A stretch of DNA of 64,000 bases from Rhizobium sp. Q54 (GTDB taxonomy: Bacteria > Pseudomonadota > Alphaproteobacteria > UBA2966 > CAIVPW01). Shown one piece after another: positions 1 to 64,000 of this stretch (position 1 is its first letter; each line of letters starts with the position of its first letter). The stretch covers positions 3,177-67,176 of the forward strand of contig CAMDPO010000008.1 of NCBI GenBank assembly GCA_945904955.1, written 5' to 3'. A program made the position numbers and the translations under genes. Under the pieces are notes generated by a model. That model did not search any database. It was not told the origin of the DNA and saw only the letters and a program-made list of their open reading frames with translations.

Positions 1-1
1 T

Positions 2-481
2 TGCGCTTGGCGCGCAGGGCGCCGCCTGGCGCTGCACGGCACGCCCGTGGCGGGCGGGACGCTGCTTCTTCTGTGTGCAGACGACGACGAGATCGACATC
101 GCGCGCTGGTTGCTCGAACGCGGCGCCGACGCGAATGCACCGGCGGCCATCGATAGCGAGGGCTTCGGCGGCCACACGGCGCTGTACGGGTGCTTGGTGT
201 CGCAGCCGTATCGCAACGGGCGCACCGACCTTGGCATGGCGCGGCTATTGCTCGATCACGGCGCCAGGGTCGATGTGCGCGCCAACCTGCGCAAGCGCTT
301 GCGGTTCGTCGACGGCGAGACGATGCACGTCTACCGCGGCGTCACACCAGAGGCGTGGGGCCGGGCGTTTCATGACCAGGACTGGGTCAATCCAGCCGTG
401 ATGCAGCTCCTCGCGGAGCGCCGCTCGTGGCGACGTGCTAGCGTTGCCTGGTCGGCGCACAGGGGACGATCCCGATGCTGA
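2..481 (+). CDS. ankyrin-repeat protein (5'-partial; runs off the window start)
   Basis: The frame is open from nt 2. The translation has ankyrin-like motifs (HGTPVAGG, GHTALYGCL, LLLDHGARVDV). Its stop overlaps the next gene's ATG (ATGCTGA). Confidence 0.55.
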   Translation, partial: CAWRAGRRLALHGTPVAGGTLLLLCADDDEIDIARWLLERGADANAPAAIDSEGFGGHTALYGCLVSQPYRNGRTDLGMARLLLDHGARVDVRANLRKRLRFVDGETMHVYRGVTPEAWGRAFHDQDWVNPAVMQLLAERRSWRRASVAWSAHRGRSRC

Positions 482-2439
482 CCAGGCATAGGTTCTTGCA
501 GATTTGCGGCGGCGCAGTCGCCGGGCCGTTGCTGGGCGCGGGCGGCGCCGCATGGGCGCAAGCGATTCCGGCGGGCGCCTTCAATGTGCGCGACTTCGGC
601 GCACGCGGGGATGGCCTTGCCAACGACAGTCCCGGCATCAATGCAGCGCTCCAAGCGGCGCAGGCGAAGGGCGAAGGCGGTACCGTGTTCCTGCCCGCCG
701 GCCGCTACGTGCTGCGCGGCGTGACCCAGGCGCGGCCGCGACCCATCTACACCCGCGTCGAGGACGGCATCGACCTGACGCGGGTAGCGCCGCAGGTGCG
801 CGCCCACGTCTTCCTCACCGGCCTATCGCGCCTCTCCCTGATCGGCGAGCGCGGCACTGTTCTGGTGTTGCGCGACGCTACCGCGTGCGGCATCTACCTC
901 GAGCGCTGCACCGACGTCGTGGTCCGCGACGTCACTCTCGACTTCGAGCCCCTGCCCTTTTCCCAGGGCACCGTGGTGGCGATCGACGCCAGCAATCGCA
1001 CCTTCGACTGGAAGGTCGATACCGGCTACCTGGAACCGCCGCAGGGGTACCTGGCGCTGGCGTTCGAGCCGGTCGGCGACACCAGCCGCGGTCTCGGCAC
1101 GGGTTCGGTCTTCCAGGCAGACGGCTCGCTCAAGGGGAGCGCCGGCGCCTCGGGCGACCTGCCGTTGGAACGCATGCAGGAACGGGGCGGCGGCATCTAC
1201 CGCACCGTGAGCGTCGCGCCACTCGGCGCCCTAGCGGCCGGCGATCGATTCGCCTGGCCGGCGCGGCCGCCCAACGGTGGCAGCGCCGTGGCGCTTTCGC
1301 TCAGCAGCCGCTGCCGCATGGAGAACGTCACGGTGCACAGCTCGCCGGCGACCGCGTTCGTCGCCAACGACTGCGAGGCGATCACGTTTCGCGGCTGCGT
1401 CGTCGAGCGGCCGGCCGGCAGCGACCGGCTGTTCGCCGCGAACGGTGGCGCGGTGCTGGTCAAAGGCAACGGGGGCGGACCGACCATCGAGCGCTGCCGC
1501 TTTCAGCACGTCGGCGACGACGCGGTGAACATCACGCAAACCGGACAGCGCCTGCTCGCCGTGGTGAGCCCGACCGAGCTCATCGTCGACTTCGACGCGT
1601 CGCAGCTGTTCCGCGAAGGCAATCGCATCGCCGTGCTGTCCCAGGCCAACGGACGCACGCGCGGCGACGCGCGCGTGCGCGAGGCGGCGCTCGTGCGCTT
1701 CCGCGACGGCCGCCTGGCGCGGCGCCTCGTGCTCGACCGCGCCGTCAACAGCCTGGTGGCGGTCGACGACCTCGACCTGCCCGAGATTCCGCCGTTGGCC
1801 GAGGGGCGTGACCGCACGACTCCTTTGGCGAAGCGGCCCGACATCGTCGCGGATGTGGACCTGCTGGGCAGCGGCTTCGTTGTCCGCGACACGACGTTCG
1901 CGAATCATCGCGCCAGCGGTATTCGGACCTGCGCGAGCGATGGGACGATCGAGAACTGCCGGTTCACGAACCTCGCCGGCCACGGCGTCCAGATCGGCAT
2001 GGATCTGAGCTGGCCCGAGGTCTACCACCCGCAACGCCTGACCCTGCGGCGCAACACCTTCACCGGGATCGCCAACGGCGCCAACGTGTGGCTGCGCACG
2101 TTGCTCGGCAACGGCGAACAGGCGGAGGGCTTGGCGAACCAGAACGTCACGATCGAGGACAACACGTTCACAGGTTTCGGCGCGCGCGCGGGCGGGATCG
2201 CCATCGCGGCGGTGACGGTGAGCAACGGTCAGGACGTACGCATTCGTGGCAACACCTTCGGGGCGCCCGACCCGGCACAAACGCCGGCGCCGCGCGCGGT
2301 GCGCGTGGACTTCGCCCGGGATGTGGTCGTGGAGAACAACGCGGCGGTGCAGCGCGATCGCACGATCGACCCGTTTCAGGTCACGGCACGGGCCGATCGC
2401 GCCACGGTGCGGGTGCAGCGCAACCGGCTGACGCGCTAG
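475..2439 (+). CDS. secreted right-handed beta-helix protein (pectate-lyase superfamily, Pectate_lyase_3/GH28-like)
   Basis: N-terminal signal peptide with a Tat-like TRHRFLQ motif and an AWA/QA cleavage site. The motif NVRDFGARGDGLANDSPGINAALQAA matches the N-terminal signature of the pectate-lyase superfamily. Later sequence repeats short beta-helix (PbH1-like) segments. Confidence 0.6.
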   Translation: MLTRHRFLQICGGAVAGPLLGAGGAAWAQAIPAGAFNVRDFGARGDGLANDSPGINAALQAAQAKGEGGTVFLPAGRYVLRGVTQARPRPIYTRVEDGIDLTRVAPQVRAHVFLTGLSRLSLIGERGTVLVLRDATACGIYLERCTDVVVRDVTLDFEPLPFSQGTVVAIDASNRTFDWKVDTGYLEPPQGYLALAFEPVGDTSRGLGTGSVFQADGSLKGSAGASGDLPLERMQERGGGIYRTVSVAPLGALAAGDRFAWPARPPNGGSAVALSLSSRCRMENVTVHSSPATAFVANDCEAITFRGCVVERPAGSDRLFAANGGAVLVKGNGGGPTIERCRFQHVGDDAVNITQTGQRLLAVVSPTELIVDFDASQLFREGNRIAVLSQANGRTRGDARVREAALVRFRDGRLARRLVLDRAVNSLVAVDDLDLPEIPPLAEGRDRTTPLAKRPDIVADVDLLGSGFVVRDTTFANHRASGIRTCASDGTIENCRFTNLAGHGVQIGMDLSWPEVYHPQRLTLRRNTFTGIANGANVWLRTLLGNGEQAEGLANQNVTIEDNTFTGFGARAGGIAIAAVTVSNGQDVRIRGNTFGAPDPAQTPAPRAVRVDFARDVVVENNAAVQRDRTIDPFQVTARADRATVRVQRNRLTR

Positions 2440-3011
2440 GCGGCCAGCACGCGCTCCGCGCCTTCCAGGTCGGCGCGGCAATTCATGTTGAGGAACGGGT
2501 CGCCGTTCCGCGTGGAGAAGTCCACGACAGCCATTTCGCAGCGTCCCAGAAACCGCATCACCGAACGCTCGCCGGTGGGATCTTCCAACGTCGCGCGCAG
2601 TGCGGTTGCCACGCGCGTCGACCAGATCGCACAGACGGGGTGGACGCGATCGTTGGTGCGCGCGACGGCAACGTCGGCGCAGGCATCCGCCAAGCGAGAT
2701 ACGACATCCAGCGGAAGGAACGGCGTGTCGCACGGGAACGTCGCGACCGTGGCGTGACCGAGGCGCATCGCCCATTCGAGCGCCGCGAGGATTCCGGCCA
2801 GCGGCCCCTGGAAATCTCCAATTGGATCAGCTAGTTGAGGAAACGGCGCGGGCAACGCGACGTTGGTTGAAATGGCGAGATCGTCCACCTGCGGCGCTAC
2901 CCGCGCGACGACGCGATCGAGCAGCGCAACGCCCTGGAGGGGCACCAAAGCTTTGGACGTGCCCATGCGGCGCGAGCGGCCCCCGGCCAGGATGACTCCG
3001 GCGCGCGTCAC
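2436..3011 (-). CDS. mobA: molybdenum cofactor guanylyltransferase (MobA-like)
   Basis: The N-terminal motif VILAGGRSRRMGTSKALVPL matches the MobA LAGGxxxRMG signature. Its GTG start overlaps the nasA TGA stop (GTGA), which suggests translational coupling to the nitrate reductase gene. Confidence 0.6.
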   Translation of the reverse strand: MTRAGVILAGGRSRRMGTSKALVPLQGVALLDRVVARVAPQVDDLAISTNVALPAPFPQLADPIGDFQGPLAGILAALEWAMRLGHATVATFPCDTPFLPLDVVSRLADACADVAVARTNDRVHPVCAIWSTRVATALRATLEDPTGERSVMRFLGRCEMAVVDFSTRNGDPFLNMNCRADLEGAERVLAA

Positions 3012-5662
3012 GCGGGCACCTGGGCGCGATTCTCGGCAACGAGTGTTTTGAGCTCGGGAATGCACGAACCGCAGTTCGTGCCGGCTTGCAGCAAGCGACC
3101 GATGCTGGGCACGTCCACCGCAGCCTTGCTGCGCAAGGCGGCGACGATGCCGTTGATGCCCACGGAGAAGCAGGAGCAGACGACGCGGCCACGCTCCTCG
3201 GTCGCACCGGCGGCGCGACCGCTCAACAAGGTCGGCCGCTCATCCGCTGCGATTGCGACCGGCGAGGCAAAGCGCTCCAGCATCCATTCGCGCGGCGGCA
3301 ACGAACCCGGTGGGCCGGCAAACAAGCACCCGTGCACGACCCCGTCGGCGATGTGCGCAATGCGCAGCGCACCGCGACGGGGATCGAAGCTCTCGATGAT
3401 GTCGTCCCGTTCGGATGCGGCAAGCAAGGCGCGCCATTGCGTCGCTGCGTCCGCACTGGTGTCGGCGAGCTCGTAGAGGTAGCCGCCGTCGACCTTGGCC
3501 CGCGTCCAGTAGAGGACGTCGCGCGGCCGGAAGCGTTCGCGCACCAAGAGGAACCCGACCGCCGCCACCGCGATGGGCGCAACATCGACGGGCGTGTGCT
3601 TCAGCTCCGGCTGACCGGAATGGGCGTCGGTGGCGGGATTCACGAGCCGCCCGGCGACGCAGTCGGCCGAGAATGCATCGCTCCAGTGCATGGGCAGAAA
3701 GACGCTGCCCGGCGCCTGGTCGAGGGTGGTGCGCGCGCGGGCGATCGCCGTGCCCCAGGCGCTGGCGACGCGCACCAAGCCACCGGGGACCAGTCCGTGC
3801 ACATTGGCATCAGCCGGGTGCACGTCGAGGCAAGGCTCGGGCGCGTGGCGCGACAGGCGCGCGACGCGTCCGCTCTGGGACATGGTGTGCCACTGGTCGC
3901 GCAGCCGGCCGGTGTTGAGGCACAGCGGACGCTCGGGCGTCGTGGCGTATGCCGGCGCGATCTGTTCGGTGGCGACGAAGCGTCCGCGGCCGTCGGGTGT
4001 GGGGAAGTGGCCGTCGGCGAGGAGCCGCTTGGACTCGCCCGGAATGGGCCACTGCACGGGACGGAGAGACTCGTACTCGCCCGCCGCGATGTCGGCGAGG
4101 CCGCCGAGGTTGAACAAGCGCTCGCCGGAGTTCTCGAACGCAGAGAGGCGGGCGTGCTCGCGGAAGATTTCGACCGGTGTTTGATAGGGGAACGCAGAGG
4201 CGAAGCCCATGCGCCGGCCGACCTCGGCGAACATCCACCAGTCGGCGCGCGCCTCGCCGGGTGGCGCGCGGAAGGCGCGCTGGCGCGAGATGCGGCGCTC
4301 AGAGTTTGTGACGGTGCCGCTCTTCTCGCCCCACGCGGCGGCGGGCAGCAGCACGTGGGCGAACGCCGCGGTGTCGGTCTCGGCGACGCAATCGGAGACG
4401 ACGACCAGCGGGCAGCGCCCCAAGGCTTCGCGCACGCGTCCGGCATTCGGCATGCTGACCGCCGGATTGGTGGCGGCGATCCAGATGGCGCGGATGTCGC
4501 CCTTGTGGACTGCCTCGAACATGTCGATGGCCTTCGGGCCTGCTTTCGTCGCTATGCGGGGCGCGTCCCAGAAGCGCCGCACGCGGTCGATCGCGGCTGC
4601 ATCGTCGAACGACATGTGGGCGGCGAGCTGATTGGCGAGCCCGCCGACCTCGCGGCCGCCCATGGCGTTCGGCTGGCCGGTCAGAGAGAACGGTCCGGCG
4701 CCGGGCTTGCCGATGCGCCCGGTCGCCAAATGGCAGTTGAGGATTGCGTTGACCTTGTCGGTGCCGCGCGAGGACTGGTTGACGCCCTGGGAGTAGGCGC
4801 TGACCGTGCGCGGCGTGGCGGCAAACCACCGGAAGAACTGCTCGACGTCGGCGCGGGCGATCTGACACCCAGCTGCAACGGCCTCGATGTCGGGGGCGTC
4901 GGCCCGCGCGGCGGCAAGTGACGTGGCAAAACCGGTGGTGTGCGCGGCCACGTAGGCGTCATCGATCGCGCCGTGATCGGCCAGGTAGACCAGGAGGCCG
5001 TTCCAGAGAAGCACATCCGTGCCGGGCGCAATCGCCAGGTGCAGGGTGGCGTCGGCGCAGGTCGCGGTCTTGCGCGGGTCGATGACGACGACCTTGGTGC
5101 CATGCTCGGCCGCCGCGGCCGTCAGGCGGTGATAGAGGATCGGGTGGCACCAAGCGGTGTTCGCGCCGACCAGGACGACCAGGTCGGCGAGTTCGAGGTC
5201 CTCGTAGCAGCCGGGCACGATGTCCTCGCCGAACGCGCGGCGGTGGCCCGCGACACTCGACGCCATGCAGAGGCGCGAGTTGGTGTCGATGGCCGCCGAG
5301 CCGAGGAAGCCCTTCATCAGCTTGTTGGCGACGTAGTAGTCCTCGGTCAGAAGCTGGCCAGACACATAGAACGCCACGGAGCCGGGGCCGTACCGCTCGA
5401 TCGTTTCTTGAAACTGGCGCGCGACCAGATCGAGGGCGGCGTCCCAGCTCGCGCGCGCGCCATGCACCATCGGGTACAAGAGGCGGCCATCGAGGCCCAG
5501 CGTGTCGCCGAGGGCCGACCCTTTGGAGCAGAGCTTGCCGAAGTTCGCCGGGTGCGCGACGTCGCCCGAGACGGCGCTGGCCGCGTCGACGCGCACGCCA
5601 CAGCCAACCCCGCAGTACGGACAGGTGGTCAGCGTCGCGCCCTCGCGCGACGCATCGGTCAC
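3008..5662 (-). CDS. nasA: assimilatory nitrate reductase catalytic subunit (molybdopterin oxidoreductase)
   Basis: N-terminal 4Fe-4S motif TCPYCGVGCG and molybdopterin-oxidoreductase motifs throughout. A C-terminal BFD-like [2Fe-2S] motif is present (CSCF...CGSCIPEL). The GTG start overlaps the nirD stop (GTGA). Confidence 0.85.
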   Translation of the reverse strand: MTDASREGATLTTCPYCGVGCGVRVDAASAVSGDVAHPANFGKLCSKGSALGDTLGLDGRLLYPMVHGARASWDAALDLVARQFQETIERYGPGSVAFYVSGQLLTEDYYVANKLMKGFLGSAAIDTNSRLCMASSVAGHRRAFGEDIVPGCYEDLELADLVVLVGANTAWCHPILYHRLTAAAAEHGTKVVVIDPRKTATCADATLHLAIAPGTDVLLWNGLLVYLADHGAIDDAYVAAHTTGFATSLAAARADAPDIEAVAAGCQIARADVEQFFRWFAATPRTVSAYSQGVNQSSRGTDKVNAILNCHLATGRIGKPGAGPFSLTGQPNAMGGREVGGLANQLAAHMSFDDAAAIDRVRRFWDAPRIATKAGPKAIDMFEAVHKGDIRAIWIAATNPAVSMPNAGRVREALGRCPLVVVSDCVAETDTAAFAHVLLPAAAWGEKSGTVTNSERRISRQRAFRAPPGEARADWWMFAEVGRRMGFASAFPYQTPVEIFREHARLSAFENSGERLFNLGGLADIAAGEYESLRPVQWPIPGESKRLLADGHFPTPDGRGRFVATEQIAPAYATTPERPLCLNTGRLRDQWHTMSQSGRVARLSRHAPEPCLDVHPADANVHGLVPGGLVRVASAWGTAIARARTTLDQAPGSVFLPMHWSDAFSADCVAGRLVNPATDAHSGQPELKHTPVDVAPIAVAAVGFLLVRERFRPRDVLYWTRAKVDGGYLYELADTSADAATQWRALLAASERDDIIESFDPRRGALRIAHIADGVVHGCLFAGPPGSLPPREWMLERFASPVAIAADERPTLLSGRAAGATEERGRVVCSCFSVGINGIVAALRSKAAVDVPSIGRLLQAGTNCGSCIPELKTLVAENRAQVPA

Positions 5663-6006
5663 CGGAGCTCGGACAACGACAGCCAGATGCGGCCGTCGCG
5701 GACTTCTGCCGCCACGGTCGGCACGCTGCCCTCGTCCGCTCCTTCGGCCTTGCCGGTGCCGAGGTTGATGACCCAGTTGTGCAGGGGACACGTCACCGAC
5801 GTGCCGTGGACAATGCCCTGGGACAGCGGCCCACCTTTGTGGGGGCAGCGGTCGTGCAGGGCGAAGATGGTGTCTTCAGAGGTGCGGAATACCGCGACGC
5901 AGCCGGCCGGCGTCTTGACGACGCGGGCGCCGCGCAGGGGAACGTCCGTCACCGCACCGACGTCGCGCCAAACGGCCGCGGGCCGCACCAGCGCGTGGGC
6001 GTTCAT
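5659..6006 (-). CDS. nirD: nitrite reductase small subunit (Rieske-type)
   Basis: 115 aa with the Rieske motif CPHKGGPLS...CPLH. Its start shares an ATGA overlap with the nirB stop. Confidence 0.85.
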   Translation of the reverse strand: MNAHALVRPAAVWRDVGAVTDVPLRGARVVKTPAGCVAVFRTSEDTIFALHDRCPHKGGPLSQGIVHGTSVTCPLHNWVINLGTGKAEGADEGSVPTVAAEVRDGRIWLSLSELR

Positions 6007-8465
6007 TCCGCCGCCTGAAGCGGCGTGAGATCGGCCAGGGGCCGGAACTCGTGGGCGTCTTTGCCCGCCGCGCGCTGGGCCCAGGGGTCTTCCTGGGAGA
6101 ACTTCTGTGCGTAGACGAAGCGCTCGAACAGAGCCTTACGCCGCTCGACGTCTTCCATGATCTGCTTGCGGATCGTGTCGATGCCGACGCGGGCGGCCCA
6201 CTTGTAGATGCGCTCCAGGTAGCGACCCTGCTCTCGATAGAGCTGCACCAGCGCAACGATGACTTCGAGCGCGTCATCCTGGGTGGCGACGTGGCCGAGC
6301 GCCTCGGTGCCCTTGATGTCGAGGCCTGCGGCACCCGCGAACACGATGTCGTAGCCGGAGTCGACGCAGATGACGCCGACGTCCTTGCAGGTCGCCTCAG
6401 CGCAATTGCGCGGGCAGCCCGACACGGCCATCTTCACCTTGGCGGGCGTCCACGAGCCCCACATGAACTTCTCGATGCGCACGCCAAGGCCGGTCGAATC
6501 CTGCGTGCCGAAGCGGCACCATTCCTTGCCGACACACGTCTTCACCGTGCGCAGCGCCTTGCCGTAGGCGTGCCCGGAGACGAGCCCGGCGGCGTTGAGA
6601 TCGGACCACACCGCGGGCAGGTCTTCTTTCTTGATGCCGAGCATGTCGATGCGCTGGCCGCCGGTCACTTTCACCGCGGGGATGGCGAACTTGTCGACCA
6701 CGTCGGCGATGGCGCGCAGCTCGTTGGCGGTCGTCATGCCGCCCCACATGCGCGGCACCACCGAATAGGTGCCATCGCGCTGGATGTTGGCGTGGACGCG
6801 CTCGTTGATGTAGCGCGACTGGTTGTCATCGACGTATTCGCCGGGCCAGGTGGCGAGCAGGTAGTAGTTCAGCGCCGGGCGGCACTTGGCGCAGCCGCCG
6901 GAGCTCTTCCATTCCAGCGACTGCATCAGCGCCGGAATCGACTTCAGCTCCTTGGCGACGATGAGGCGGCGAACATCGTCGTGGCTGAGCGTCGTGCAGG
7001 TGCACATCGCCTGGGAGGCGCTTGGGTGATACGCGTCACCCAGCTGCAAGTGCAGCAACTTTTCGACCAGGCCCGTGCAGGTGCCGCAGCTCGCCGATGC
7101 CTTGGTGTGGGCGCGCACCTCGGCAAGCGACTTGAGCTTCTTGTCGGTGATCGCCTTGCAGATCTTGCCCTTGGGGATGCCGTTGCAGCCGCAGATCTCG
7201 GCGTCGTCGGCGAGGGCTGCAACGGCGGCGCTAGGGTCCATGGCGGCGCCCGCCTGCACCGTCGGTCCGAAGATGAGGGTGTCACGCATCGCGGTGATGT
7301 CGGTGCCGCGGCGCAGCAAGTCGAAGAACCAGGCGCCGTCGGCGACATCGCCGTACAGGACGATACCGATGACCTTGTTGTCCTTGAGCACGATGCGCTC
7401 GTAGACGCCGCGCGCCGCGTCGCGGAACACGACTTCCTCGCGGTCGGCGCCATCGGCGAAGTCGCCGGCCGAGAACAGGTGGATGCCGGTGACCTTGAGC
7501 TTGGTGGCGGTGGCGCTCGGCGCGAAGGCCGCGCCTTTGTCGCCACTGAGTTGCGCCGCAACGACGTTGGCCATCTCGTAGAGGGGTGCGACAAGTCCGT
7601 ATGCCTGGCCGAACGCCTCGGCGCATTCGCCCACGGCGAAGACGTCCGGATCGGAGGTGTGCATCGTCGCGTCGACGACGATGCCGCGATTGACGGTGAT
7701 GCCCGCGTCCTTGGCCAGTGCGGCGTTGGGGCGGATACCGACGGCCATGACGACAAGATCGGCCGGAATCTCGGTGCCGTCTTCGAGGAGCACCGCGCAC
7801 ACGCGCTTCTCGCCCAGGATGGCCTTGGTGTTGGCCTTGGTCACGACGTTGATGCCGCGCGATTCGATCGCCTTGCGCAGCAGGTGTCCGGCAGTCGGGT
7901 CGAGCTGGCGTTCCATCAGAGTCGGCATCAGATGCACGACGGTGACGTTCATGCCCTGGTCGCGCAGACCGGCCGCCGCTTCGAGTCCGAGCAGGCCGCC
8001 GCCGATGACCACGGCGTTGCCGCGCGATTTCGCCACCAGCAGCATGGCGTGGACGTCGTCGAGGTCGCGGTAGGTCAGCACGCCGGCGAGGTTGTGGCCG
8101 GGCACCGGGATGATGATCGGCTGCGAGCCGGTAGCGATGATGAGCTTATCGTATTCGGCGGTGGTGCCGTTCTCGGCCGTCACCGTGCGGGCGGCACGAT
8201 CGATCTTCACCACCTTCATGCCCTTGTAGAGCATGACGTTGTGCTCGATGTACCAGCCGTCGCCGTGGATGACGATCTCGTCGAACGTCTTCTCGCCGGC
8301 GAGCACCGGCGACAGCATGATGCGGTCGTAGTTGACGCGCGGCTCGGCGTTGAAAATCGTCACGGCGTAGATGCCGGGCGACGTCTCAAACAGGCGCTCG
8401 AGCGCGCGGCCCGGCGCCATGCCGTTGCCGATGACGACCAGCCGCTGGAGCGTGGCTGCGCTCAT
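6003..8465 (-). CDS. nirB: NAD(P)H-dependent assimilatory nitrite reductase large subunit
   Basis: 820 aa. N-terminal FAD/NAD Rossmann motif (VVIGNGMAPG), BFD-like 2Fe-2S cysteines, and a sirohaem/4Fe-4S nitrite/sulfite reductase domain with CxxxxxC...CxxxC motifs. Confidence 0.9.
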   Translation of the reverse strand: MSAATLQRLVVIGNGMAPGRALERLFETSPGIYAVTIFNAEPRVNYDRIMLSPVLAGEKTFDEIVIHGDGWYIEHNVMLYKGMKVVKIDRAARTVTAENGTTAEYDKLIIATGSQPIIIPVPGHNLAGVLTYRDLDDVHAMLLVAKSRGNAVVIGGGLLGLEAAAGLRDQGMNVTVVHLMPTLMERQLDPTAGHLLRKAIESRGINVVTKANTKAILGEKRVCAVLLEDGTEIPADLVVMAVGIRPNAALAKDAGITVNRGIVVDATMHTSDPDVFAVGECAEAFGQAYGLVAPLYEMANVVAAQLSGDKGAAFAPSATATKLKVTGIHLFSAGDFADGADREEVVFRDAARGVYERIVLKDNKVIGIVLYGDVADGAWFFDLLRRGTDITAMRDTLIFGPTVQAGAAMDPSAAVAALADDAEICGCNGIPKGKICKAITDKKLKSLAEVRAHTKASASCGTCTGLVEKLLHLQLGDAYHPSASQAMCTCTTLSHDDVRRLIVAKELKSIPALMQSLEWKSSGGCAKCRPALNYYLLATWPGEYVDDNQSRYINERVHANIQRDGTYSVVPRMWGGMTTANELRAIADVVDKFAIPAVKVTGGQRIDMLGIKKEDLPAVWSDLNAAGLVSGHAYGKALRTVKTCVGKEWCRFGTQDSTGLGVRIEKFMWGSWTPAKVKMAVSGCPRNCAEATCKDVGVICVDSGYDIVFAGAAGLDIKGTEALGHVATQDDALEVIVALVQLYREQGRYLERIYKWAARVGIDTIRKQIMEDVERRKALFERFVYAQKFSQEDPWAQRAAGKDAHEFRPLADLTPLQAAE

Positions 8466-8467
8466 GA

Positions 8468-9253
8468 CTAGGCTGCGACCGGGTGGCGGTGACGCTCGTA
8501 CAGGAAGCGCAGCACGCGAGTGCGAGCGCTCAGGTACGCCGAGCTGTCCGTCATACCGAGGCGGTCGCGCGGACGCGGCAGCGAGACATCGAGCACCTCG
8601 CCGATCATGGCGTTCGGCCCGTTGGTCATCATGACGATGCGGTCCGACAACAGCACGGCCTCGTCCACATCATGGGTGATCATGATGACGGTGTTGCCGA
8701 GGCGCGCGGCGATCTCCTGCACGGTGTCCTGCAGCTGGGCGCGGGTGAGCGCGTCGAGCGCGCCGAACGGCTCGTCGAGCAGCAGCACCTTCGGCTCCAT
8801 GGCGAGCGCACGGGCGATGCCGACGCGCTGCTTCATGCCGCCGGAAATCTCCGCCGGTCTCTTATGGTGCTCGTGCGCCATGTGCACGAGCTGCAGGTGA
8901 TGCATGGTCCAGTCGTGGCGCTCGGCGCGCGACTTGGTCGGGCCGAACACCTTGTCCACGGCGAGCTTCACGTTGCCATAGACCGTGAGCCACGGCAGCA
9001 GCGAGTGGTTCTGGAACACCACCGCGCGGTCGGGGCCCGGCTCATCGACCTGGCGCCCTTCGAGGAACACGCCGCCGTTGGTCGGCTTGGTCAGGCCGGC
9101 GACGATGTTGAGCAACGTCGACTTGCCGCAGCCGGAGTGGCCGATGATCGAGACGAATTCGCCCTTGTTGATGGTGAGCGAGACGCCCTTCAGCACGAGC
9201 GTACCGGGCGTGAACGCCTTGTCGATGTGGTCGATCTGCAGATAGGGGGTCAT
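8468..9253 (-). CDS. nasD: nitrate ABC transporter ATP-binding protein
   Basis: Walker A (GHSGCGKST), ABC signature (SGGMKQRV) and Walker B (LLLDEPF) motifs. It sits between the nitrate-transporter permease gene and nirB. Confidence 0.8.
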   Translation of the reverse strand: MTPYLQIDHIDKAFTPGTLVLKGVSLTINKGEFVSIIGHSGCGKSTLLNIVAGLTKPTNGGVFLEGRQVDEPGPDRAVVFQNHSLLPWLTVYGNVKLAVDKVFGPTKSRAERHDWTMHHLQLVHMAHEHHKRPAEISGGMKQRVGIARALAMEPKVLLLDEPFGALDALTRAQLQDTVQEIAARLGNTVIMITHDVDEAVLLSDRIVMMTNGPNAMIGEVLDVSLPRPRDRLGMTDSSAYLSARTRVLRFLYERHRHPVAA

Positions 9254-9266
9254 GGCGGTTCCTTGC

Positions 9267-10172
9267 TCAGCCCTTGGCCGTGCCGCGCGTGGCGAAGTGG
9301 CCGAGCATTGCGACGATGCGGTCGAGCGCGAACCCGACGACGCCGATGTAGACGAGGGCGACGATAATGTCGGACAGGCGTGACGAGTTCCACGCGTCCC
9401 AGATGAAGAAGCCGATGCCGACGCCGCCGGTCAGCATCTCGGCTGCGACGATGCCAAGCCAGGCGAGACCGACGCCGATGCGCAGGCCGGTGAAGATGTA
9501 CGGCGCCGCCGCCGGCACCATGATCTTCCAGAAGTACTCGACGTGGTTGAGGCGCAACACCAGCGCGACGTTGCGGTAGTCCTGGGGGATGTTGCGGATA
9601 CCGACGGCCGTATTGATGATGATCGGCCAGATCGCCGTGATGAAGATGACGAACATCGCCGCCGGGTGACTGTCCTGGAACGCCGCCAGCGCGATCGGCA
9701 GCCACGCCAACGGCGGCACGGTGCGCAGTACCTGGAACAGCGGATCGAGCGCGCGCATCGCCCAGGTCGAAGACCCGACGATCGTGCCGAGAGCGATACC
9801 AAAGACCGTGGCGATCGAGAAGCCGAAGGCGACGCGCTGCAGCGACGTGAGCAGGCGCCAGCCGAGGCCAATATCTTGCGGCCCGTAGACGAACCACGGG
9901 TCGAGGATGAGCTCCTTCGCCTCGGCCCAAACCGTGCTCGGTCCGGGCATGGAGGCGTCGGGCCCCATGCACAACAACTCCCACACCGCGAGGGCGAGGG
10001 CGAGGCCAAGCAACGGCGGGACCGTACGCGCCGCGATACCCGGCAGTGCCGGCAGGATATGGCGGCGGAGGAAGCTCCGCCGCGCCACACCGAGCTGTAC
10101 TACGGCGGCGCTGCCCTCGGCCGGAGCAATCTGCTCCGGCGCGGGGCGAGCCGCGAAAGCGGGCTGCGACAT
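9267..10172 (-). CDS. nasE: nitrate ABC transporter permease
   Basis: Multi-pass membrane protein with an ABC-permease EAA-like loop. I chose the start at MSQPAF (the longer ORF reaches 10256). It lies 2 nt downstream of nasF. Confidence 0.7.
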   Translation of the reverse strand: MSQPAFAARPAPEQIAPAEGSAAVVQLGVARRSFLRRHILPALPGIAARTVPPLLGLALALAVWELLCMGPDASMPGPSTVWAEAKELILDPWFVYGPQDIGLGWRLLTSLQRVAFGFSIATVFGIALGTIVGSSTWAMRALDPLFQVLRTVPPLAWLPIALAAFQDSHPAAMFVIFITAIWPIIINTAVGIRNIPQDYRNVALVLRLNHVEYFWKIMVPAAAPYIFTGLRIGVGLAWLGIVAAEMLTGGVGIGFFIWDAWNSSRLSDIIVALVYIGVVGFALDRIVAMLGHFATRGTAKG

Positions 10173-10174
10173 GG

Positions 10175-11491
10175 CTAGACCGCGACCTTCTTGATGGCGA
10201 GGCTCTTCAGGTAGGCCATCGGATCCTCGGGATCGAAGACCTTGCCGTCGAACCACGTCTCCTTGCCGCGCGACGTGCTGGTCGGGATCTGGTCCTTGGC
10301 GACGTTCAGGGCGACGGCCGCCTCACGCCACAGGTCCTCGCGGTTGACCTTGTTGACGAGCGCCTTGATGTCGAGCGTCGGCTCGAAGTAGCCCCAGCGC
10401 ATGTCCTCGGTCAGGAACCACGTGTCGTGGCTCTTGAACGGATAGGACGCGTTCTCGTTCCAGTACTTCATGTACTGGGTCGAGTCCTTCACGACGCGGC
10501 CGTCGCCGTAGTCGATCACGCCCACGGCGCGATCCTTAATGTCGGCGACCGGAACATTGAACCACTGGCGGCGGCTGACGATCTCGGCCAGGCCTTCGCG
10601 GTTCTTGTCAGCCCACTGCTGGGCCTCCATGACGGCCATCAAGATGGCCTTGGCCGCCTTCGGATACTTATCGACCCACTCGGCGCGCATGCCGAGGGCC
10701 TTCTCCGGATGGTGCTTCCACAGCTCGCCCGTCATCAGGGCGCTATAGCCGATCTTCTGATTGACGAGCTGATGGTTCCACGGCTCGCCGACGCAGAAGC
10801 ACTCGGTGTTGCCGACCTTCATGTTCGCCACCATCTGCGGCGGCGGCACCACGATCATCGACACGTCCTTGTCGGGGTCGATGCCGCCGGCGGCGAGCCA
10901 GTAGCGCATCCACAAGTCGTGGGTGCCGCCCGGGAAGGTGACGGCGATGTTGACCGCCTCGCCCTTGGCGCGCTTGGCGGCGAACGCCGCCTTGAGCGGC
11001 GAGGAGTCCATCGTCACCTTGAGCGACTTGTATTCCTCGGCGACCGAGATGGCCTGCGCGTCCACGTTCAGGCGCGCCAACAGGTACATCGGCACCGGCA
11101 CGTTGTTGGTCACCTTGCCGGTCGAAATCAGGTAGGGCATCGGCGACAGGATGTGCGCGCCATCGATGCCGTTGCGCTCGCCGCCCAGCACCAGGTTGTC
11201 GCGCGTCGTGCCCCACGAAGCTTGCTTGGAGACCTCGATGTCCGGCATGCCGTACTTGGCGAAGATGCCGTTCTCCTTGGCGATGATCAGCGGCGCAGCA
11301 TCCATCAGCGCGATGTAGCCGAGGATCGCCTTCTTGACCTCGGGGCCGGTTGCTTGCGCGAACACGCCCGAAGGGAATGCGCTGTTCACCGCCGAAACCA
11401 ACGCAGTAGCGCCAGCCAGCTTGGCGGCGCGTGTGACCAACGACCGGCGTGAAACGCTGCGCTGCATGCCCGGACCAATCTTCGTCGTCAT
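10175..11491 (-). CDS. nasF: nitrate ABC transporter periplasmic substrate-binding protein (NrtA/NasF)
   Basis: Tat signal (RRSLVTRAAKLAGATAL) on an NrtA-like body. The start ATG at complement 11491 is preceded by a GGGAGA ribosome-binding site; the longer ORF to 11800 is rejected. Confidence 0.8.
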   Translation of the reverse strand: MTTKIGPGMQRSVSRRSLVTRAAKLAGATALVSAVNSAFPSGVFAQATGPEVKKAILGYIALMDAAPLIIAKENGIFAKYGMPDIEVSKQASWGTTRDNLVLGGERNGIDGAHILSPMPYLISTGKVTNNVPVPMYLLARLNVDAQAISVAEEYKSLKVTMDSSPLKAAFAAKRAKGEAVNIAVTFPGGTHDLWMRYWLAAGGIDPDKDVSMIVVPPPQMVANMKVGNTECFCVGEPWNHQLVNQKIGYSALMTGELWKHHPEKALGMRAEWVDKYPKAAKAILMAVMEAQQWADKNREGLAEIVSRRQWFNVPVADIKDRAVGVIDYGDGRVVKDSTQYMKYWNENASYPFKSHDTWFLTEDMRWGYFEPTLDIKALVNKVNREDLWREAAVALNVAKDQIPTSTSRGKETWFDGKVFDPEDPMAYLKSLAIKKVAV

Positions 11492-11532
11492 CGATGCAAT
11501 CTCCCTTCGTGCCCCTCTGCCGGGCGCCCATA

Positions 11533-11578
11533 AGAAACGTCGCGCGTTCGGAGGTTTGCTCCGCGCCGTCCACGCGAC
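11533..11578 (-). terminator. terminator-like hairpin plus U-tract in the nasF leader (possible NasT antitermination target)
   Basis: On the minus strand, gtcgcg...ggag-caaac-ctcc...cgcgac folds as a nested hairpin followed by GUUUCUU, about 45 nt upstream of the nasF ribosome-binding site. Confidence 0.3.
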
Positions 11579-11684
11579 ACCGTTGTCGTGGGGGACCGCC
11601 GTTGGCCCGATGGTTCGCGACACGCCGCGAGAGCAGCAGGTCACGACATCATTGCCGTGGGCCGCGCTGCTCACCCTCCCAATA

Positions 11685-11699
11685 GCAAGGGCGGTGCCA
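11685..11699 (-). promoter_or_regulatory. candidate sigma-54 (-24/-12) promoter for the nasF operon
   Basis: The minus strand reads TTGGCAC-CGCCC-TTGCT, which matches TGGCAC-N5-TTGC exactly. It sits about 190 nt upstream of the nasF ATG. Confidence 0.45.
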
Positions 11700-11820
11700 A
11701 CCGGACGGCGGCAAAAAGTAATTTTGGGACAAGCACTTACGCGGCCTGCGACGGGCCGTCGCAGGCTCGCGCAGCCTATTCTTTGGGCGAGCGGCTGCAC
11801 ACTGCCTACAGCGTGGGCAG

Positions 11821-12399
11821 TTAGCGTTTCAGCAGATCGGCGACCGACACCACTGACTGCGCGACGTCGGCAATCTTGCGGCCGCGGTCCATCGCTTCCT
11901 TGCGCAGCGCCTTGTAGGCGTCGTCCTCGGACAGCGAACGCTGTTGCATGAGGATGCCTTTGGCACGGTCGATGACTTTGCGCTCGGCGAGGTTGGCGCG
12001 CGCGGTCTCGAGCTCGACCCGTGTTGCTTCGGTTGCCTGAAAGCGGGCGATGGCGACATCGAGGATGGCGCGCACGCGTTGCGGCGCGAGGCCCGCCACC
12101 ACGAGCGAGCTCACGCCCGCGGCGATCGCGTCGCGCATGGTGGTGTCGTCGGCACGATCGACGAACACGACGACGGGCCGCGGCGCCTCCTTGGTGGCGA
12201 CGCGCAGCTCATCGATGGTGCGGCGATCGAGCGCTTCGGTGGCGAGGATGGCCGCATCGGGCTTACTGCGCCGCAGCGTCATGGCGAGGTCGGCCAGCGG
12301 CGCCAGCACGACCGTGTCGCCGTTATCCTCGAGGCTGCCCTGTAGCGTCTTGGCGCGGGCGGCGTCGGCGTCGGCGATCAGGATGTGCAACGGGGCCAT
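11821..12399 (-). CDS. nasT: nitrate-responsive antitermination regulator (receiver plus ANTAR domain)
   Basis: N-terminal receiver domain (ILIADAD...) and a C-terminal ANTAR motif (ANLAERKVIDRAKGILMQQRSLSEDDAYKALRKEAM). It lies directly upstream of the nas operon. Confidence 0.8.
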   Translation of the reverse strand: MAPLHILIADADAARAKTLQGSLEDNGDTVVLAPLADLAMTLRRSKPDAAILATEALDRRTIDELRVATKEAPRPVVVFVDRADDTTMRDAIAAGVSSLVVAGLAPQRVRAILDVAIARFQATEATRVELETARANLAERKVIDRAKGILMQQRSLSEDDAYKALRKEAMDRGRKIADVAQSVVSVADLLKR

Positions 12400-12578
12400 C
12401 GTTGGGTGCTGCAAATGAAACTACGTCGCCCGCAGCGTGAGCGCCGCGCGCCGTCGGGATTTAGCAATCGCTATGCCAGCGCAAACGCGCAGGAACGCTG
12501 GTGGTTCCGCGCGCGAGCGACGCTTGTGCTGAAATTGTGGGCGGCCACTGATCGTGGCCGCGCCAACTACGACGCGCG

Positions 12579-13259
12579 TTAGCGCGCGGCTGCCACCACG
12601 ACCGGCAGGACTTCGCCGACCCGCGCGCCCTCGGTATACGCCTTGGCCGTCGCTTGGATGGAGGCGCGAGTCGTTGCGGCGACCGTGGTCGCCTCTGCCA
12701 TCTGTGCTTCGGTCAGTAGCGGCCATGCCGCAGCCAGTAGCGCATCGATCTGGGCGCCGAGCTGGGCATCGGCGCCGTTGCGGGCGACGGTGAGCCACGT
12801 GTAGGCGACGGCAGCGTCACTGGCCGCGCCGACACTGAGGAACGTGCGGACACCGAGCAAGTACTGCGCGCGAACGTGACCGCCGTAGGCGGCAGCGCGG
12901 TAGAGATCGGTCGCCCTAGTTGCGGCACCGTCCTGCGCCAAGCCGAACTTGTCGGCATTGGCATAGATAAGAGCCAGATTGTACTGGGCCATCGGATGGC
13001 CGAAGTCGGCGACCGTGCCGAGCAGCTCGATGCCCTTGGGAATGTCGCGGGGCACGCCGTTGCCGGAGATGTACATGAACGCGAGGTTGTTCACGCCGGC
13101 CGGATTGCCGGTGCGGGCCATGTCGGCCCACAAGGTGGAGGCGCCGGTGAAGTCACCCTGTCGCAAAGCGGTGACGCCGGTGGTTACGTCGTCTGCTTGG
13201 GAGGGAAAGGCGACGCAACCAAGCCAAAGAGCAACAACTAAACGGACAAAGATATTCAC
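12579..13259 (-). CDS. secreted Sel1/TPR-like repeat protein
   Basis: Signal peptide followed by repeated Sel1-like units (NNLAFMYISGNGVPRD, AQYNLALIYANADKFG). Confidence 0.55.
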   Translation of the reverse strand: MNIFVRLVVALWLGCVAFPSQADDVTTGVTALRQGDFTGASTLWADMARTGNPAGVNNLAFMYISGNGVPRDIPKGIELLGTVADFGHPMAQYNLALIYANADKFGLAQDGAATRATDLYRAAAYGGHVRAQYLLGVRTFLSVGAASDAAVAYTWLTVARNGADAQLGAQIDALLAAAWPLLTEAQMAEATTVAATTRASIQATAKAYTEGARVGEVLPVVVAAAR

Positions 13260-13389
13260 GGGCAGCCTCCATCAACAAAGATGAGGCTCACGTGTTCCGT
13301 TCCCGCGCCGTTCCGGCGAACGTCATGTAAAGGCGTGTAAAACCGGCGCAAGATCGGTCAAGATCAGAACCTTCCCCGAGAAAGAAGCC

Positions 13390-14091
13390 TTGGCCGCCAA
13401 GACTCACCTCCTCATCGTCGAAGACGACGAACTGGTTCGGTCCCTGATCGAGGCGTTCCTGCGCGAGCGCGGCTACCGCATCACCGCGGTCGGCAGCGGC
13501 GCCGCGATGCGCGCGGTGCTGGCGCGCGAGTCGATCGACCTCCTGCTGTTGGACCTTGGTCTGCCGGACGAAGACGGCATCGCCCTGGCGCGGCAATTCC
13601 GTTCGTCACGCCAGACACCGATGATGATCCTGACGGCGCGCGGAGGGCGCGACGACCGCCTGGCGGCGCTCGAGATCGGCGCCGACGACTACTTGGTGAA
13701 GCCGTTCGATCCGCAAGAGATGGCGCTGCGCATCGGCAACCTGGTCGCGCGTGCCAAGGGTGGCGAGGTCGACGGCAAGTCGGTCGCCATTGCTTTCGGG
13801 GGCTTCCGCTTCGACGCGCGCAATCGCACCCTCATCGACGGCGACGGCAAAGCGGTGCAGTTGACGCCAGCCGAGTTCGCCATGCTGGCGGCCTTCACCA
13901 AGGCGCCGGGACGCGTGCTGAGCCGCGACTTCCTGCTCGATGCGATCTCGCGCGGCGGCGATTCGCCGGGCGAGCGCGTGGTGGACGTGGTGGTGGGCCG
14001 CCTGCGCAAGAAGCTCGGCGACGATCCCCGCAACCCGCAGCTGATCAAGACGGTGACAGGCTTCGGCTACCTGCTGCAGACGGACACGTAA
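13390..14091 (+). CDS. OmpR-family response regulator (orphan)
   Basis: Receiver domain (LLIVEDDELV...LLLLDLGLPDEDG...KPFDPQE) plus a winged-helix output (LTPAEFAMLAAF...TVTGFGYLL). No histidine kinase gene is adjacent. Confidence 0.8.
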   Translation: MAAKTHLLIVEDDELVRSLIEAFLRERGYRITAVGSGAAMRAVLARESIDLLLLDLGLPDEDGIALARQFRSSRQTPMMILTARGGRDDRLAALEIGADDYLVKPFDPQEMALRIGNLVARAKGGEVDGKSVAIAFGGFRFDARNRTLIDGDGKAVQLTPAEFAMLAAFTKAPGRVLSRDFLLDAISRGGDSPGERVVDVVVGRLRKKLGDDPRNPQLIKTVTGFGYLLQTDT

Positions 14092-14098
14092 GAGTCGA

Positions 14099-14668
14099 TC
14101 AGTCCTTCGCGCGCTCCGAATAGCTGCCATCGACCGTCATCACGACGATGCGGGTGCCGACGTTGATATGCGGCGGCACCATGGTGCGCATGCCGTTCGA
14201 CAAGACGGCGGGCTTGTACGACGACGCTGAAGTCTGGCCCTTCACGGTCGGCTCGGTCTCGAGCACTTCGAGGGTGACGCGCTGTGGCAACTCGTAGCCG
14301 ACGGCGATGCCTTCGTGCAGGCTCAGGAACACCTTCATCTCAGGCTGCAGGTAGACGGAGTCATCGCCGATGAGGTCCGCTGGCAACGTCACCTGCTCGT
14401 AGTTCGAGGTGTTCATGAAGTAGAAGCCGTCGCCGTCGCCGTAGAGGAAGGTGTGCTCCTTCTCCTCGACGTGGGCGCGCTCGACCTGTTCGGTGGTGCG
14501 CCAGCGCTCGGCGATCTTGACGCCGTCGCTCAGACGCCGGGCGTCGATCTGGGTGACCGGGGTGCCCTTGCCGGGATGGATGTTCTCGGCCGTCAGGATG
14601 ACGTAGAGCTTGCCCTCCAGGTCGATGATGTTGCCCTTGCGAAGCGAGCTGGCGATGACTTTAACCAC
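14099..14668 (-). CDS. efp: elongation factor P
   Basis: 189 aa. It carries the conserved PGKG loop that holds the modified Lys34, which is the beta-lysylation-type EF-P. Confidence 0.9.
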
Positions 14669-14742
14669 GATTGGCTCCCGGCCTTATCCGTGCGTTTCGG
14701 CGCCGCACGATACTGATCCTGGCGCGCACCGCCAGTGCTTTG

Positions 14743-15801
14743 ATGGCTGACCGGCGCATCTCCCCTGGCGCCGCCCGTCCCTCCCCGTGGTGGGACAGGG
14801 ATCGCCATGCCGACCGTAGGCCCTTCCTTTTGGCCCGGGCACGCATAGCCACGGCCGTTCGCAGCTTCTTTGCCGAGCGCGGATTCCTCGAGGTGGACCC
14901 CGCCGCCCTCGCCGCCTCGCCCGGCAACGAGACCCACCTGCATGCGTTCCAAACCGAGGCGACGGACGAGGGCGGAGAGCGCCGCAGCCTCTACCTGCAC
15001 ACATCGCCCGAGTTCGCCTGCAAGAAGCTGCTCGCCGCCGGGGAGCGGCGCATCTTCAGCTTCGGCCATGCGTTCCGGAACCGCGAGCGCGGGGCGTTGC
15101 ACCATCCCGAATTCACGATGCTCGAGTGGTACCGCGCCGAGGAGCCCTACGACACGATCATCGCCGACACCATCAGCCTGGTGCAGAGCGTGGCGCGGGC
15201 GGCGCCGGCGATCTCGCTGCGGCACCGCGAGCGCAGCCTCGACCCGTTCCAGCTTGCGGAGCGCATCACCGTCGCGACCGCGTTCGCGCAGCATGCCAAC
15301 ATCGATCTGACCGCGTGCGCCGAACGCGCTGCCTTCGCCGCGGCGGCGCAGCGCGCGGGCGTGTCGGTCGCGGCAGACGACACCTGGAGCGACATCTTCA
15401 GCAAAGTGCTGGTCGCCAAGGTCGAGCCACGCTTGGGCGATGGACGCCTATGCGTTCTCGACGAGTATCCGGTGAGCGAAGCCGCCCTGGCGCGGCCGAA
15501 GCCGAAGGATCCGCACGTTGCCGAACGCTTCGAGATCTTTGGCTGTGGCGTCGAGCTCGCCAACGGCTTCGGGGAGCTCACCGACGCGGTCGAGCAGCGC
15601 CGACGCTTTGGCGAGGCGATGGCCGAGAAAGAGCGGCGCTACGGCGAGCGTTATCCGTTGGATGAGGATTTCCTCGCCGCGCTGGGCGCAATGCCGCCCG
15701 CAAGCGGCGTCGCGCTCGGCTTCGACCGCTTGGTGATGCTGGCTACCGGTGCGGCCAGGATCGACGACGTGGTCTGGACCCCGGTGCCCGACCATGCTTA
15801 G
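14743..15801 (+). CDS. epmA: EF-P-lysine lysyltransferase (PoxA/GenX, class II aaRS-like)
   Basis: Truncated LysRS-like catalytic-core motifs (FRNRERGALHHPEFTMLEWY, GVALGFDRLVML). I chose the start at MADRR. Confidence 0.75.
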   Translation: MADRRISPGAARPSPWWDRDRHADRRPFLLARARIATAVRSFFAERGFLEVDPAALAASPGNETHLHAFQTEATDEGGERRSLYLHTSPEFACKKLLAAGERRIFSFGHAFRNRERGALHHPEFTMLEWYRAEEPYDTIIADTISLVQSVARAAPAISLRHRERSLDPFQLAERITVATAFAQHANIDLTACAERAAFAAAAQRAGVSVAADDTWSDIFSKVLVAKVEPRLGDGRLCVLDEYPVSEAALARPKPKDPHVAERFEIFGCGVELANGFGELTDAVEQRRRFGEAMAEKERRYGERYPLDEDFLAALGAMPPASGVALGFDRLVMLATGAARIDDVVWTPVPDHA

Positions 15802-15810
15802 TGCGCCGCC

Positions 15811-16890
15811 ATGAGTACCCCGAAGACCCTGCGCTCGGTGCCGGCCCTCGCCGCCGCCGGCCTTGTCGCCGCCGAGGATCGCGCTGCACTGGCAGAGGTC
15901 GCGGCGCGCTATGCCGTCGCCATCACACCCGCGATGGTCGACCTGATCGATCCGTCCGATCCGAACGATCCGATCGCGCGACAGTTCGTTCCGGACGCAG
16001 CCGAGCTCAAGACGGAGCTCGATGAATCCGATGATCCGATCGGGGACGAGCGTCACAGCCCGGTCGCCGGCATCGTCCACCGCTATCCGGATCGCGTGCT
16101 GCTCAAGCTTGTCCTGGTGTGCTCGGTGTACTGTCGCTTCTGTTTCCGCCGCGCCATGGTCGGCCCCGGCAAGGCGCAGACGCTCAGCACGGCGGAGATC
16201 GACGCGGCCCTAGCCTACGTGCGCGACAACCCGGGTATCTGGGAGGTCATCCTCACCGGAGGCGATCCGCTTGTCATGTCCCCGGCGCGCATGCGCCGCG
16301 TTCTGGAGACGCTCGCCACCATCGACCACGTGAAGGTGGTGCGCGTGCACACGCGCATCCCGGTGGTCGAGCCGGACCGCATCAACGCGACGCTCGTGGC
16401 GGCGCTGCGCGCCTCCGGCAAAGCCACCTATGTCGTGCTGCACGCCAACCACGCGCGCGAGCTGACGCCGGCGGCCACCGCGGCCTGCGCGCGACTGGTC
16501 GACGCCGGCATACCGATGCTGAGCCAGTCGGTGCTGCTGCGCGGCGTCAACGACGACGCGGCGACGCTTGAGGCGCTGATGCGCCGCCTGGTCGAGGCGC
16601 GGGTCAAGCCGTACTACCTGCACCATGCCGACCTCGCGCCGGGCACGGCGCACATGCGTACGCGCATCGAGGAGGGCCGGGACCTGCTGCGCCACCTGCA
16701 GCGCAGGGCCTCGGGGCTGTGTCAGCCCGCCTATGTGCTCGATATTCCGGGTGGTCACGGCAAGGTGCCGGTGGGGCCGTCCTACCTGCAGCCGGACATC
16801 GAGCCGGACTGCTATGTGGTCGCGGACCAGAACGGCCGCAGCCACCGCTACGCCGACACAGCCCAGCCGCGTCGCGGTCGCAAGCGCTAG
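15811..16890 (+). CDS. epmB: EF-P beta-lysylation lysine 2,3-aminomutase (KamA family)
   Basis: Radical-SAM CSVYCRFCFRR motif with KamA-like architecture. It is adjacent to epmA and efp. Confidence 0.8.
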   Translation: MSTPKTLRSVPALAAAGLVAAEDRAALAEVAARYAVAITPAMVDLIDPSDPNDPIARQFVPDAAELKTELDESDDPIGDERHSPVAGIVHRYPDRVLLKLVLVCSVYCRFCFRRAMVGPGKAQTLSTAEIDAALAYVRDNPGIWEVILTGGDPLVMSPARMRRVLETLATIDHVKVVRVHTRIPVVEPDRINATLVAALRASGKATYVVLHANHARELTPAATAACARLVDAGIPMLSQSVLLRGVNDDAATLEALMRRLVEARVKPYYLHHADLAPGTAHMRTRIEEGRDLLRHLQRRASGLCQPAYVLDIPGGHGKVPVGPSYLQPDIEPDCYVVADQNGRSHRYADTAQPRRGRKR

Positions 16891-16950
16891 GCAACTCGCC
16901 GCAGCAGCGCCGTTCGGCGCCGCCGCGGGAGTGACTCGGTCAAACCGAAG

Positions 16951-17430
16951 TTAGAGAGCCGCCGCCTTGAGGGCGGGGATCAGCTGGCCGCCGATCTCGG
17001 TCGGCACGGTGGCGATGTTGTCCTCGTCGGACTGGAACACCGTCGCCCACAGCTGCTTGCCGTCCTTGGCGTCGAACAGCTTGAGGTCGAAGCGGAACGC
17101 GTGGCTGCCGGCAGTGACGCCGCCCATCAGCACGTAGCGGACCTTCATAGCGGCGCCGGCTTCTTGCGGCGTCATGGTCTTGGTGGCCACTGCCTCCATC
17201 AGCGCGTCGTCGGCGACGCGGAGCGCGGCGTCCTTACGAAGCACGCTGGAAATCGGCGTCCACTGGGTACCGGCCCAATGGGCGCCTTCTTCATTGACAC
17301 CCGTAAGGATGACGCCAACGGAACGGTCGTTTGCGACCTGGGCTCCCGCCGTCGAAGCGACGAGGGAGAGGAAGAGCGACGCCAGCAATACGCCGACGGT
17401 GCGCCCGAGCTTGATTATGGGATTGCGCAT
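16951..17430 (-). CDS. hypothetical secreted protein
   Basis: Signal peptide (MRNPIIKLGRTVGVLLASLFLSLVASTAGAQ) and high GC3. No family recognised. Confidence 0.4.
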   Translation of the reverse strand: MRNPIIKLGRTVGVLLASLFLSLVASTAGAQVANDRSVGVILTGVNEEGAHWAGTQWTPISSVLRKDAALRVADDALMEAVATKTMTPQEAGAAMKVRYVLMGGVTAGSHAFRFDLKLFDAKDGKQLWATVFQSDEDNIATVPTEIGGQLIPALKAAAL

Positions 17431-17818
17431 GGGCGCGGATGTTCCTGGAGAGCCACCGTTCAAGTCAAGTGCTGGAGTCGGCCGGACGCCGCACGCCTAC
17501 CGCGGCCGCCATCGACGCCGGCGGCGGTTGCTGCCCGGCAGGGATTGCCGCGCGGCAGAGTCTGCCTCCCCTGAGCGCTCGGTAATCCGCTGTATTGACA
17601 CGACTTTTCGTCCGCATCGGGCGGCCTCCTCCTTGCACCCGATCGACGACCGCACAGGCCTGCCCATGGGGATGGGGACCTGCGGCGACGGCTGAGCCCA
17701 GAAGCCGAATTCGCGACGGGACTGCACGCGGCCGCCTAGCCGAGCACAGCCCCTAGACGCCCTGTTCTCGTGATGCCCGTGGAGTCGCCTGCTCCACGTC
17801 GCTCGCGGCGGAGCAGCC

Positions 17819-20800
17819 ATGCCCGGCGTCGGCGTTCTTTTTTCGCGTTTCGGGGGTCAACACATGACGAGCTTGCAATTCACTCACGGCGCCGCGTCCA
17901 GCATCGCCAACGGCATCAGCGGCGGCGGCTACGAGCTCAACGGCCTGCACACCAACAGCGGCGGCAACTATCTGTCGCTCGCGCGCGATCCGCTCCTGTT
18001 CGGACAGGACCAGCTGTCGATGGGCGTGGCGTTCAAGGCCGCGACCGCCGGCAAGGGCGGAACGCTTTTCAAGATTCACACGGCGCTGCAGATCGACATC
18101 GGCAACGACGGTCAGGTCACGTTCAACCTGATGGGCAACAGCGCCGCCGAAAAGGGCGTGATCAAGTCGAGCGGCCTGACGACGGCCGATGGCGGCTGGC
18201 ATCACTTGGCGCTGTCGTACGACGCGGTCGCTGGCGCGATGATCGGCTACGTCGACGGCGTCGCGGTCGGTCAGATCGCGGTGAGCGCGGCGACCAAGGT
18301 TGCCGAAGCGTGGGATCCCACGTTCGGTGATCAGTGGGGCAAGGGTTTCGCCGGCACCATCGATAACCTCGAGATTCACGGAACGCCGCTCACGGCGCCG
18401 CAAGCAGCGGCGCAATACCAGGCGGTCCTGCAACAGCTCGACGTGGCGCCGCCACAGCTGGTGCGCCTGACGTTCGACAACGGCGCCATCGCCGACACCT
18501 CGGGCAACAACCTCACTGTGACGGCAGGCAAGGTCGAGAGCATCAGCGACGGCGCCTACTACCTGAACGGCAAGGCGACCGCCGAGGGCGGCAACCACAT
18601 CGCCCTCGCCCGGCACGCTTCGCTGTTCACGAAGGACGAGTTCACCCTGTCCATCGACTTCAAGTCGGCGGACGCCGGCGTCGGCGGCTCCTTGTTCCGC
18701 ATGCACACGGCCATGCAGGTGGACGTCACCGCAGCCGGCGACGTCTTCATGCGCCTGGTCAAGAACGCGGCAGGGGAAAGCGGTCAGATCAAAGCCGTGG
18801 CGCGCGTCGCCGACGGTGAGTGGCACAATGTGACGGTCAGCTACGACGTGGCGGCCGGCAAGATGACCGGCTACGTCGACGGCGTCGCCTACGGCACGAT
18901 CAACGTGTCGGCGCCGACACTGGCGGCTGCGTTCTGGGACCCGATGGTCGGCAGCCCGTGGGCCGGCGGCTTCCGCGGTTTCGTTGACAACGTCACGATG
19001 ACGGACGCGGCCTTGCCGCCCACCATCAATCCCAAGCCCGTGGCCGGCGCCGACATGGCGCACATGCGCGAGAACACCTCGCTCACCCTGACGGCGGAGA
19101 AGCTGCTCGCCAACGATCATGACCCGCAGGGCCAGGCGTTGAGCATCACCGACGTGAAGATGGCCTCCGGCCAGGGCACGGTGGCGCTGGTCGACGGCAA
19201 TGTGGTGTTCACTCCAAATGCCGACTGGCACGGCGTCGCGACGGTGGAGTACACGCTGCGCGACGCGATGCGCGCCAAGGACACCGGCGTGGTGCGCATC
19301 GAGGTGGCGCCGACCGACGCGGACGCACCCGTCGCTCCGCTGGCCTTCGCGAGCGCCATGACCAGCGGCGAGACGATCATCGTTGGCAGTTCGGCCGAGC
19401 TGCTCGCGGCGCTGCGGGGCGTGCACGGCGGCGAGACGATCCTGCTGCGCTCGGGCGTCGACTACAAGGCGATCGTGACCGGCGTGCCTGCGCATGCAGC
19501 ACAGGTGACAGTCACTTCGCTCGATCCGAACGACCCCGCCACCATCGTCGGCCTCGATCTGCGCGCGGTCACCAACGTCACGTTCTCAAATCTGCGCTTC
19601 GCATTCGAAGGAACGCCGGTCCAGTGGCAGACCGACGTCGTCGTCAGCGGTGGCGACGGCATCCGCTTCGCGCACAACGTCTTCAAGGGCGTTGCCGAGG
19701 GCTACGTGCCGGTCGGCACCAGCACTGCCGAGAGCATGATGTCGGTGACGAACACCAAGAATTTCGTGTTCGAGCACAACGAGGTCAGCAACTTCTTCCA
19801 CGGCATCGGCGTCGGCAAATCGGAAAACGTGATTATCCGCGACAACGACATCCATGAACTGCAGGGCGACGGCCTGCGCTTCTCGCAAATGAAGAGCGTG
19901 CTCATCGAGAACAATCGCCTGCACGACTTCCTCGGCTCGGACGCGGCCGTGAACCACAACGACTACATTCAGTTCTGGACCGCGAGCACGACGGCGCCCA
20001 GCACCGACATCGTCATCCGCGGCAATGTCCTCCTGAGCGGCGACTACCAGCCGCAGGCGATCTTCCTCCGCGACGATCAGGGCGATGCGGGCGTGACCGG
20101 TCTGCGCTACCAGCGCGTCACGATCGAGGACAACGTCATCTACAACAGCAACGCCCACGCCATCACGACGATCGGCGCGGACGGCCTCACCATCCGCGGC
20201 AATACGATCCTGGAGCACCCGGCCGGCAGCGCCATCTCGGCCATCAACGTGACCAAGGCCACCGGAGTCGTCGTGTACGACAACGTTGCGCCGCGCATCG
20301 AGGTCGGCGCCACCAACCAGGTCACCCGCCTCGACGGCAACGTCGTGGTGCAGGACGCCTACGCGATCAACCCGGGCTATGTCCCCGACCTGTTCGTCAA
20401 TCCGACGCAAGGCACCGGCATCAGCCTCGACGACCTGTTCGTCCGGCCGGACGGTGCCTTGGTGCGTGCCGACGGCAGCGCGGTGGGCTCGGACCTGCTC
20501 CATCCCGGCGCAACGCCCGACCAACTGACGGCCGTGTTCACCGCTGCCGCGAGCCGCGGCGCCGACGGACGCACCACGCTGTCCTTCGATGCCAGCCACA
20601 CCGCCAACCAGGACGGCTACGTCCACGGCAACCACGCCACGTTCTTGTGGGACTTCGGCGACGGCAAGACCGAAACCGGCCGCTTCGACAGCCACACCTA
20701 CGCCAAGGCCGGCGACTACCAGGTCCTGCTCACGGTCTTCCACAATGACGGCAGCACCGACACCGCCCGGCTGCACGCCAGCATCAAGCCTGAGCTGGCA

Positions 20801-20866
20801 GCGGCGCTGGACTTCGACGACGGGCTGGCCTTCCAGCACCACAGCGTCGGCGAGGTTTGGGGCTAG
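17819..20866 (+). CDS. large multidomain protein: 2-3 LamG/ConA-like domains, a cadherin/Big-like domain, a parallel beta-helix (PbH1 repeats) and a C-terminal PKD domain
   Basis: Residues 1-400 hold repeated LamG-like blocks, each ending ...GYVDGVA.G.I.VSA. A run of PbH1-type repeats follows (IRDNDIHE, IENNRLHDF, IRGNVLL, IEDNVIYN, IRGNTILE). The C-terminus has a PKD motif (WDFGDGKTETGRFDSHTYAKAGDYQVLL). No N-terminal signal peptide is evident. An alternative start lies at 17864. Confidence 0.7.
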   Translation: MPGVGVLFSRFGGQHMTSLQFTHGAASSIANGISGGGYELNGLHTNSGGNYLSLARDPLLFGQDQLSMGVAFKAATAGKGGTLFKIHTALQIDIGNDGQVTFNLMGNSAAEKGVIKSSGLTTADGGWHHLALSYDAVAGAMIGYVDGVAVGQIAVSAATKVAEAWDPTFGDQWGKGFAGTIDNLEIHGTPLTAPQAAAQYQAVLQQLDVAPPQLVRLTFDNGAIADTSGNNLTVTAGKVESISDGAYYLNGKATAEGGNHIALARHASLFTKDEFTLSIDFKSADAGVGGSLFRMHTAMQVDVTAAGDVFMRLVKNAAGESGQIKAVARVADGEWHNVTVSYDVAAGKMTGYVDGVAYGTINVSAPTLAAAFWDPMVGSPWAGGFRGFVDNVTMTDAALPPTINPKPVAGADMAHMRENTSLTLTAEKLLANDHDPQGQALSITDVKMASGQGTVALVDGNVVFTPNADWHGVATVEYTLRDAMRAKDTGVVRIEVAPTDADAPVAPLAFASAMTSGETIIVGSSAELLAALRGVHGGETILLRSGVDYKAIVTGVPAHAAQVTVTSLDPNDPATIVGLDLRAVTNVTFSNLRFAFEGTPVQWQTDVVVSGGDGIRFAHNVFKGVAEGYVPVGTSTAESMMSVTNTKNFVFEHNEVSNFFHGIGVGKSENVIIRDNDIHELQGDGLRFSQMKSVLIENNRLHDFLGSDAAVNHNDYIQFWTASTTAPSTDIVIRGNVLLSGDYQPQAIFLRDDQGDAGVTGLRYQRVTIEDNVIYNSNAHAITTIGADGLTIRGNTILEHPAGSAISAINVTKATGVVVYDNVAPRIEVGATNQVTRLDGNVVVQDAYAINPGYVPDLFVNPTQGTGISLDDLFVRPDGALVRADGSAVGSDLLHPGATPDQLTAVFTAAASRGADGRTTLSFDASHTANQDGYVHGNHATFLWDFGDGKTETGRFDSHTYAKAGDYQVLLTVFHNDGSTDTARLHASIKPELAAALDFDDGLAFQHHSVGEVWG

Positions 20867-20888
20867 ACGCCTACGATCCGTTGGCTGG

Positions 20889-20917
20889 GGCGCGTCAAAG
20901 CGCCGCGCCCCAGCGGC
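20889..20917 (+). terminator. GC-rich hairpin (10-bp perfect stem) after the large gene, with no U-tract
   Basis: The sequence ctggggcgcg-tcaaagcgc-cgcgccccag lies 23 nt after the stop at 20866. Confidence 0.3.
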
Positions 20918-21046
20918 GACGCTCGCTCGACGCAAACCTGTGCATCCCGTGAAATCAGCTTTGTTCCCGTGCCGAGTGCCGCTACGCTTGACCGCAGGGG
21001 GCGTCCCGTGCCGAGCTTCTTGGCGCGCGGAGACACACGGATTTTC

Positions 21047-22555
21047 ATGAACGAGACCACCCCAGCTTCAAACCGCCCGGTAGCGGAGCGGCTGACGAGC
21101 GCGCTCGCCCTGAACCTCGCCAAGGCGTCCGCCTTCCTGGCGACGGTCTCGCTGAACGAGCCGCGCCACGGCAACGGCCGCGCCGCCGCCTGGTTCGTTG
21201 CCGCCCTCGGCGCTAACATCCTGACCGCGGGCGCATATTTCGTCGTCAGCACCCCGGTGGCCAAGTTCTTCGAGGTCTTCGGCTTCTTCCCCTCGCCGGT
21301 TTGGCCGGGCGCAGGCATCGCGCTGTTCGCCGTTCTCGTCGGCGGCTGGACCGTGGCGCCCGGCATCTTCATCGGCTCCTCCGCCGCGAACGCCGTCTTG
21401 TTTGCGGCGCCCGCTGAACCGATGATCCTTATTTCGATCACCAATACGCTAGGACCGATTGTCGGCGGGCTCCTGCTGCGGCGGTCGTTCCCCCCGCGCT
21501 CCCCCGTCTTCTTGCTGGGCGACGTCGGCCGCTTGATGCTCTATGGCGTGCTGGTGCACGCCGGCATCACCGCGCTGGGCGGCACCCTGGCGCAGACTCT
21601 GTTCAACGATACGACCGACGCACCGTTCCGCCTCTTCGCGGCGTGGTTGCTGTCCGATGCGGCCGGAGTCTTGCTGATCGGCGCACCCGCAATCCTGTGG
21701 TGGATCGACCGCCGCGTCATCGAGCGGCAGCATTGGCGCGAGGTCCTGATCGTCTCGGTACTCGCCCTCTCGGTGGGTGGGTCGCGCCTGCTGCTCCCGG
21801 AGGGCTACGAGCTGCCGGCCGGCGTTCCGGTGCTGGTGACGATGTGCTGCGCTTGGCTGGTGGCGCGCTTCTATCCGCGCGACGCCACGACCCTGTTTGC
21901 GCTGGTCCTGGCGCTCGTTCTGGCGGCCAACATCATCAAGCCAGAAGGAATGCTGGCGTTCAGTCCGTCGAACGTGAGCTGGTTCCTCGGCATCGCCGCG
22001 GTCGTCGGCATGCTCAACGTGCTGCTCATCGGCGCCATCATGGAAGAACGCGCCGTGGCGACGCGGCGCATCTCCCAGGACTTGGTCACCGGACTGCCGA
22101 ACCGCGCCAGCTTCCTGTCCGTCGCGGCGCGCGAGCTCGGCCGCGCTCAGACCTATAACCGGCCGCTGTCGCTGATCACCTTCGATATCGACGGCTTCCG
22201 CTCGGTCAATGCGCGTCACGGCAGCATGGTCGGCGACGCGGTGCTCAACGCGATTGCCGGACACGCACGCGCCTGGTTGCGTCCGCTCGACGTGCTGGCG
22301 CGCATCGGCGACGACGAGTTCGCCATCCTGATGGTCGAGACGGATCAGAAGTCCTCGGCGGCGCTCGCCGAGCAGCTGCGCGTCACCATCGCGACGACCC
22401 CCATCGAGATCAACGGTGCCGTCGTCGAAGTCACCGTCAGCATCGGCGTCACCGGCGGTCGCTCCGGCGATACGATCGAGTCCGTGCTCGACCGCGCCAA
22501 CGCCTCGCGCCACATCGCCCAGCAGGCGGGCCGCAACCGAGTCGCCGCCGCCTAG
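21047..22555 (+). CDS. MASE1-domain membrane protein with a C-terminal GGDEF domain (degenerate A-site GDDEF, intact RxxD I-site)
   Basis: N-terminal multi-TM region with MASE1-like VWPGAGIALFAVL. The GGDEF-domain motifs read ...RPLDVLARIGDDEF. Confidence 0.75.
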   Translation: MNETTPASNRPVAERLTSALALNLAKASAFLATVSLNEPRHGNGRAAAWFVAALGANILTAGAYFVVSTPVAKFFEVFGFFPSPVWPGAGIALFAVLVGGWTVAPGIFIGSSAANAVLFAAPAEPMILISITNTLGPIVGGLLLRRSFPPRSPVFLLGDVGRLMLYGVLVHAGITALGGTLAQTLFNDTTDAPFRLFAAWLLSDAAGVLLIGAPAILWWIDRRVIERQHWREVLIVSVLALSVGGSRLLLPEGYELPAGVPVLVTMCCAWLVARFYPRDATTLFALVLALVLAANIIKPEGMLAFSPSNVSWFLGIAAVVGMLNVLLIGAIMEERAVATRRISQDLVTGLPNRASFLSVAARELGRAQTYNRPLSLITFDIDGFRSVNARHGSMVGDAVLNAIAGHARAWLRPLDVLARIGDDEFAILMVETDQKSSAALAEQLRVTIATTPIEINGAVVEVTVSIGVTGGRSGDTIESVLDRANASRHIAQQAGRNRVAAA

Positions 22556-22762
22556 CTCGCGCCACGGCGGGGTGTCGCGTCCAGCGCGCGCCGCCGCTTT
22601 TGTTGACATAGCGAAGTCACCGCTAGGTGGGCACCCACGCCAAGGGTTGCCACGGTCTTGCCCCGCCCCGCCCTCTCGGAACCGGCGACAGTTGGGTCTG
22701 GTAGCGCCCACGTCGCCGGGTTCCGGCGCAGTGGGCCGTTTCGTTCAGCAGGGGAGGTCCCT

Positions 22763-22996
22763 ATGCAGACCGAAGCCGGCAAGCTCGCGGCCTTGGATGC
22801 GGCTCGCAACGCGGCGTGCATCGCCGGGCGTTGGTATGTATTCCCGCCCGAGCAACGACTCCGCCACCTCCGCGTCGGCGACCCCGTGGAGGTGACGTAT
22901 GCGGAGCAGGGCGACCGCCGCAAAGTGGTCGAGATCAAGCTGGTCGGCGAAATAGCGGCCAGCCCGCCACCGGCTATGGACGAGCGCAGCCGCTGA
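22763..22996 (+). CDS. small conserved hypothetical protein (paralog A, 77 aa)
   Basis: An AGGGGAGG ribosome-binding site precedes the ATG. It is clearly homologous to the ORF at 24348..24544 (TExGK..LDA...A....W......L..L.....EVTY....G.RKVVE). High GC3. Confidence 0.5.
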   Translation: MQTEAGKLAALDAARNAACIAGRWYVFPPEQRLRHLRVGDPVEVTYAEQGDRRKVVEIKLVGEIAASPPPAMDERSR

Positions 22997-23606
22997 GGAA
23001 GATCGCCACCGCGGCCTCGACCACCGCTTCGATCTCCGCTGAAGAGGGCACCGGCGGCACGCCGAACAAGGCGCGCTTGTGGAGGTCGCCGGTGCTCATT
23101 TCGAGGAAGATGCGCGCGGCCAACGCGGGGTCGCGCACCTTCAGCTCGCGGCGGCGCTTGGCACCGGCGAGGTAGTCGCCGAGCCGGGCGGCCGCGACCT
23201 GGGGTCCCGCCGCGAACACGCGGCGCCCGAGCTCGGGGAAGCGCCCACTGTCGGCGGCGGCGACGCGAAACAGCGCGATGCTGCCCGGCTCGAGAAAGGC
23301 GGTCGCATACCGCAGGGCGAACGCGCGCAGTACTTCGGCCGGCGGACGGCCCGCTTCGATCGCGGCGTCGAGCGGCGCCAACATGCGCTCGCAGACGCCG
23401 GCGACGATCGCCGCGAACAGACCTTCCTTGTTGCCGAACTGGGCATAGACCGTGGCGCGCGAGCCGCCGGACGCGGCGATCACGTGATCAAGGGTCGCCC
23501 CGGCAAAGCCGTGCTCGAGGAAGGCCGCCGTGGCGGCGGCTAGGATCGCCGCGCGGCGCGCCTCCAGCCGGCCGACACGCACGCCGAGCTGCCCTGTCTT
23601 GCTCAC
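22974..23606 (-). CDS. TetR-family transcriptional regulator
   Basis: N-terminal TetR helix-turn-helix (RRAAILAAATAAFLEHGFAGATLDHVIAASGGSRATVYAQFGNKEGLF). Confidence 0.8.
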   Translation of the reverse strand: MSKTGQLGVRVGRLEARRAAILAAATAAFLEHGFAGATLDHVIAASGGSRATVYAQFGNKEGLFAAIVAGVCERMLAPLDAAIEAGRPPAEVLRAFALRYATAFLEPGSIALFRVAAADSGRFPELGRRVFAAGPQVAAARLGDYLAGAKRRRELKVRDPALAARIFLEMSTGDLHKRALFGVPPVPSSAEIEAVVEAAVAIFLSGCARP

Positions 23607-23614
23607 TCGGTAAG

Positions 23615-23635
23615 TGTACTGTATGGTACAGTACA
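23615..23635. promoter_or_regulatory. perfect 9-3-9 palindrome, candidate TetR operator
   Basis: TGTACTGTA-tgg-TACAGTACA sits in an AT-rich patch between the tetR start (23606) and the divergent gene at 23666. Confidence 0.5.
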
Positions 23636-23665
23636 GTTCAACAAGAAACTGGGAGTTGCGCGCTC

Positions 23666-24142
23666 ATGGCCGAGCCAAGCAATCCGGAGCACCTCGCCGA
23701 CACCGCGGCGCTGCTGCAGACTGAATCGGAGTTCCACCTCAGCTACGACGCGTCGGTGCCGTGCGTCGCGATGACCTGGCGCGGCTATCACACGACGCCG
23801 TCGTTCCACGAGAAGAACGAGCAGGTTCTGGCGATGATCAAGGAGCGCAAGGCGTCGCGCATGCTGTGCGACATCCGCCGCTTCCTGCTCATCAGCGCCG
23901 CCGACCAGGTGTGGTTGAGCGGCGACTGGCTGCCGCGGGCGATGGCGGCGGGATTGCGCCACTGCGCGATCGTCACGCCCGCCTACTTCTTCAACCAAGT
24001 CGCCGTGCGCAACGTCGCCGACCAGATCGACGCGCACGTGCTGCGCGTCGATCATTTCGAGTCGGTGGAGCAGGCGCGTCTGTGGTTGCAGCGCATTCCC
24101 GCAAGTAGAAGCATATCGCGCCTCAACGCGGCACCCGTCTAG
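23666..24142 (+). CDS. hypothetical protein (possibly STAS/SpoIIAA-like fold)
   Basis: 158 aa with high GC3. It is divergent from tetR and shares the operator. No confident family assignment. Confidence 0.45.
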   Translation: MAEPSNPEHLADTAALLQTESEFHLSYDASVPCVAMTWRGYHTTPSFHEKNEQVLAMIKERKASRMLCDIRRFLLISAADQVWLSGDWLPRAMAAGLRHCAIVTPAYFFNQVAVRNVADQIDAHVLRVDHFESVEQARLWLQRIPASRSISRLNAAPV

Positions 24143-24347
24143 GGTCACAGCACCTACACACTGCGGGACGCCGTTTGCTGCGAACGTGAGCGTTGCTGCG
24201 CGTCCGCGCTAGCGCGGCGGTGACCTCACCCGCGCGGTCCTTTGCTACACCCATGTCACGGCCGCGCTCACGCTGGAGGACTGTCCTCGCTGGCGCGGAC
24301 AATCCGGTCCGCGCCATTGCCACACCTGGATCAGGCAGGGAGGCTGG

Positions 24348-24544
24348 CCGTGAAGACAGAACGAGGCAAGGTCACCGGACTGGATGCCACCAAGCGGGCG
24401 ATTCGCATGAACCGCAACTGGTACTACGCGTCCGAACAGGAACTCAAACGCCTGCGTCTGCACGACGAGATCGAGGTCACCTACGTCACCAAGGAAGGCC
24501 GCCGCAAGGTGGTCGAGCTCCTCATCCTCCCCGACGGCGACTAG
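24348..24544 (+). CDS. small conserved hypothetical protein (paralog B, 65 aa, GTG start)
   Basis: Homologous to the ORF at 22763..22996. A GGGAGG ribosome-binding site precedes the GTG. Confidence 0.45.
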
Positions 24545-24768
24545 GCCGGCTTGTGCCGGTCCAAGTCCTTCAAGAACTGCGTCAACAGATCCCGCACCGA
24601 CTGGCCTTGCTGGGCGGCGCCGAAGATCTCTTCGGCGTCGAGCAGGGCGAGATCGACGAGCTCGCGCGCGTCCTCGCGGTTGAGGGCGTTGCGGAACACC
24701 AGCCGCTGGATGAGATGGATCATCAGGAGCAGGGACGTGAAGCCGGGTGCGTCGAACTTCTCTGGCAT
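24541..24768 (-). CDS. hypothetical protein (75 aa)
   Basis: High-GC3 ORF starting MPEKFDAPGF. No family recognised. Confidence 0.3.
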   Translation of the reverse strand: MPEKFDAPGFTSLLLMIHLIQRLVFRNALNREDARELVDLALLDAEEIFGAAQQGQSVRDLLTQFLKDLDRHKPA

Positions 24769-24873
24769 TCTTGTCGGCCTTCTCTGGGCGGCACGTGGGC
24801 GTCGGGTTGACCGGGCGTGGGGCGCTGTCGAGCGCGTTCGCACCACGCGCGTTGGTTTGCTACCTTGGACGCC

Positions 24874-25341
24874 ATGCTACCAAGCACCATTCGCGCCGAG
24901 CCGCTGACCGCCGAGGCGTTTGCGCCGTACGGCGACGTCATCGAGGGCCCCAGCGCACCGGGCCGCGCCGACGACCTTGCTGCCGTGCTGGTCGGCAGCG
25001 ACGGGCGGCCGGGCGTCCACGTGCTGCGCGCCGCGAAGGGCGCGGCGCTGCCCCTGACCGTCGCGCGCATGGAGCGCCATCCGCTCGGCAGCCAGGCGTT
25101 CGTGCCCATGGGCAGCGGGCGTTTCTTCGTCGTGGTGGCGCCGGCCGGCGAGTTCGACCCCACCGCCATCCGCGCCTTCGTCGCCAACGGCCGCCAGGGC
25201 ATCAACTACAAGCCCGGCACCTGGCACCACGGCTTCCTGGCGGCGAACGCGGGCGACGACTTCCTGATGATCGAGCGGGCCGGTCCGGGGGAGAACTGCG
25301 ACTTCGCACACCTCGACAAGCCTTTGCGGGTCACCGGCTAA
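24874..25341 (+). CDS. ureidoglycolate lyase-like cupin protein
   Basis: The motifs ...MERHPLGSQAFVPM...GTWHHG... are typical of the ureidoglycolate lyase/AllA family. I chose the start at MLPSTIRAEP. Confidence 0.55.
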   Translation: MLPSTIRAEPLTAEAFAPYGDVIEGPSAPGRADDLAAVLVGSDGRPGVHVLRAAKGAALPLTVARMERHPLGSQAFVPMGSGRFFVVVAPAGEFDPTAIRAFVANGRQGINYKPGTWHHGFLAANAGDDFLMIERAGPGENCDFAHLDKPLRVTG

Positions 25342-25411
25342 CCAAGCTAGACCTTCGCGGTATCCCGTCCGGGCGCTGGCGGCGGCGGCCGATCTGTCGT
25401 CCTCTGCCGCC

Positions 25412-25633
25412 ATGATTAGAATCACTGCAATCGCCCTCATCGCGCTAGGCGTACTCGGACTGATCTACGGCGGGTTTACCTACACCCGCGATCGCGACGC
25501 CGCGAAGCTCGGCCCCATCGAAATCCAGGTCACGGACAAGGAGTTCGTGCCGGTACCGCTGTGGGCCGGCGTCGTAGCCATCGCCGCCGGCGCTGGCCTG
25601 CTCCTGTTCGGCATTCCGGGTCGCAAGGTGTAA
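25412..25633 (+). CDS. small two-TM membrane protein (DUF3185-like)
   Basis: 73 aa with two hydrophobic helices flanking the loop YTRDRDAAKLGPIEIQVTDKE. Confidence 0.4.
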   Translation: MIRITAIALIALGVLGLIYGGFTYTRDRDAAKLGPIEIQVTDKEFVPVPLWAGVVAIAAGAGLLLFGIPGRKV

Positions 25634-25646
25634 CGCCCTCCTCCCG

Positions 25647-27446
25647 CTACGAGGCGTTGCGCAGCAGGCGCTCGGGCGACTCCGGGTGCTGCAGCGACCA
25701 GGCGCGCGCGAACGCGCCGCTGGAGGCGATCAGCACGGACGGTGGTCCCTGCTCGATGATCTTGCCGTCTTCCATGACGATGACGCGATCCATGGCGCGC
25801 AGCGTCGACAGGCGATGCGCGATGGCGATGACCGTGCGTCCCGCCATCAGGCGCCATAACGCGTCCTGCAACGCGAGCTCCGTCTCGGTGTCGAGAGACG
25901 ACGTCGCCTCGTCGAGCACGAGGATGGGAGCGTCCTTGAGGAACGCGCGCCCGACGGCGACGCGCTGCTTCTCGCCGCCCGACAGCTTGACGCCCCTCTC
26001 GCCAACCACGGCGTCGTAGGCGCCCGGCCGCGCCAGGATGAACTCGTGGCAGCCTGCGGCCTTGGCCGCGGCTTCCACCGCGGCATCGTCGGCACCGGGG
26101 CGGCCGTAGCGGATGTTCTCGCGGATCGAGCGGTGGAACAGCTCGGTCGCCTGGGGCACCTCGCCGATCGACTCGGCGATGCTGGCCTGGGTGAGCGCGC
26201 CGATGTCCTGGCCGTCGATGGCAATGCTGCCGCCGGAGATCAGGTGCCGGCGCGTCAGCAGCTTCACCAACGTGCTCTTGCCGGCGCCCGAGCGGCCGAC
26301 CAGGCCGATGCGCTCGCCGGCACGGATGTCGAGATTGAGCGCGTCGAACACGCGGCGGCCGTCGGGATAGACGAACGACACGTCGTCGAAGCGGATGGCG
26401 CCGCCACGCGCCTGCAGCGGCTGGGCGTCGGGCGCGTCCGGGATGTCGTGATCGCGCGCCAGGGCATCGAGCGACTCTTTGAGGTCGCCGACGTGCTCGA
26501 ACATGTTGAGGGCCTCGTCGCCGAGCTGGGCGATCTGCAGGCCGATCTGCACGCCGACCGTAAGAATGGTGACGATGGCGCCGGACGTCATCGTGCCGGC
26601 GACCACCGACTGCAGCGCGACCCACGAGATCGCCGACAGGAAGCCCACCGACAGGAACAGCTGGACGACGCGCATGCCCGTCATGGCCATGCGCACGTCG
26701 CGCGCGCGGTAGTACTCCTCGAGGCTGGCGGGCTCGAGGCCTTCCTGCTCGCGCCGCCACGCGCCGAAGCTGCGCACGACGTCGGCGTTGGAGATGGTGT
26801 CGGCGATGCGCCCGGTGACGCGCGAACGCGCGCGCGCCGTGCGGCCGACAAGGTCGACGACGTGACGCGCCATCGGCACCGTCACCACGACGAACACGGC
26901 GGTGAAGGCGAGGAAAGCCAGCGCATAGTTCAGCGACACGGTGCCGAGCGTGAAGGCGCCGACCGCAGCGAAGGTGCCGATGCGGAAGAACGGCAGCGCC
27001 GATTCGAACAGGCCCGGCATCGACTGGCCGCCGCGGCGAATGCGCTGGTTGATGGCGCCCGCGAAGTTGTCGTTGAAGAAGCGCGTCGACTGGCCGAGCG
27101 TGTGGGCGAACAGCACGCGATCGACGATGACGCGCATCTTCGGCATCGTGAACGCGTTGGCGAACGTGTACATGCGCGTCAGCAGCGGCCCACCGAGCCA
27201 GGCTGCGACGAGCAGCGAGAAGTAGAACGGGATCTCGTCGTAGCGCTCATGGGCGACGACGTCGATGAGCGTGCCGACGGCGAGCGGCGCCAGCGCCTGC
27301 AGGCCGTGCCCGAAGATGGTCAGCGACAGCATCGCGGCCGCGCGCCCCGGCAACTGGCGGACGACCCACCAGGTGAAGGCGAACGGGGTGCGCGGGAAGA
27401 TGGGCTCCCCGGGACGGGACAGCGGCGGACGCAACGACGGACTCAT
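25647..27446 (-). CDS. ABC exporter, fused transmembrane and ATP-binding domains (MsbA-like)
   Basis: A six-TM exporter domain is followed by Walker A (GRSGAGKST), the signature LSGGEKQRVAVGRA and Walker B (ILVLDEATSSLD). Confidence 0.8.
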   Translation of the reverse strand: MSPSLRPPLSRPGEPIFPRTPFAFTWWVVRQLPGRAAAMLSLTIFGHGLQALAPLAVGTLIDVVAHERYDEIPFYFSLLVAAWLGGPLLTRMYTFANAFTMPKMRVIVDRVLFAHTLGQSTRFFNDNFAGAINQRIRRGGQSMPGLFESALPFFRIGTFAAVGAFTLGTVSLNYALAFLAFTAVFVVVTVPMARHVVDLVGRTARARSRVTGRIADTISNADVVRSFGAWRREQEGLEPASLEEYYRARDVRMAMTGMRVVQLFLSVGFLSAISWVALQSVVAGTMTSGAIVTILTVGVQIGLQIAQLGDEALNMFEHVGDLKESLDALARDHDIPDAPDAQPLQARGGAIRFDDVSFVYPDGRRVFDALNLDIRAGERIGLVGRSGAGKSTLVKLLTRRHLISGGSIAIDGQDIGALTQASIAESIGEVPQATELFHRSIRENIRYGRPGADDAAVEAAAKAAGCHEFILARPGAYDAVVGERGVKLSGGEKQRVAVGRAFLKDAPILVLDEATSSLDTETELALQDALWRLMAGRTVIAIAHRLSTLRAMDRVIVMEDGKIIEQGPPSVLIASSGAFARAWSLQHPESPERLLRNAS

Positions 27447-27873
27447 GGGGACGCGGGACCTACTCAACTGAATCGCCCGTCGTCCGTGGAGAGTTCCTCC
27501 GCCGGCTCGCGTTGGGCTGGTTGGATGTAGAACGGCGCGATGCGCGGCCAAGACGCCGTACGTCACGAAGCGATCATATTCCGCGCACGGCGATCCTGCA
27601 TCGACTGACGGCCCCGCTGCCACCGCTGGAAACGGCCATCAACGGGCGTTATCTGGAAATCGTCTCACCCGTCACGCTACGAATCGCACTCTTCCGTTCG
27701 CTCATTCGGGCCGCCTTTGGCGCTTAGCCCGGGAGAAGTCGATACGAAATGTAATGTCGGCAAGCGGCGTCGTCAAGGGGCGTCTGGTGCGGCGACGCGC
27801 GAACGGCCCGTGCCGAGGCACACGGGAAAGGGCGACAAGCGGGCGGTGATCGGCGCGAAACCGGCGAAACCCG

Positions 27874-27901
27874 TTGACACTCAGGGGTTCGGCGGTATTC
27901 T
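27874..27901 (+). promoter_or_regulatory. candidate sigma-70 promoter for rplU-rpmA
   Basis: TTGACA, 16 nt, TATTCT, about 60 nt upstream of the rplU ATG. Confidence 0.35.
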
Positions 27902-27958
27902 CCGGCCGCTCAATTCACGGCTGTTCTTTTCAACCCCAACAACAGGGGCGGGTTTCCA

Positions 27959-28531
27959 ATGTTCGCGGTGGTTCGAACCGGCGGCAAGCAATACAAAGTT
28001 TCGCCCGATGACGTGATCGTCGTCGAGCGCCTCGCCGGTGACACCGGATCGACCATCCAGCTCGAAGACGTGCTGATGGTTTCTGACGGCGCCAAGACCA
28101 CCGTCGGCACGCCGACCGTGTCGGGCGCCAAGGTCGCGGCACAGGTCGTCGACCAGGCGCGTGGCGAGAAGATCGTCATCCTCAAGTTCAAGCGCCGTCA
28201 GCGCTATCGCCGCACGCTGGGTCACCGCCAGGAGATCACCGTGCTGCGCGTGACCGAGATCAGCGCGCCGGGCATGGAGACTGCCCGCGCCGCCGCGAAG
28301 GCCGAGCGTCCGAAGAAGGCCGAAGCGGCCGAGGGCGCAACCGCCGAGGCGGCGCCGCGCAAGACGAAGTCCAAGCGGTCCGCCGGCAAGGCCGAGGGCG
28401 CCAAGAAGCAAGCGGCCAAGAAGGCCGCGGCGCCCAAGTCGGCAGCCATGCCCAAGAAGCCCAAGAAGAAGCCGGCGGCCAAAGCGGCCGGCAAGGGCAA
28501 GGGCAAGAGCAAGTCCAAGAAGGAAGCTTAG
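27959..28531 (+). CDS. rplU: 50S ribosomal protein L21 with a ~85-aa Lys/Ala-rich C-terminal extension
   Basis: N-terminus [14 protein letters not shown] is a typical L21 core. The tail reads [15 protein letters not shown]...[25 protein letters not shown]. Confidence 0.9.
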
Positions 28532-28533
28532 TC

Positions 28534-28794
28534 ATGGCACATAAGAAAGCCGGTGGCTCCACGCGCAACGGCCGCGATTCAGCGGGCAAGCGCCTTGGCG
28601 TAAAGAAGTTCGGCGGCGAGCACGTCATCTCGGGCAACATCCTCGTGCGCCAGCGCGGCACCGAGTATCACCCGGGCCCGAACGTCGGCATCGGCCGCGA
28701 CCACACTCTGTTCGCCACCGCCGACGGCCAAGTGAAGTTCAAAGTCACGACCGGCGGCCGCCGCTACATCTCGGTGGATTCGAAGACCGAGTAG
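28534..28794 (+). CDS. rpmA: 50S ribosomal protein L27
   Basis: [29 protein letters not shown]. Confidence 0.9.
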
Positions 28795-28821
28795 CGCGCC
28801 TCGCGCGAGACAAATACGAAC

Positions 28822-28854
28822 GGGCCCGCCGATGAGGCGGGCCCTTTGTCGTTT
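28822..28854 (+). terminator. rho-independent terminator after rpmA
   Basis: gggcccgcc-gatga-ggcgggccc followed by TTTGTCGTTT. Confidence 0.6.
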
Positions 28855-29028
28855 GAACCTTGAGTCGGGTGCGCTGCGCGCGCGGTCTTACCCACCCTCA
28901 CCCCGCCCTCTCCCTCAGCGCAGCACGTCCTGCGTGCTGGTGATCAGGACGCACGTGCCGCCGGTCTCGCTCCAGACATGGTCGTCAGGCGACGAACTTG
29001 TTGACCACATGACGTCGTGGGGGCCGGC

Positions 29029-29256
29029 CTATCGATCCGCCTGGGGAGGATCCTCGGCCGCGAACGTGAGCAACTCCCCCGGCTGGCACTCGAGCGCCTG
29101 ACAGATCGCCTCGAGAGTCGAGAAGCGCACGGCCTTCGCCTTGCCGGTCTTGAGGATCGACAGATTGGCCAGGGTGATGCCGATGCGATCGGCGAGCTCG
29201 GTGAGCGTCAGGCGGCGCTGATGCAGCATCTCGTCGAGCTTCACGATGATCGGCAC
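29029..29256 (-). CDS. XRE-family (Cro/C1-type) helix-turn-helix regulator
   Basis: HTH_3 motif LTLTELADRIGITLANLSILKTGKAKAVRFSTLEAICQAL. I chose a GTG start; the longer ORF reaches 29334. Confidence 0.6.
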   Translation of the reverse strand: MPIIVKLDEMLHQRRLTLTELADRIGITLANLSILKTGKAKAVRFSTLEAICQALECQPGELLTFAAEDPPQADR

Positions 29257-29258
29257 GC

Positions 29259-29591
29259 CTACACCGTGCCGTCGAGGTCGGCGCGCAGGCGCGGCGCGTT
29301 CTCGGCCAGGAACGGCTCGCCGTCCCCGGCGCAAGCGACGATGGCGAGCAGGCGCTGCAGGATGACGTGGTTGAGCGGCACGGCGACGACGCCGACCACC
29401 AGGACCAAGCGCATGCCGAAGACGACCGCCGCGTCGCCGGCGGCACCCAGGCTGTCGAAGACAGCGCCCGCCAAGAACGCGCTGGCGACGAGCAGGATCA
29501 GGATCATCGCGCCGGTGACGGGGTTCACGACGATGAGCGCCCGCAGCACCGTGCGGGTGAGCGACAAGGCAGCGGGGTATTGGGAAGCCAT
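29259..29591 (-). CDS. small membrane protein (DUF2975-like partner of the XRE regulator)
   Basis: 110 aa with three hydrophobic helices, lying immediately upstream of the XRE gene on the same strand. Confidence 0.4.
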   Translation of the reverse strand: MASQYPAALSLTRTVLRALIVVNPVTGAMILILLVASAFLAGAVFDSLGAAGDAAVVFGMRLVLVVGVVAVPLNHVILQRLLAIVACAGDGEPFLAENAPRLRADLDGTV

Positions 29592-29611
29592 GGCGGGGAC
29601 CTCGAATGCGA

Positions 29612-29672
29612 ATTATCGATTATCGATCACTTGCACATCGATTATCGTCAAGCAAAATATCGATAGTCGATA
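29612..29672. repeat. AT-rich block of reiterated TATCGAT/ATCGAT motifs (candidate operator; IS terminal repeat cannot be excluded)
   Basis: ATTATCGATTATCGAT...ATCGATTATCG...ATATCGATAGTCGATA, in a local GC dip within very GC-rich surroundings. It lies just upstream of the membrane-protein gene and the XRE regulator. Confidence 0.35.
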
Positions 29673-29849
29673 AACGTGCTTTGGCGACCGGCCGCGTACC
29701 AGCTTGTTGCGCGGACTCCTAGGGTGCAGCCCGGACTGTACGGAACCGCGACTACGGCTAGGTTGCCGCTCGGGCGCTTCCCCCGCGCCCTAAAGAACGT
29801 CCCCAAAGAAAGCCCTCCGCCTTCCCCCGGCGCGAGGGCTTTCGCCTGT

Positions 29850-30140
29850 CAAGGGTCCGGAGAGCCGCGCGCGCAGAACTTCCGCTCCGTCCTGACGGCG
29901 ATCAGCGCTCGCCACGTCACCACCAGGCCCTATCGACCATGCACTAACGGCAAGGCCGAGCGCTTCATCCAGACAGCGTTGCGCGAGTGGGCCTACGCCA
30001 ACTCCGACGCGACCTCAAACCATCGCCTTGCAGACATGCCAGCCTGGCTGCACTGGTACAATCACCATCGGCCACACGCCGGCATCAACGCATCAACTCC
30101 TGCCAGCAGGCTGAACAACCTGCTTGGCAGCGACAGCTAG
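29850..30140 (+). pseudogene. transposase remnant (C-terminal integrase-core/rve fragment, IS481/IS3-like)
   Basis: ...RPYRPCTNGKAERFIQTALREW...WLHWYNHHRPHAGINASTPASRLN matches the end of DDE integrase-core domains. There is no N-terminal HTH/DDE portion, and upstream of this the frame translates to junk. Confidence 0.55.
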
Positions 30141-30175
30141 CGCGCCTTCGGCGCGGCGAGAGAGGAGGTTTCTCG

Positions 30176-31309
30176 CTAAGCGACGAGGTTCGTTGTCGCG
30201 CGCAGGCGGCGGGCCAGGATGGCAGCGAGGTTGAGGTTGATGCGGGCGAGGACGGCGCTGTCGAGGCCCTTTACGCCGGCGAAGCGCGACGGCTGGATGC
30301 GCAGCATGTCGCCGTTGGAGAGGGCGACGACGTCGGCGGTGCGGCCTTCGCCAAGCAGCATGCTCATCTCGCCGATGAGGTCGCCGGGGCCGAGCGTCGT
30401 GACGATGGTCTTGCGGCCCATGGGGCTGGTCTTCACCACCTGCAGGAAGCCGGTGCGCACCAGGTAGACGTCGCGGCCGCGCGCCGCGGCGTCGATGACC
30501 TGGTCGCCGACGTGGAAGTCGACCTCGGGCACGCCTTCGAGAAAGGCCTCGATGTCCGGGAGCGCGATGCCGCGGAAGAGGTCCATGTTGAGGAGCGAGG
30601 GCGAGGCATCGACCATGTCGTGGGCCGGGAGCGGGCTGGTGTCGATGCCGGCCGGCGCCTCGACGGGGCCCTCGGTGAGCTCGCGGAAGAAGCGCGCCGC
30701 GGCGGGCACGTGGCTCTGGCCGTGCTCGAGCAGGGCCGGCAGCAGACGCGAGCGGATCGAGGCGAGGTGCTCGAGGTCGTGGGCGACCAGGCACATCGGC
30801 ACGCCGATGCCGCCGCGCGGATAGCGGAAGTGCGGGGCATGGCAGCGGAAGCCCAGGCGCTCGTATTGCGAGACGGATTCGGGATCGACGTCGATAAAGA
30901 CGAACCAGGGCGCCGGGTACTTGGCGAGCTCGTCGACGACGGCGCCGATCAGGGCGGCGAACGCGGGCGTGGTCCGGTGGCTGGACAGCACCGCGGCCTT
31001 GCGCACCTGGAAGACGTTCTTCTTCGAGAACGCGTCCGCAACCGGGGTGAGGTTGAGGGTCTGGACGCGTTCGGGATCGACCTCCGCCGCGCCCCACCAG
31101 TCGATGGCGACGGTGCCGACCGGCTCCTTGCCGTCATAGGCGAGCAGGATGGTGGCCTTGGCATCGGCCTTCTCGACGATGCCGCGGGCGGCCGTCATGC
31201 CCGTGATGTCGTAGCCGAGGTCGCCGACCAGGACAGTGTAGCGCAGCTGATAGGCGTCGCGGCGCGCCTCGTCCGTGCGCGCGGCCTCGATCCGGAAGTC
31301 CGCCCCCAT
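30176..31309 (-). CDS. GNAT-fold N-acyltransferase (Acetyltransf_5/OlsB/N-acyl-amino-acid-synthase-like) fused to a C-terminal cyclic-nucleotide-binding domain
   Basis: The N-terminus (AYQLRYTVLVGDLGYD...ILLAYDGKEPVGTVAID...) resembles the FeeM/OlsB/LuxI-like acyltransferase fold. The C-terminal ~120 aa (FRGIALPDIEAFLEGV...GDLIGEMSMLLGEGRTADVVALSNGDMLRI) is a CAP-type cNMP-binding beta-roll. The start ATG at complement 31309 follows a GGGAGAG ribosome-binding site. Confidence 0.65.
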   Translation of the reverse strand: MGADFRIEAARTDEARRDAYQLRYTVLVGDLGYDITGMTAARGIVEKADAKATILLAYDGKEPVGTVAIDWWGAAEVDPERVQTLNLTPVADAFSKKNVFQVRKAAVLSSHRTTPAFAALIGAVVDELAKYPAPWFVFIDVDPESVSQYERLGFRCHAPHFRYPRGGIGVPMCLVAHDLEHLASIRSRLLPALLEHGQSHVPAAARFFRELTEGPVEAPAGIDTSPLPAHDMVDASPSLLNMDLFRGIALPDIEAFLEGVPEVDFHVGDQVIDAAARGRDVYLVRTGFLQVVKTSPMGRKTIVTTLGPGDLIGEMSMLLGEGRTADVVALSNGDMLRIQPSRFAGVKGLDSAVLARINLNLAAILARRLRATTNLVA

Positions 31310-31445
31310 CGACCCACTCTCCCTGGGCCAAACTCTAGCATCTTGGTTTGGCGGCAACAGGGGGGCGAGCGTAGGAAGGGCGCGCGTGCCGCGCGACGCC
31401 CGCGCGCGGTTGTCTTTCGGCCCGTTTGGCCGCATGTAACGCCCC

Positions 31446-32477
31446 ATGAAGTTCCTCGATCAGGCCAAGGTGGCCGTCCGCGCCGGCAAGGGCGGTCCCG
31501 GCGCCATGAGCTTTCGGCGCGAGAAGAATATGGAGTTCGGCGGGCCCCACGGCGGCAACGGGGGGCGCGGCGGCGACGTGTGGGCGGAGGCGTCGGCGGG
31601 GCTCAATACGCTGATCGATTTCCGCTACCAGCAGCACTTCAAGGCGCAGAACGGGGCGCCCGGCGGCGCCTACCTGCGCTCCGGTGCCAACGCCTCGGAC
31701 CTGGTGATGCGGGTGCCGCCCGGCACCGAGATCATCGACGACCTCACCGAAGAGGTGATCGGCGAACTGAACGAGCCGGGCGAGCGCATGCTGCTCGCCA
31801 AGGGCGGCGACGGCGGCATGGGCAACGCCCACTACAAGTCCTCGACCAATCGCGCGCCGCGCAAGACGACGCCGGGCTATCCCGGCGAGGAGCGCGAGCT
31901 GCGCCTGCGCCTGAAGCTGATTGCCGACGCGGGACTGGTCGGGCTGCCCAACGCCGGCAAGTCGACGTTCCTGCGGGCGGTGTCGCGCGCCAAGCCGAAA
32001 GTCGCCGACTATCCGTTCACGACGCTGCATCCGCATCTGGGCGTGGTGCGCGCCGGCGAGCGCGAGTTCGTGCTCGCCGACCTGCCCGGATTGATCGAGG
32101 GCGCCCATGAAGGCGTCGGCCTCGGCGATCGGTTCCTGGGGCACGTCGAGCGCTGCCGCGTGCTGCTGCACCTGGTCGATGCGACCCAGGACGACGTCGC
32201 CCTGGCGTGGCGCACGGTGCGCACGGAACTGAAAGCGTACGGCGCGGGGCTGTCCGAGAAGCCGGAAGTGCTGGCGCTGTCGAAATGCGACGCGCTGTCC
32301 GAGGACGAGGTCAAGAAAAAGCGCATGGCGCTGAAGCGCGCCGCCAAGCACGACGTGCTGCTCCTCTCCGCGGTGAGCGGCACCGGCGTCGAGCAGGCGT
32401 TGCACACCATCTTCGCCATCGTACGGCCCGACCCGAAGGCGGCCGTGGGCAAAGGCGATGAGGCGTGGACGCCGTGA
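31446..32477 (+). CDS. obgE: GTPase ObgE/CgtA
   Basis: N-terminal Obg fold ([27 protein letters not shown]) and G-domain motifs (GLPNAGKST). Confidence 0.9.
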
Positions 32478-33622
32478 GCGAGTCACTCGCCAAGGCGAAG
32501 CGCATCGTCGTCAAGATCGGCTCGTCGTTGCTGGTCGACGGCGCCAGCGGTGCGTTGCGCACCGCGTGGCTGGGCGCGCTGGCCGCCGACGTAGCGCGCC
32601 TGCAGCAGCGCGGGCAGGACGTGGTGATCGTCTCGTCGGGCGCGATTGCGCTCGGGCGGCGCGCACTGAAACTGGCGGCGGGCGCGCTGAAGCTCGAGGA
32701 GAAGCAGGCGGCGGCGGCGGCGGGGCAAATCCGGCTGGCGCACGCTTATCAAGAGGCGCTGGGAAAATTCGGCATTGGTGCGGCGCAGGTGCTGCTGACC
32801 GGCGACGACACCGAATCGCGGCGGCGCTATCTGAATGCGCGCACCACGTTGACGACGTTGCTGGACCTGAAAGCGGTGCCGGTCATCAACGAGAATGACA
32901 CCGTGGCGACGGAAGAGATCCGCTACGGCGACAACGATCGCCTGGCGGCGCGCGTGGCGCAAATGGTGTCGGCGGACTGCCTGGTGCTGCTGTCCGACAT
33001 CGACGGACTCTACGACGCCAATCCGGCGACCAATCCCAACGCCCGGCCGATTGCGGAAGTGCGCGAGGTGACGGCGGCCATCGAGGCGATGGCGGGCGCG
33101 ACGAGCAGCGTCGACATGGGCACCGGCGGCATGGTGACGAAGATCGCGGCCGCCAAGATCGCCATGGCAGCAGGATGCCGCATGGTGCTCGCCGACGGGC
33201 GCCAGGACGGCGCGCTGGCGGCCATCGAAGCCGGCGCGCGCTGCACGTGGTTCGTGCCGAGCGCCAGCCCGCGCACGGCGCGCAAGAATTGGATCGCCAG
33301 CGGGTTGAAGCCGTCGGGAACATTGGTGCTCGATGCGGGCGCGGTGGGCGCGCTGTCTAAGGGCAAGAGCCTGCTGCCGGCCGGCGTCGTCAGCATCAAG
33401 GGCGACTTCCAGCGCGGCGACGCGGTCATCCTGCAGAGCCCCACCGGGGGCGAGGTGGGGCGCGGGTTGTCGGCCTATTCGGCAACGGACGCGCGCCGCA
33501 TCGTCGGGCACAAAAGCGGTGAAATCGAGGGGTTGCTGGGCTACCGTGGCCGCGACGAGATGGTCCATCGCGACGACCTCGTCTTCACCGAAGAATTGGT
33601 TGCCTCAGGGGTCGACGGATGA
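32465..33622 (+). CDS. proB: glutamate 5-kinase
   Basis: AAK-family motifs ([17 protein letters not shown]) and a C-terminal PUA domain. Confidence 0.9.
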
Positions 33623-34902
33623 CGCCCGCACCGGTGCGCAAGGAACCAGAGTCCGATATTCGCGTGCTGATGCGCGACATGGGCATGCGCGCGCGCGCCG
33701 CCGCCGGTCCGCTGGCGCGTGCCACGCCCGAGCAGAAGAGCAAGGCGCTCGCCGTGGCGTCCATGCGCGTGATTGCCGATGCCCCGGCGATCTTGCGCGC
33801 CAACGCCCTCGACCTAGCCGAGGCGAAGGATTTGTCGGACGCGATGTTCGACCGGCTGAAGCTGGATCAGAAGCGCGTCGACGGCATCGCCAAGGGCCTG
33901 CGCGAGGTCGCGGCGCTGCCCGACCCGATCGGCGAGATCATGGCCGAGTGGCCGCGGCCGAACGGCATGCGCATCGCGCGCGTGCGGGTGCCGCTGGGTG
34001 TGGTCGGAGTCATCTACGAGTCGCGGCCGAACGTGACGGCGGATGCGGCGGCGTTGTGCCTCAAGGCCGGCAATCCGGTGATCTTGCGCGGCGGCTCCGA
34101 CAGCATGCATTCAAGCCAAGCGCTGTACGCCTGCCTGCGCGCCGGATTGGAAGCGGCGGGACTGCCCGAGGGCGCCATCCAGCTGGTGCCGACGCGCGAT
34201 CGCGCGGCGGTCGGCGAGATGCTGACCATGGTCGAGTTCATCGACGTGGTGGTGCCGCGCGGCGGGCGCAGCCTCGTCGATCGCGTGCAGCGCGAGAGCC
34301 GCGTGCCGGTGTTCGCGCACCTGGAAGGCATCTGCCATACGTATGTGCATAGCGCCGCGGACCTCGACATGGCGCGCAAGGTGACCCTCAACGCCAAGAT
34401 GCGGCGTACCGGCATCTGCGGCGCCACCGAGACGCTGCTCGTCGATCACGCGGTGGCCAAGACGCACCTGGTGCCGATCCTCGACGACCTCGCCAAGGCG
34501 GGATGCGAGTTGCGCGGCGATGCGGCGACGCAAGCGTTGGACAAGCGCGTCGTGGCGGCCACCGAGCAGGACTGGCGCACCGAGTATCTCGACGCAATTA
34601 TTTCCGTGCGCGTGGTCGACGGCGTCGATCAGGCGATCGAGCACATCAACACCTACGGCTCGCACCACACCGACTGCATCGTCACGGCGGATGCGAAGGC
34701 CGCGGAGCAGTTCATCGGCGAAGTGGACTCGGCCATCGTGCTGCACAACGCCTCGACCCAATTCGCCGACGGCGGCGAGTTCGGGTTCGGCGCCGAGATC
34801 GGCATCTCGACCGGGCGGCTGCACGCGCGCGGTCCGGTCGGCGTCGAGCAGCTCACGACCTATAAGTACGTCGTGCGCGGCACCGGCCAGACGCGGCCCT
34901 AG
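33619..34902 (+). CDS. proA: gamma-glutamyl phosphate reductase
   Basis: Aldehyde-dehydrogenase-superfamily ProA signature, overlapping proB by 4 nt. Confidence 0.9.
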
Positions 34903-35532
34903 TTGAACGAAGCAGCAGAGGGACCTAGCGGTCCTTTGGCCGGCCTCCCCGCAACGGCACTGGGTCGCGTTGGCCTCCTGGGCGGATCGTTCAATCCGGC
35001 CCACCCCGGGCATTTGCACATCAGCCAGCTGGCGCTCGACATCCTCGGGCTCGACGCGGTGTGGTGGCTGGTGTCGCCGCAGAACCCGCTCAAGTCGACG
35101 GACGGGATGGAGCCCCTCGCCGGCCGCCTGGACGAGGCGCGCGAGCGGGCAGCGCCGGAGCCGCGCATCTTCGTCAGCGACATGGAGCGCACCCTCGGCA
35201 CGCGCTATAGCGTCGATACGCTGTCGGCCCTGGTCGAGCGCTATCCGGCGACGCGCTGGGTCTGGATCATGGGGGCCGACAACCTATCTGAGCTGCATCG
35301 CTGGAAGGACTGGACCCGGCTGTTCGAGCTGGCGCCGGTTGCGGTGTTCGACCGGCCTACCTATTCTTTCAATGCCCTGCAAGGCGTGGCTGCGCGCCAG
35401 ATGGCGCAGCATCGCGTGACGCGCACCAACGCCAATACCCTCGCCGACATGAAGCCGCCGGCGTGGATGTTCCTGTGGAGCGCATTCGACCCGGCGTCGG
35501 CGACGGCGATCCGGGAGAGCAAACAACCCTGA
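34903..35532 (+). CDS. nadD: nicotinate-nucleotide adenylyltransferase
   Basis: GGSFNPAHPGHLHIS (HxGH motif). Confidence 0.8.
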   Translation: MNEAAEGPSGPLAGLPATALGRVGLLGGSFNPAHPGHLHISQLALDILGLDAVWWLVSPQNPLKSTDGMEPLAGRLDEARERAAPEPRIFVSDMERTLGTRYSVDTLSALVERYPATRWVWIMGADNLSELHRWKDWTRLFELAPVAVFDRPTYSFNALQGVAARQMAQHRVTRTNANTLADMKPPAWMFLWSAFDPASATAIRESKQP

Positions 35533-35537
35533 GCCAA

Positions 35538-36206
35538 ATGGAGAGAGCGATCCCCGCACCCAAGAAGACGAAGCCGAAGGCATCCGCTAGGCCGAAGGCA
35601 GAGGCAAAGAAGGCGCCCGCGCGCAAGCCCACCAAGGCATCGGCTGGCAAAGCTGGCGCCCGCAAGACGGGCGCCACCAAGACCAAGCCGTCCGCCCTCA
35701 AGACCAAGAACAAGAAGGCCTTTGCGGCGAAGCCGCGGAAGGCTGCGCAGCTGAAGGCGACGCGCCCGAAGGCGGCACCAAAGAAAGCGACGCCACCGAA
35801 GGCGCCGGCGGTCCGCAAGGCCCCTCCCAAAGCCGCGAAGCCGAAGGCCTCGGCGCCGCTTCTGAAGCTGGCGCTGCAGTCGCTCGACGACGATCAGGCG
35901 GTGGATGTCGCGACCATCGACCTGGAAGGCAAGACCAGCATCGCCGACCACATGATCGTCGCCTCAGGCCGCTCCCAGCGCCAGGTCGGCGCCATGGCCG
36001 TGCATCTGATGCAGCGCCTGAAGGCCGCCGGCTATCGCGGCATCCAGATCGAAGGCATGCCGCAGAACGATTGGGTCCTGGTCGATGCTGGCGATGTCAT
36101 CGTGCATTTGTTCCGGCCGGAAGTGCGCACGTTCTACAACCTCGAGAAGATGTGGTCGGTGGAGTTCAACGAGGCCGCAGCTGAAGCCGAGCAGGCGCTC
36201 GCCTGA
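35538..36206 (+). CDS. rsfS: ribosome silencing factor RsfS (iojap) with a ~110-aa Lys/Ala/Pro-rich N-terminal extension
   Basis: The C-terminal ~110 aa are typical RsfS (DDDQAVDVATIDLEGKTSIADHMIVASGRSQRQV...). The N-terminal half is a PKK/AKK/PAA low-complexity region with high GC3 in the same frame. Confidence 0.7.
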   Translation: MERAIPAPKKTKPKASARPKAEAKKAPARKPTKASAGKAGARKTGATKTKPSALKTKNKKAFAAKPRKAAQLKATRPKAAPKKATPPKAPAVRKAPPKAAKPKASAPLLKLALQSLDDDQAVDVATIDLEGKTSIADHMIVASGRSQRQVGAMAVHLMQRLKAAGYRGIQIEGMPQNDWVLVDAGDVIVHLFRPEVRTFYNLEKMWSVEFNEAAAEAEQALA

Positions 36207-36208
36207 CC

Positions 36209-37792
36209 ATGAGTGAGTCGTTGCGCCGCCGCCCCGTCGTGCTGTGCGTTCTCGATGGCTGGGGCCATCGCGAGGAGGCGCGCGACAACGCCATCGCCAT
36301 CGCCCACGATCAGGGCAAGACGCCGGTCTACGACCGCCTGGTGCGGACCAACCCGACCAGCTTCCTCGCCACGTCGGCGGAGGAAGTCGGGCTGCCCGCG
36401 GGCCAGATGGGCAACTCCGAAGTCGGGCACATGAACCTCGGCGCCGGGCGCACGGTGATGCAGGTGCTGCCGCGCATCGACGTGGAATCGGGGCGCGGCT
36501 ATCCCGAAGTGCTCGGACTGAAGAAGCTCATCGCCGCGCTCAAGGTCTCGCACGGCGCCTGCCATGTGATGGGACTGCTCTCGCCGGGCGGCGTGCATTC
36601 GCACCTGCAGCACTTCGCGCCGATGGTGAAAGCCATCGCGGCGGCGGGCGTGCCGGTGGTGCTGCACCTGTTCCTCGATGGGCGCGACACGCCGCCAAAG
36701 AGCGCGATCGAGTACCTGAGCACGTTCGAGCAGCAACTCGCCGGTGTTGGCGGCGTGCGCACCGCGACGGTCTCGGGCCGGTTCTTCACCATGGACCGCG
36801 ACAAGCGCTGGGATCGCGTGGCGCAGGGCTACGCGGCGCTGGTGAGCGGGCGCGGCGTCATCGCGGCCGACGCGCAGCGCGCCATCGAGAACGCCTATGC
36901 GCGCGGTGAGACCGACGAGTTCGTCGAGCCGACCGTGTTGTCCGGCTACGCCGGCATGAACGACGGCGACGGCGTGCTGATGCTCAACTTCCGCTCCGAC
37001 CGCGTCCGCGAGATACTCAGCGCGTTGGTCGAGCCCGCGTTCACCGGGTTTGCGCGCGAGCGCGTGCCAAAGTTCGCGGCCGTCGCGGGCATGACGGACT
37101 ATTCGGATGCGCTCAGCGAGAAGCTGATCACCCTGTTCCCACAGCAGCGTCTGACCAACTCGCTGGGCGAGCTCATCAGCCGCGCCGGCGGCCGTCAGCT
37201 GCGCATCGCCGAGACCGAGAAGTACGCCCACGTCACGTTCTTCTTCAACGGCGGCGAGGAGACGGTGTTCGTCGGCGAGGACCGCATCATGGTCCCGTCG
37301 CCGAAGGTGCCGACCTACGACCAGAAGCCGGAGATGTCGGCGCAGGAAGTGACGGACCGCCTGGTCGAGGCGATCCAGTCGGGCACCTACGACTTCATCC
37401 TGGTGAACTACGCCAACGCCGACATGGTCGGCCACTCCGGCATCTTGAGCGCGGCGATCCGCGCCGTGGAGACGGTGGATGCCTGTCTCGGGCGCTTGGA
37501 GGCGGCGATCGTGCAGGCGGGCGGCGTGCTGCTGATCACGGCCGACCACGGCAACGTCGAGATGATGCGCGACGACGCCACCGGCCAGCCGCATACGGCG
37601 CACACGACGTGCCCGGTGCCGGCGATCCTGGTCAACGCGCCGGCCGAGGTCAGCAGCATCCGCGACGGACGTCTCGCCGATATTGCACCGACCCTGCTGC
37701 CGTTCCTCGGCCTCACTCAGCCGCGCGACATGGACGGCCGCAACCTGGTGCAGCTCGTCGAAGAAGCGAAGCGCTCCGGCGCGCGGCGCTAG
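36209..37792 (+). CDS. gpmI: 2,3-bisphosphoglycerate-independent phosphoglycerate mutase
   Basis: iPGM motifs throughout, including the GNSEVGH histidine and the metalloenzyme domain. Confidence 0.9.
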   Translation: MSESLRRRPVVLCVLDGWGHREEARDNAIAIAHDQGKTPVYDRLVRTNPTSFLATSAEEVGLPAGQMGNSEVGHMNLGAGRTVMQVLPRIDVESGRGYPEVLGLKKLIAALKVSHGACHVMGLLSPGGVHSHLQHFAPMVKAIAAAGVPVVLHLFLDGRDTPPKSAIEYLSTFEQQLAGVGGVRTATVSGRFFTMDRDKRWDRVAQGYAALVSGRGVIAADAQRAIENAYARGETDEFVEPTVLSGYAGMNDGDGVLMLNFRSDRVREILSALVEPAFTGFARERVPKFAAVAGMTDYSDALSEKLITLFPQQRLTNSLGELISRAGGRQLRIAETEKYAHVTFFFNGGEETVFVGEDRIMVPSPKVPTYDQKPEMSAQEVTDRLVEAIQSGTYDFILVNYANADMVGHSGILSAAIRAVETVDACLGRLEAAIVQAGGVLLITADHGNVEMMRDDATGQPHTAHTTCPVPAILVNAPAEVSSIRDGRLADIAPTLLPFLGLTQPRDMDGRNLVQLVEEAKRSGARR

Positions 37793-37794
37793 AC

Positions 37795-38058
37795 CTAGCG
37801 GCCTTGGCTGCCGGCGGCGGCAAAGGTCATGCAGAAGGAGACGGCGCTGCGGCAGCGGAATGCGCTGTCGGGGTGACCGGACGACCCTGCCGCCCTGGCC
37901 ACGACGTTGGTCACCGGCTGCGCATGCGGAAAGAACCCGTTGATGGCGGCGGCGAGCGCGAAGCCGAGGGCGATACCGACCAACGCTCGCGACACGGCGG
38001 ACACTCCGGGCGAGAGGCGTGACTCCCAACACGTAGGCGCGCCCACGGCCCTGCGCAC
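37795..38058 (-). CDS. possible small glycine-zipper membrane protein
   Basis: High-GC3 ORF with the glycine-zipper-like helix ALVGIALGFALAAAINGFF. The start is uncertain. Confidence 0.25.
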   Translation of the reverse strand: MRRAVGAPTCWESRLSPGVSAVSRALVGIALGFALAAAINGFFPHAQPVTNVVARAAGSSGHPDSAFRCRSAVSFCMTFAAAGSQGR

Positions 38059-38191
38059 ATTGGCAAGCAGGCAATCCCACGAGAGGCCATCCGGCCCGCG
38101 CCGGAGTAGTGCGGGAGGAGTTGGCGTTCGCGTCGCGAGAAACGACTGGCGCCCAGAGTCGGCTCGCGTCAGTCGAACGTGCGCCGCTGTA

Positions 38192-39169
38192 TCATTCGAT
38201 GACCACGTCGGCGACCGCGAGCACGGATGCCGGAATAGCCAGGCCGATCTGGCGCGCCGTGGTCAAGTTGAGGCTGAGAACGGGCGCTGGAGCGAGCACC
38301 GGCAGATCGCGCGGGTGCACACCCTTGACGACTGCAGCAACAAGCTCGGCCGCTTTGCGATAGTTGGCAGTGTTGTCGCCGCCAACACTGGCCAAGCCGC
38401 CCTCCTCCACCATCAACCTGCTGCTCGAGACAACCGGCAAGCGGGAGGCTCTTTGCATCGTCACGATCTGACGGCGCTCGGCGGTGAACAGCGCCAGCGG
38501 AGGCACGACGATGACTTCGACGCCGCTGGCAAGGAGGGCGCCAAATGCACGCGCCAGATCGTCGGCCCCGGCCACGTCCTCGCGGATAAGGCGCAGGTTC
38601 AGAACGGAGGCCGCCGCGGTTGCGACACGCCAGAACTCCTCCCCGACGGCACCAGCGGATTCGGTGAGGTAGCCGACCCGGCTGGCACTCGGAACGAGTT
38701 GCTTCGTCAGTACCAGCTGCTTCTCCACCGAGTTGGGCGCGGTGACCAAGATGCCCGTGACGTTGCCCTTCGGATGACCGAAGTCCGTGCCAACCAACTG
38801 AGTTGCAAGGGGGTCCGCGAACGTTGGCGCGACAATGGGGATCAGCGACGTCGCCTCGGCAGCTACGAGCGCACCGCGGGCCGCCTCCGCGACGATGACC
38901 ACTGGTGCACGACGAACCAACGCGCGAGCCAACGCAGGCAGTTGCTCGTCGACTCCGTACGACCAGGCATGCTCGGCGGTGAACTCGCGCCCGAGGCTCC
39001 ATCCGAGATCGCCCGCGCCGGCCATGAACGCGTCCCAAAGCGGGAGGCTGGCGTCTTGGTCCTGCGTCCACAGGAAGGTGACGAGCGCCCGCACCTGCTG
39101 TGGCTGCGCCAATCCCGGCGCCAACACCGCGGCGGCAGAGGACGCTAGGAACGATCGCCGCAACATCAT
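38192..39169 (-). CDS. orphan ABC-transporter substrate-binding protein (ABC_sub_bind/DUF534-like)
   Basis: Tat-like signal (MMLRRSFLASSAAAVLAPG) on a periplasmic-binding-protein-like body. No permease or ATPase gene is adjacent. Confidence 0.45.
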   Translation of the reverse strand: MMLRRSFLASSAAAVLAPGLAQPQQVRALVTFLWTQDQDASLPLWDAFMAGAGDLGWSLGREFTAEHAWSYGVDEQLPALARALVRRAPVVIVAEAARGALVAAEATSLIPIVAPTFADPLATQLVGTDFGHPKGNVTGILVTAPNSVEKQLVLTKQLVPSASRVGYLTESAGAVGEEFWRVATAAASVLNLRLIREDVAGADDLARAFGALLASGVEVIVVPPLALFTAERRQIVTMQRASRLPVVSSSRLMVEEGGLASVGGDNTANYRKAAELVAAVVKGVHPRDLPVLAPAPVLSLNLTTARQIGLAIPASVLAVADVVIE

Positions 39170-39325
39170 TCGATCACCAAACGAGAGGCCGGAAGGCATT
39201 GCCCCGGCAAGCCCGCGCTTGCCTAGGTCAAGTATACCGGCGGGCCGAGCGACGACCGCGTACGAAAGCTCACGTTGGCAAGGGCCGGGGCTCCGCCTTG
39301 GCCTTGGGCGGACTAAGATGGGCGC

Positions 39326-40471
39326 ATGCGAATCCTTCTGATCCTGACGATGCTGATGGCTCTGGCGGCCGTTGCGTGGGGCCAGGATGCGCCGGCTGCC
39401 ACCCCCGGTCCCTTGCAGCAGCTGCAGGAGCTCGAGCGGGCGCTCGAGCAGAGCCGCTTGCGCCAGCAGGAGCTGGCGCGCCAGGCGGCGCGGCTGGCGC
39501 AGGAGCTCGGCACCGTGCGCGCACAGCTGGTCGCCGCAGCGGAAGCGGTGCAGCAGCAGGAAGCGCGTATCACCCTGATCAATGCGCGCATCGACGTGTT
39601 ACGCGCCGAAGAAGCGACGCGCTCGGAGGCGCTGACGCGCGAGCACCGCGACCTTGCGGTCGTGCTGGCCAGCCTGGCGCGGCTGTCGCGCCAGCCACCG
39701 GCAACCATGGTGGCGGGCCAGGGTGCCGCCATCGACTTGGTCCGTTCGTCGCTGCTGCTCGCCGCTGTCGTACCCGGCCTGCAGGATCGTGCCCGCGACG
39801 CGGTCAGCGAGCTCGTTTCCATCCGTGCACTGCGCCGTGCGATCGCCGAGGAGCAGGCCGGCCTCGCCGACGCCCGCAACCAGCTCGAGACCGAGCGCGG
39901 GCGGCTGGCCGCCTTATTGGAGCGAAAGGGCGCCGAGCAGGCACAAACCCAGACGCTGGCTTTGGCCGAGCGCGAGCGGGTGACGCGCATGGCGGCCGAG
40001 GCGCAAGACCTGCGCGAGCTGTTGGGGCGCCTCGACGCGGAGCCAGGGCTCGACGTGGGCCCTCCCGAAGGGACGCGCCCATTCGCCGAGGCGCGCGGGC
40101 GCCTGCCCCTGCCGGCTCGCGGCAAAGTGATCCGCTCGTGGGGCGAGATCGACCCACTCGGCTTCCCGGCGCGGGGCCTGACCGTGGAGATTGTCGAGGA
40201 TGCACAGGTGGTGGCGCCGTACGATGGCCGAATCGTGTTCGCCGACGCCTTCCGCAGCTATGGCCAACTCTTGATAATCAGCCACGGCGGGGGCTACCAT
40301 ACGTTAATAGCCGGGCTATATCGTATCGACAGTCAAGTCGGCCAATGGCTGCTGGCCGGAGAGCCCGTGGGCCAGGCAAGCCACGGTGAGAACGGCAAAT
40401 CCACGCTTTATGTAGAGCTTCGCCGCAATGGCGAGCCGATCAACCCTTTGCCGTGGTTGGCGGCACGATAG
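39326..40471 (+). CDS. EnvC-like murein hydrolase activator (coiled coil plus degenerate LytM/M23 domain)
   Basis: Signal peptide, then ~250 aa of Q/A/R/E-rich coiled coil. The C-terminal M23 fold has the HxH motif replaced (STLYVEL). Confidence 0.7.
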   Translation: MRILLILTMLMALAAVAWGQDAPAATPGPLQQLQELERALEQSRLRQQELARQAARLAQELGTVRAQLVAAAEAVQQQEARITLINARIDVLRAEEATRSEALTREHRDLAVVLASLARLSRQPPATMVAGQGAAIDLVRSSLLLAAVVPGLQDRARDAVSELVSIRALRRAIAEEQAGLADARNQLETERGRLAALLERKGAEQAQTQTLALAERERVTRMAAEAQDLRELLGRLDAEPGLDVGPPEGTRPFAEARGRLPLPARGKVIRSWGEIDPLGFPARGLTVEIVEDAQVVAPYDGRIVFADAFRSYGQLLIISHGGGYHTLIAGLYRIDSQVGQWLLAGEPVGQASHGENGKSTLYVELRRNGEPINPLPWLAAR

Positions 40472-40530
40472 GGCCCGCAGATTGGCCCCACGGACCGACA
40501 CGGACTGACAAGAATAGGGAAAGACCGAGC

Positions 40531-41793
40531 ATGATCAGGACCGCCCGCTTTGTTCGGACAGGATTGGCAACAGCGACCGTCGCAGGCGCCCTCGTGTGGG
40601 CAGTCGCGCCGGCGCCCCAGGCCGCGGAGACGACGGCCTACCAGCAGCTCAATCTGTTCGGCAACGTGTTCGAGTTGGTGCGCGCGCGCTACGCCGAGCC
40701 GATCGACGAGCAGAAACTGATCTACTCGGCGATCAACGGCATGCTGGCGGCGCTCGATCCGCACTCGGCTTTCATGGCGGCCGCGGAATACCGCGACATG
40801 CAGGAGCGCACCTCCGGCGAGTTCGGTGGCCTCGGTCTCGAAGTGCGCATGGAAGAGGGCCTCGTCCGGGTCTCCCGGCCGATGGAGGACTCGCCAGCCC
40901 TGCGCGCCGGCGTGAAGCAGAACGACCTCATCACTCACATCGACGGCGCACCCGTCATGGGCCTGACGCTGAACGAGGCCGTCGAGAAGATGCGCGGCCG
41001 CGTCAACACGCCGATCGACCTGACCATTGCCCGCGACGGCGTCGCAGCGCCGATGGTCGTGCGCGTCATGCGTGACATCATTCGCCAGCCCTCCGTGCGC
41101 TACCGCGTCGAGGGCAACGCCGCCTACATCCTGATCACCTCGTTCTCGGAGCAGACCGAGTCGGGCGTGCGCCGCGCCATGACCGAGCTGCGGGCGACGC
41201 TCGGCGACAAGTTCGAAGGCGTCATCCTCGACGTGCGCAACAACCCGGGCGGCCTGCTCGAGCAGTCGGTCGCCGTGGTCGACGCGTTCCTAGAGCGCGG
41301 CGAGGTCGTTTCGACCCGCGGCCGCGAGACCGGCAACGTGCAGCGCTACACCGCTCGCCGCGGCGACCTCGCCGAGGGCAAGCCGATCATCGTGCTGACC
41401 AACAACGGCTCGGCCTCGGCGTCGGAGATCGTCGCCGGCGCCCTGCAAGACCACAAGCGCGCCATCATCCTGGGCACCACCACCTTCGGTAAGGGCTCGG
41501 TGCAGACCATCATGCCGATGGGCGACCAGGGCGCCATGCGCCTGACCACCTCGCGCTATTACACGCCGTCGGGCCGCTCGATCCAGGGCACCGGCGTCGT
41601 ACCCGACCTCGTCGTCGAGCAGGCACGCATTCAGCCGCTGCGCGCGGCGGATGGCACCGCCACCTCGCCGACGGCCGCCCCGCCGCCGGCCGCCGGCCCC
41701 GGCGCCACGACACCGCCGGACTACCAGCTGGCGCGTGCCATCGATCTGCTGCACTCGCTGTCGGTCTACCAGAAGCCGGCTGTCGTCAACTAA
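40531..41793 (+). CDS. ctpA: carboxy-terminal processing peptidase (S41, PDZ-containing)
   Basis: Signal peptide, a PDZ domain, and the S41 catalytic region (IVLTNNGSASASEIVAGALQDHKRAIILGTTTFGKGSVQT). Confidence 0.8.
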   Translation: MIRTARFVRTGLATATVAGALVWAVAPAPQAAETTAYQQLNLFGNVFELVRARYAEPIDEQKLIYSAINGMLAALDPHSAFMAAAEYRDMQERTSGEFGGLGLEVRMEEGLVRVSRPMEDSPALRAGVKQNDLITHIDGAPVMGLTLNEAVEKMRGRVNTPIDLTIARDGVAAPMVVRVMRDIIRQPSVRYRVEGNAAYILITSFSEQTESGVRRAMTELRATLGDKFEGVILDVRNNPGGLLEQSVAVVDAFLERGEVVSTRGRETGNVQRYTARRGDLAEGKPIIVLTNNGSASASEIVAGALQDHKRAIILGTTTFGKGSVQTIMPMGDQGAMRLTTSRYYTPSGRSIQGTGVVPDLVVEQARIQPLRAADGTATSPTAAPPPAAGPGATTPPDYQLARAIDLLHSLSVYQKPAVVN

Positions 41794-41843
41794 CGCGACG
41801 AGTGACCTCCGCAGCACCGAAATTTTTTGGGTTTGGAGTTCAA

Positions 41844-43169
41844 ATGAATACGTCTCGGGTCTCGACGGTGCGCACCGCGCGTCGCAATGAAGGCGTGCCG
41901 CATCTGCGCCGCAGCGCCCGCGCCGGCATCAGCAGCCTCATCGTTGCGGCGACGCTCGGCCTGCTGACGGCCGACACGTTGGCCGCGGATGCGCGCACCT
42001 ACACGCAGCTCAACCTGTTCGGCGACGCCTACGACCGCGTCCGCCGCGCCTATGTCGAACAGATCCCGGATGAGTTCCTGGTCCGCTCGGCGATCAACGG
42101 CCTGCTGGCCGCGCTCGACCCGGACTCGGTGTTCCTGACGCCGCAGGCCTACCAGGACCTGCTCGCCAACAAGGTGCGCGTCTATGACGGCCTTGGCCTC
42201 GAGATCACCATGTCGGAAGGCGTCGCCCGCGTCGTAGCACCCATCGACGGCGGCCCGGCCGCCGTTGCCGGCCTGCGCACCGACGACCTGATCGTCGACA
42301 TCAACGGCACGCCCGTCTTCGGCATGAACCTGACCGAGACGATCCAGGCACTGCAGGGCGCCCCCGGCACGACGGCCGACCTGGTCATTGTGCGTCAGGG
42401 TACCGATGCGTTCCGCCGGGCGGTGACGCGCGAAGCGGTTGCCGAACCCAAGGTGGCGGCGCGCGCCCGCGGCAACGGAGGCTACATCCGCATCCCGTAC
42501 TTCACGCCGGGCGTTCTCGCCCAGCTGACGACGGCGGTGACGGACCTGCAGAAGCAACTCGGCGCCAACTTCGAGGGCGTCGTCCTCGATCTGCGCAACA
42601 CGCCGGGCGGCTCTCAGGAGGCGGCCTTGCAGGTCGCCGACGCGTTCCTCACCGAGGGCCTGATGATGTCGATCCAGGGCCGCGCCGAGGGTGACTCGAA
42701 GACGTTCAACGCCACCCCGGGCGACATCCTGAAGGGGGCGCCGCTCGTCGTCCTCGTCGACGGCGGCACCGCCGGCGCGGCGGAGATCGTCGCCGGCGCG
42801 CTCAAGGATCGCGGCCGCGCCATCACCATCGGCATGACCACCTTCAAGCGCGGCTCGGCGCAGTCGTTGGTGCAGATGGGCGAGCTCGGCTATGTGCAGC
42901 TGACCACCGGCTATTACGTGACGCCGAAGGGCGCTTCGATCCAGACCGACGGCGTCGTGCCGGGGACGGTCGTCGAGCCGGCCCGCGTCATCCTGCCGGA
43001 GGACCGCTTCCCGCGCCGCACCGAGGCAACCCTGCGTGGCGCCCTCGACATTCCGGCGGGTGGCCCTGCCGGCGTGCAGGCCGAGGCGGCCGAGGTCGAC
43101 TACCAGCTGGCGCGCGCGTTCGACTTGTTGCACGCCCTTGCCCTGGTCAATCAGTTCGCCGCGAACTAG
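41844..43169 (+). CDS. second S41 carboxy-terminal processing peptidase (tandem paralog)
   Basis: Same architecture as ctpA (VVLVDGGTAGAAEIVAGALKDRGRAITIGMTTFKRGSAQS). Confidence 0.8.
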   Translation: MNTSRVSTVRTARRNEGVPHLRRSARAGISSLIVAATLGLLTADTLAADARTYTQLNLFGDAYDRVRRAYVEQIPDEFLVRSAINGLLAALDPDSVFLTPQAYQDLLANKVRVYDGLGLEITMSEGVARVVAPIDGGPAAVAGLRTDDLIVDINGTPVFGMNLTETIQALQGAPGTTADLVIVRQGTDAFRRAVTREAVAEPKVAARARGNGGYIRIPYFTPGVLAQLTTAVTDLQKQLGANFEGVVLDLRNTPGGSQEAALQVADAFLTEGLMMSIQGRAEGDSKTFNATPGDILKGAPLVVLVDGGTAGAAEIVAGALKDRGRAITIGMTTFKRGSAQSLVQMGELGYVQLTTGYYVTPKGASIQTDGVVPGTVVEPARVILPEDRFPRRTEATLRGALDIPAGGPAGVQAEAAEVDYQLARAFDLLHALALVNQFAAN

Positions 43170-43287
43170 GCCGCACGCGATTGCGGCCACCGCGCTTCGC
43201 GGCGCGTCACCGTGCGTGACGCGCCCCAAGGGACACAAGCTCGCGCGCCCTAGTGGCGCGCGGGACGTTTTGGCCTAGGCGCAACGC

Positions 43288-44820
43288 ATGTTCGGCAGGA
43301 AGAAAAAAGGCGCACCGGAACCCGAGGTCGAAGAGGACGACGTCGCCCTCGACGACGACGCGGACGACATTGCTGCCTCCGCCACGGCGGCCGCGTCGGC
43401 GGCCGACACCGATGACGACGCCGCGGCACCGGACGACGACGATGCCGGTGACGACGATGCCGGTGACGATGATGCCGAGGTGGACGACGAGCCGGCCGAG
43501 GCCGACGACGATCACCCCGACATCAGCCAGTTCTTCGGCGGCGGTGGCCGCGGCGCGGATGATGGCGACGACGACGCCGCCGAGATCGGCGTATCCGACG
43601 ACGACTACGAGGACGACGACGAGGGCAAGCGGCCGCTGTGGCGCAGCCCGATCCTGTGGGCGTCGCTAGGCCTGCTGCTGGTGGTCGGCATCGCCGTCGG
43701 CTGGACGACGGTGAGCTTCGACCACGAGGCGTATGAGGCGGCGCTGGCGCCACCCACCGCCGGTGCTGCGCTGCCACCCCCGCCCCCGCGCCCGGCCGCG
43801 ACGGAAGAGGCCGCGGCTGCGGCAGAGCCCGCCGCCCCGGCTGGCACCGCGGCCACCCCGGCAACTGCGGCGCCACGGACCGCGGCGGCCACGACCCCAC
43901 CCGTTCCCGCAACAACTCCGGCAACCCCTGCCGCCACACCTACTGCGACTGCGGCGACGCCCGCGGGCGCCGCGCCGCCTCCGCCGGTCGCGCCACCTGC
44001 CGTCGAGACGGCGGCCCTGACGCCGGCGCCGGACCCGGGCCTGATCGCCTTTGGCGAGGACGGCCCGCTGCCCATCAAGGGTGAGGACGGCCGCGAGCCG
44101 TGGCGCGTGTATGCGCGCCCGTTCGCGCTGCCGCCCGAGATGCCCAAGATCGGCATCGTCATCGGTGGGCTTGGGCTGTCGCGCGCCGCTACCCAGGCAG
44201 CCATCCAGCAACTGCCTCCCGAGGTGACGCTGGCGTTTGCGCCCTACGCGCCGAACCTGGAGGCGCAGATCGCCGAGGCGCGTGCGGCCGGCCATGAGGT
44301 CGTGCTGCAGCTGCCGATGGAGCCGAACGGCTATCCAGCCAACGATCCGGGGCCGCACACACTCCTGACGACCGCGGCGGCGGCGGACAACATCGCCCGC
44401 CTGCACTGGCTGCTATCGCGCTTCACCGGCTATGTCGGCGTCACCAACTACATGGGCGCTAAGATGAGCACGTCGGCGGAGGCGCTGCGCCCAATCCTCA
44501 CCGATCTGCAGACCCGCGGCCTGATGTTCCTCGACGCGCGCGAAACGAACGACAGCGTGGCGGCCGCGCTCGCCACCGAGATCGGCCTGCCGCGGGCCGT
44601 CGTCAGCCGCTTCCTCGACACCGAGGCGAACCGCCTGAGCGTCGATGCGCGCCTCCTCGAGCTCGAGCGCATCGCCACTACCCAAGGCGGCGCCATCGGC
44701 ATCGGCTACGCCTATCCGGTGACCATCGAGCGGGTGGCGACCTGGATCCGCTCCTTGCGCGGCAAGAACGTGGCTCTGGCGCCGATCTCGGCGCTGGCGC
44801 GCACCTCCGCCACCAACTAG
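43288..44820 (+). CDS. divergent polysaccharide deacetylase (YibQ family) with an Asp-rich N-terminus and a Pro/Ala/Thr-rich linker
   Basis: C-terminal catalytic region VVLQLPMEPNGYPANDPGPHTLL...YVGVTNYMGAKMS...LMFLDARET. The N-terminus is D-rich with DDDAGDDDAGDDDA tandem repeats. One transmembrane helix. Confidence 0.7.
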   Translation: MFGRKKKGAPEPEVEEDDVALDDDADDIAASATAAASAADTDDDAAAPDDDDAGDDDAGDDDAEVDDEPAEADDDHPDISQFFGGGGRGADDGDDDAAEIGVSDDDYEDDDEGKRPLWRSPILWASLGLLLVVGIAVGWTTVSFDHEAYEAALAPPTAGAALPPPPPRPAATEEAAAAAEPAAPAGTAATPATAAPRTAAATTPPVPATTPATPAATPTATAATPAGAAPPPPVAPPAVETAALTPAPDPGLIAFGEDGPLPIKGEDGREPWRVYARPFALPPEMPKIGIVIGGLGLSRAATQAAIQQLPPEVTLAFAPYAPNLEAQIAEARAAGHEVVLQLPMEPNGYPANDPGPHTLLTTAAAADNIARLHWLLSRFTGYVGVTNYMGAKMSTSAEALRPILTDLQTRGLMFLDARETNDSVAAALATEIGLPRAVVSRFLDTEANRLSVDARLLELERIATTQGGAIGIGYAYPVTIERVATWIRSLRGKNVALAPISALARTSATN

Positions 44821-44836
44821 CGGGCGCCGAGGCCAG

Positions 44837-45361
44837 GTGACCAACATCACGGCTGACCGGCCCGGCGATCTCGCCGCGCGCGTGCGCGCCCTGCCCTACC
44901 GCCGCAACGTCGGCATGATGGTGCTGAACGCCGACGGCCTGGCGCTGGTCGGCCATCGCATCGACATGAACGCCAATGCCTGGCAGATGCCCCAAGGCGG
45001 CATCGACGACGGCGAGGACCCCGAGCGCGCGCTGTGGCGCGAGCTGAAGGAAGAAGTCGGCACCGACAAGGCGACGGTGCTGGCGAGGGCAGGCGACTGG
45101 ATGCCTTACGACTTCCCCTTGGAGCTGCAGCCGACTCTGTGGGAAGGCCGCTTCCGCGGCCAGACCCAGCTATGGTTCCTGCTGCGCTTCACGGGCACCG
45201 ACGGCGACCTGGCGCTGGATACGCACGAGCGCGAGTTCACCCACACACGTTGGGTAGAGCCGGACGAGCTGCCGGGCATGGTGGTCGGCTTCAAGCGCGA
45301 CACCTACCGCAAGGTGCTGGCGGAGTTCGCCGAGCATCTCCGTCGCCGCGACCGGGAGTAA
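44837..45361 (+). CDS. rppH: RNA pyrophosphohydrolase (NUDIX)
   Basis: Nudix box (GGIDDGEDPERALWRELKEEVG). Confidence 0.8.
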   Translation: MTNITADRPGDLAARVRALPYRRNVGMMVLNADGLALVGHRIDMNANAWQMPQGGIDDGEDPERALWRELKEEVGTDKATVLARAGDWMPYDFPLELQPTLWEGRFRGQTQLWFLLRFTGTDGDLALDTHEREFTHTRWVEPDELPGMVVGFKRDTYRKVLAEFAEHLRRRDRE

Positions 45362-45442
45362 TCCTGCGGCCGGCCGGTCGGCCGGATTGACCATCGCCGG
45401 ACTTAGGCCGACGATGCGCGCATTCCGATCAGGAGGCAGCGC

Positions 45443-46033
45443 ATGGCCAAGGCAACCAAACGAGCCACCAAACGACCGGCGGCAAAAGCCGCAACCAAGA
45501 AGCGAGCTCCCGCCCGGGCGGCCAAGCGCACCCCGCGCAAGGCCGCGCGAACGACCGCGAAGAAGAAGGCGCCTGCCGCGAAGCGGGCCCCTGCTGCGAA
45601 GCGCGCTACGCCCGCGAAGAAGGCGCCGGCCAAAAAGCCCGCACGCGCAAGGAAAGCGGCGCCGCCCGCAGCGCCGGACGTCACTGGCTGGATCACGCAT
45701 ACCGAGCTTGCGACGAGCAACCCGGCGGCGACCCAGGATTGGGGCGTCAAGGTGTTCGGCTGGAAGGCGCGGCCGGCCATGCCGATGCCGACCGGTCCGT
45801 ACTACCTGTTCACCTACTCCGACATGGGCGGCGGCGGCATTCGCGGGCTCGATCCGACCGAGAAGCCGAGCAGCGTCCCCTACATCCACGTCAAGGACTG
45901 CCATGTCGCCTATGAGAAGGCGCTCGCGGCGGGCGCCGAGGGCGTAATGGCCCCGGAGACCATCATGCCGGGCACGACGATCGCCACCGTGCGCGCGCCG
46001 GGTGGCGTGCTGATCGGGCTGGCGGGGCCGTAA
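45443..46033 (+). CDS. histone-H1-like Lys/Ala/Pro-rich N-terminal tail fused to a VOC (glyoxalase/bleomycin-resistance fold) domain
   Basis: Residues 1-75 are KRA/KKA/PAAK repeats. Residues 80-196 are VOC-like (WITHTELATSNPAATQDWGVKVFGW...). Confidence 0.55.
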   Translation: MAKATKRATKRPAAKAATKKRAPARAAKRTPRKAARTTAKKKAPAAKRAPAAKRATPAKKAPAKKPARARKAAPPAAPDVTGWITHTELATSNPAATQDWGVKVFGWKARPAMPMPTGPYYLFTYSDMGGGGIRGLDPTEKPSSVPYIHVKDCHVAYEKALAAGAEGVMAPETIMPGTTIATVRAPGGVLIGLAGP

Positions 46034-46136
46034 CTCGCGCCTCTCCGCGCCAATGCCGAGGATAGATATCTCGGCGGACACTCCTGCCTGAAGGTCGTGC
46101 GGCTCAACCACCGCGCTCCTTCAGGGGGAACCTCCA

Positions 46137-46628
46137 ATGAGGAAATATCTGGCTTCGGCCGCGACTGCGGCCGCGCTACTCGGACTCGCCGCGTCGTCTC
46201 AGGCGGAGGGTAACCTCGCCGCCGGGCCGCCCACCGACCTTGTCGTCACCATCACCACCACGCCGAACGGGCCGGTGGTGAGCCCTGCGTCGTTCGACAT
46301 GGTGACGGGCAAGTACTACCGGCTCAACTTCACGTTCGCCGGACCGGACACCGATCCGGACTGGCGGCTCGAGGTCAACGACCTCCTGGCGAACTCGCAT
46401 GTACGCGTGATGACGATCGGCGGCATCGAGCTGCACATCCAAGGGATGCCGTTCCGCGCGCTCGAGTTCGACGGCGCCGGCACGGTGCAGTTCAGCTTCG
46501 TGGTGATCCGGCCGGGCAACTACCCGTTCATCGTCGGCGACAACCCGGGCGCCATGGGCCTGCCTGTCGGCACGCCCGGACAGGCGGACCCGAGCCGGCG
46601 CGCCATCGGCATGTTCCAGGTGAAGTGA
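46137..46628 (+). CDS. hypothetical secreted protein
   Basis: Signal peptide (MRKYLASAATAAALLGLAASSQA) on a likely beta-sandwich body. No family assigned. Confidence 0.4.
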   Translation: MRKYLASAATAAALLGLAASSQAEGNLAAGPPTDLVVTITTTPNGPVVSPASFDMVTGKYYRLNFTFAGPDTDPDWRLEVNDLLANSHVRVMTIGGIELHIQGMPFRALEFDGAGTVQFSFVVIRPGNYPFIVGDNPGAMGLPVGTPGQADPSRRAIGMFQVK

Positions 46629-46639
46629 GGCCGCGAAAC

Positions 46640-46666
46640 GAAACGGCCGGGCGAAAGCCCGGCCGG
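46640..46666 (-). terminator. hairpin terminator after atpC (may also serve the convergent + gene)
   Basis: On the minus strand, ccgggc-tttc-gcccgg(cc) is followed by GTTTCGTTTCG. Confidence 0.45.
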
Positions 46667-46689
46667 GTGCGGCGGAACGCGAAGACGGC

Positions 46690-47091
46690 TTAGCGCGCGA
46701 CCTGCATCATTTCGCGCAGCACGGCGACAGCAGTCGAGGCCTTGTGCTGGTCGAGGTCGGTCTTGGCGTCGACCAAGTCCTCTTCGGCGTCCTTGAGGCG
46801 CTTCTCGACGCCGGCGCGGTCGAGGCTGGCGACTTCGACGGCGTCGTCGGCCAGCACCGTGCAGCGGTCGGCCGAGACTTCGCAGATGCCGCCGGAGATG
46901 AAGATGCGCTCGGGCGTGGCGGTGCCCTTGTGCACCTCGATGACACCCGGACGGATGGTCGAGATGATGGGCGCGTGGCCGGGCAGGACGCCGAAGTCGC
47001 CTTCGGAGCCCGGAATCACGACCATATCGACGTCCTCGGAGCGCAGCAGGCGCTCCGGCGAGACGAGGTCGAATTTGACCGTATCAGCCAT
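46690..47091 (-). CDS. atpC: F1 ATP synthase epsilon subunit
   Basis: MADTVKFDLVSPERLL...GSEGDFGVLPGHAP. Confidence 0.9.
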   Translation of the reverse strand: MADTVKFDLVSPERLLRSEDVDMVVIPGSEGDFGVLPGHAPIISTIRPGVIEVHKGTATPERIFISGGICEVSADRCTVLADDAVEVASLDRAGVEKRLKDAEEDLVDAKTDLDQHKASTAVAVLREMMQVAR

Positions 47092-47121
47092 TTGATCCCC
47101 TGCGCGCTATTCGCGCGACGA

Positions 47122-49493
<2,372 letters not shown>

Positions 49494-49495
49494 GC

Positions 49496-51585
<2,090 letters not shown>

Positions 51586-51837
51586 CGGATGCGCCCTGGT
51601 CCCCTCGGTGCGTGCCCGCGGGGCGCCTTTGCGGCACCCCATAACGCACTGAAAACAAAAGAAATTCCGCCGGCGATCCACCCCTGCCGGCAGGGCGAGG
51701 GATACCTAACACACTCCCCGTGGGCGGCGCAACCAAAGCCGGCGGCTGTGCGGCCTTTTGCGGCACTGGGGCACCGTGCCTGGCCGGGCATCCCCACCCG
51801 GCCCTCCCCTTGTAAGGATGGGAAGGTAGCCGGAGCG

Positions 51838-51868
51838 AAAAAAGGCGGCGGGCCATGAGCCCGCCGCC
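51838..51868 (-). terminator. rho-independent terminator after the beta-propeller gene
   Basis: On the minus strand, ggcggcgggc-ucaug-gcccgccgcc is followed by UUUUUU. Confidence 0.6.
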
Positions 51869-51913
51869 TCTGCGGTCCGGTTTGGGACCGCCATCTGTGC
51901 CAGCCGGTTGGGG

Positions 51914-52861
51914 CTAGCGGAGTTGGAGGATCGTCACCGCGTTCTGAGCGTTTTGCGGGATGATGAGCTGGTTGCGCTTCGAGTCGTAGGCCATCGAGGC
52001 GGCAGTGGGGATGCCGTCGGCGATCGCCTCGGCCGGCTGGTTCGGGCGGATGCGGGCGATAGTGCCGCGCTGCACGCTCGAGATCAGCTTGGTGCCGTCG
52101 GCGAGGATGACGAGGCCATCGTTGCCAGCGTCCGTCGACTTCTCGGTCTTCAGGATCTTGCCGTTCGGATCGTAGGTCAGCACGTCGTCGGTGCCGATCA
52201 GCACGATGACGACATTGCCCTGGGCGTCGATGGCGACGCCGTTCGGACGGTTGACCTGCTCGCCTTCGGCGAACACCGAGATCTGCCCCTGCGGCGTGAT
52301 CTTGTGCACCTTGTTGGTGCCCGTGTCGGTCACGTAGACGGTGCCGTCCCGTGCGACCTCGAGGTCGTTCAGCGTCATTGCGCCCTGGATGACGCGCTCG
52401 CCCTTGGCCTGGCCGGTGGCCATGTCGAACATACGCACCGTGTCCATGTCGGCGATGTAGAGCACGCCGCCCTCGATGTCGGAGCCACGCGGGTCGTTCA
52501 GCGTGATGCCGTTGCTCGGCTGGTTGGCGGCGGTCGGCGCGATCCACTTCAGCGTGTGCACGGTACCGTCGGGATTGAGCAGCGAGATGTAGCCGTCGTT
52601 GGCGCGCACGGTGTTGCCGACGCCGGTGTTCACCACGACGTAGCGGTCGTTCTGCGCGTCATACGAGACGCTTTCGGCGCTGAGGAAGCTGCCGAAGGTC
52701 TTGATGTTGTCGCGCATGGCGAGCGGCGTGCCGGCGACGAACGGTTGCGTGCCTTGCGCCGCGGCGGCGGGAGCCGGCGCGCCAGGCGCGGGCGCCTGCT
52801 GGGCTACGGCGGTGCCGATCAATGCGGCAAGGGCAACGGTTCCGAGAAACAGTCTCTGCAT
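51914..52861 (-). CDS. secreted beta-propeller protein (SMP-30/gluconolactonase/LRE- or NHL-like)
   Basis: Signal peptide, then repeated blades of type ...DG.VYV.D.G.N.V..I... Confidence 0.5.
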   Translation of the reverse strand: MQRLFLGTVALAALIGTAVAQQAPAPGAPAPAAAAQGTQPFVAGTPLAMRDNIKTFGSFLSAESVSYDAQNDRYVVVNTGVGNTVRANDGYISLLNPDGTVHTLKWIAPTAANQPSNGITLNDPRGSDIEGGVLYIADMDTVRMFDMATGQAKGERVIQGAMTLNDLEVARDGTVYVTDTGTNKVHKITPQGQISVFAEGEQVNRPNGVAIDAQGNVVIVLIGTDDVLTYDPNGKILKTEKSTDAGNDGLVILADGTKLISSVQRGTIARIRPNQPAEAIADGIPTAASMAYDSKRNQLIIPQNAQNAVTILQLR

Positions 52862-53119
52862 GGGGAAGCTCCTAGGTCGAGGCGGGGGAGGATGCGCGGA
52901 GCGCTACACAGCAAGTGGGTCCGCGGGGCGGCGTTCGCACCCGTCCGATGGAGATAGGGACGACTTGCCACGCTCACGCTGCGACGGAGTGACGCCGAAG
53001 CGTGGGGAGTGACGGATTGGTGACGCGGCACCGTGTGCGCACGGCGCATCCCCACCCTGCCCTCCCGTCACGTCTTGAGGCGTGCTCCCCGCACGACGAA
53101 GAAAGGCGAGGGTTCTTGC

Positions 53120-53965
53120 CTACAGGCGGCCGTCGCGGCGCAGCTGGTCGCGGATGTCGAGAATGCGGCGCTCGCCGGCGCGTAGCGACGCCGGGCTGGT
53201 GTGCACCGAATAGCGGCCGAGCACGAGATCGTGACGATGCGGCGCGGCCGAGCCGAGCACGAACTCCGCATCGGTTTCCGCGACGAACTCGATTGGCGCA
53301 CCGCCCGGCTCGAAGATGGCGAGCTCGCCGGCATCGAGAGATTCGGTCGCGTGCACGCGGCCCGAGGCGAGCGCGACCCAGGCGATCGAGTGATCGGCGG
53401 GCGCCTGGTAGGTCCACGTCTCGCCGGCGCGCAGGTGCACGGCGAGGTAGTTCATCGAGCCGGGTGCGCGCAGCGGACTGGTGGCGCCGTCGTACGTGCC
53501 GACGAGGACGCGGGCGGGACCGGCCTTCGCCACGGATTCGGGCGACTGGTAGATGCTCTCGATTTCGCCGAGTTCCTGGTCGGGCGGCAGCGCGATCCAC
53601 AGCTGGAAGCCACGCGTCGGCTTGGTGCCGGGACCGCCACCGTGCCAGGCGCCGTGGGCGGCCTTGAACCATTCGACGCTGCCGGTCGAGATCGTGCCGG
53701 TGGCGCCGCTGGTGTCCTCGTAGCGCGAGTCGCCTTCGAACAAATACGTCACGGTGGCGATGCCCGAATGCGGGTGCAGGCCGAAGCCACCGAACGCGAC
53801 CTTGGTCGTGTCGAACAGATCGACGAACACGAACGGCTTCAGGATTTCGCCGAGATCGCCGGGGCTGACGAGGCGCGTGATGGCGCCGTGGCTGCTGCCG
53901 CGGGTGCGATGCACGATGCGGCGCACCTCGGACGTGGCGAGCGGTTTGCGGGCGATGGCGTTCAT
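53120..53965 (-). CDS. pirin-family bicupin protein
   Basis: HPHSGIATVTYLFEG...WFKAAHGAWHGG...GFQLWIALP matches Pirin N- and C-terminal domains. Confidence 0.8.
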   Translation of the reverse strand: MNAIARKPLATSEVRRIVHRTRGSSHGAITRLVSPGDLGEILKPFVFVDLFDTTKVAFGGFGLHPHSGIATVTYLFEGDSRYEDTSGATGTISTGSVEWFKAAHGAWHGGGPGTKPTRGFQLWIALPPDQELGEIESIYQSPESVAKAGPARVLVGTYDGATSPLRAPGSMNYLAVHLRAGETWTYQAPADHSIAWVALASGRVHATESLDAGELAIFEPGGAPIEFVAETDAEFVLGSAAPHRHDLVLGRYSVHTSPASLRAGERRILDIRDQLRRDGRL

Positions 53966-53981
53966 GGTGGTCTCTCCTATT

Positions 53982-54604
53982 CTACGCCGCCGCTTGCTGG
54001 CGCGCCGCGCGCAGGGCGTGGCCCCACCAGGTCAGCTCGGCGATGACGTTGGTTGCGGCGTCCTTGACCCAGGGCGTCGCGCTGTAGGTCACGGCGGCGG
54101 CGGCGGCCGTCACCTTCATGGTCGCCATAAAAACGTCGGCCGGCACGTGCACAGCGGTGCGGGTTGGCGCCATCTTCAGCTCGACGGCGACTTGGCGCAG
54201 CTGCTCGACCGCGCGCGCGCCGCCGACACCGCCGTAGGAGACGAACGCGACCGGCTTCTGGTTCCACTCGCGATAGAGCCAATCGAGGGCATTCTTCAGC
54301 ACCGCCGTGTAGCCGTGGTTGTACTCGGGCGCGACCACGACGTAGCCGTCGGCGGAGGCGATCTTGGCGGACCACGCAGCAATGAGCGGATCGCTGGGCG
54401 GGCCGGCCGTCCACGCCGGCGACACCGGCGAGTTGAAAAAGGGCATCGGCCAGTCGCGCAAATCGACCAGTTCGGCGTCGATACCGGGGGCCGCATTGAG
54501 CTGGTCAAGCATCCAGGCGGCCGGCTTCTCGCCATAGCGGCCCTCGCGGGTGCTGCCGAGAATCACGAGAATCTTGAGGGAATTCGGAGTGTTAAGGGCA
54601 TTCA
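53982..54604 (-). CDS. NAD(P)H-dependent FMN reductase-like oxidoreductase
   Basis: The flavodoxin-like N-terminus (LKILVILGSTREGRYGEKPAAWML...VVAPEYNHGYTAVLKNALDWL) matches the FMN_red family. Confidence 0.7.
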
Positions 54605-54692
54605 TAGGGTGGTTCCATCCTGGAGCCTGGTATAAAGTAGTTACCAAGACTATCTATGGAACCATCGACGCCGCGCAAGGAGGCACACCGAA

Positions 54693-55118
54693 GTGACCAA
54701 GCCACTCACCCCGTCGCCTAGGAACATGCAGGAGGGCACCTGCCCCGCCGTGCGCGAGGTGCTGAGCCGCGTCGGCGACAAGTGGAGCGTGCTTCTGATC
54801 GGGCAGCTCGGCGCCGGCCCGAGGCGATTCTCCGATTTGCGGCGCGGCATCGAAGGCATCTCCCAGCGCATGCTGACGCTCACCCTGCGTGGGCTCGAGC
54901 GCGACGGCATGGTGACGCGCACCGTCTATCCGACCCAGCCACCGAGCGTGGAGTACACGCTGACGACGCTCGGCCACACGCTGCTCGAACCCATTCGCGA
55001 GCTGGCGACGTGGGCCGAGGGCAACCGGCTGGCCATCCAGGAAGCGCGCGCGCGCTTCGACGCCGAAGCCGAAGCGCAGGAGCGGCGCGCTCCCGCGACG
55101 CGCGAAGCGACTACTTAG
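54693..55118 (+). CDS. HxlR-family transcriptional regulator
   Basis: [54 protein letters not shown]. It is divergent from the FMN-reductase gene. Confidence 0.8.
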
Positions 55119-55524
55119 GGTCGAAGCCGATCGGTAGCTCGGCGCCCGTCCACAGCGCGTCGGCGAGCAGAGCGTCGGACAGGTTGGCGGCGGTCAGGCG
55201 CGCGCCACCAAAGTTGGCGCCCGACAGATCAGCGCTGCGCAGGTTGGCGCCGTAGAGGTCGGCCTCGCGAAGGTCAGCGCCGGCAAGCTTGGCGTTGATC
55301 AGGCCGGTACGCCACAGGACGGCTTGCACCAGGACAGCGCCGGACAGGTCGGCGCGCGACATCTGCGCATCGTGAAACCAGGTGCCGCTGAGATCGGCAG
55401 CACTAAAGCGGGCGTCGTTGAGGCGGGATTCGCGCAGATCCATGTCGCGCATCTTGGCGCGCGTCGGCATGCCAAAGACGGCGGCGAGCACGCCACCGAC
55501 CGCAGCTAGTGTCAGTCTCTTCAT
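55111..55524 (-). CDS. secreted pentapeptide-repeat protein
   Basis: Signal peptide plus tandem A(D/N)LSG pentapeptide repeats ([32 protein letters not shown]). Confidence 0.7.
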
Positions 55525-55628
55525 CAGTTGGGGCCTCCCTGCCCCGCCCTCTGTGCGACCGAACTCTCTCTGGCCCAGAGGGCACAACGCCCGGGGGCAC
55601 GTCTAGAGCAGCGAGAAGGTTTGCAGCG

Positions 55629-56054
55629 CTACAGAGGCGAGCGCTCGCGCGCCTCGGCGAGCGCCGCGATGCTGCGGAACGTATTGGTATTGGGGCGCTC
55701 ACCCGCCCGCGCCGTGGACTCGGTGACCCACCGATGGGAGCCGCCGGCGCAACCCACGCCGTAGCGCGCATCGGCGTCGGCATCTCCCACGAAGGCGAGG
55801 CGGTATTCGTAGCAACGGATGCCGGGCGCGCGCCGCGCATCCTCGAAATAGCGCAGGGTCTCGACGACGGCGGGCGCGCCGTTCGGCCCGAGGGTGAATT
55901 CCTCGCGCGCCGGCACGCCGGGCGCCGAACGATTGAGCGCAACCGCGAGTGCCGGGAACGTGGTGAAGCGCAGAGACGACCACGCGTCCTCAGGCGTCGC
56001 GCACGACGCGAGCAGGAGGGCGAGCGCGCTAGAGGAAGCTGTACGGATCCACAT
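55629..56054 (-). CDS. hypothetical lipoprotein
   Basis: Lipobox (LLLASC) after MWIRTASSSALA. Its start overlaps the priA 3' end by 26 nt. Confidence 0.35.
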   Translation of the reverse strand: MWIRTASSSALALLLASCATPEDAWSSLRFTTFPALAVALNRSAPGVPAREEFTLGPNGAPAVVETLRYFEDARRAPGIRCYEYRLAFVGDADADARYGVGCAGGSHRWVTESTARAGERPNTNTFRSIAALAEARERSPL

Positions 56055-58236
56055 CGACTTGCAGGCGCACGCCGTTGGGCGCCGGTGCGCGCGCCACCCA
56101 GTCGCGCACCACCGATTGCACGTTGACGGTGCGCTCGGCGCGCAGCAGCAGGCGATAGCGGTGACGGCCACGCAACAGCGCGAGCGGCGCCGGCGCCGGA
56201 CCCAAGACGCGCACGCCGTCGAGATGCGGCGCGGCGCGCGACAAGGCCAGGGCGTGCGCCTCGACACGCGGAGCGTCGTGTCCCGAAACGATCAGCGCGA
56301 CGAGACGGCCGAACGGCGGCCAGCCACCGGCGCGGCGGTCGTCGGATTCGCGGGCGAGGAAGCCGGCGCGGTCGCCGGACAGGAGCGCCTCGATGACGGG
56401 ATGGTCGGGAAGATACGTCTGCAAGTAGACGCGGCCCGGACGCTCGGCGCGGCCGGCGCGGCCGGCCACCTGACTGAGCAATTGGAAGGTGCGTTCGGAC
56501 GCGCGCAGGTCGCCGCCGCCGAGGCCGAGATCGGCGTCGACCACCGCGACCACCGTGAGCAACGGGAAGTGGTGGCCCTTGGCGACGATCTGGGTGCCGA
56601 TGAGGATGTCGACGTGGTGCTCCGCCACGGCGCGCACCATCGCGGCGGCGCCGGCGGGGCCGGTGATGGTGTCGCTGGCCATGACGGCGGCGCGCGCTTC
56701 CGGAAAGAGCTCGCGCACCTCTTCGTGGATGCGCTCGACGCCGGGACCGCAGGGCGCGAGGGAGTCGAGCGCCGCGCAGGCGGGGCACGCCTTCGGCAGC
56801 GGAACGGAGTGGCCGCAGTGGTGGCAGGCGAGACGGCCAACGTAGCGATGCTCGACGAGCCACGCCTGGCAGTTCGGGCACTGCATGCGGTGGCCGCAGG
56901 TGCGGCACAAGGTGAGCGGCGCGTAACCGCGGCGGTTGAGGAACAGCATGGCCTGGCTGCCTTCCCGCAGGGCGCGCGTCACCGCGTCGATGACGACGGG
57001 CGAAAGCCAGCGGCCGCGCGCCGGCGGCGTCGCGCGCATGTCGACGGCGCGGATGGCGGGCAGGTGGGCGCCGCCGTGGCGCTCGGGCAGGTGTATCGCC
57101 GTGTAGCGGCCGGCCTCGACGTTGACCACCGTTTCGAGAGCCGGCGTCGCGGAGACGAGCACGATGGGGAGGCCGGCGATGTGGCCGCGCGCCACCGCCA
57201 TGTCGCGCGCGTTATAGATGACGCCCTCTTCCTGCTTGTAGGAAGCGTCGTGCTCCTCGTCGATGACGATGAGGCCGAGATTCGCGTACGGAAGAAAGAG
57301 CGCGGAGCGCGCGCCGACGACCACCTGGGCGCGGCCCTCGGCGACGGCGCGCCAGGTGTTGCGCCGCGTCGCCATCGACAGCTCGGAGTGCCACTCGTTT
57401 GGCGCGGCGCCGAATCGGATGTGGAAGCGCTCGAGCCACTGGGCGGTGAGGGAAATCTCTGGCACCAGCACGAGGACCTGCTGTCCTTGCTCGAGAGCCT
57501 CGGCGACGGCATCGAGGTACACCTCGGTCTTGCCCGAGCCAGTGACGCCGTCGAGCACCGTGACGGAGAAGGTGCGCGCTCGCACGCGCGCACGCAGCTC
57601 ATGCGCAGCGACCTCCTGCGCGGGCGATAGCGTGACCGCGGCCGTGGCGCGCAGCGGCGCCTGCGCGATCGTCGCGAGCATGGCCGGACGCAGCAGGCCC
57701 GCGTCGGCCATGCTGCGGACCACACCGGTGCTGACCTCGGCCTCGCGCGCAATGTCGGCGGCAGCGCGCACAGCGCCGTCGGCGAGCAGCGCGGCGACGC
57801 GCTGGCGCGCGTCGGTCATGCGGCCGGAGCCTGCGTGCGACAATACGTAGCCGGTGCGCGCCGGGGGCGGATCGAGCGCCGCAGGAACGCTCAGCGCCAA
57901 GCGCAAGACGGCGCCCAGCGGAGCGAGCGTATAGTTGGCAACCCAAGAGAGAAATGACCGCGTCGTCTCGGACCACGGCGGCAGATCGATGCGCTCGGCA
58001 ACTGTGCGCAGCTTGTCGGCGGCGACGTCGCCGACGCCTTCGCTCCACACGATGCCGCTGACGCGCCGAGGACCGAGCGGCACGTGCACGTAGTCACCGG
58101 GTGCGAGCGCAAGCCCGTCCGGCACGACGTAATCGTACACGTTCGCGAACGGCAGCGGCAACAACACGCCGACGCGCGCGCCCGGATGAAAAACCGGAGC
58201 AGTGCGCGCCGCTACGCTGGCGGGCATGGGATGCAT
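56029..58236 (-). CDS. priA: primosomal protein N' (replication restart helicase)
   Basis: DEAH helicase motifs (GVTGSGKTEVY, DEEHD) and Cys-rich zinc-binding regions (CRTCGHRMQCPNCQ...CHHCGH). Confidence 0.9.
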   Translation of the reverse strand: MHPMPASVAARTAPVFHPGARVGVLLPLPFANVYDYVVPDGLALAPGDYVHVPLGPRRVSGIVWSEGVGDVAADKLRTVAERIDLPPWSETTRSFLSWVANYTLAPLGAVLRLALSVPAALDPPPARTGYVLSHAGSGRMTDARQRVAALLADGAVRAAADIAREAEVSTGVVRSMADAGLLRPAMLATIAQAPLRATAAVTLSPAQEVAAHELRARVRARTFSVTVLDGVTGSGKTEVYLDAVAEALEQGQQVLVLVPEISLTAQWLERFHIRFGAAPNEWHSELSMATRRNTWRAVAEGRAQVVVGARSALFLPYANLGLIVIDEEHDASYKQEEGVIYNARDMAVARGHIAGLPIVLVSATPALETVVNVEAGRYTAIHLPERHGGAHLPAIRAVDMRATPPARGRWLSPVVIDAVTRALREGSQAMLFLNRRGYAPLTLCRTCGHRMQCPNCQAWLVEHRYVGRLACHHCGHSVPLPKACPACAALDSLAPCGPGVERIHEEVRELFPEARAAVMASDTITGPAGAAAMVRAVAEHHVDILIGTQIVAKGHHFPLLTVVAVVDADLGLGGGDLRASERTFQLLSQVAGRAGRAERPGRVYLQTYLPDHPVIEALLSGDRAGFLARESDDRRAGGWPPFGRLVALIVSGHDAPRVEAHALALSRAAPHLDGVRVLGPAPAPLALLRGRHRYRLLLRAERTVNVQSVVRDWVARAPAPNGVRLQVDVDPYSFL

Positions 58237-58993
58237 CGCCTACACTGTGCCGGTGAGCACCAAGCTCGACAATGCGTTTCACACCACGGGCACGGATAGC
58301 GGCGCGCGCGAGGGCAGCCCGAGCGCGGCCGACGTCGCCACATACCTGGCGCGACACCCGAACTTCCTCAACGAGCGACCGGAGCTATTGGAGGCGCTGA
58401 CGCCGCCCGCCGAACGCAACGGCCGGCGCGTGCTCGACATGCAGCGCTACATCCTCGCACGCCTGCAGGGCACGCTGCGCGATGTGCGTGCGCGGGAGGC
58501 CGAGCTGCTCGCATCGGTGCGCGCCAACCGCACCAGCGCGGCACGCACCCACGCGGCGGTGCTGGCGCTGTGCGAGTCGGGCGCGCTCGACAACCTGGTG
58601 GAGATCATCAGCAACGACCTGCCCACCCTGCTCGAGGTCGACGTCGTCGTCATCGGCGTCGAGGCGGAGCCGGAACAGATGGGACTGCACTCGACGGCGG
58701 GCGTATGCCTGTTGCCGCAAGGCTCGGTCGAGGCGCTGATGGGCACCTCGCGCGACGTGCTGCTCACGCTCTCGCTCGGTCCGGAGGGGCAACTATTCGG
58801 CGGCGCCGCGGCGCTGGTGAAGTCGGCAGCGTTCGCGCGCCTGCGGCTGGGACCGCCAGGCCGACCCGCCATGCTGGCGCTGGGCAGTCGCGACGTGCAG
58901 CGTTTCGCGCCCGGCCAGGCGACCGACATGCTGGCGTTTTTGGCCGAGGGTCTGGGCCGGCGCATGCGGGAATGGCTGGACTACGCCCTGTAG
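58226..58993 (+). CDS. DUF484-family protein (conserved partner of xerC)
   Basis: [19 protein letters not shown] is the DUF484 N-terminal signature. The start is uncertain: 58202, 58226, or later. Confidence 0.6.
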
Positions 58994-59934
58994 AGCCGCT
59001 CCGCGCCGAGGCGAGCGTTCGCGCCGCCGTCACCGATTGGGCCACGTGGCTCACCTCCGAGCGCCGCGCGGCCGGCAACACCCTCGCCGCCTATCAGCGC
59101 GACATCGCGGCGTTCTTCGCCTTCCTCGCCGAGCATCTGGGCCAGGCGCCGACGCTCGATGACCTCGGGCGCCTGCGCGCCGCCGACCTGCGCGCCTACA
59201 TGGCCAATCGCCGCGCCAACGGATTGCGGAGCACGTCAGTGGCGCGCGGGCTTTCCACGGTGCGCGGGTTCTTCCGCTTCCTCGAGCGCCGCGGCCTAGT
59301 CAGCAACGCTGCCATCGCCGGCGTGCGCTCCCCCAAGCTGCCGCGTGCGGTGCCCAAACCGCTCACCGTCGATGCCGCACGCGGCGTGCTGGAGTCGGCT
59401 GCCGCCTCGCCGTCGGGCGAGGCGTGGGTGGGATTGCGCGACGTCGCGCTGCTGACACTCCTCTACGGTTGCGGATTGCGTATCGGGGAGGCGCTCGGAC
59501 TCAAGCGCGCGGCTGCGCCGCTGGGCACGAGCCTGATCGTCACCGGCAAGGGCAACAAGCAGCGCATGGTGCCGATCCTGCCGGCGGTGCGGAACGCGGT
59601 AGCGGCGTATGTCGCGGCGTGTCCGTTGGCGCTCGCCGCCGATGGTCCGCTCTTCGTCGGCGAACGGGGCGCCGCGCTCCAACCGGCGGTCATGCAACGG
59701 CGGATGCGCGCGATCCGCGCCGCCCTCGACTTGCCCGACACCGCGACGCCGCACGCATTGCGCCACAGCTTCGCAACGCACCTGCTCGGCGCCGGCGGCG
59801 ACTTGCGCACGATCCAAGAGCTGCTCGGGCACGCGTCGCTCTCGACGACCCAGCGCTACACCGACGTCGATGCCGAGCGGCTGCGCGAGGTCTACGACAA
59901 GGCGCACCCGCGCGCGCGTACGCGCGCCACCTAA
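58972..59934 (+). CDS. xerC: site-specific tyrosine recombinase XerC
   Basis: Phage-integrase N-terminal SAM-like domain and a catalytic C-terminal domain (RHSFATHLL...[14 protein letters not shown]). The start overlaps the DUF484 3' end. Confidence 0.85.
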
Positions 59935-59960
59935 ATTCAAACGGCCGCACGTAAGGCGGT

Positions 59961-60812
59961 CTATGCGACCTGCAGCGCGGCGAGGGCCTCGCGCGATCGC
60001 TCGACGGCAGCACGGCCGGCGGCAATCGCGGCGCGGGCACGGTCGAACTGGAACGGCCCGACGTTGCCGAGATTCGGCACCAGCACCACATCGGCCGGCT
60101 CGTGGACAAGGCGCGCCTTGGTGATCTGCACCTGCATGATGGTGACGGCCTTCGCCATGGTGACGAAAGAGGCCGGGCCCCGCGAGCGCGCCAGCAACAG
60201 GCGGCCCATCACCGAATGCCACGGCGTCGGTGGGCCCGGCGCGGCCTCGGTCGGCCATAGGCGCGAGCTGTTGATATCGATTGCGATGACGACGTCGGCG
60301 CCGAGCGCGCGGCACGTGGAAACCGGCACCGGATTGACGAGGCCGCCATCGAGCAGCCACTGGCCGTCGACCTGCACCGGCTTGAAGATGCCGGGCAAGC
60401 CGATGGACGCGCGCACGGCGCGCTGGATGGGCCCGCTGCGCAGCCAGACTTCCGCACCGGATTCGATATCGGCGGCTACCGCGGCGAAAGGCATCGGGCT
60501 GCGCTCGATGTCGCAGGCGATGCCGCGATCGGCGAGCAGCGTCTCGATGCGGGCGCCGTCGATGAGACCGCCGCGCGTGAGGCGCAGGTCGAGCAGCGTC
60601 GCCACGTTGCGCCAGGTTACCGCCTCGGCCCACACGCGCAACTCACGCAGACGATCGGTGACATAGGCCGCGCCGACCAGGGCGCCGATCGACGTGCCGG
60701 CGACGACATCCGGCGCGAGGCCGAGGTCGGCCAGCGCCTCGAGCACGCCGATGTGGGCCCACCCGCGCGCCGAGCCACCGCCCAGCGCCACGCCAATGCG
60801 CGGGCGAGTCAT
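59961..60812 (-). CDS. patatin-like phospholipase
   Basis: GGGSARG oxyanion motif and GTSIG nucleophile elbow, with a DGG motif later. Confidence 0.8.
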   Translation of the reverse strand: MTRPRIGVALGGGSARGWAHIGVLEALADLGLAPDVVAGTSIGALVGAAYVTDRLRELRVWAEAVTWRNVATLLDLRLTRGGLIDGARIETLLADRGIACDIERSPMPFAAVAADIESGAEVWLRSGPIQRAVRASIGLPGIFKPVQVDGQWLLDGGLVNPVPVSTCRALGADVVIAIDINSSRLWPTEAAPGPPTPWHSVMGRLLLARSRGPASFVTMAKAVTIMQVQITKARLVHEPADVVLVPNLGNVGPFQFDRARAAIAAGRAAVERSREALAALQVA

Positions 60813-60821
60813 GGTGCGACC

Positions 60822-62231
60822 TTAAAGATGGATGACGCGGCCAGCGGCATCGAGGGCCGCCTCCTTCATCGCCTCGGCGAGGGTCGGGTGCGCGTGGCAG
60901 GTGCGCGCGATGTCCTCGGCCGAGCCACCGAACTCCATCGCCAGCACCGCCTCGTGGATGAGGGTGCCGGCTTCGGCGCCGATGATGTGCACGCCGAGGA
61001 CGCGGTCGGTGCGCTTGTCGGCGAGAATCTTCACAAAGCCCTCGGTGTAGCCGTTGGCGCGCGCGCGTGGCGTGGCGGTGAACGGGAACTTGCCGACCGA
61101 GTACTCGATGCCCTCGTCCTTGAGGGACTGCTCGGTGCGGCCAACCGCGGCGATCTCCGGCCACGTGTACACGACGCCCGGGACGGTGTTGTAGTCGACG
61201 TGGCCCACCCGCCCGGCGATCGTCTCGACGCAGGCGACGCCGTCCTCGGACGCCTTGTGGGCGAGCATCGGGCCGGCGACGCAGTCGCCGATGGCGTAGA
61301 TGCCCTGGACGTTGGTGGCGAAGGCGTTGTTCACCACGATGAAGCCCTTGGCGTCGCGCTCGACGCCGAGCGCCTCCAGGCCGAGGTCGGCGGTGTTGGG
61401 CTTGCGGCCCACGGCCACCAGAACGACATCAGCAGTCACCGTCTCGGCGGCGCCGCCGGCGGCGGGCTCCAAGGATAGCGTCACGTCGGTCTTGCCGGCT
61501 TTGGCGCTGGTGACCTTGGTGGACAGGCGGAAGCTGAGGCCCTGGCGCACGAACAAGCGCTGGGCAAGGGTCGCCACCTCGGTGTCGACGCCAGGCAGAA
61601 TGCGACCCTGGAACTCGACCACCGTCACCTCGGCGCCGAGGCGCGCCCACACCGAGCCGAGCTCGAGCCCGATGTAGCCGGCGCCGATCACCACGAGGCG
61701 CTTGGGCACCGAGGCGAGCGTCAGCGCGCCGGTCGAGGAGACGATGCGCTGCTCGTCGAAGTCGATGCCGGGCAGGCCCGCCGGCGTCGAGCCGGTGGCG
61801 ATGAGGATGCGGGTTGCGGCCACCGTCTGCTTCGCGCCAGCCGTGTCGGTGACCTCGACGCTGCCGGCTGCTGCGATGCGCGCCGTGCCGCGGATATGGG
61901 CGATCTTGTGCTTCTTGAACAGGAACGCGACGCCCTTGGTGTTCGCGTCCACGACCTTGTCCTTGCGCGCCATCATGGCGGCGAGGTCAAAGGTCACGCC
62001 CTGGGCGGTGATGCCATGCGCCGCCAGGCCGTGCCTCGTCTCGGCATACAAGTGCGAGGACTGCAGGAGCGCCTTGGACGGGATGCAGCCGATGTTGAGG
62101 CAGGTGCCGCCGAGCCGCTCGCGCGAGTCCACCACCCCAACGGTCATTCCGAGCTGGGCGGCGCGGATCGCTGCGACGTAGCCGCCGGGGCCGGCGCCGA
62201 TTACGACGAGGTCATAGGTTGGGTCGGCCAT
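60822..62231 (-). CDS. lpdA: dihydrolipoyl dehydrogenase (E3)
   Basis: FAD motif (VVIGAGPGGY), redox disulfide (GGTCLNIGCIPSK) and a C-terminal HAHPT motif. Confidence 0.9.
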   Translation of the reverse strand: MADPTYDLVVIGAGPGGYVAAIRAAQLGMTVGVVDSRERLGGTCLNIGCIPSKALLQSSHLYAETRHGLAAHGITAQGVTFDLAAMMARKDKVVDANTKGVAFLFKKHKIAHIRGTARIAAAGSVEVTDTAGAKQTVAATRILIATGSTPAGLPGIDFDEQRIVSSTGALTLASVPKRLVVIGAGYIGLELGSVWARLGAEVTVVEFQGRILPGVDTEVATLAQRLFVRQGLSFRLSTKVTSAKAGKTDVTLSLEPAAGGAAETVTADVVLVAVGRKPNTADLGLEALGVERDAKGFIVVNNAFATNVQGIYAIGDCVAGPMLAHKASEDGVACVETIAGRVGHVDYNTVPGVVYTWPEIAAVGRTEQSLKDEGIEYSVGKFPFTATPRARANGYTEGFVKILADKRTDRVLGVHIIGAEAGTLIHEAVLAMEFGGSAEDIARTCHAHPTLAEAMKEAALDAAGRVIHL

Positions 62232-62315
62232 TGGCTCTCCTGCTGGGCGCCGTTTAGAAGGCGCGGATCATAGCATTGCCAACACCTTAGCCCGCGCCGG
62301 GGCCGCCATCCAACA

Positions 62316-62382
62316 TTTTTGATCAATGATCAAAAAAGCACTTGCGCCAGTCCACCGCTTCGGCATTCTGATCATAGATCAA
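62316..62382. promoter_or_regulatory. AT-rich region with TGATCA palindromes (candidate operator/promoter)
   Basis: The perfect palindrome TTTTTGATCAATGATCAAAAA (62316-62336) plus TGATCATAGATCAA (62369-62382), in a local GC dip upstream of the + ORF at 62429. Confidence 0.3.
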
Positions 62383-62428
62383 TTAAGGCGCGGTTGCGCC
62401 GCAGGTGGGGAGAACGACGATGCGCGGA

Positions 62429-62824
62429 ATGCAGATGATGCTGTGGGTGGTAGCAGCGCTGGTGGTGTCGATGATGCTGGTCAACGGGTTCGGCGCCTTC
62501 CATGCGGCGCGCTCGCCGATTGGCGGCGTTGGCCCGGGCGAAAACCCACCCGGACGTCTCACGCTGTTGCAGGGAGAAACCGTCGTCGCCACCTGGCAGG
62601 TGGAAGGCCGCTACCACGCGGTGGCGTTCAGCCCGGACGGACGCTCGATGGCGGTAAGCCGCAGCCGCTATCCGGCATCGTACGAGTTGATCGCGGCGGC
62701 CGGCAGGATCTCCGAGCCGCTCGGGTGGGCCTTGCTGATCGCAGGAATACCGTTCGCGACGACGCTGCTGGCGACAGGCGAGGACATCGTGCTGATCGAC
62801 CTGCCGGCGGACGATCCCCGCTGA
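62429..62824 (+). CDS. hypothetical membrane protein
   Basis: N-terminal TM helix (MQMMLWVVAALVVSMMLV) and a second C-terminal helix. It is followed by a strong terminator. An alternative start lies at 62405. Confidence 0.35.
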   Translation: MQMMLWVVAALVVSMMLVNGFGAFHAARSPIGGVGPGENPPGRLTLLQGETVVATWQVEGRYHAVAFSPDGRSMAVSRSRYPASYELIAAAGRISEPLGWALLIAGIPFATTLLATGEDIVLIDLPADDPR

Positions 62825-62834
62825 CAGGGTCGCC

Positions 62835-62877
62835 AAAAAAGCAGCAGGCGCGCTCCGAAAAGCGCGCCTGCTTGTCT
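62835..62877. terminator. bidirectional rho-independent terminator
   Basis: The hairpin caggcgcgct-ccgaaa-agcgcgcctg has AAAAAA on one side and TTGTCT on the other. On the minus strand it reads hairpin plus UUUUUU. Confidence 0.55.
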
Positions 62878-62894
62878 ACGCGTGTACGCAGAGA

Positions 62895-63212
62895 CTACTT
62901 CACGATCTTGCTGGCGGTGTTGACCGCCGTGGTGCCGGTGCCGCTCGTCGTATAGGTGACGGTGATCGTCATGCCGGGCGACAGGCCAACCATCATGTCG
63001 GTGGTGTTGCCGGTCGCCGCCGGGACGGTGATGGTGAGCAGCGCCGGTTCGACGCCGGCCGGCGCGTTGACCTGGCCCGCGTTGTTGGTCTGGATCACGA
63101 TCGTGCGCTGGTTGATCGACTTGATGAAGCCCTTCGCCTCGGCGGCCAGTGCCTGGCCGGCGAAGCTAAGTGCGGAAATCGCGACAACGGCCGCAATCAG
63201 AAACTTCTTCAT
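62895..63212 (-). CDS. small secreted protein (between sucB and lpdA)
   Basis: MKKFLIAAVVAISALSFAGQALA signal peptide on a ~80 aa Thr/Gly-rich beta body. Confidence 0.45.
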   Translation of the reverse strand: MKKFLIAAVVAISALSFAGQALAAEAKGFIKSINQRTIVIQTNNAGQVNAPAGVEPALLTITVPAATGNTTDMMVGLSPGMTITVTYTTSGTGTTAVNTASKIVK

Positions 63213-63295
63213 TTCGTCCTCCCCATGGGTGGAAACGGTGCCGCGCAAGGATGCCCTGCGCGCAATTGACGCACAAGGTCCGTGAAACCAGTCAC

Positions 63296-64000
63296 TTAGA
63301 GGTCGAGCAGGAGCCGGTCGGGCTGCTCGATGCATTCCTTGACCCGGGCCAGGAAGGTGACCGCTTCGCGGCCGTCCACTAGGCGGTGATCGTAGGTCAG
63401 CGCCACGTACATCATGGGCCGGATCACCACCTGATCGCCCACGGCCACCGGGCGGTTTTCGATCTTGTGCATGCCGAGAATGCCCGACTGCGGCGGGTTG
63501 AGGATCGGCGTCGACAGCAGCGATCCGAATACTCCACCGTTGGTGATGGTAAACGTGCCGCCCTGGATTTCTTCGAGCGTCAGCTTGCCGTCGCGGGCAC
63601 GTTTGGCGAGATCGCCGATGCGCTTTTCGATGTCGGCGAACGACAGCGTGTCGGCGTCGCGCACGATGGGCACCACGAGGCCCTGCGGGGCGCTCACCGC
63701 GACGCCGACGTCGTAGTGGTTCTTGAAGACGATGTCCTCGCCGTCGATCTGCGCGTTGACGGAGGGAATGTCCTTGAGCGCAACGACGGCAGCGCGCACG
63801 AAGAACGACATGAAGCCGAGCTTGACGCCGTGACGCCGCTCATACTCGTCTTTGTACTTGGAGCGCAGCGCCGTCACCGCGCTCATGTCCACCTCGTTGA
63901 AGGTGGTGAGCATGGCGGCGGTGTTCTGCGCTTCCTTGAGACGCTCGGCGATGGTGCGGCGCAGGCGCGTCATGCGCACACGCTCCTCGCGCGCGTGCAC
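63296..64000 (-). CDS. sucB: dihydrolipoamide succinyltransferase E2 (C-terminal catalytic domain; 5' end beyond the window)
   Basis: 2-oxoacid dehydrogenase acyltransferase catalytic motif (...[17 protein letters not shown]...). The frame stays open to the window end. Confidence 0.85.

Follow-up and report, generated by a model that had tools for sequence, protein, structure and literature searches.

The window, by which we mean the whole 64-kb stretch of DNA that was analysed, carries two adjacent genes on the same strand: a large gene for a 1000-aa protein with the domain order LamG-LamG-cadherin-like-beta-helix-PKD, and a MASE1-GGDEF gene encoding a membrane protein of 502 aa. The composition of both was of the coding type, with a GC3 of 0.89 for the large gene and 0.87 for the MASE1-GGDEF gene. 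The features of the locus are listed below, with the evidence in brackets.

17473-20954, no strand assigned: variable segment carrying the large gene, absent in the relatives L176/L177 and mostly deleted in L083-L086 (blastn junctions)
17864-20866, + strand: ORF of the large gene; the leaderless product is predicted to act on polysaccharide and to be exported by type I secretion (ORF, Pfam, L002 indel, dN/dS)
17960-18403, + strand: LamG/concanavalin-A-like domain 1 (best Laminin_G_3 stretch, residues 48-195 in the 1015-aa reading)
18491-19018, + strand: LamG/concanavalin-A-like domain 2, boundaries approximate (second Laminin_G_3 stretch; Laminin_G_2 at residues 323-360; DNA repeats)
19028-19306, + strand: cadherin-like/Big_9 (tandem-95 type) domain (Cadherin_5; NF012211 at E 1.6e-15, below its cutoff)
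19316-20533, + strand: right-handed parallel beta-helix domain, family uncharacterised (profile search, alignment, AF2, Foldseek)
20543-20770, + strand: PKD domain (PKD_4 at residues 909-984; beta-helix-PKD unit in homologues)
20771-20863, + strand: conserved C-terminal tail, ending in ...LDFDDGLAFQHHSVGEVWG, a candidate uncleaved type I signal (subfamily motif; low pLDDT)
20884-20914, + strand: GC-rich 11-bp hairpin just past the stop codon and within the variable segment, which may be a T-less terminator (fold)
21047-22555, + strand: ORF of the MASE1-GGDEF gene, with a non-canonical GGDEF domain, encoding a probable c-di-GMP receptor (Pfam, NCBIfam, orthologues, dN/dS, synteny)
21293-22012, + strand: MASE1 integral-membrane sensor domain (PF05231; hydrophobic segments)
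22280-22321, + strand: RPLD I-site, five residues, GDDEF degenerate A-site (orthologue conservation; alignment to active cyclases)

The start of the large gene was set at ATG 17864, upstream of which stands GGGGG, because a 1-nt indel in the 96% identical orthologue L002 throws the upstream ATG 17819 out of frame. Both ORFs lie where the original prediction had placed them, but the product of the large gene is 1000 aa long and not 1015 aa. In the 1015-aa numbering, Pfam recognised two stretches of Laminin_G_3 (E 1e-25), Cadherin_5/Big_9 at residues 404-496 (E 2e-20) and PKD at residues 909-984 (E 2.5e-12), together with three stretches of Beta_helix (E 2e-15). These results bore out the proposed string of LamG, cadherin/Big-like, beta-helix and PKD domains. 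Where two to three LamG domains had been expected, two were present. LamG domains 1 and 2 are a tandem duplication, with DNA repeats 624-627 nt apart. The dN/dS of the large gene against its orthologues was 0.19-0.22 across all domains; at about 0.2, this ratio indicates that the gene is under purifying selection.

Both candidate N-termini of the large protein were devoid of a hydrophobic core, with a best 12-aa Kyte-Doolittle window of at most 0.97, and the LamG fold begins at residue 1, as it does in subfamily relatives. The claim that the protein carries no Sec/Tat leader was thus confirmed. It had also been claimed that neither RTX repeats nor a C-terminal signal were visible. The first part stood, as Pfam gave no HemolysinCabind match and no GGxGxD motif, the calcium-binding repeat that is typical of type I substrates though not universal among them, was present, but the second has to be qualified, since a tail of 20-25 conserved residues, common to the large protein and its nearest subfamily, follows the PKD domain. 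The tail motif D-x-(N/D)G(S)L(A/G)F(L/Q)HH..(D/E)xWG was found in P0036, P0038, P0040, P0045 and an 846-aa protein of L090. In the AF2 model, the last 24 residues had a pLDDT below 50 and were predicted to be disordered, and the tail matched no curated model or signal in NCBIfam. Type I substrates carry an uncleaved signal in their last 50-60 residues, and the conserved, disordered tail is a candidate for it. Family scans of the ORFs found no ABC/MFP/OMP triad in the 64-kb window. The sole exporter-type ABC protein there (25647-27623) is MsbA-like, scored under every T1SS cutoff and has no fusion-protein partner. No EPS locus lies near the large gene, and its neighbourhood in the window consists of housekeeping genes.

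To place the large protein in a family, an exhaustive HMMER search was performed with the beta-helix region, and 2,785 representative relatives were obtained, 539 of them at E <1e-30. Among the best 149 of these 2,785, the helix begins within the first 30 residues in 108, which therefore leaves no room for a leader, and 33 of the 149 carry at least two GGxGxD repeats. Pfam analysis of ten relatives revealed a recurrent beta-helix-PKD-LamG string, with or without RTX repeats, and PKD came after the beta-helix in all homologues scanned. The alignment showed the conserved beta-helix motifs QGDGxRF, HDF and NHxD(Y/M)IQFW. The AF2 model of the beta-helix was confident, with a pLDDT of 85.5 and a pTM of 0.88. 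In Foldseek, it matched solely carbohydrate-active beta-helix enzymes and the adhesin PfbA; GH136, GH110, PL6 and other lyases were matched at TM 0.4-0.55 with 9-15% identity, several families equally well, and PfbA was also the best PDB profile match (1.8e-6). The model thus places the domain in the CAZy beta-helix fold class, with a remote similarity that is equal for several families. Its sequence makes the large protein a member of a widespread but uncharacterised family of beta-helix enzymes without signal peptides, and the missing leader is a trait of that family.

The genomic context of the relatives bears on the export route. P0184 (from a Pseudotabrizicola MAG) and P0186 (Rubellimicrobium aerolatum) share 35-36% identity with the large protein across some 90% of its beta-helix-PKD part, and neither carries RTX. 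Their genes lie directly downstream of those for an ABC transporter and an AprE/HlyD-type fusion protein, with an OEP gene as well in L091, and the loci are EPS loci with Wzy, flippase, glycosyltransferases and exosortase EpsH/EpsI. The neighbouring ABC proteins passed the cutoff of type_I_sec_PrtD (TIGR01842), scoring 581 and 596 bits vs 510. The nearest non-orthologous relatives (44%, L090) are tandem paralogues with the strings LamG-Cad-Cad-BH-PKD and LamG-BH-PKD, flanked by an ABC-membrane gene and an exosortase gene, and homologues on plasmids of Rhodobacterales are likewise part of capsule or EPS loci. The proposed need for a non-classical export route was thus supported, and the homologues point to type I secretion. 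It was also suggested earlier that the protein might act inside the cell. We consider this hardly credible, as the lack of a leader is the one point in its favour, whereas the PKD, cadherin-like and LamG domains and the CAZyme-type beta-helix are of extracellular type and the family is associated with RTX, T1SS and EPS loci.

Export by a route other than type I (a leaderless pathway, vesicles, lysis or an exosortase-linked system), with the tail as some other sorting or anchoring signal, also has to be weighed. The absence of RTX repeats, a tail motif unlike any curated model and the frequent proximity of exosortase genes in the relatives would be compatible with such a route. However, a substrate of the exosortase (PEP-CTERM) type has to carry a Sec leader and, at its C-terminus, a transmembrane helix, and the large protein has neither; non-RTX homologues stand directly behind PrtD-type T1SS genes, and the RTX-bearing family members are classical T1SS cargo. 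Such a route is therefore improbable. The leaderless family, its RTX members, the PrtD-linked non-RTX homologues and the conserved disordered tail together make type I export of a polysaccharide-active enzyme the best reading, by analogy with PlyA and PlyB of Rhizobium.

PlyA and PlyB of Rhizobium leguminosarum are leaderless, non-RTX EPS glycanases with a cadherin-like domain that are secreted by the PrsDE T1SS (PMC3034196, PMC2275737, PMC9298526). The large protein resembles PlyA, PlyB and PlyC of this species, which likewise occur in the Hyphomicrobiales and are leaderless, extracellular surface-polysaccharide enzymes described as non-RTX (PMC3034196, PMC2275737, PMC9298526); in them, too, a catalytic domain is joined to a lectin module of the cadherin-like (Ra/CHDL) type, and such substrates are often unlinked to their transporter. 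The Ply proteins differ in being about 52-56 kDa with a C-terminal cadherin-like domain, whereas the large protein, at 1000 aa, opens with two LamG domains and closes with PKD and a distinctive tail. When plasmids were searched by tblastn, no Rhizobium match to the large protein came up at E <1e-10, and no sequence relation to Ply was seen.

In Rhodobacterales and further Alphaproteobacteria, uncharacterised beta-helix-PKD-LamG(-RTX) proteins, e.g., P0184, P0186 and DSHI_RS20480 on Dinoroseobacter shibae pDSHI04, are homologous in the beta-helix-PKD core (30-36% over about 90% of it) and share the LamG modules, the lack of a leader and, on their side, a location in EPS or capsule loci. In these relatives the LamG modules are C-terminal, whereas in the large protein they are N-terminal; the large protein adds a cadherin-like domain and the subfamily tail, has no RTX, and is encoded among housekeeping genes, with none for T1SS or EPS nearby. 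The AlgE mannuronan C5-epimerases of Azotobacter, built of a beta-helix A-module and RTX R-modules, likewise have a leaderless N-terminal beta-helix that acts on a secreted polysaccharide and leave by type I secretion. The profile match of the large protein to AlgE4 and AlgE6 was weak (E about 7e-4 over about 65 residues, a few helix turns). Unlike AlgE, the large protein has no R-modules, and the AlgE catalytic motif, YG(F/I)DPH(D/E), is absent from it.

For the second gene, ATG 21047 is the most likely start, in agreement with the calls in all orthologues. Its product matched MASE1 (PF05231) with 44.6 bits vs a cutoff of 29.8 and GGDEF with 108 bits, and contains at least eight hydrophobic 19-aa segments. 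In the stretch RPLDVLARIGDDEF, RPLD (RxxD) stands exactly five residues ahead of GDDEF, which is encoded by GGC GAC GAC GAG TTC. GDDEF was kept in orthologues at 92, 77 and 67% identity and is replaced by GGGEF in the 53% orthologue, and RPLD was invariant in orthologues from 92 to 29% identity. A degenerate A-site with an intact RxxD I-site, as first proposed, was thus verified and is conserved. A sequencing error in GDDEF was rejected, because the motif is conserved in orthologues. Compared with SadC and 4zmm, four further catalytic positions are altered, DxDHFKxxNDxxGH reading DIDGFRSVNARHGS (H to G, K to R, D to A, H to S), and these alterations are conserved in orthologues as well. The protein still has the Asn and Asp that bind guanine, the Asp that binds metal and the Arg ahead of the motif; the 53% orthologue has lost the substrate-binding Asn. 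The orthologues, 92 to 53% identical, have a dN/dS of 0.10-0.29 and conserved synteny.

It is unlikely that the protein is still an active diguanylate cyclase in which RxxD serves only product inhibition. The four retained residues would be in line with activity, and a few natural variants at the first Gly (AGDEF, SGDEF) are active. Here, however, the second Gly is Asp in all close orthologues and is accompanied by the four substitutions named above; the 53% orthologue combines GGGEF with its lost Asn, and no functional GDDEF motif was found in the literature, where GDDEF matches were typing errors. A non-catalytic c-di-GMP receptor is plausible from these sequence features, and the protein would most likely sense c-di-GMP rather than make it. 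I-site c-di-GMP receptors with a degenerate GGDEF domain are established, e.g., PssE and PelD (PMC4125290). PelD, PssE, PopA, CdgA and YdaK share the non-canonical A-site with RxxD five residues upstream, and several are membrane-anchored as here. Unlike the PelD/PssE type, the present protein has a MASE1 N-terminus and no EPS synthase operon around it, its GDDEF is mild vs the DKDDA of PssE, and its c-di-GMP binding is putative.

In the window, and likewise in the close relatives L001, L002+L087 and L088, the genes stand side by side in the same orientation. In L083-L086, the GGDEF gene occupies the same syntenic slot and the large gene is cut to a 45-codon remnant, the tail being retained in that of L083. 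In L176/L177, the GGDEF gene is again in the slot and the segment corresponding to 17473-20954 is entirely missing according to the blastn junctions, with homology in L176 resuming at 20955. The large gene of L088, an 88% orthologue, has an in-frame TAG nonsense codon; the window, L001, L002 and L003 have an uninterrupted frame of 1000 codons. The 180-nt spacer between the genes contains the hairpin, whose 101-nt region was not significant vs shuffles (z -0.91), and the separately conserved 5' region of the GGDEF gene. Because the GGDEF gene persists without the large gene in L083-L086 and L176/L177, a functional pairing is not supported, and the adjacency is best seen as lineage history rather than as an obligate functional pair. 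From the L083 remnant it follows that the genes already stood together in a fairly old ancestor, which makes some functional link conceivable.

The original prediction had likened the genes to a LapA/LapD-type pair, in which the adjacent c-di-GMP receptor would control the display of the large protein as a surface adhesin or enzyme. This analogy was not supported, as the genes co-occur only in the closest relatives. The resemblance lies in the Lap system's combination of a large leaderless T1SS surface protein with an inner-membrane c-di-GMP receptor of degenerate GGDEF type; c-di-GMP is a common controller of matrix components, and the adjacency in the window, L001, L002+L087 and L088, together with the old neighbourhood in L083, would favour such control. 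Against it, the GGDEF gene persists and remains under purifying selection in relatives that have lost or lack the large gene, and no GGDEF neighbour was found beside the family homologues examined in T1SS/EPS loci. The GGDEF protein has neither HAMP nor EAL and scored 32 bits with the LapD model NF045673 vs a cutoff of 1020. The large protein opens with LamG, without an N-terminal retention module, and has no RTX, and the hairpin-bearing spacer with its separately conserved GGDEF 5' region also speaks against joint control. Family scans of the ORFs found no LapG-like protease and no lapEBC-like T1SS genes in the 64-kb window. We therefore regard LapA/LapD-like control as distinctly improbable.

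Two losses of the large gene and a nonsense codon in a further lineage suggest that the gene may be dispensable or may have become orphaned from its secretion/EPS partners. That it is already an orphaned, decaying relic away from its T1SS/EPS locus, no longer exported and headed for loss, is improbable. The independent deletion in L083, the absence in L176, the TAG codon in L088 and the lack of secretion or EPS genes in the 64-kb window would agree with decay, but the intact 1000-codon frame in the window and three relatives and the dN/dS of 0.19-0.22 over all domains argue against it. Distance from the transporter is moreover common for T1SS substrates, which are often encoded far away, PrsDE secreting many unlinked ones (PMC2275737).

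Collectively, the analysis largely explains the finding, and a leaderless polysaccharide enzyme beside an independent, degenerate MASE1-GGDEF neighbour is, on the whole, the probable explanation. A further proposal, that the conserved, disordered tail D-x-N-G-S-L-A/G-F-L/Q-H-H-x(2-5)-D/E-x-W-G is a new, RTX-independent class of secretion or surface-sorting signal for matrix enzymes of the LamG-beta-helix-PKD subfamily, and that their export or activity was at one time gated by the conserved MASE1-GDDEF protein as a dedicated c-di-GMP receptor, strikes us as quite unlikely. The domain anatomy, the family membership, the contexts of the homologues, the conserved GDDEF and RxxD and the loss of the large gene in relatives were demonstrated; we infer the export route of the large protein, its substrate and the binding of c-di-GMP by its neighbour. 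In the favoured explanation, the large protein would be an extracellular glycanase, lyase or epimerase of an uncharacterised right-handed beta-helix family, with its LamG and cadherin-like modules as a probable tether to polysaccharide or the cell surface. It would exit in one step via a T1SS encoded elsewhere in the genome, which would account for the missing signal peptide, and the T1SS would recognise the conserved, unstructured C-terminal tail behind the PKD domain. The MASE1-GGDEF gene would be an independent, syntenically conserved resident of the chromosomal slot.

Both open reading frames were confirmed at the positions where the original prediction had placed them, with small corrections to their starts:

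17864-20866, plus strand: large gene, encoding a LamG-LamG-cadherin-like-beta-helix-PKD protein
21047-22555, plus strand: GGDEF gene directly downstream, encoding a MASE1-GGDEF protein

The GC3 values were 0.89 for the large gene and 0.87 for the GGDEF gene, and the codon-position GC was as in real genes, in a sequence of 67% GC. The start proposed earlier for the large protein (17819, 1015 aa) was not kept. The ATG at 17864, which gives 1000 aa, was chosen because in the 96% identical orthologue of a close relative (L002) the upstream ATG is shifted out of frame by a 1-nt indel, and because GGGGG lies 5' of 17864. At 17819-17845, a short hairpin and the T-run behind it (ATGCCCGGCGTCGGCGT TCTTTTTT) overlap the in-frame ATG upstream, some 20 nt 5' of the real start codon, and might act in the 5' leader as a terminator or attenuator-like element. 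The promoter/terminator scan revealed no sigma-70-type promoter, and a hairpin 3' of the stop codon was not significant against shuffled sequences. The Pfam results supported the expected Cadherin_5/Big_9, Beta_helix and C-terminal PKD domains, and the two to three LamG domains were settled as two Laminin_G_3 domains. As predicted, the large protein contained neither RTX repeats nor a GGxGxD motif, and both candidate N-termini lacked a signal-peptide-like hydrophobic core. Comparison of the large gene with L002:475-3477 revealed mosaic identity: at the DNA level, the match was 100% in the cadherin, beta-helix and PKD portions, while both LamG domains differed (dS 0.23-0.33). Possible causes are recombination within the lectin-like modules and chimeric assembly of the metagenome.

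Full-length relatives of the large protein were rare, being limited to orthologues of 100, 96 and 88% identity, all on metagenome contigs. A word-indexed search with the whole protein was dominated by cadherin-repeat proteins and returned only three close full-length relatives. Among genome contigs, the whole-protein search recovered only the Trout-Bog-type Rhizobium sp. Q54 MAG (Hyphomicrobiales; 3-kb contig, 100%), with other matches confined to PKD, and nearly all of the at least 80 metagenome loci found with subfamily alignment A3 likewise matched through PKD only (pattern FxWDFGDG). The beta-helix region belonged to a large family, with 2,785 representative clusters in an exhaustive HMMER search, 539 of them with E < 1e-30. 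In 108 of the best 149 of these 2,785 relatives, the beta-helix began within the first 30 residues, which leaves no space for a leader; their typical N-terminus read M..TI.VS...EL..AL..A.GGETILL..GDYG. Only a handful of the best 149 had a Sec-like N-terminus, and 33 carried at least two RTX nonapeptide cores. A beta-helix-PKD-LamG string recurred in the family (ten members by Pfam), commonly followed by HemolysinCabind repeats. A nearer subfamily shared the layout of the large protein and comprised P0036, P0038, P0040, P0045 and an 846-aa LamG-Cad-Cad-BH-PKD protein (BH, beta-helix) at locus L090. In this subfamily, LamG lies at the extreme N-terminus, beta-helix-PKD is C-terminal, RTX repeats are absent, and the tail following PKD is conserved (...D.NGSL(A/G)F(L/Q)HH..(D/E).WG). 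A second structure model predicted the last 24 residues of the large protein to be disordered. At L090:526-5242, the 846-aa protein and a 663-aa LamG-BH-PKD protein are encoded by tandem paralogues ending in the same tail. The permuted domain order, the absence of RTX and the subfamily-specific C-terminal tail are variant features of the large protein.

The beta-helix was predicted confidently by AlphaFold2 (pLDDT 85.5, pTM 0.88). A Foldseek search against the PDB matched the adhesin PfbA and otherwise only beta-helix proteins active on carbohydrates. The enzymes were GH136 lacto-N-biosidase, alginate lyases (PL6 members, 6kfn), chondroitinase B, GH110, fucoidan lyase and RbmB, all remote matches with TM 0.4-0.55 and 9-15% identity. 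When PDB sequences were searched with the protein or with profile A2, nothing beyond PKD domains and weak, generic matches to beta-helices came up. The fold class of this domain is clear.

The genomic contexts of homologues were informative about export. Two homologues without RTX repeats, P0184 and P0186, matched the large protein at 35-36% identity across roughly 90% of the beta-helix-PKD region. At both loci, the homologue gene comes directly after genes for an ABC transporter and a fusion protein; in Pseudotabrizicola (L091), the fusion protein is of the AprE/HlyD type and an OEP is encoded there as well, and the second locus is in Rubellimicrobium aerolatum (L092). The two ABC proteins pass the curated model cutoff for PrtD-type T1SS (type I secretion system) transporters, and both loci are surrounded by Wzy, flippase, glycosyltransferase and exosortase genes. 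The L090 tandem paralogues are flanked by an ABC-membrane gene on one side and an exosortase EpsH gene on the other, and plasmid-borne Rhodobacterales homologues lie inside capsule or EPS loci. Previous studies have reported that PlyA and PlyB of Rhizobium leguminosarum, which belongs to the same bacterial order as the window organism, are EPS glycanases that lack both a leader and RTX repeats, carry a cadherin-like lectin domain and are exported together with many unlinked substrates by the PrsDE type I system (PMC3034196, PMC2275737, PMC9298526). Given the homologue contexts and this precedent, the best explanation is that the large protein is probably a polysaccharide-active enzyme exported by a type I route. 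Neither a type I secretion triad nor an exopolysaccharide locus was found within the 64-kb window, and we infer the export route since the transporter does not lie inside it. The ABC exporter at 25647-27623 was rejected as the transporter, being MsbA-like, under all T1SS cutoffs, without a fusion-protein partner and syntenic whether or not the large gene is present. T9SS, T5SS, T2SS and PEP-CTERM routes were also rejected, as they depend on a leader or on a transmembrane helix at the C-terminus; T9SS is, in addition, a system of a different phylum.

The original prediction had likened the two neighbouring genes to LapA/LapD-type surface control, with a different architecture. The genes do lie next to each other in the window and in the three nearest lineages (L001, L002/L087 and L088), but the GGDEF gene occurred without the large gene in more distant syntenic relatives. 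In L083-L086 (GGDEF 67%), the order was efp-epmA-epmB-...-158aa(-)-GGDEF-ureidoglycolate lyase-ABC-rplU. The large gene was missing there, and its upstream intergenic DNA and last ~45 codons, tail motif included, persisted at the slot, indicating that it was ancestral and then deleted. In L176/L177 (GGDEF 77%), the segment matching window 17473-20954 was wholly absent; a repeat search around positions 17473 and 20954 detected neither the ends of an insertion element nor target duplications. No GGDEF neighbour was present at the family homologue loci examined elsewhere. The Lap analogy failed in membership as well as in the co-occurrence check set out with the original prediction: compared with LapD, the GGDEF protein has no HAMP or EAL domain (LapD model 32 bits, cutoff 1020), the large protein lacks the LapA-type N-terminal retention module, and the pair is not conserved. 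A looser regulatory link is very unlikely, and the adjacency is best read as a historical accident. In the 88% orthologue (L088:7-2478), otherwise collinear with the large gene, an in-frame TAG interrupts the cadherin-like domain (DPQG*ALS, window DPQGQALS); this TAG marks either a pseudogene allele or an error in the sequence of the metagenome contig.

The most likely start of the GGDEF gene is 21047, which gives a protein of 502 aa with MASE1 and GGDEF domains, the motif region reading RPLDVLARIGDDEF. Orthologues of 92, 77, 67 and 53% identity were recovered. The degenerate A-site claimed earlier held: GDDEF was kept in the 92, 77 and 67% orthologues and is thus not a sequencing error, and the 53% orthologue had GGGEF and had also lost the substrate-binding Asn. 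The RxxD I-site was likewise intact, as RPLD was invariant across all orthologues. Four more canonical positions were substituted relative to active cyclases (DxDHFKxxNDxxGH to DIDGFRSVNARHGS), and the gene was under purifying selection (dN/dS 0.10-0.29). In the searchable literature, no natural GDDEF motif was described, every occurrence being a misspelt GGDEF. Non-catalytic GGDEF proteins bearing an I-site, such as PssE and PelD, are an established receptor class (PMC4125290). These sequence features suggest that the conserved, degenerate protein is plausibly a c-di-GMP receptor. In the 77% orthologue (L176:204-1709, L177:129-1634), an in-frame stop directly follows GDDEF (AILMV[*]TDQK, asterisk marking the stop) in contigs from two independent samples, with the remaining domain still conserved downstream; it may be a recent nonsense mutation of that lineage.

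By gene content, the window is core chromosome, with these features:

nitrate and nitrite assimilation genes, efp, epmA, epmB
rplU, obg, proB, proA, nadD, gpmI, two ctpA-like peptidases, atpHAGD, priA, lpd
22974-23606, minus strand: TetR/AefR-like repressor, within the segment 22556-24887
also in 22556-24887: a SpoIIAA-like ORF and small ORFs

The segment 22556-24887 was a second variable one, present in the window lineage and L087 and absent from L083 and L176; in L176/L177, the missing stretch corresponded to 22552-24887. A second beta-helix protein (475-2439, plus strand, 654 aa; Pect-lyase_RHGA_epim and Beta_helix) adjoins the nitrate assimilation genes and, unlike the large protein, has a Tat/Sec-like leader (MLTRHRFLQICGG...AWAQA). 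At 30176-31447 (minus strand), a FeeM-like N-acyl amino acid synthase domain is fused to a cyclic-nucleotide-binding domain; this ORF, which holds its place in L083, may encode a synthase of acyl-amino-acid signals regulated by cNMP. A 170-aa ORF at 16951-17463 (minus strand), with no Pfam match, had conserved counterparts 5' of the GGDEF slot in both L176 and L083, the L083 one being 158 aa long with an N-terminal hydrophobic stretch.

Collectively, the finding is real and largely explained; the large protein is probably a variant among the already known leaderless, T1SS-type, polysaccharide-active multidomain enzymes, and no part is likely to surprise specialists much. The apparent paradox of a large extracellular-type protein without a signal peptide is resolved. 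The MASE1-GDDEF orthologues offer a clean natural case of a conserved, mildly degenerate GGDEF domain and candidate c-di-GMP receptor. The remaining interest lies in the big, experimentally uncharacterised beta-helix enzyme family to which the large protein belongs, which accompanies T1SS and exopolysaccharide genes in Alphaproteobacteria, and in its possible RTX-free secretion tail. If characterised, this family could yield new polysaccharide depolymerases or epimerases, and also a compact RTX-free secretion tag.

Follow-up and report, generated by a model that had tools for sequence, protein, structure and literature searches.

A NalC-type repressor–operator–STAS core flanked by two paralogous, predicted mini OB-barrel genes in uncultured freshwater Alphaproteobacteria

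The closest described counterpart of the locus presented here is the nalC region of Pseudomonas aeruginosa, where the repressor gene nalC (PA3721) lies divergent to a PA3720–armR gene pair. The ligands of NalC are chlorinated phenols, and ArmR is a 53-aa protein that binds and modulates MexR and is helical when MexR-bound. Within our window, by which we mean the whole 64-kb stretch of DNA that was analyzed, we find a TetR repressor that belongs to the NalC subfamily, and the two loci also have in common a divergent first gene with a gene for a small protein downstream. By position, the STAS-fold gene here is the counterpart of PA3720, and the small gene that we call B sits where armR does. The small protein here, however, is modeled as an OB barrel unrelated to ArmR. 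Additionally, and unlike the nalC locus, a conserved 207-nt spacer precedes the small gene and a paralogue of it, A, lies beyond the repressor gene, and the divergent intergenic region is 59 bp long compared with ~205 bp in P. aeruginosa. Near the locus we saw neither MexR nor a mexAB-type target.

The repressor gene (22974..23606, minus strand) encodes a 210-aa protein composed of TetR_N (Pfam E-value 1e-11) and AefR-like TetR_C_7 (1.3e-30) domains. In the PDB it matches NalC best (8ke8, E 3.9e-31, residues 15–202), which makes NalC the nearest protein of solved structure, and a hand count on the alignment gives ~68% identity to NalC in the DNA-binding domain. The gene is divergent from the STAS-like gene (23666..24142, plus strand), as a first, sequence-only reading of this DNA had proposed, and the 59 nt between them contain the perfect 9-3-9 palindrome that the same reading had pointed out, TGTACTGTA-TGG-TACAGTACA, at 23615..23635. 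The palindrome is unique within the window, where shuffles give an expectation of 0.00 matches. In P. aeruginosa, the NalC site has been mapped by EMSA using the oligo NalC-1 (PMC3290565), and 19 of 22 bases match between that site, GAACTGTATCGTACAGTACTGT, and the sequence here, GTACTGTATGGTACAGTACAGT, which argues that the palindrome is probably the repressor operator, as had been suggested. Both sites are 9-3-9 inverted repeats with the same core, which reads AACTGTA-TCG-TACAGTAC at the NalC site and TACTGTA-TGG-TACAGTAC in the window, and in five lineages the core GTACTGTA-N3-TACAGTAC is invariant as the flanks diverge. By inference, the operator overlaps the -10-like hexamers of both divergent promoters. 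Neither A nor B has a copy of the operator upstream, and a search of viral contigs for the NalC operator gave 0 matches. The TetR gene can accordingly be annotated as a NalC-type repressor and the palindrome as the operator that goes with it.

The gene divergent from the repressor encodes a 158-aa protein of the STAS fold, SpoIIAA-like in type (PF11964/DUF3478). Its earlier description as a STAS-like gene between the two small ORFs holds up well: it scores 28.7 bits against PF11964 (cut-off 25), 11 of 12 family members match this Pfam entry, and the AlphaFold2 model (pLDDT 82.7) has RsbS and SpoIIAA as its top Foldseek matches, with the DUF3478 structures 2q3l and 2ook also among the matches. 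A sequence search of the PDB with this protein returned no match. By Pfam cut-off and modeled fold it belongs with the single-domain STAS proteins 2q3l and 2ook, from which it differs by an extra N-terminal helix. Genes for a partner kinase or phosphatase are absent from its surroundings. The published PA3720 qPCR primers, when translated by hand (DAFPLV.. and LVLWLK., in the same frame, 188-bp amplicon), fit positions D28-A29..V34 and W83-L84 of the family alignment, a weak hint that PA3720 and the STAS-like gene may be homologous, and tblastn against plasmids in search of PA3720 recovered distant STAS/SEC14 proteins only. The trio of TetR gene, operator and STAS gene is found in unrelated contexts that have neither A nor B (L018, L019/L020 and L021), each with a related palindrome preceding the STAS gene. 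A NalC–operator–STAS trio appears to be conserved outside Pseudomonas, reaching into the Alphaproteobacteria. The order in L021 is TetR–STAS–p75 without B, p75 being a 75-aa gene that adjoins B; the idea that the duplication had brought along a remnant of the TetR C-terminus, now seen as p75, was rejected, as the two have no similarity.

Gene A (22763..22996, plus strand) encodes a 77-aa protein with a 15-aa C-terminal tail, and gene B (24350..24544, plus strand; 195 nt, or 64 codons plus a stop) encodes a 64-aa protein from a GTG start. The coordinates of A and the end of B are as first reported, but the start of B, previously put at 24348, moves to the GTG at 24350. The two genes are 1.4 kb apart. 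A and the TetR gene, which lies on the opposite strand, converge and share 23 nt at their 3′ ends. The view of the small ORFs as genuine genes and paralogues is confirmed by 27 identical residues out of 61 (44%; BLASTP E 2e-17) and by dN/dS values of 0.09–0.23 for A and 0.10–0.22 for B. Judged from these ratios, both genes are under purifying selection and useful enough to be retained. A tblastn search of the whole window revealed no further copy. The paralogues have 19 invariant columns, with no Cys, His or Met among them, and B has no Cys at all. B is basic (pI 9.45) and A is near-neutral (pI 7.9). The two N-termini read MQTEAGK and MKTERGK, and the invariant residues include an aromatic pair (W24-Y25) as well as the family-specific charged residues, namely a basic triplet (R51-R52-K53) and E4, K7, R36 and E42. 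A and B are too small and too featureless for enzymes, and the invariant surface residues W24, Y25, R36, R51, R52, K53, E4 and K7 suggest that they may act via a protein or nucleic-acid binding partner.

The suspicion that these proteins form an OB-like barrel agrees with AlphaFold2, which models B as a five-stranded OB barrel with one short helix at a pLDDT of 91.5. With the first strand of the barrel beginning as early as residue 2, neither protein has a signal peptide, and both are taken as cytoplasmic. The in-frame sequence that precedes the start codons is unconserved and carries indels. A Foldseek search with the B model returns PilY2 (TM 0.84), CusF/SilF (TM 0.7–0.8) and, at rank 45, CspA (TM 0.58). 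Although PilY2 (PDB 3tdq; PF14481) is the best structural match, superimposing with an rmsd of 1.5 Å over 67 columns, the sequence identity is only 9%, and PilY2 is secreted and functions in type IV pilus biogenesis, whereas no pilus genes occur at this locus. Profile searches had been recommended as a means of identifying the small proteins. Pfam is silent, with no family for A or B at E ≤ 1, as is NCBIfam for A, and the B orthologue P0012 matches CusF_Ec at E 0.019 and 15.2 bits, below the cut-off of 27. The family HMMER profile, on the other hand, reaches P0022 (three DUF1344 domains, Pfam E 4.9e-22) as well as P0021 and P0019 (CusF_Ec), and hhalign aligns the A/B family to these DUF1344/CusF_Ec repeats with a probability of 96.8% and E 2.8e-10 over 55 columns, a figure that comes from shallow alignments and from a comparison set picked among the matches of the query profile. 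A reverse profile built from the repeats ranks A and B at the top of all ORFs in the window. An hhalign comparison to an approximate CusF sequence gave a probability of 16%.

The likeness to DUF1344 (PF07076) and CusF_Ec (PF11604) extends over ~60 residues and consists of a G-x-V-x-x-(L/I)-D segment, a hairpin, a Y, a short helix and a (G/H)D-x-V-x-V-x-Y pattern. These families are small periplasmic OB domains, whereas A and B lack both signal peptide and lipobox, fall below the Pfam thresholds for both families and have no metal site of the CusF kind, which consists of a His, two Met and a capping Trp. We conclude that A and B are distant relatives of these domains, a branch of the DUF1344/CusF-like fold without signal peptide or metal ligands. 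Both hypothetical mini-proteins can thereby be assigned to the DUF1344/CusF-like OB superfamily, within which they form a cytoplasmic branch that escapes Pfam. In the literature covered, DUF1344 receives passing mentions only.

When 1.84 billion representative proteins were searched exhaustively with A and B, only their orthologues came back, all of them from one group of uncultured freshwater Alphaproteobacteria, and scans of genomes and metagenomes for more family members returned no more than two and one loci, respectively, all in close relatives. The A orthologues are 75–100% identical, with an identical A protein on seven contigs, and the B orthologues are 62–97% identical. Synteny of the small ORFs is kept in relatives, as the order A–TetR–STAS–B is shared by L009, L010, L013, L014, L022 and L023 and persists over dS ~0.3–1. 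This persistence could reflect a functional tie, contrary to the view of the small genes as mere neighbors. The adjacency of STAS and B extends to L016, where B is 62% identical. In a sister lineage (L001–L008), A carries a 223-nt deletion and is truncated, and in L017 A is gone and B is without its first 35 codons, with the TetR and STAS ORFs intact. Because one or both have been deleted in relatives, A and B are dispensable; they are also clade-restricted and younger than the core. The proposal of one small module finds no support in the sense of four obligately linked genes, as the trio occurs without A or B, and A or B has been lost where TetR and STAS are intact.

The two small genes were also said to follow non-coding leaders of 160–200 nt and ribosome-binding sites of the GGAGG type. 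The gene-free stretches are present, each being 207 nt in length (22556..22762 before A and 24143..24349 before B), as are the binding sites, a GGAGG (22753..22757) 5 nt before the ATG of A and a GGGAGG (24338..24343) 6 nt before the GTG of B. Read on the plus strand, as are all of these elements, the A leader contains a TTGACA -35-like hexamer (22603..22608) directly after a GC-rich stretch ending in TTTT 3′ of a GGDEF gene, a GTCAC(C/A)GC motif (22617..22624), a conserved box, TTGCCACGGTCTTGCCCCGCC (22647..22667), and a hairpin, GGAACCGGCGAC...GTCGCCGGGTTCC (22678..22724). Its blocks are conserved in L009, L015, L011 and L013, although the hairpin part is missing in L013, where A is intact. 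The B leader contains a hairpin region past the STAS stop codon (~24164..24192), a 33-nt block, TTGCTACACCCATGTCACGGCCGCGCTCACGCT (24242..24274), which is kept even in L016 at a dS of >1 from the window, and a second hairpin, GGCGCGGAC-AATCCG-GTCCGCGCC (24292..24315). Sigma-70, Caulobacter-type, sigma-54, EcfG, RpoE, ECF41 and pho-box readings of the upstream blocks were rejected by eye, as sequence and spacing never both fit, and a consensus scan identified no promoter at the locus.

Covariation in the leaders, which had been proposed as a test, gives a divided answer. The two local hairpins of the B leader receive modest support from six sequences, in which 88% of cells are paired compared with 39–52% in slid controls, with four compensatory pairs. 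The leaders of A and B themselves, whether aligned directly or by BLAST, show no similarity past chance apart from a weak 21-nt box (15/21, p ~0.03), located 116 and 108 nt from the respective start codons; the best 21-mer match in the window is 14/21, typical of shuffles. Whole-leader folding z-scores against shuffled sequence are -0.69 for B and -1.27 for A, and Rfam gives no match in the window at gathering thresholds and two chance-level matches at the locus at E ≤ 10. With leaders that cannot be aligned past the box, the idea of co-regulation through a shared structured 5′ leader finds no support. Their own ribosome-binding sites and conserved upstream blocks, together with the lack of an operator, indicate that A and B are most likely transcribed as units of their own. 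The stretch from the STAS gene to B has no U-tract terminator, and transcripts from the STAS promoter, which the repressor would control, could in addition run through into B.

Taken together, the locus is probably best explained as an ordinary, old NalC-type core flanked by two younger, clade-restricted mini OB-barrel genes. A dimer of the TetR protein would occupy the 9-3-9 palindrome within the 59 nt that separate the divergent genes and, from this site, repress both its own gene and the STAS gene, and a small, probably hydrophobic ligand would release it, both by extension from NalC. A and B, set on either side of this core in transcription units of their own, would act through a binding partner. 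What the analysis shows is the family of the repressor, the identity of the operator and the conservation of the module; repression and ligand release are carried over from NalC.

A closer parallel with P. aeruginosa would make B, and perhaps A, an ArmR-like output that is co-transcribed with the STAS gene after repressor release and then modulates another regulator. The succession of repressor, divergent PA3720-position gene and small gene mirrors nalC and PA3720–armR, the operator is near-identical to the NalC site, the gap between the STAS gene and B has no U-tract terminator, and the two genes stay adjacent out to the 62% identical B of L016. We nevertheless consider this parallel unlikely. 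B is an OB barrel and ArmR is helical, and a search of all PDB chains with the family profile (E ≤ 10) returned three unrelated matches, a designed-repeat protein (E 0.0015, no stretch passing alone) and two weak MYND-finger matches, with no ArmR chain. Furthermore, the 207-nt spacer between the STAS gene and B holds a strongly conserved 33-nt block and hairpins, the module occurs without B, the B of L017 is truncated with the rest of the module intact, and there is no MarR-type target or RND pump among the ORFs examined around the locus. By the same analogy, NalC/PA3720-type modules may have recruited unrelated mini-proteins more than once, ArmR in P. aeruginosa and, in this alphaproteobacterial clade, the cytoplasmic DUF1344-like B, later duplicated to A, with B being released together with STAS once the repressor senses its ligand and binding another regulator or the STAS protein. 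This history seems distinctly unlikely to us; if true, it would give a first function to a DUF1344-like domain, describe a sensor module that repeatedly gains small-protein outputs, and provide a handle on both PA3720 and DUF1344.

It is very doubtful that A and B are, instead, small, basic OB-fold binders of RNA or single-stranded DNA whose leaders regulate them post-transcriptionally as in the cspA family. Similar to CspA-family members, they are small five-stranded barrels with several paralogues per genome and long 5′ leaders that have a common box, and the CspA match in Foldseek, the invariant W24-Y25 pair and R51-R52-K53 triplet, the high pI of B and the conserved blocks of the ~200-nt leaders all fit this picture. 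However, the RNP1/RNP2 motifs are absent, and Pfam returns no CSD, S1 or other family of nucleic-acid binders for A or B; the resemblance is one of analogy only. The best structural matches of the two proteins, PilY2 and CusF/SilF, are not nucleic-acid binders. A is near-neutral, folding of the leaders does not surpass that of shuffled sequence, and the similarity of the boxes is weak.

The sequence-only reading had also raised a stress or toxin-like pair, in which A and B, as the two halves of a toxin–antitoxin, stress or defence system, would be under TetR control. Duplicated small genes beside a repressor give the general picture of such a system, but we judge it highly improbable: A and B are paralogues of each other and not a toxin with its antitoxin, 1.4 kb separates the two, each of which forms its own unit with no operator upstream, either can be lost singly, the best PADLOC match is partial (E 0.019), and the PHROGs matches are non-significant. 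Finally, although long chance ORFs are common in high-GC genomes, it is hardly conceivable that A and B are spurious open frames in GC-rich DNA, a view already refuted as far as sequence analysis goes by dN/dS values far below 1 in every pair, 19 invariant columns despite 44% identity between the paralogues, a confident fold prediction, and conserved start codons and Shine-Dalgarno sequences.

The two small open reading frames are paralogs, sharing 44% identity over 61 residues (BLASTP, E 2e-17), and no third copy was found within the 64-kb window. Gene A (22763..22996, plus strand) encodes 77 aa from an ATG, as the sequence-only reading had it; gene B encodes 64 aa on the same strand, but its GTG start lies at 24350, two bases from the proposed 24348, and it ends at 24544. 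In a window with a G+C content of 68%, each gene follows a 207-nt stretch with no called gene, and a GGAGG-type ribosome-binding site lies 5–6 nt ahead of the start codon. Orthologs in the protein collection are 75–100% identical for A and 62–97% for B, with pairwise dN/dS values of 0.09–0.23 and 0.10–0.22, respectively. Nineteen columns are invariant in both paralog groups (T3, E4, G6, K7, L11, D12, A13, W24, Y25, Q30, L35, R36, D39, E42, V43, T44, R51, R52 and K53), and the start codons and Shine-Dalgarno sequences are kept among orthologs. Together, the orthologs, the low dN/dS, the invariant columns and the retained starts show that A and B are real protein-coding genes, and a chance-ORF reading is effectively excluded.

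A TetR gene (22974..23606, minus strand; TetR_N and TetR_C_7) and, divergent from it, a SpoIIAA-like gene of STAS type (23666..24142, plus strand; PF11964, 28.7 bits against a cut-off of 25) stand between A and B. The perfect 9-3-9 palindrome reported between these two genes, TGTACTGTA-TGG-TACAGTACA, is indeed present at 23615..23635; it occurs once in the window, and no occurrence is expected by chance. This operator overlaps two putative −10 hexamers, TATGGT for the STAS-like gene and TACACT on the other strand for the TetR gene, and an operator placed over both −10 hexamers is the usual layout of TetR autoregulation. The solved structure nearest to the TetR is that of Pseudomonas aeruginosa NalC (8ke8, E 3.9e-31), with a DNA-binding domain about two-thirds identical. 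NalC binds an EMSA-mapped inverted repeat and represses the divergent PA3720-armR operon, and the published NalC-binding oligonucleotide includes GAACTGTATCGTACAGTACTGT (PMC3290565). The window site, GTACTGTATGGTACAGTACAGT, matches it at 19 of 22 positions with the same 9-3-9 layout, and five lineages of the clade share the operator core GTACTGTA-N3-TACAGTAC without change while their flanks diverge. Furthermore, distant homologs of the STAS-like protein (52–68% identity), found at loci L018, L019/L020 and L021 in other lineages, again have a divergent TetR_N/TetR_C_7 neighbor and a GTAC-rich palindrome directly before the STAS-like start codon, in genomic contexts that are otherwise unrelated. 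The kinship with NalC, the operator match and this recurrence indicate that the palindrome, repressor and STAS-like gene make up a widespread NalC-type module, here in an alphaproteobacterium and of a kind already known. The model of the STAS-like protein has a STAS fold (pLDDT 82.7), with RsbS and SpoIIAA at the top of the Foldseek matches and the DUF3478 structures 2q3l and 2ook also listed. By position alone, this gene would be a homolog of PA3720, a protein without known function (PMC6173428), and peptides translated from the published PA3720 primers weakly point the same way.

The order A–TetR–STAS–B is kept at six loci in relatives (L009, L010, L013, L014, L022 and L023). Several observations nonetheless speak against an obligate unit, and the proposal of one regulated four-gene module is only partly right. 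L018, L019/L020 and L021 have the core but neither A nor B; the last of these has the downstream neighbors of the window (a 75-aa gene, ureidoglycolate lyase and an ABC transporter) and just 27 nt at the expected position of B. The sister lineage L001–L008 (~87% nucleotide identity) has lost 223 nt (window 22669..22891) that cover part of the A leader and the first 43 codons of A, whereas B and the TetR and STAS-like genes are intact. At locus L017, A is lost except for seven codons overlapping the TetR gene, and B has been stripped of its first 35 codons together with the ribosome-binding site, while the TetR and STAS-like reading frames are intact. Additionally, neither the operator nor its half-site was found upstream of A or B. 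The core without A and B, these losses and the operator-free upstream regions argue that A and B are younger, accessory and dispensable genes beside an older module.

When L017 (SXGR01166367.1, 1..3488) is compared with window 17545..25934, window position ~18060 is joined directly to ~22414, and most of a 1015-aa adhesin-like gene, most of a MASE1-GGDEF gene, A and the 5′ half of B are missing; this locus is either from a deletion-rich relative or from a chimeric assembly. Intact-A and truncated-A lineages co-occur in one lake metagenome sample (ERZ27280264; L006 and L025), so populations living side by side may be polymorphic for having A.

The idea of a structured 5′ leader shared by A and B is not supported. 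No Rfam family matches the leaders, those of A and B in the window cannot be aligned with each other, and their folding is no better than that of shuffled sequence (z-scores −0.69 and −1.27). Both are exactly 207 nt long (22556..22762 and 24143..24349), a coincidence given that those of L009 are 193 and 212 nt. Among orthologs, each leader has conserved blocks. In that of B, a 33-nt block (24242..24274) is kept even in the relative L016, where synonymous sites are saturated, and two local hairpins are kept, with 88% of cells paired against 39–52% in slid controls and with four compensatory pairs (six sequences). The A leader contains a TTGACA hexamer just past a GC-rich, TTTT-ending stretch downstream of the GGDEF gene, a box at 22647..22667, and a hairpin (22678..22724) that is absent from L013, which still has gene A. 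The A box resembles the start of the B block (consensus TTGCCACG.CC.TG.C.CCGC), the two lying 116 and 108 nt ahead of their start codons, with a match of 15/21 that is reached by 2.9% of shuffles and is at chance level in the window's own sequences. None of the sigma-factor consensuses tried fits the conserved blocks; most simply, they are promoters and 5′-UTR elements of two separate transcription units.

In the best-supported account, a NalC-type repressor would occupy the palindrome and control the STAS-like gene along with its own, and the two clade-specific paralogs, as cytoplasmic OB mini-barrels flanking the module, would each be expressed from their own upstream region and probably act by partner binding rather than catalysis. 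The most interesting rival takes B as the counterpart of armR, which in P. aeruginosa follows PA3720 and encodes an anti-repressor of MexR (PMC3290565). B does sit in that place, after the gene in the PA3720 position, and read-through from the STAS promoter may reach it, because no U-tract terminator was found between the STAS-like gene and B. However, B is not homologous to ArmR, which is reportedly 53 aa long, and a conserved 207-nt spacer lies ahead of it, and we consider this reading unlikely.

Neither small protein has a significant match in Pfam, NCBIfam, PADLOC or PHROGs. As had been suspected, B is predicted to be an OB-type barrel; the AlphaFold2 model (11-sequence alignment) is confident (pLDDT 91.5), with five strands (E2-12, E17-20, E23-26, E40-48 and E51-59) and a short helix (H29-34) between the third and the fourth. 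Its best structural match in the PDB is PilY2 (3tdq, TM 0.84; Foldseek), followed by the metallochaperones CusF and SilF (TM 0.7–0.8) and then generic OB domains. This fold, together with an aromatic pair, a basic triplet and the long leaders, could suggest Csp-like proteins that bind nucleic acid, a reading that we likewise rate as unlikely; a toxin-like pair, with no significant PADLOC or PHROGs match, is effectively excluded.

Profile searches nevertheless point to a remote kinship that Pfam misses. When 1.84 billion representative proteins were searched exhaustively by HMMER with the A/B profile, the small proteins recovered fell into just two clusters (A-type and B-type); the other matches were weak ones to large repeat proteins, three of which are secreted and built from DUF1344 (P0022, three repeats, Pfam E 4.9e-22) or CusF_Ec repeats (P0021 and P0019). 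Profile-profile comparison aligns A/B with these repeats at 96.8% probability over 55 columns, and with a repeat-derived profile A (E 8e-7) and B (E 0.0045) come out ahead of every other window ORF. These results place A and B, as a remote branch, in the DUF1344/CusF-like OB superfamily. They differ from it in having no signal peptide, with the barrel starting at residue 2, in bearing invariant charged and aromatic residues of their own, and in lacking any conserved His, Met or Cys from which a CusF-type metal site could be built. Close relatives alone turned up in scans that covered 185,579 species genomes and 241 million metagenome records, and all members come from uncultured freshwater Alphaproteobacteria (MAGs deposited as 'Rhizobium sp. 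Q54'). Within a known fold superfamily, A and B represent a new branch that is very narrow and has no signal peptide, and the locus holds nothing categorically new; a specialist might at most take up the position that B shares with armR and the tie to two long-standing unknowns, PA3720 and DUF1344. The A ortholog at L013 (P0009, 507..737, 76 aa) carries the JGI name 'multidrug resistance efflux pump', an impossible name for an OB mini-barrel and apparently a case of annotation spill-over.

Convergent with B, with stop codons overlapping by 4 nt, is the conserved 75-aa ORF p75 (24541..24768, minus strand), which has no Pfam or NCBIfam match. Identity to p75 is 92–95% in close relatives, 77% for the L016 copy and 68% for that of L021; as B is absent from L021, p75 predates B and does not depend on it. 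A comparison of p75 with the TetR C-terminus gave no similarity. In L016, an 85-aa plus-strand ORF (530..787) is called after B where tblastn places the p75 homolog on the minus strand (784..572), so that the gene caller probably chose the wrong strand. Directly upstream of A is the MASE1-GGDEF diguanylate cyclase gene (20969..22555, plus strand), which follows the gene for the 1015-aa protein (17819..20866, plus strand), probably a surface adhesin or polysaccharide lyase, with Laminin_G_3, cadherin-like, beta-helix and PKD domains. Adjoining genes at 14099..16890 for EF-P (minus strand), a class-II tRNA-synthetase-like protein and a radical-SAM protein look like an EF-P lysylation set of EpmA/EpmB type, which is probably unusual in an alphaproteobacterial MAG deposited as 'Rhizobium'.

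Follow-up and report, generated by a model that had tools for sequence, protein, structure and literature searches.

We describe a protein of 377 residues that joins an N-terminal GNAT-fold acyltransferase module to a C-terminal cyclic-nucleotide-binding (CNB) domain. Both domains are present, the residues that bind a cyclic nucleotide (cNMP) are intact, both halves evolve under purifying selection, and the fusion is conserved across phyla. By analogy with known enzymes, we consider it quite possible, though short of probable, that the protein is a soluble signalling enzyme: an N-acyltransferase of the acyl carrier protein (ACP) type, acting on a small acceptor and switched by its CNB domain. 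The features of the gene and its surroundings are collected in Table 1; the window is the whole 64-kb stretch of DNA that was analysed, and the window gene and window protein are the gene under study and its product.

Table 1. Features of the gene, its product and its surroundings in the window.
Feature	Position	Strand	Basis or remark
rpmA	28534-28794	+	
HTH_26 gene, then small membrane-protein ORF			between rpmA and the rve_3 ORF
Truncated integrase-core (rve_3) ORF	29676-30140		precedes the window gene in coordinate order
Window-specific DNA directly after the stop codon of the window gene, with the rve_3 fragment; context, outside the gene	29863..30175	+	blastn
Complete two-domain protein gene	30176..31309	-	ORF list, colinear relatives, dN/dS, GC3
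CNB domain and C-terminal helix, residues 241-377	30179..30589	-	
Phosphate-binding cassette, residues 309-329: GDLIGEMSMLLGEGRTADVVA	30323..30385	-	aligned to PKG GELAIL...RTATV
Variable interdomain linker, residues 214-240, probably disordered	30590..30670	-	pLDDT, dN/dS, alignment
Conserved helical extension of the N-terminal module, residues 178-213 (D178-x-x-H-L...S187)	30671..30778	-	conservation, predicted helices
GNAT-fold acyltransferase core, residues 1-177 (FeeM / Acetyltransf_5-like clade)	30779..31309	-	
Degenerate 'P-loop' after strand beta4, R112-T-T-P-A-F117	30959..30976	-	sequence read
Divergent intergenic region common to the window gene and obgE	31310..31445	.	sequence read; Shine-Dalgarno-like box
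obgE	31446-32477	+	

The open reading frame lies where a preliminary description of this DNA had placed it, on the minus strand with its ATG at 31309-31307 and its stop codon at 30176-30178, and the gene is intact and under selection. Full-length colinear relatives exist at 99%, 90%, 70%, 37-43%, and 23% identity, the dN/dS of the gene is 0.21-0.26, and its GC3 of 0.92 is like that of the neighbouring genes. We rejected a 423-residue version starting at an in-frame ATG at 31447, which overlaps the obgE start, because homologues begin at the downstream methionine (P0001, P0002, and L002 all start at an MG(A)DF/MAGAF methionine), and this methionine has a Shine-Dalgarno-like box, GGGAGAG, at 31317-31323 on the minus strand, 7 nt upstream of 31309. 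Both the promoter of the gene and that of obgE presumably lie in the intergenic region that the two share; a G+C-rich hairpin is found there at 31388-31410, and no sigma-70 consensus was found when we looked for one in that region. Neither Rfam models nor a tRNA search gave a hit in the window.

The neighbourhood is as the preliminary description gave it, between rpmA and obgE and beside an IS remnant, the truncated ORF matching rve_3 in Pfam over its residues 79-142 (E-value 1.7e-16). The same description spoke of an inserted islet, and this holds only for the variable downstream neighbours. The DNA that directly follows the stop codon of the window gene has no blastn counterpart in locus L001, which is 90% identical, and the rpmA/obgE slot of a 70%-identical relative is without the IS fragment, the HTH gene or the membrane ORF. 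For the window gene itself the term does not fit, given its host-like GC3 and its presence in the same slot of that 70%-identical relative. The position between rpmA and obgE is kept in three genomes and is seen only in a close alphaproteobacterial clade; other members of the family are found elsewhere.

An N-acyltransferase had been proposed for the N-terminal module, and a profile search, which would have spoken against it had no such family given a significant hit, does not refute it. Residues 48-177 match the Pfam family FeeM (PF21926) with E-values of 6e-6 to 1e-5, a match that is significant yet lies just below the curated threshold (25.9 bits for the whole protein and 26.6 bits for the N-terminal half alone vs. 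a cut-off of 27, that is, 0.4-1.1 bits short). The L003 homologue scores 34.4 bits with the same model, and the precomputed Pfam annotation of P0001, which is 99% identical, includes PF21926. Across 141 relatives, 123 match FeeM (E <= 1e-3; best 1.5e-16), 89 match Acetyltransf_5, and one matches Autoind_synth. The window protein has no match to Acetyltransf_5 at E <= 1, and one of ten close-family members has one at E <= 0.01. The GNAT sub-fold common to FeeM and LuxI is present in the window protein. The helical extension that follows the core, with three short helices predicted at residues 179-184, 190-195, and 202-213, is also found in stand-alone relatives of ~215-250 aa; D178 is kept in 137 of the 141 relatives and S187 in 125. 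Position 141, a Cys in 118 of them, is a Val in the window protein.

Where the CoA-binding motif Q/R-x-x-G-x-G/A is expected, the window protein has RTTPAF. This degeneracy is family-wide, with a Gly at +3 in only 12 of the 141 members, and loss of the motif has been described as a typical trait of GNATs that depend on a carrier protein, FeeM and SbzI among them (PMC11685415). The degenerate motif, in the window protein as in its family, thus counts for a donor of the carrier-protein type as the most likely one. The long-chain N-acyl amino acid synthases to which FeeM belongs (PF21926, PF13444; TIGR03694, PEP-CTERM/exosortase-associated) resemble the window protein in several respects: FeeM is its top acyltransferase Pfam family, the CoA P-loop is lost in both, and the window protein has the N-terminal motif of the type R-x-x-V-[FY]-V-E-E-L-G. 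FeeM, however, stands alone, with about 190 aa and a gene that lies beside that for its carrier protein FeeL, whereas the window protein adds the helical extension, the linker, and the CNB domain, and no ACP gene is found near its gene. No PP-binding (acyl carrier protein) family appeared among the neighbouring genes scanned with Pfam, a scan that took in some of the small ORFs; the housekeeping AcpP could still be the donor. With the NCBIfam model for exosortase-associated acyltransferases, the window protein scores 15-16 bits vs. a cut-off of 112.

How general is the fusion? Both domains, in the same order, are carried by 100 of the 141 relatives and by all seven of a further set of longer ones, with examples in Alphaproteobacteria (the window, L001, L002), Desulfobulbaceae (L003), and Myxococcota (L004). 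In a wider search, 1709 cluster representatives match the N-terminal domain, and of those with the best scores ~70% carry the fusion. To judge from these sequences, the fusion is selected, not accidental, and GNAT-CNB, far from a rare one-off, is the architecture that prevails in a large and uncharacterised family. A metagenome scan with the N-domain alignment gave only three short loci. We found no curated NCBIfam model for the GNAT-CNB family, and a literature search found no paper on such a fusion, in line with the earlier remark that this arrangement was not known to have been characterised. Some members carry further fusions, to a SAM methyltransferase (P0092, P0105), a B12/radical-SAM domain (P0130), or a class I aminotransferase (P0155). 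The last was considered as a sign of an alpha-oxoamine-synthase or ceramide-like pathway and rejected, as NCBIfam places it with the class I methionine/aspartate-type aminotransferases. Another candidate, P0018, in which an ACP N-terminus precedes a fragment of the family, was rejected as a Rosetta-stone link to ACP; it comes from a 653-nt contig on which the fragment is followed by junk, and is therefore treated as a chimeric assembly.

Could the enzyme instead modify proteins? The preliminary description had taken an AYQLRYTVLV-type motif as a signature common to LuxI-, FeeM- and OlsB-like N-acyltransferases. The motif is present, but it is not exclusive to N-acyl-signal synthases, since the family profile aligns SACOL1063 and YjcF, both acetyl-CoA GNATs, to it equally well. 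Against the PDB, the best matches of the family profile are the small acetyl-CoA GNATs SACOL1063, YjcF, and 3efa (E 1e-9 to 1e-7), with FeeM at only E 0.31, and Foldseek ranks SACOL1063 and YjcF first and FeeM 11th. Because acetyl-CoA GNATs outrank FeeM in both comparisons, the assignment to the FeeM clade is not exclusive. Such matches speak for a cNMP-regulated protein acyl- or acetyltransferase, an analogue of Pat with reversed domain order, whose targets would be protein lysines or N-termini. Protein acetyltransferases that combine cAMP control with a GNAT are established (PMC8556138), and the site between the translation genes rplU-rpmA and obgE, kept in three genomes, could suggest ribosome-associated targets. 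We regard this reading as unlikely: that site is confined to the close clade, the CoA-binding P-loop is degenerate, and the NCBIfam Pat model (NF058543) matches the window protein over profile positions 1-89 only, the CNB part, with 23 bits vs. a cut-off of 460. Moreover, most of the relatives fall in FeeM and Acetyltransf_5, both families of small-molecule acyltransferases, and the methyltransferase, radical-SAM, and aminotransferase fusions argue for metabolite chemistry. Together with a methyltransferase gene that abuts the L003 homologue, these fusions point to a small-molecule substrate, not a protein.

Among small-molecule enzymes, a LuxI-like synthase would make an AHL or a related quorum signal, its output gated by the intracellular cyclic nucleotide. 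In the profile search against the PDB, BjaI is found with E 5.7e-7; the stand-alone relative P0177 sits beside several LuxR-type (GerE) regulator genes, and the source annotation of two relatives reads 'N-acyl-L-homoserine lactone synthetase'. Since AHL synthases have the same fold as N-acyl amino acid synthases, a likeness in fold does not tell the two apart. What makes a LuxI-like synthase improbable is that the window protein, different in this from TofI, LasI, BjaI, and RpaI, has no match to Pfam Autoind_synth (PF00765) at E <= 1, that only one of its 141 relatives has such a match, and that no partner gene of the LuxR type adjoins the window gene. We know of no LuxI-type enzyme with a fused CNB domain, and a literature search found none. 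The similarity to OlsB and other aminolipid N-acyltransferases consists in the Acetyltransf_5 matches of the relatives and a weak N-terminal motif match to the OlsB model; with that model (NF052554), however, the window protein scores 12.3 bits vs. a cut-off of 350, over residues 4-35 only, and no olsA-like partner gene was seen.

The cNMP-binding domain announced for the C-terminal part is clearly there. Residues 264-344 match cNMP_binding (PF00027) with 59.8 bits (E 2.6e-16; curated cut-off 27.5 bits), an eight-stranded beta-roll is followed by a C-terminal helix, and GPGDLIGEMSMLLGEGRTADVVA is the segment that aligns with PKG and CAP at their phosphate-binding cassette. In CNB cassettes, Gly-Glu contacts the ribose 2'-OH and Arg-Thr/Ser-Ala the phosphate. 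A loss of these residues would have counted against the domain; G313, E314, R323, T324, and A325 are all present in the window protein. Among 100 fused relatives, G313 is conserved in 100, E314 in 86, R323 in 76, T/S324 in 69, and A325 in 64. As far as the cassette can be read, its R-T-A triplet leaves the specificity for cAMP vs. cGMP undecided.

We observe no conserved operon around the homologues, as no neighbour recurs in nine contexts (L003, L004, L081, L085, L086, L087/88, L089, L090, L092). The scattered links in these contexts are two cyclases, one cNMP-patatin gene, and the one methyltransferase gene already mentioned. The L081 homologue has a class III nucleotide cyclase gene 16 bp away and the L004 homologue another within about 1 kb, and a divergent gene for a cNMP-binding patatin lipase adjoins the L090 homologue. 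These neighbours would count in favour of a link to cNMP signalling.

For many bacterial beta-rolls of the CRP/FNR type the ligand is a different one, for instance haem, 2-oxoglutarate, or an Fe-S cluster. The CNB-like domain might likewise sense something other than cAMP or cGMP, or be a mere dimerisation or autoinhibitory module in an enzyme that is otherwise regulated or constitutive. Replacement of Arg323 in 24% and of Glu314 in 14% of the fused relatives agrees with this, and so does the lack of a cyclase gene in the window and in L001-L003, where tblastn with the L081 and L004 cyclases as queries found none; a further 20 genes of the window, scanned with Pfam, gave just a MASE1-GGDEF protein. 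On the other side stand the complete G-E...R-T-A cassette, the best sequence matches of the domain, which are to the genuine cNMP binders PKG, PKA-R, CRP, and SthK, and the cyclase genes beside two homologues; and the genome may well have a cyclase gene beyond the 64-kb window. We think that a different ligand, or none, has only a small chance of being right.

Pycsar effectors such as PycTIR also fuse a CNB domain to an effector domain, and the window protein might be an anti-phage effector of this kind, in which a CNB domain sensing cCMP or cUMP controls a toxic acyltransferase. PADLOC PycTIR models match residues 254-372 (E 1.3e-9), a cyclase beside P0008 matches the PycC models with 67 bits (PADLOC), and the IS fragment adjoins the window gene. 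Yet the PADLOC matches cover the generic CNB part only, the effector domain is a different one, and no cyclase adjoins the window gene. The locus is a core housekeeping one, with synteny between copies that are only 70% identical, host composition, and a dN/dS of 0.2, and the cyclases beside the L081 and L004 homologues, unlike the compact PycC enzymes, are large signalling proteins of an AAA_16/TPR or kinase-fused kind. An anti-phage role is, in our judgement, highly improbable.

For the switch in the proposed cNMP-gated N-acyltransferase, the best mechanistic template, by analogy, is Pat / KATmt (Rv0998, MSMEG_5458; 'type III GNAT'), which also has a CNB domain and a GNAT in one polypeptide, and in which cAMP binding to the CNB domain relieves autoinhibition of the GNAT and so activates the enzyme (PMC8556138). 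A precedent for a cAMP-gated GNAT therefore already exists in principle. The two proteins differ in domain order, CNB-GNAT in Pat vs. GNAT-CNB here, and in their GNATs: that of Pat, which has the CoA-binding motifs, acetylates protein lysines from acetyl-CoA, whereas that of the window protein belongs with the FeeM/Acetyltransf_5 clade and has a degenerate P-loop. We infer that the N-terminal module would take an acyl group, most likely from an ACP thioester and less likely from acyl-CoA, and pass it on to a small acceptor, probably an amino acid, whose amino group would receive it. The module would be connected by a flexible linker to a CAP/PKA-type CNB domain binding cAMP or cGMP, and ligand binding would move the conserved C-terminal helix and switch the acyltransferase, probably on, as in mycobacterial Pat. 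The linker has pLDDT <50 at residues 215-234, a dN/dS of 0.7-1.1 vs. about 0.2 in each of the two domains, and a poor alignment across relatives; the AF2 model, with a pTM of 0.52, gives no reliable picture of how the two domains lie to each other. We count against this main reading the sub-threshold FeeM score, the best matches to acetyl-CoA GNATs, V141, the absence of a nearby ACP, cyclase, or tailoring gene, and the unconserved neighbourhoods. Second-messenger-gated synthesis of an N-acylated metabolite, as the preliminary description had it, is what we would infer from the two modules.

Bacteria have important membrane lipids and signals in N-acyl amino acids, aminolipids, and AHLs, and the synthases of these compounds are generally viewed as unregulated or transcriptionally regulated. 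Cyclic nucleotides are known to act through transcription factors, ion channels, Pat-type protein acetylation, c-di-GMP turnover enzymes, and Pycsar effectors, among other outputs; with an acyltransferase wired to a cAMP/cGMP sensor, the cyclic-nucleotide signalling of bacteria would gain an output class that is new. It is a more tentative proposal that the family may form a widespread, unrecognised class of enzymes in which a cNMP signal leads directly to the making of an N-acylated small molecule, be it a lipid of the N-acyl amino acid type or a diffusible signal. If true, this would be post-translational control of lipid or signal biosynthesis by a second messenger, with no transcription factor between, and fused or adjacent methyltransferase, radical-SAM, or aminotransferase modules would tailor the product further in some lineages. 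The family is large and spans several phyla, so that the functional assignment of one member would annotate hundreds of proteins.

The gene between rpmA and obgE almost certainly encodes a two-domain protein, in which a GNAT acyltransferase module precedes a cyclic-nucleotide-binding (CNB) domain. The minus-strand ORF ends at 30176, and its first ATG in the ORF list (31447) would give 423 aa. We keep the start of the preliminary description, 31309, which gives 377 aa, because its nearest relatives in the database, P0001 (99% identical) and P0002 (90%), both have 377 aa and start MGADF, because the 70% identical copy at locus L002 starts MAGAF at the same position, and because a GGGAGAG box stands 7 nt 5′ of it. 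The GC3 of the gene (0.92, vs. 0.81-0.95 in other window genes) is the codon signature of its neighbors.

The Pfam model cNMP_binding matches residues 264-344 with E 2.6e-16, and a phmmer search of PDB sequences matches about 120 CNB-containing chains (E down to 7e-11), the best being PKG I, PKA regulatory subunits, CRP-family regulators, and the SthK channel. In that search, GEMSMLLGEGRTADV of the window protein aligns onto the PKG cassette GELAILYNCTRTATV, thus it retains both the Gly-Glu pair and the Arg-Thr-Ala triplet. G313 is conserved in all of 100 fused relatives, E314 in 86, R323 in 76, T/S324 in 69, and A325 in 64. The domain is predicted to bind a cyclic nucleotide, and we consider this probable; sequence does not distinguish cAMP from cGMP. 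That it is a CNB-like domain with another ligand, or with none, is unlikely. The C-terminal helix NLNLAAILARRL is strongly conserved, and invariant across the close family.

Which GNAT is the N-terminal module? FeeM matches the whole protein with 25.9 bits (E 1e-5) and the N-terminal half alone with 26.6 bits (E 6e-6), the Pfam gathering score being 27 bits. No NCBIfam model covers the whole protein; partial CNB matches are to CRP, Pat, and encapsulin 2B, and residues 4-67 have very weak matches to exosortase-associated acyltransferase and OlsB. Modeled alone from an 11-sequence alignment (pLDDT 83.9, pTM 0.81), the module is predicted to be a GNAT fold with a three-helix extension. Foldseek ranks SACOL1063 and YjcF at the top, TofI 5th, and FeeM 11th, and a family profile against PDB sequences finds SACOL1063 (E 9e-10), 3efa (4e-8), YjcF (1e-7), and the CoA-dependent AHL synthase BjaI (6e-7), with FeeM itself at only 0.31; both results are less specific as to GNAT clade. 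The N-acyltransferase motif AYQLRYTVLVGDLGY noted in the preliminary description is present, but it is not exclusive: it aligns to cfyiRkkVFveEqG of SACOL1063, and therefore marks GNATs beyond the N-acyl-signal synthases. We assign the module to the FeeM / Acetyltransf_5 clade on evidence from the family as a whole. Of 141 relatives, Pfam finds FeeM in 123 (best E 1.5e-16) and Acetyltransf_5 in 89, and a distant full-length homolog at locus L003 exceeds the curated cut-offs of FeeM (34.4 bits), Acetyltransf_10, and Acetyltransf_5. Autoind_synth is found in only 1, and the absence of this signal from the window protein makes a gated LuxI-type signal synthase quite improbable, even if the fold is compatible and LuxR-type regulator genes lie beside stand-alone relatives.

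Where CoA-using GNATs have the pyrophosphate-binding motif Q/R-x-x-G-x-G/A, the window protein has R112-T-T-P-A-F117, and only 12 of the 141 relatives have the +3 Gly. FeeM and SbzI, GNATs that depend on a carrier protein, are characterized by loss of this motif (PMC11685415). The loss favors an acyl-ACP donor, short of proof. A Pat-like protein acyltransferase, to which generic GNAT similarity and the placement of the gene among translation genes would point, is unlikely, as the CoA motif is degenerate and the clade found by Pfam speaks against it. As a separate observation, the F-x-F-x-D-C-x-P strand has Cys at position 141 in 118/141 relatives (including P0002), and Val in the window protein, P0001, and P0017. 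Either the structure tolerates the substitution, or this sublineage differs functionally.

The fusion is old, common, and fixed in domain order, as follows from profile-search counts, architectures, and taxon spread. A word-indexed search gave only ~10 full-length relatives. Searched exhaustively with a profile of just the N-domain (alignment A3), representatives of 50%-identity clusters give 1709 matches at E <= 1e-3, of which 805 have E <= 1e-10, and most of the best 150 of the 1709 are 360-400 aa long. Pfam finds a CNB domain in 100 of 141 of these best-scoring relatives, and in each of 7 longer proteins that were scanned on their own and have extra modules: receiver + GNAT + CNB (P0029), GNAT + CNB + SAM methyltransferase (P0092, P0105), GNAT + CNB + B12/radical-SAM (P0130), and class I aminotransferase + GNAT + CNB (P0155). 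Fused members occur in alphaproteobacterial MAGs (the window, L001, L002), in a Desulfobulbaceae MAG (L003, 23% identity across residues 7-373), and in an Enhygromyxa MAG (L004). Stand-alone relatives of ~215-250 aa keep the helical extension (D178, S187), and they are real: the stop codon of P0177 (234 aa, FeeM + Acetyltransf_5) lies mid-way in a 14-kb contig. In P0018 (149 aa, from a 653-nt ENA contig), the N-terminus is that of an AcpP-like acyl carrier protein, followed by a 50-residue family fragment (78% identity to the window protein) and then by unrelated Gly/Ala-rich sequence. If real, it would tie the family to ACP, but it is most likely a chimeric assembly.

Nei-Gojobori estimates of dN/dS for the window gene vs. 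L001 and L002 are 0.18-0.22 for the GNAT module, 0.20-0.25 for the CNB domain, and 0.7-1.1 for the 25-residue linker, which is also the low-confidence part of the predicted model. The two domains are kept under constraint, whereas the tether between them may vary freely.

The window is core chromosome, with genes for nitrate/nitrite assimilation, rplU-rpmA, obgE-proB-proA-nadD-rsfS-gpmI, ATP synthase, priA, and lpdA; coordinates are collected in the table.

Features of the window and of loci carrying relatives
Sequence	Feature	Positions	Strand	Remarks
Window	MASE1-GGDEF diguanylate cyclase gene	20969-22555	+	sole nucleotide-second-messenger enzyme among ~30 window genes scanned
Window	Ribosomal protein L21	27959-28531	+	Lys/Ala-rich C-terminal tail, ~90 aa
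Window	HTH_26 (Cro/C1-type) regulator	29029-29334	-	overlaps next ORF
Window	110-aa hydrophobic ORF	29259-29591	-	no Pfam match; GC3 0.95
Window	Integrase-core (rve_3) fragment ORF	29676-30140	+	end 35 bp from GNAT-CNB stop codon
Window	Window-specific DNA	29863-30175		no counterpart in L001 (blastn)
Window	GNAT-CNB gene	30176-31309	-	convergent with rpmA, divergent from obgE
Window	Codon of residue 141	30887-30889
Window	G+C-rich hairpin	31388-31410	+	8 pairs (7 G-C), then T-rich stretch
Window	RsfS ORF	35463-36206	+	Lys/Ala/Pro-rich N-terminal extension, ~130 aa, before RsfS domain (residues 137-231)
L002	DedA-like membrane protein gene	11141-11764
L081	Guanylate_cyc + AAA_16 + TPR gene	2083-5466	-	16 bp from homolog P0008
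L004	Kinase + AAA + GAF + cyclase gene	2025-7358	-	<= ~1 kb from homolog
L090	cNMP_binding + NTE_Ploop + patatin lipase gene	2263-4086	-	divergent from GNAT-CNB gene
L090	GNAT-CNB gene	4231-5484	+
L087	P0177 gene	8001-8705
L088	P0177 gene	4381-5085

The gene had been described as part of an inserted islet. The downstream DNA is indeed remodeled, with a probable IS scar, but in this lineage the gene itself has a stable place in the rpmA/obgE gap: at L001, whose protein is 90% identical, the arrangement is unchanged, HTH_26 gene and small membrane ORF included, and L002 has the DedA-like gene in place of these two. The integrase DNA is window-specific. In the integrase-fragment ORF, the first ~62 residues are not transposase-like, yet they are 79% conserved in L001, so the ORF probably combines native intergenic DNA with the scar. 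The HTH_26 gene and its hydrophobic partner resemble a pair of YozG-type regulator and membrane protein. A Pycsar-like defense effector is very improbable, as PADLOC matches are confined to the CNB part, no cyclase adjoins the gene, and it behaves as a housekeeping resident; no adenylate or guanylate cyclase gene is found among the ~30 genes scanned in the 64-kb window. Two further features of the region are the hairpin, within the 136-bp divergent region and ~35 nt 5′ of the obgE start codon, which may act as an attenuator or operator or may have arisen by chance in DNA this rich in G+C, and the L21 and RsfS extensions, both basic, low-complexity, and on ribosome-associated proteins.

Outside the window lineage, we find no conserved neighborhood in the loci compared. 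Some neighbors of homologs are suggestive: large class III nucleotide cyclase genes (L081, L004), the patatin gene (L090), and a methyltransferase gene abutting the L003 homolog, which mirrors the methyltransferase fusions. At L090, two cNMP-sensing lipid enzymes adjoin. P0177 is adjoined by 2-4 GerE/LuxR-type regulator genes, a haem-oxygenase-like gene, and a PEP-CTERM-domain gene, a layout that resembles a quorum-sensing-like signal locus.

Our best-supported reading, still tentative and a little short of an even call, is that the window protein is an N-acyltransferase gated by a cyclic nucleotide, with a small molecule as substrate; ligand, donor, acceptor, and direction of regulation are all inferred. 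Allosteric control of catalysis by the cyclic nucleotide is rather likely; a product of the N-acyl amino-acid type is possible but doubtful. Fusions to methyltransferase, radical-SAM, and aminotransferase modules make metabolite chemistry a better fit than protein modification, and the aminotransferase fusion, seen in one protein, would suggest an amino acid as acceptor. In the mycobacterial cAMP-GNAT Pat, a large rearrangement on cAMP binding takes a pseudo-substrate out of the GNAT active site (PMC8556138). Pat may serve as the template for gating here, where NLNLAAILARRL would be the obvious candidate for the moving element.

Source annotations read only 'cyclic nucleotide-binding domain-containing protein', 'hypothetical protein', or 'predicted GNAT family N-acyltransferase', and literature searches with relevant term combinations find nothing on a GNAT-CNB fusion, in agreement with the preliminary description, which knew of no characterization of this arrangement. 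Type III GNATs are ligand-gated, responding to cAMP, amino acids, or NADP, so that ligand gating of a GNAT is not in itself new. What is new with respect to them is the GNAT clade (FeeM / Acetyltransf_5-like), the reversed domain order, and, probably, the metabolite output. The finding is no shock, but it is a good, testable lead for the specialist.
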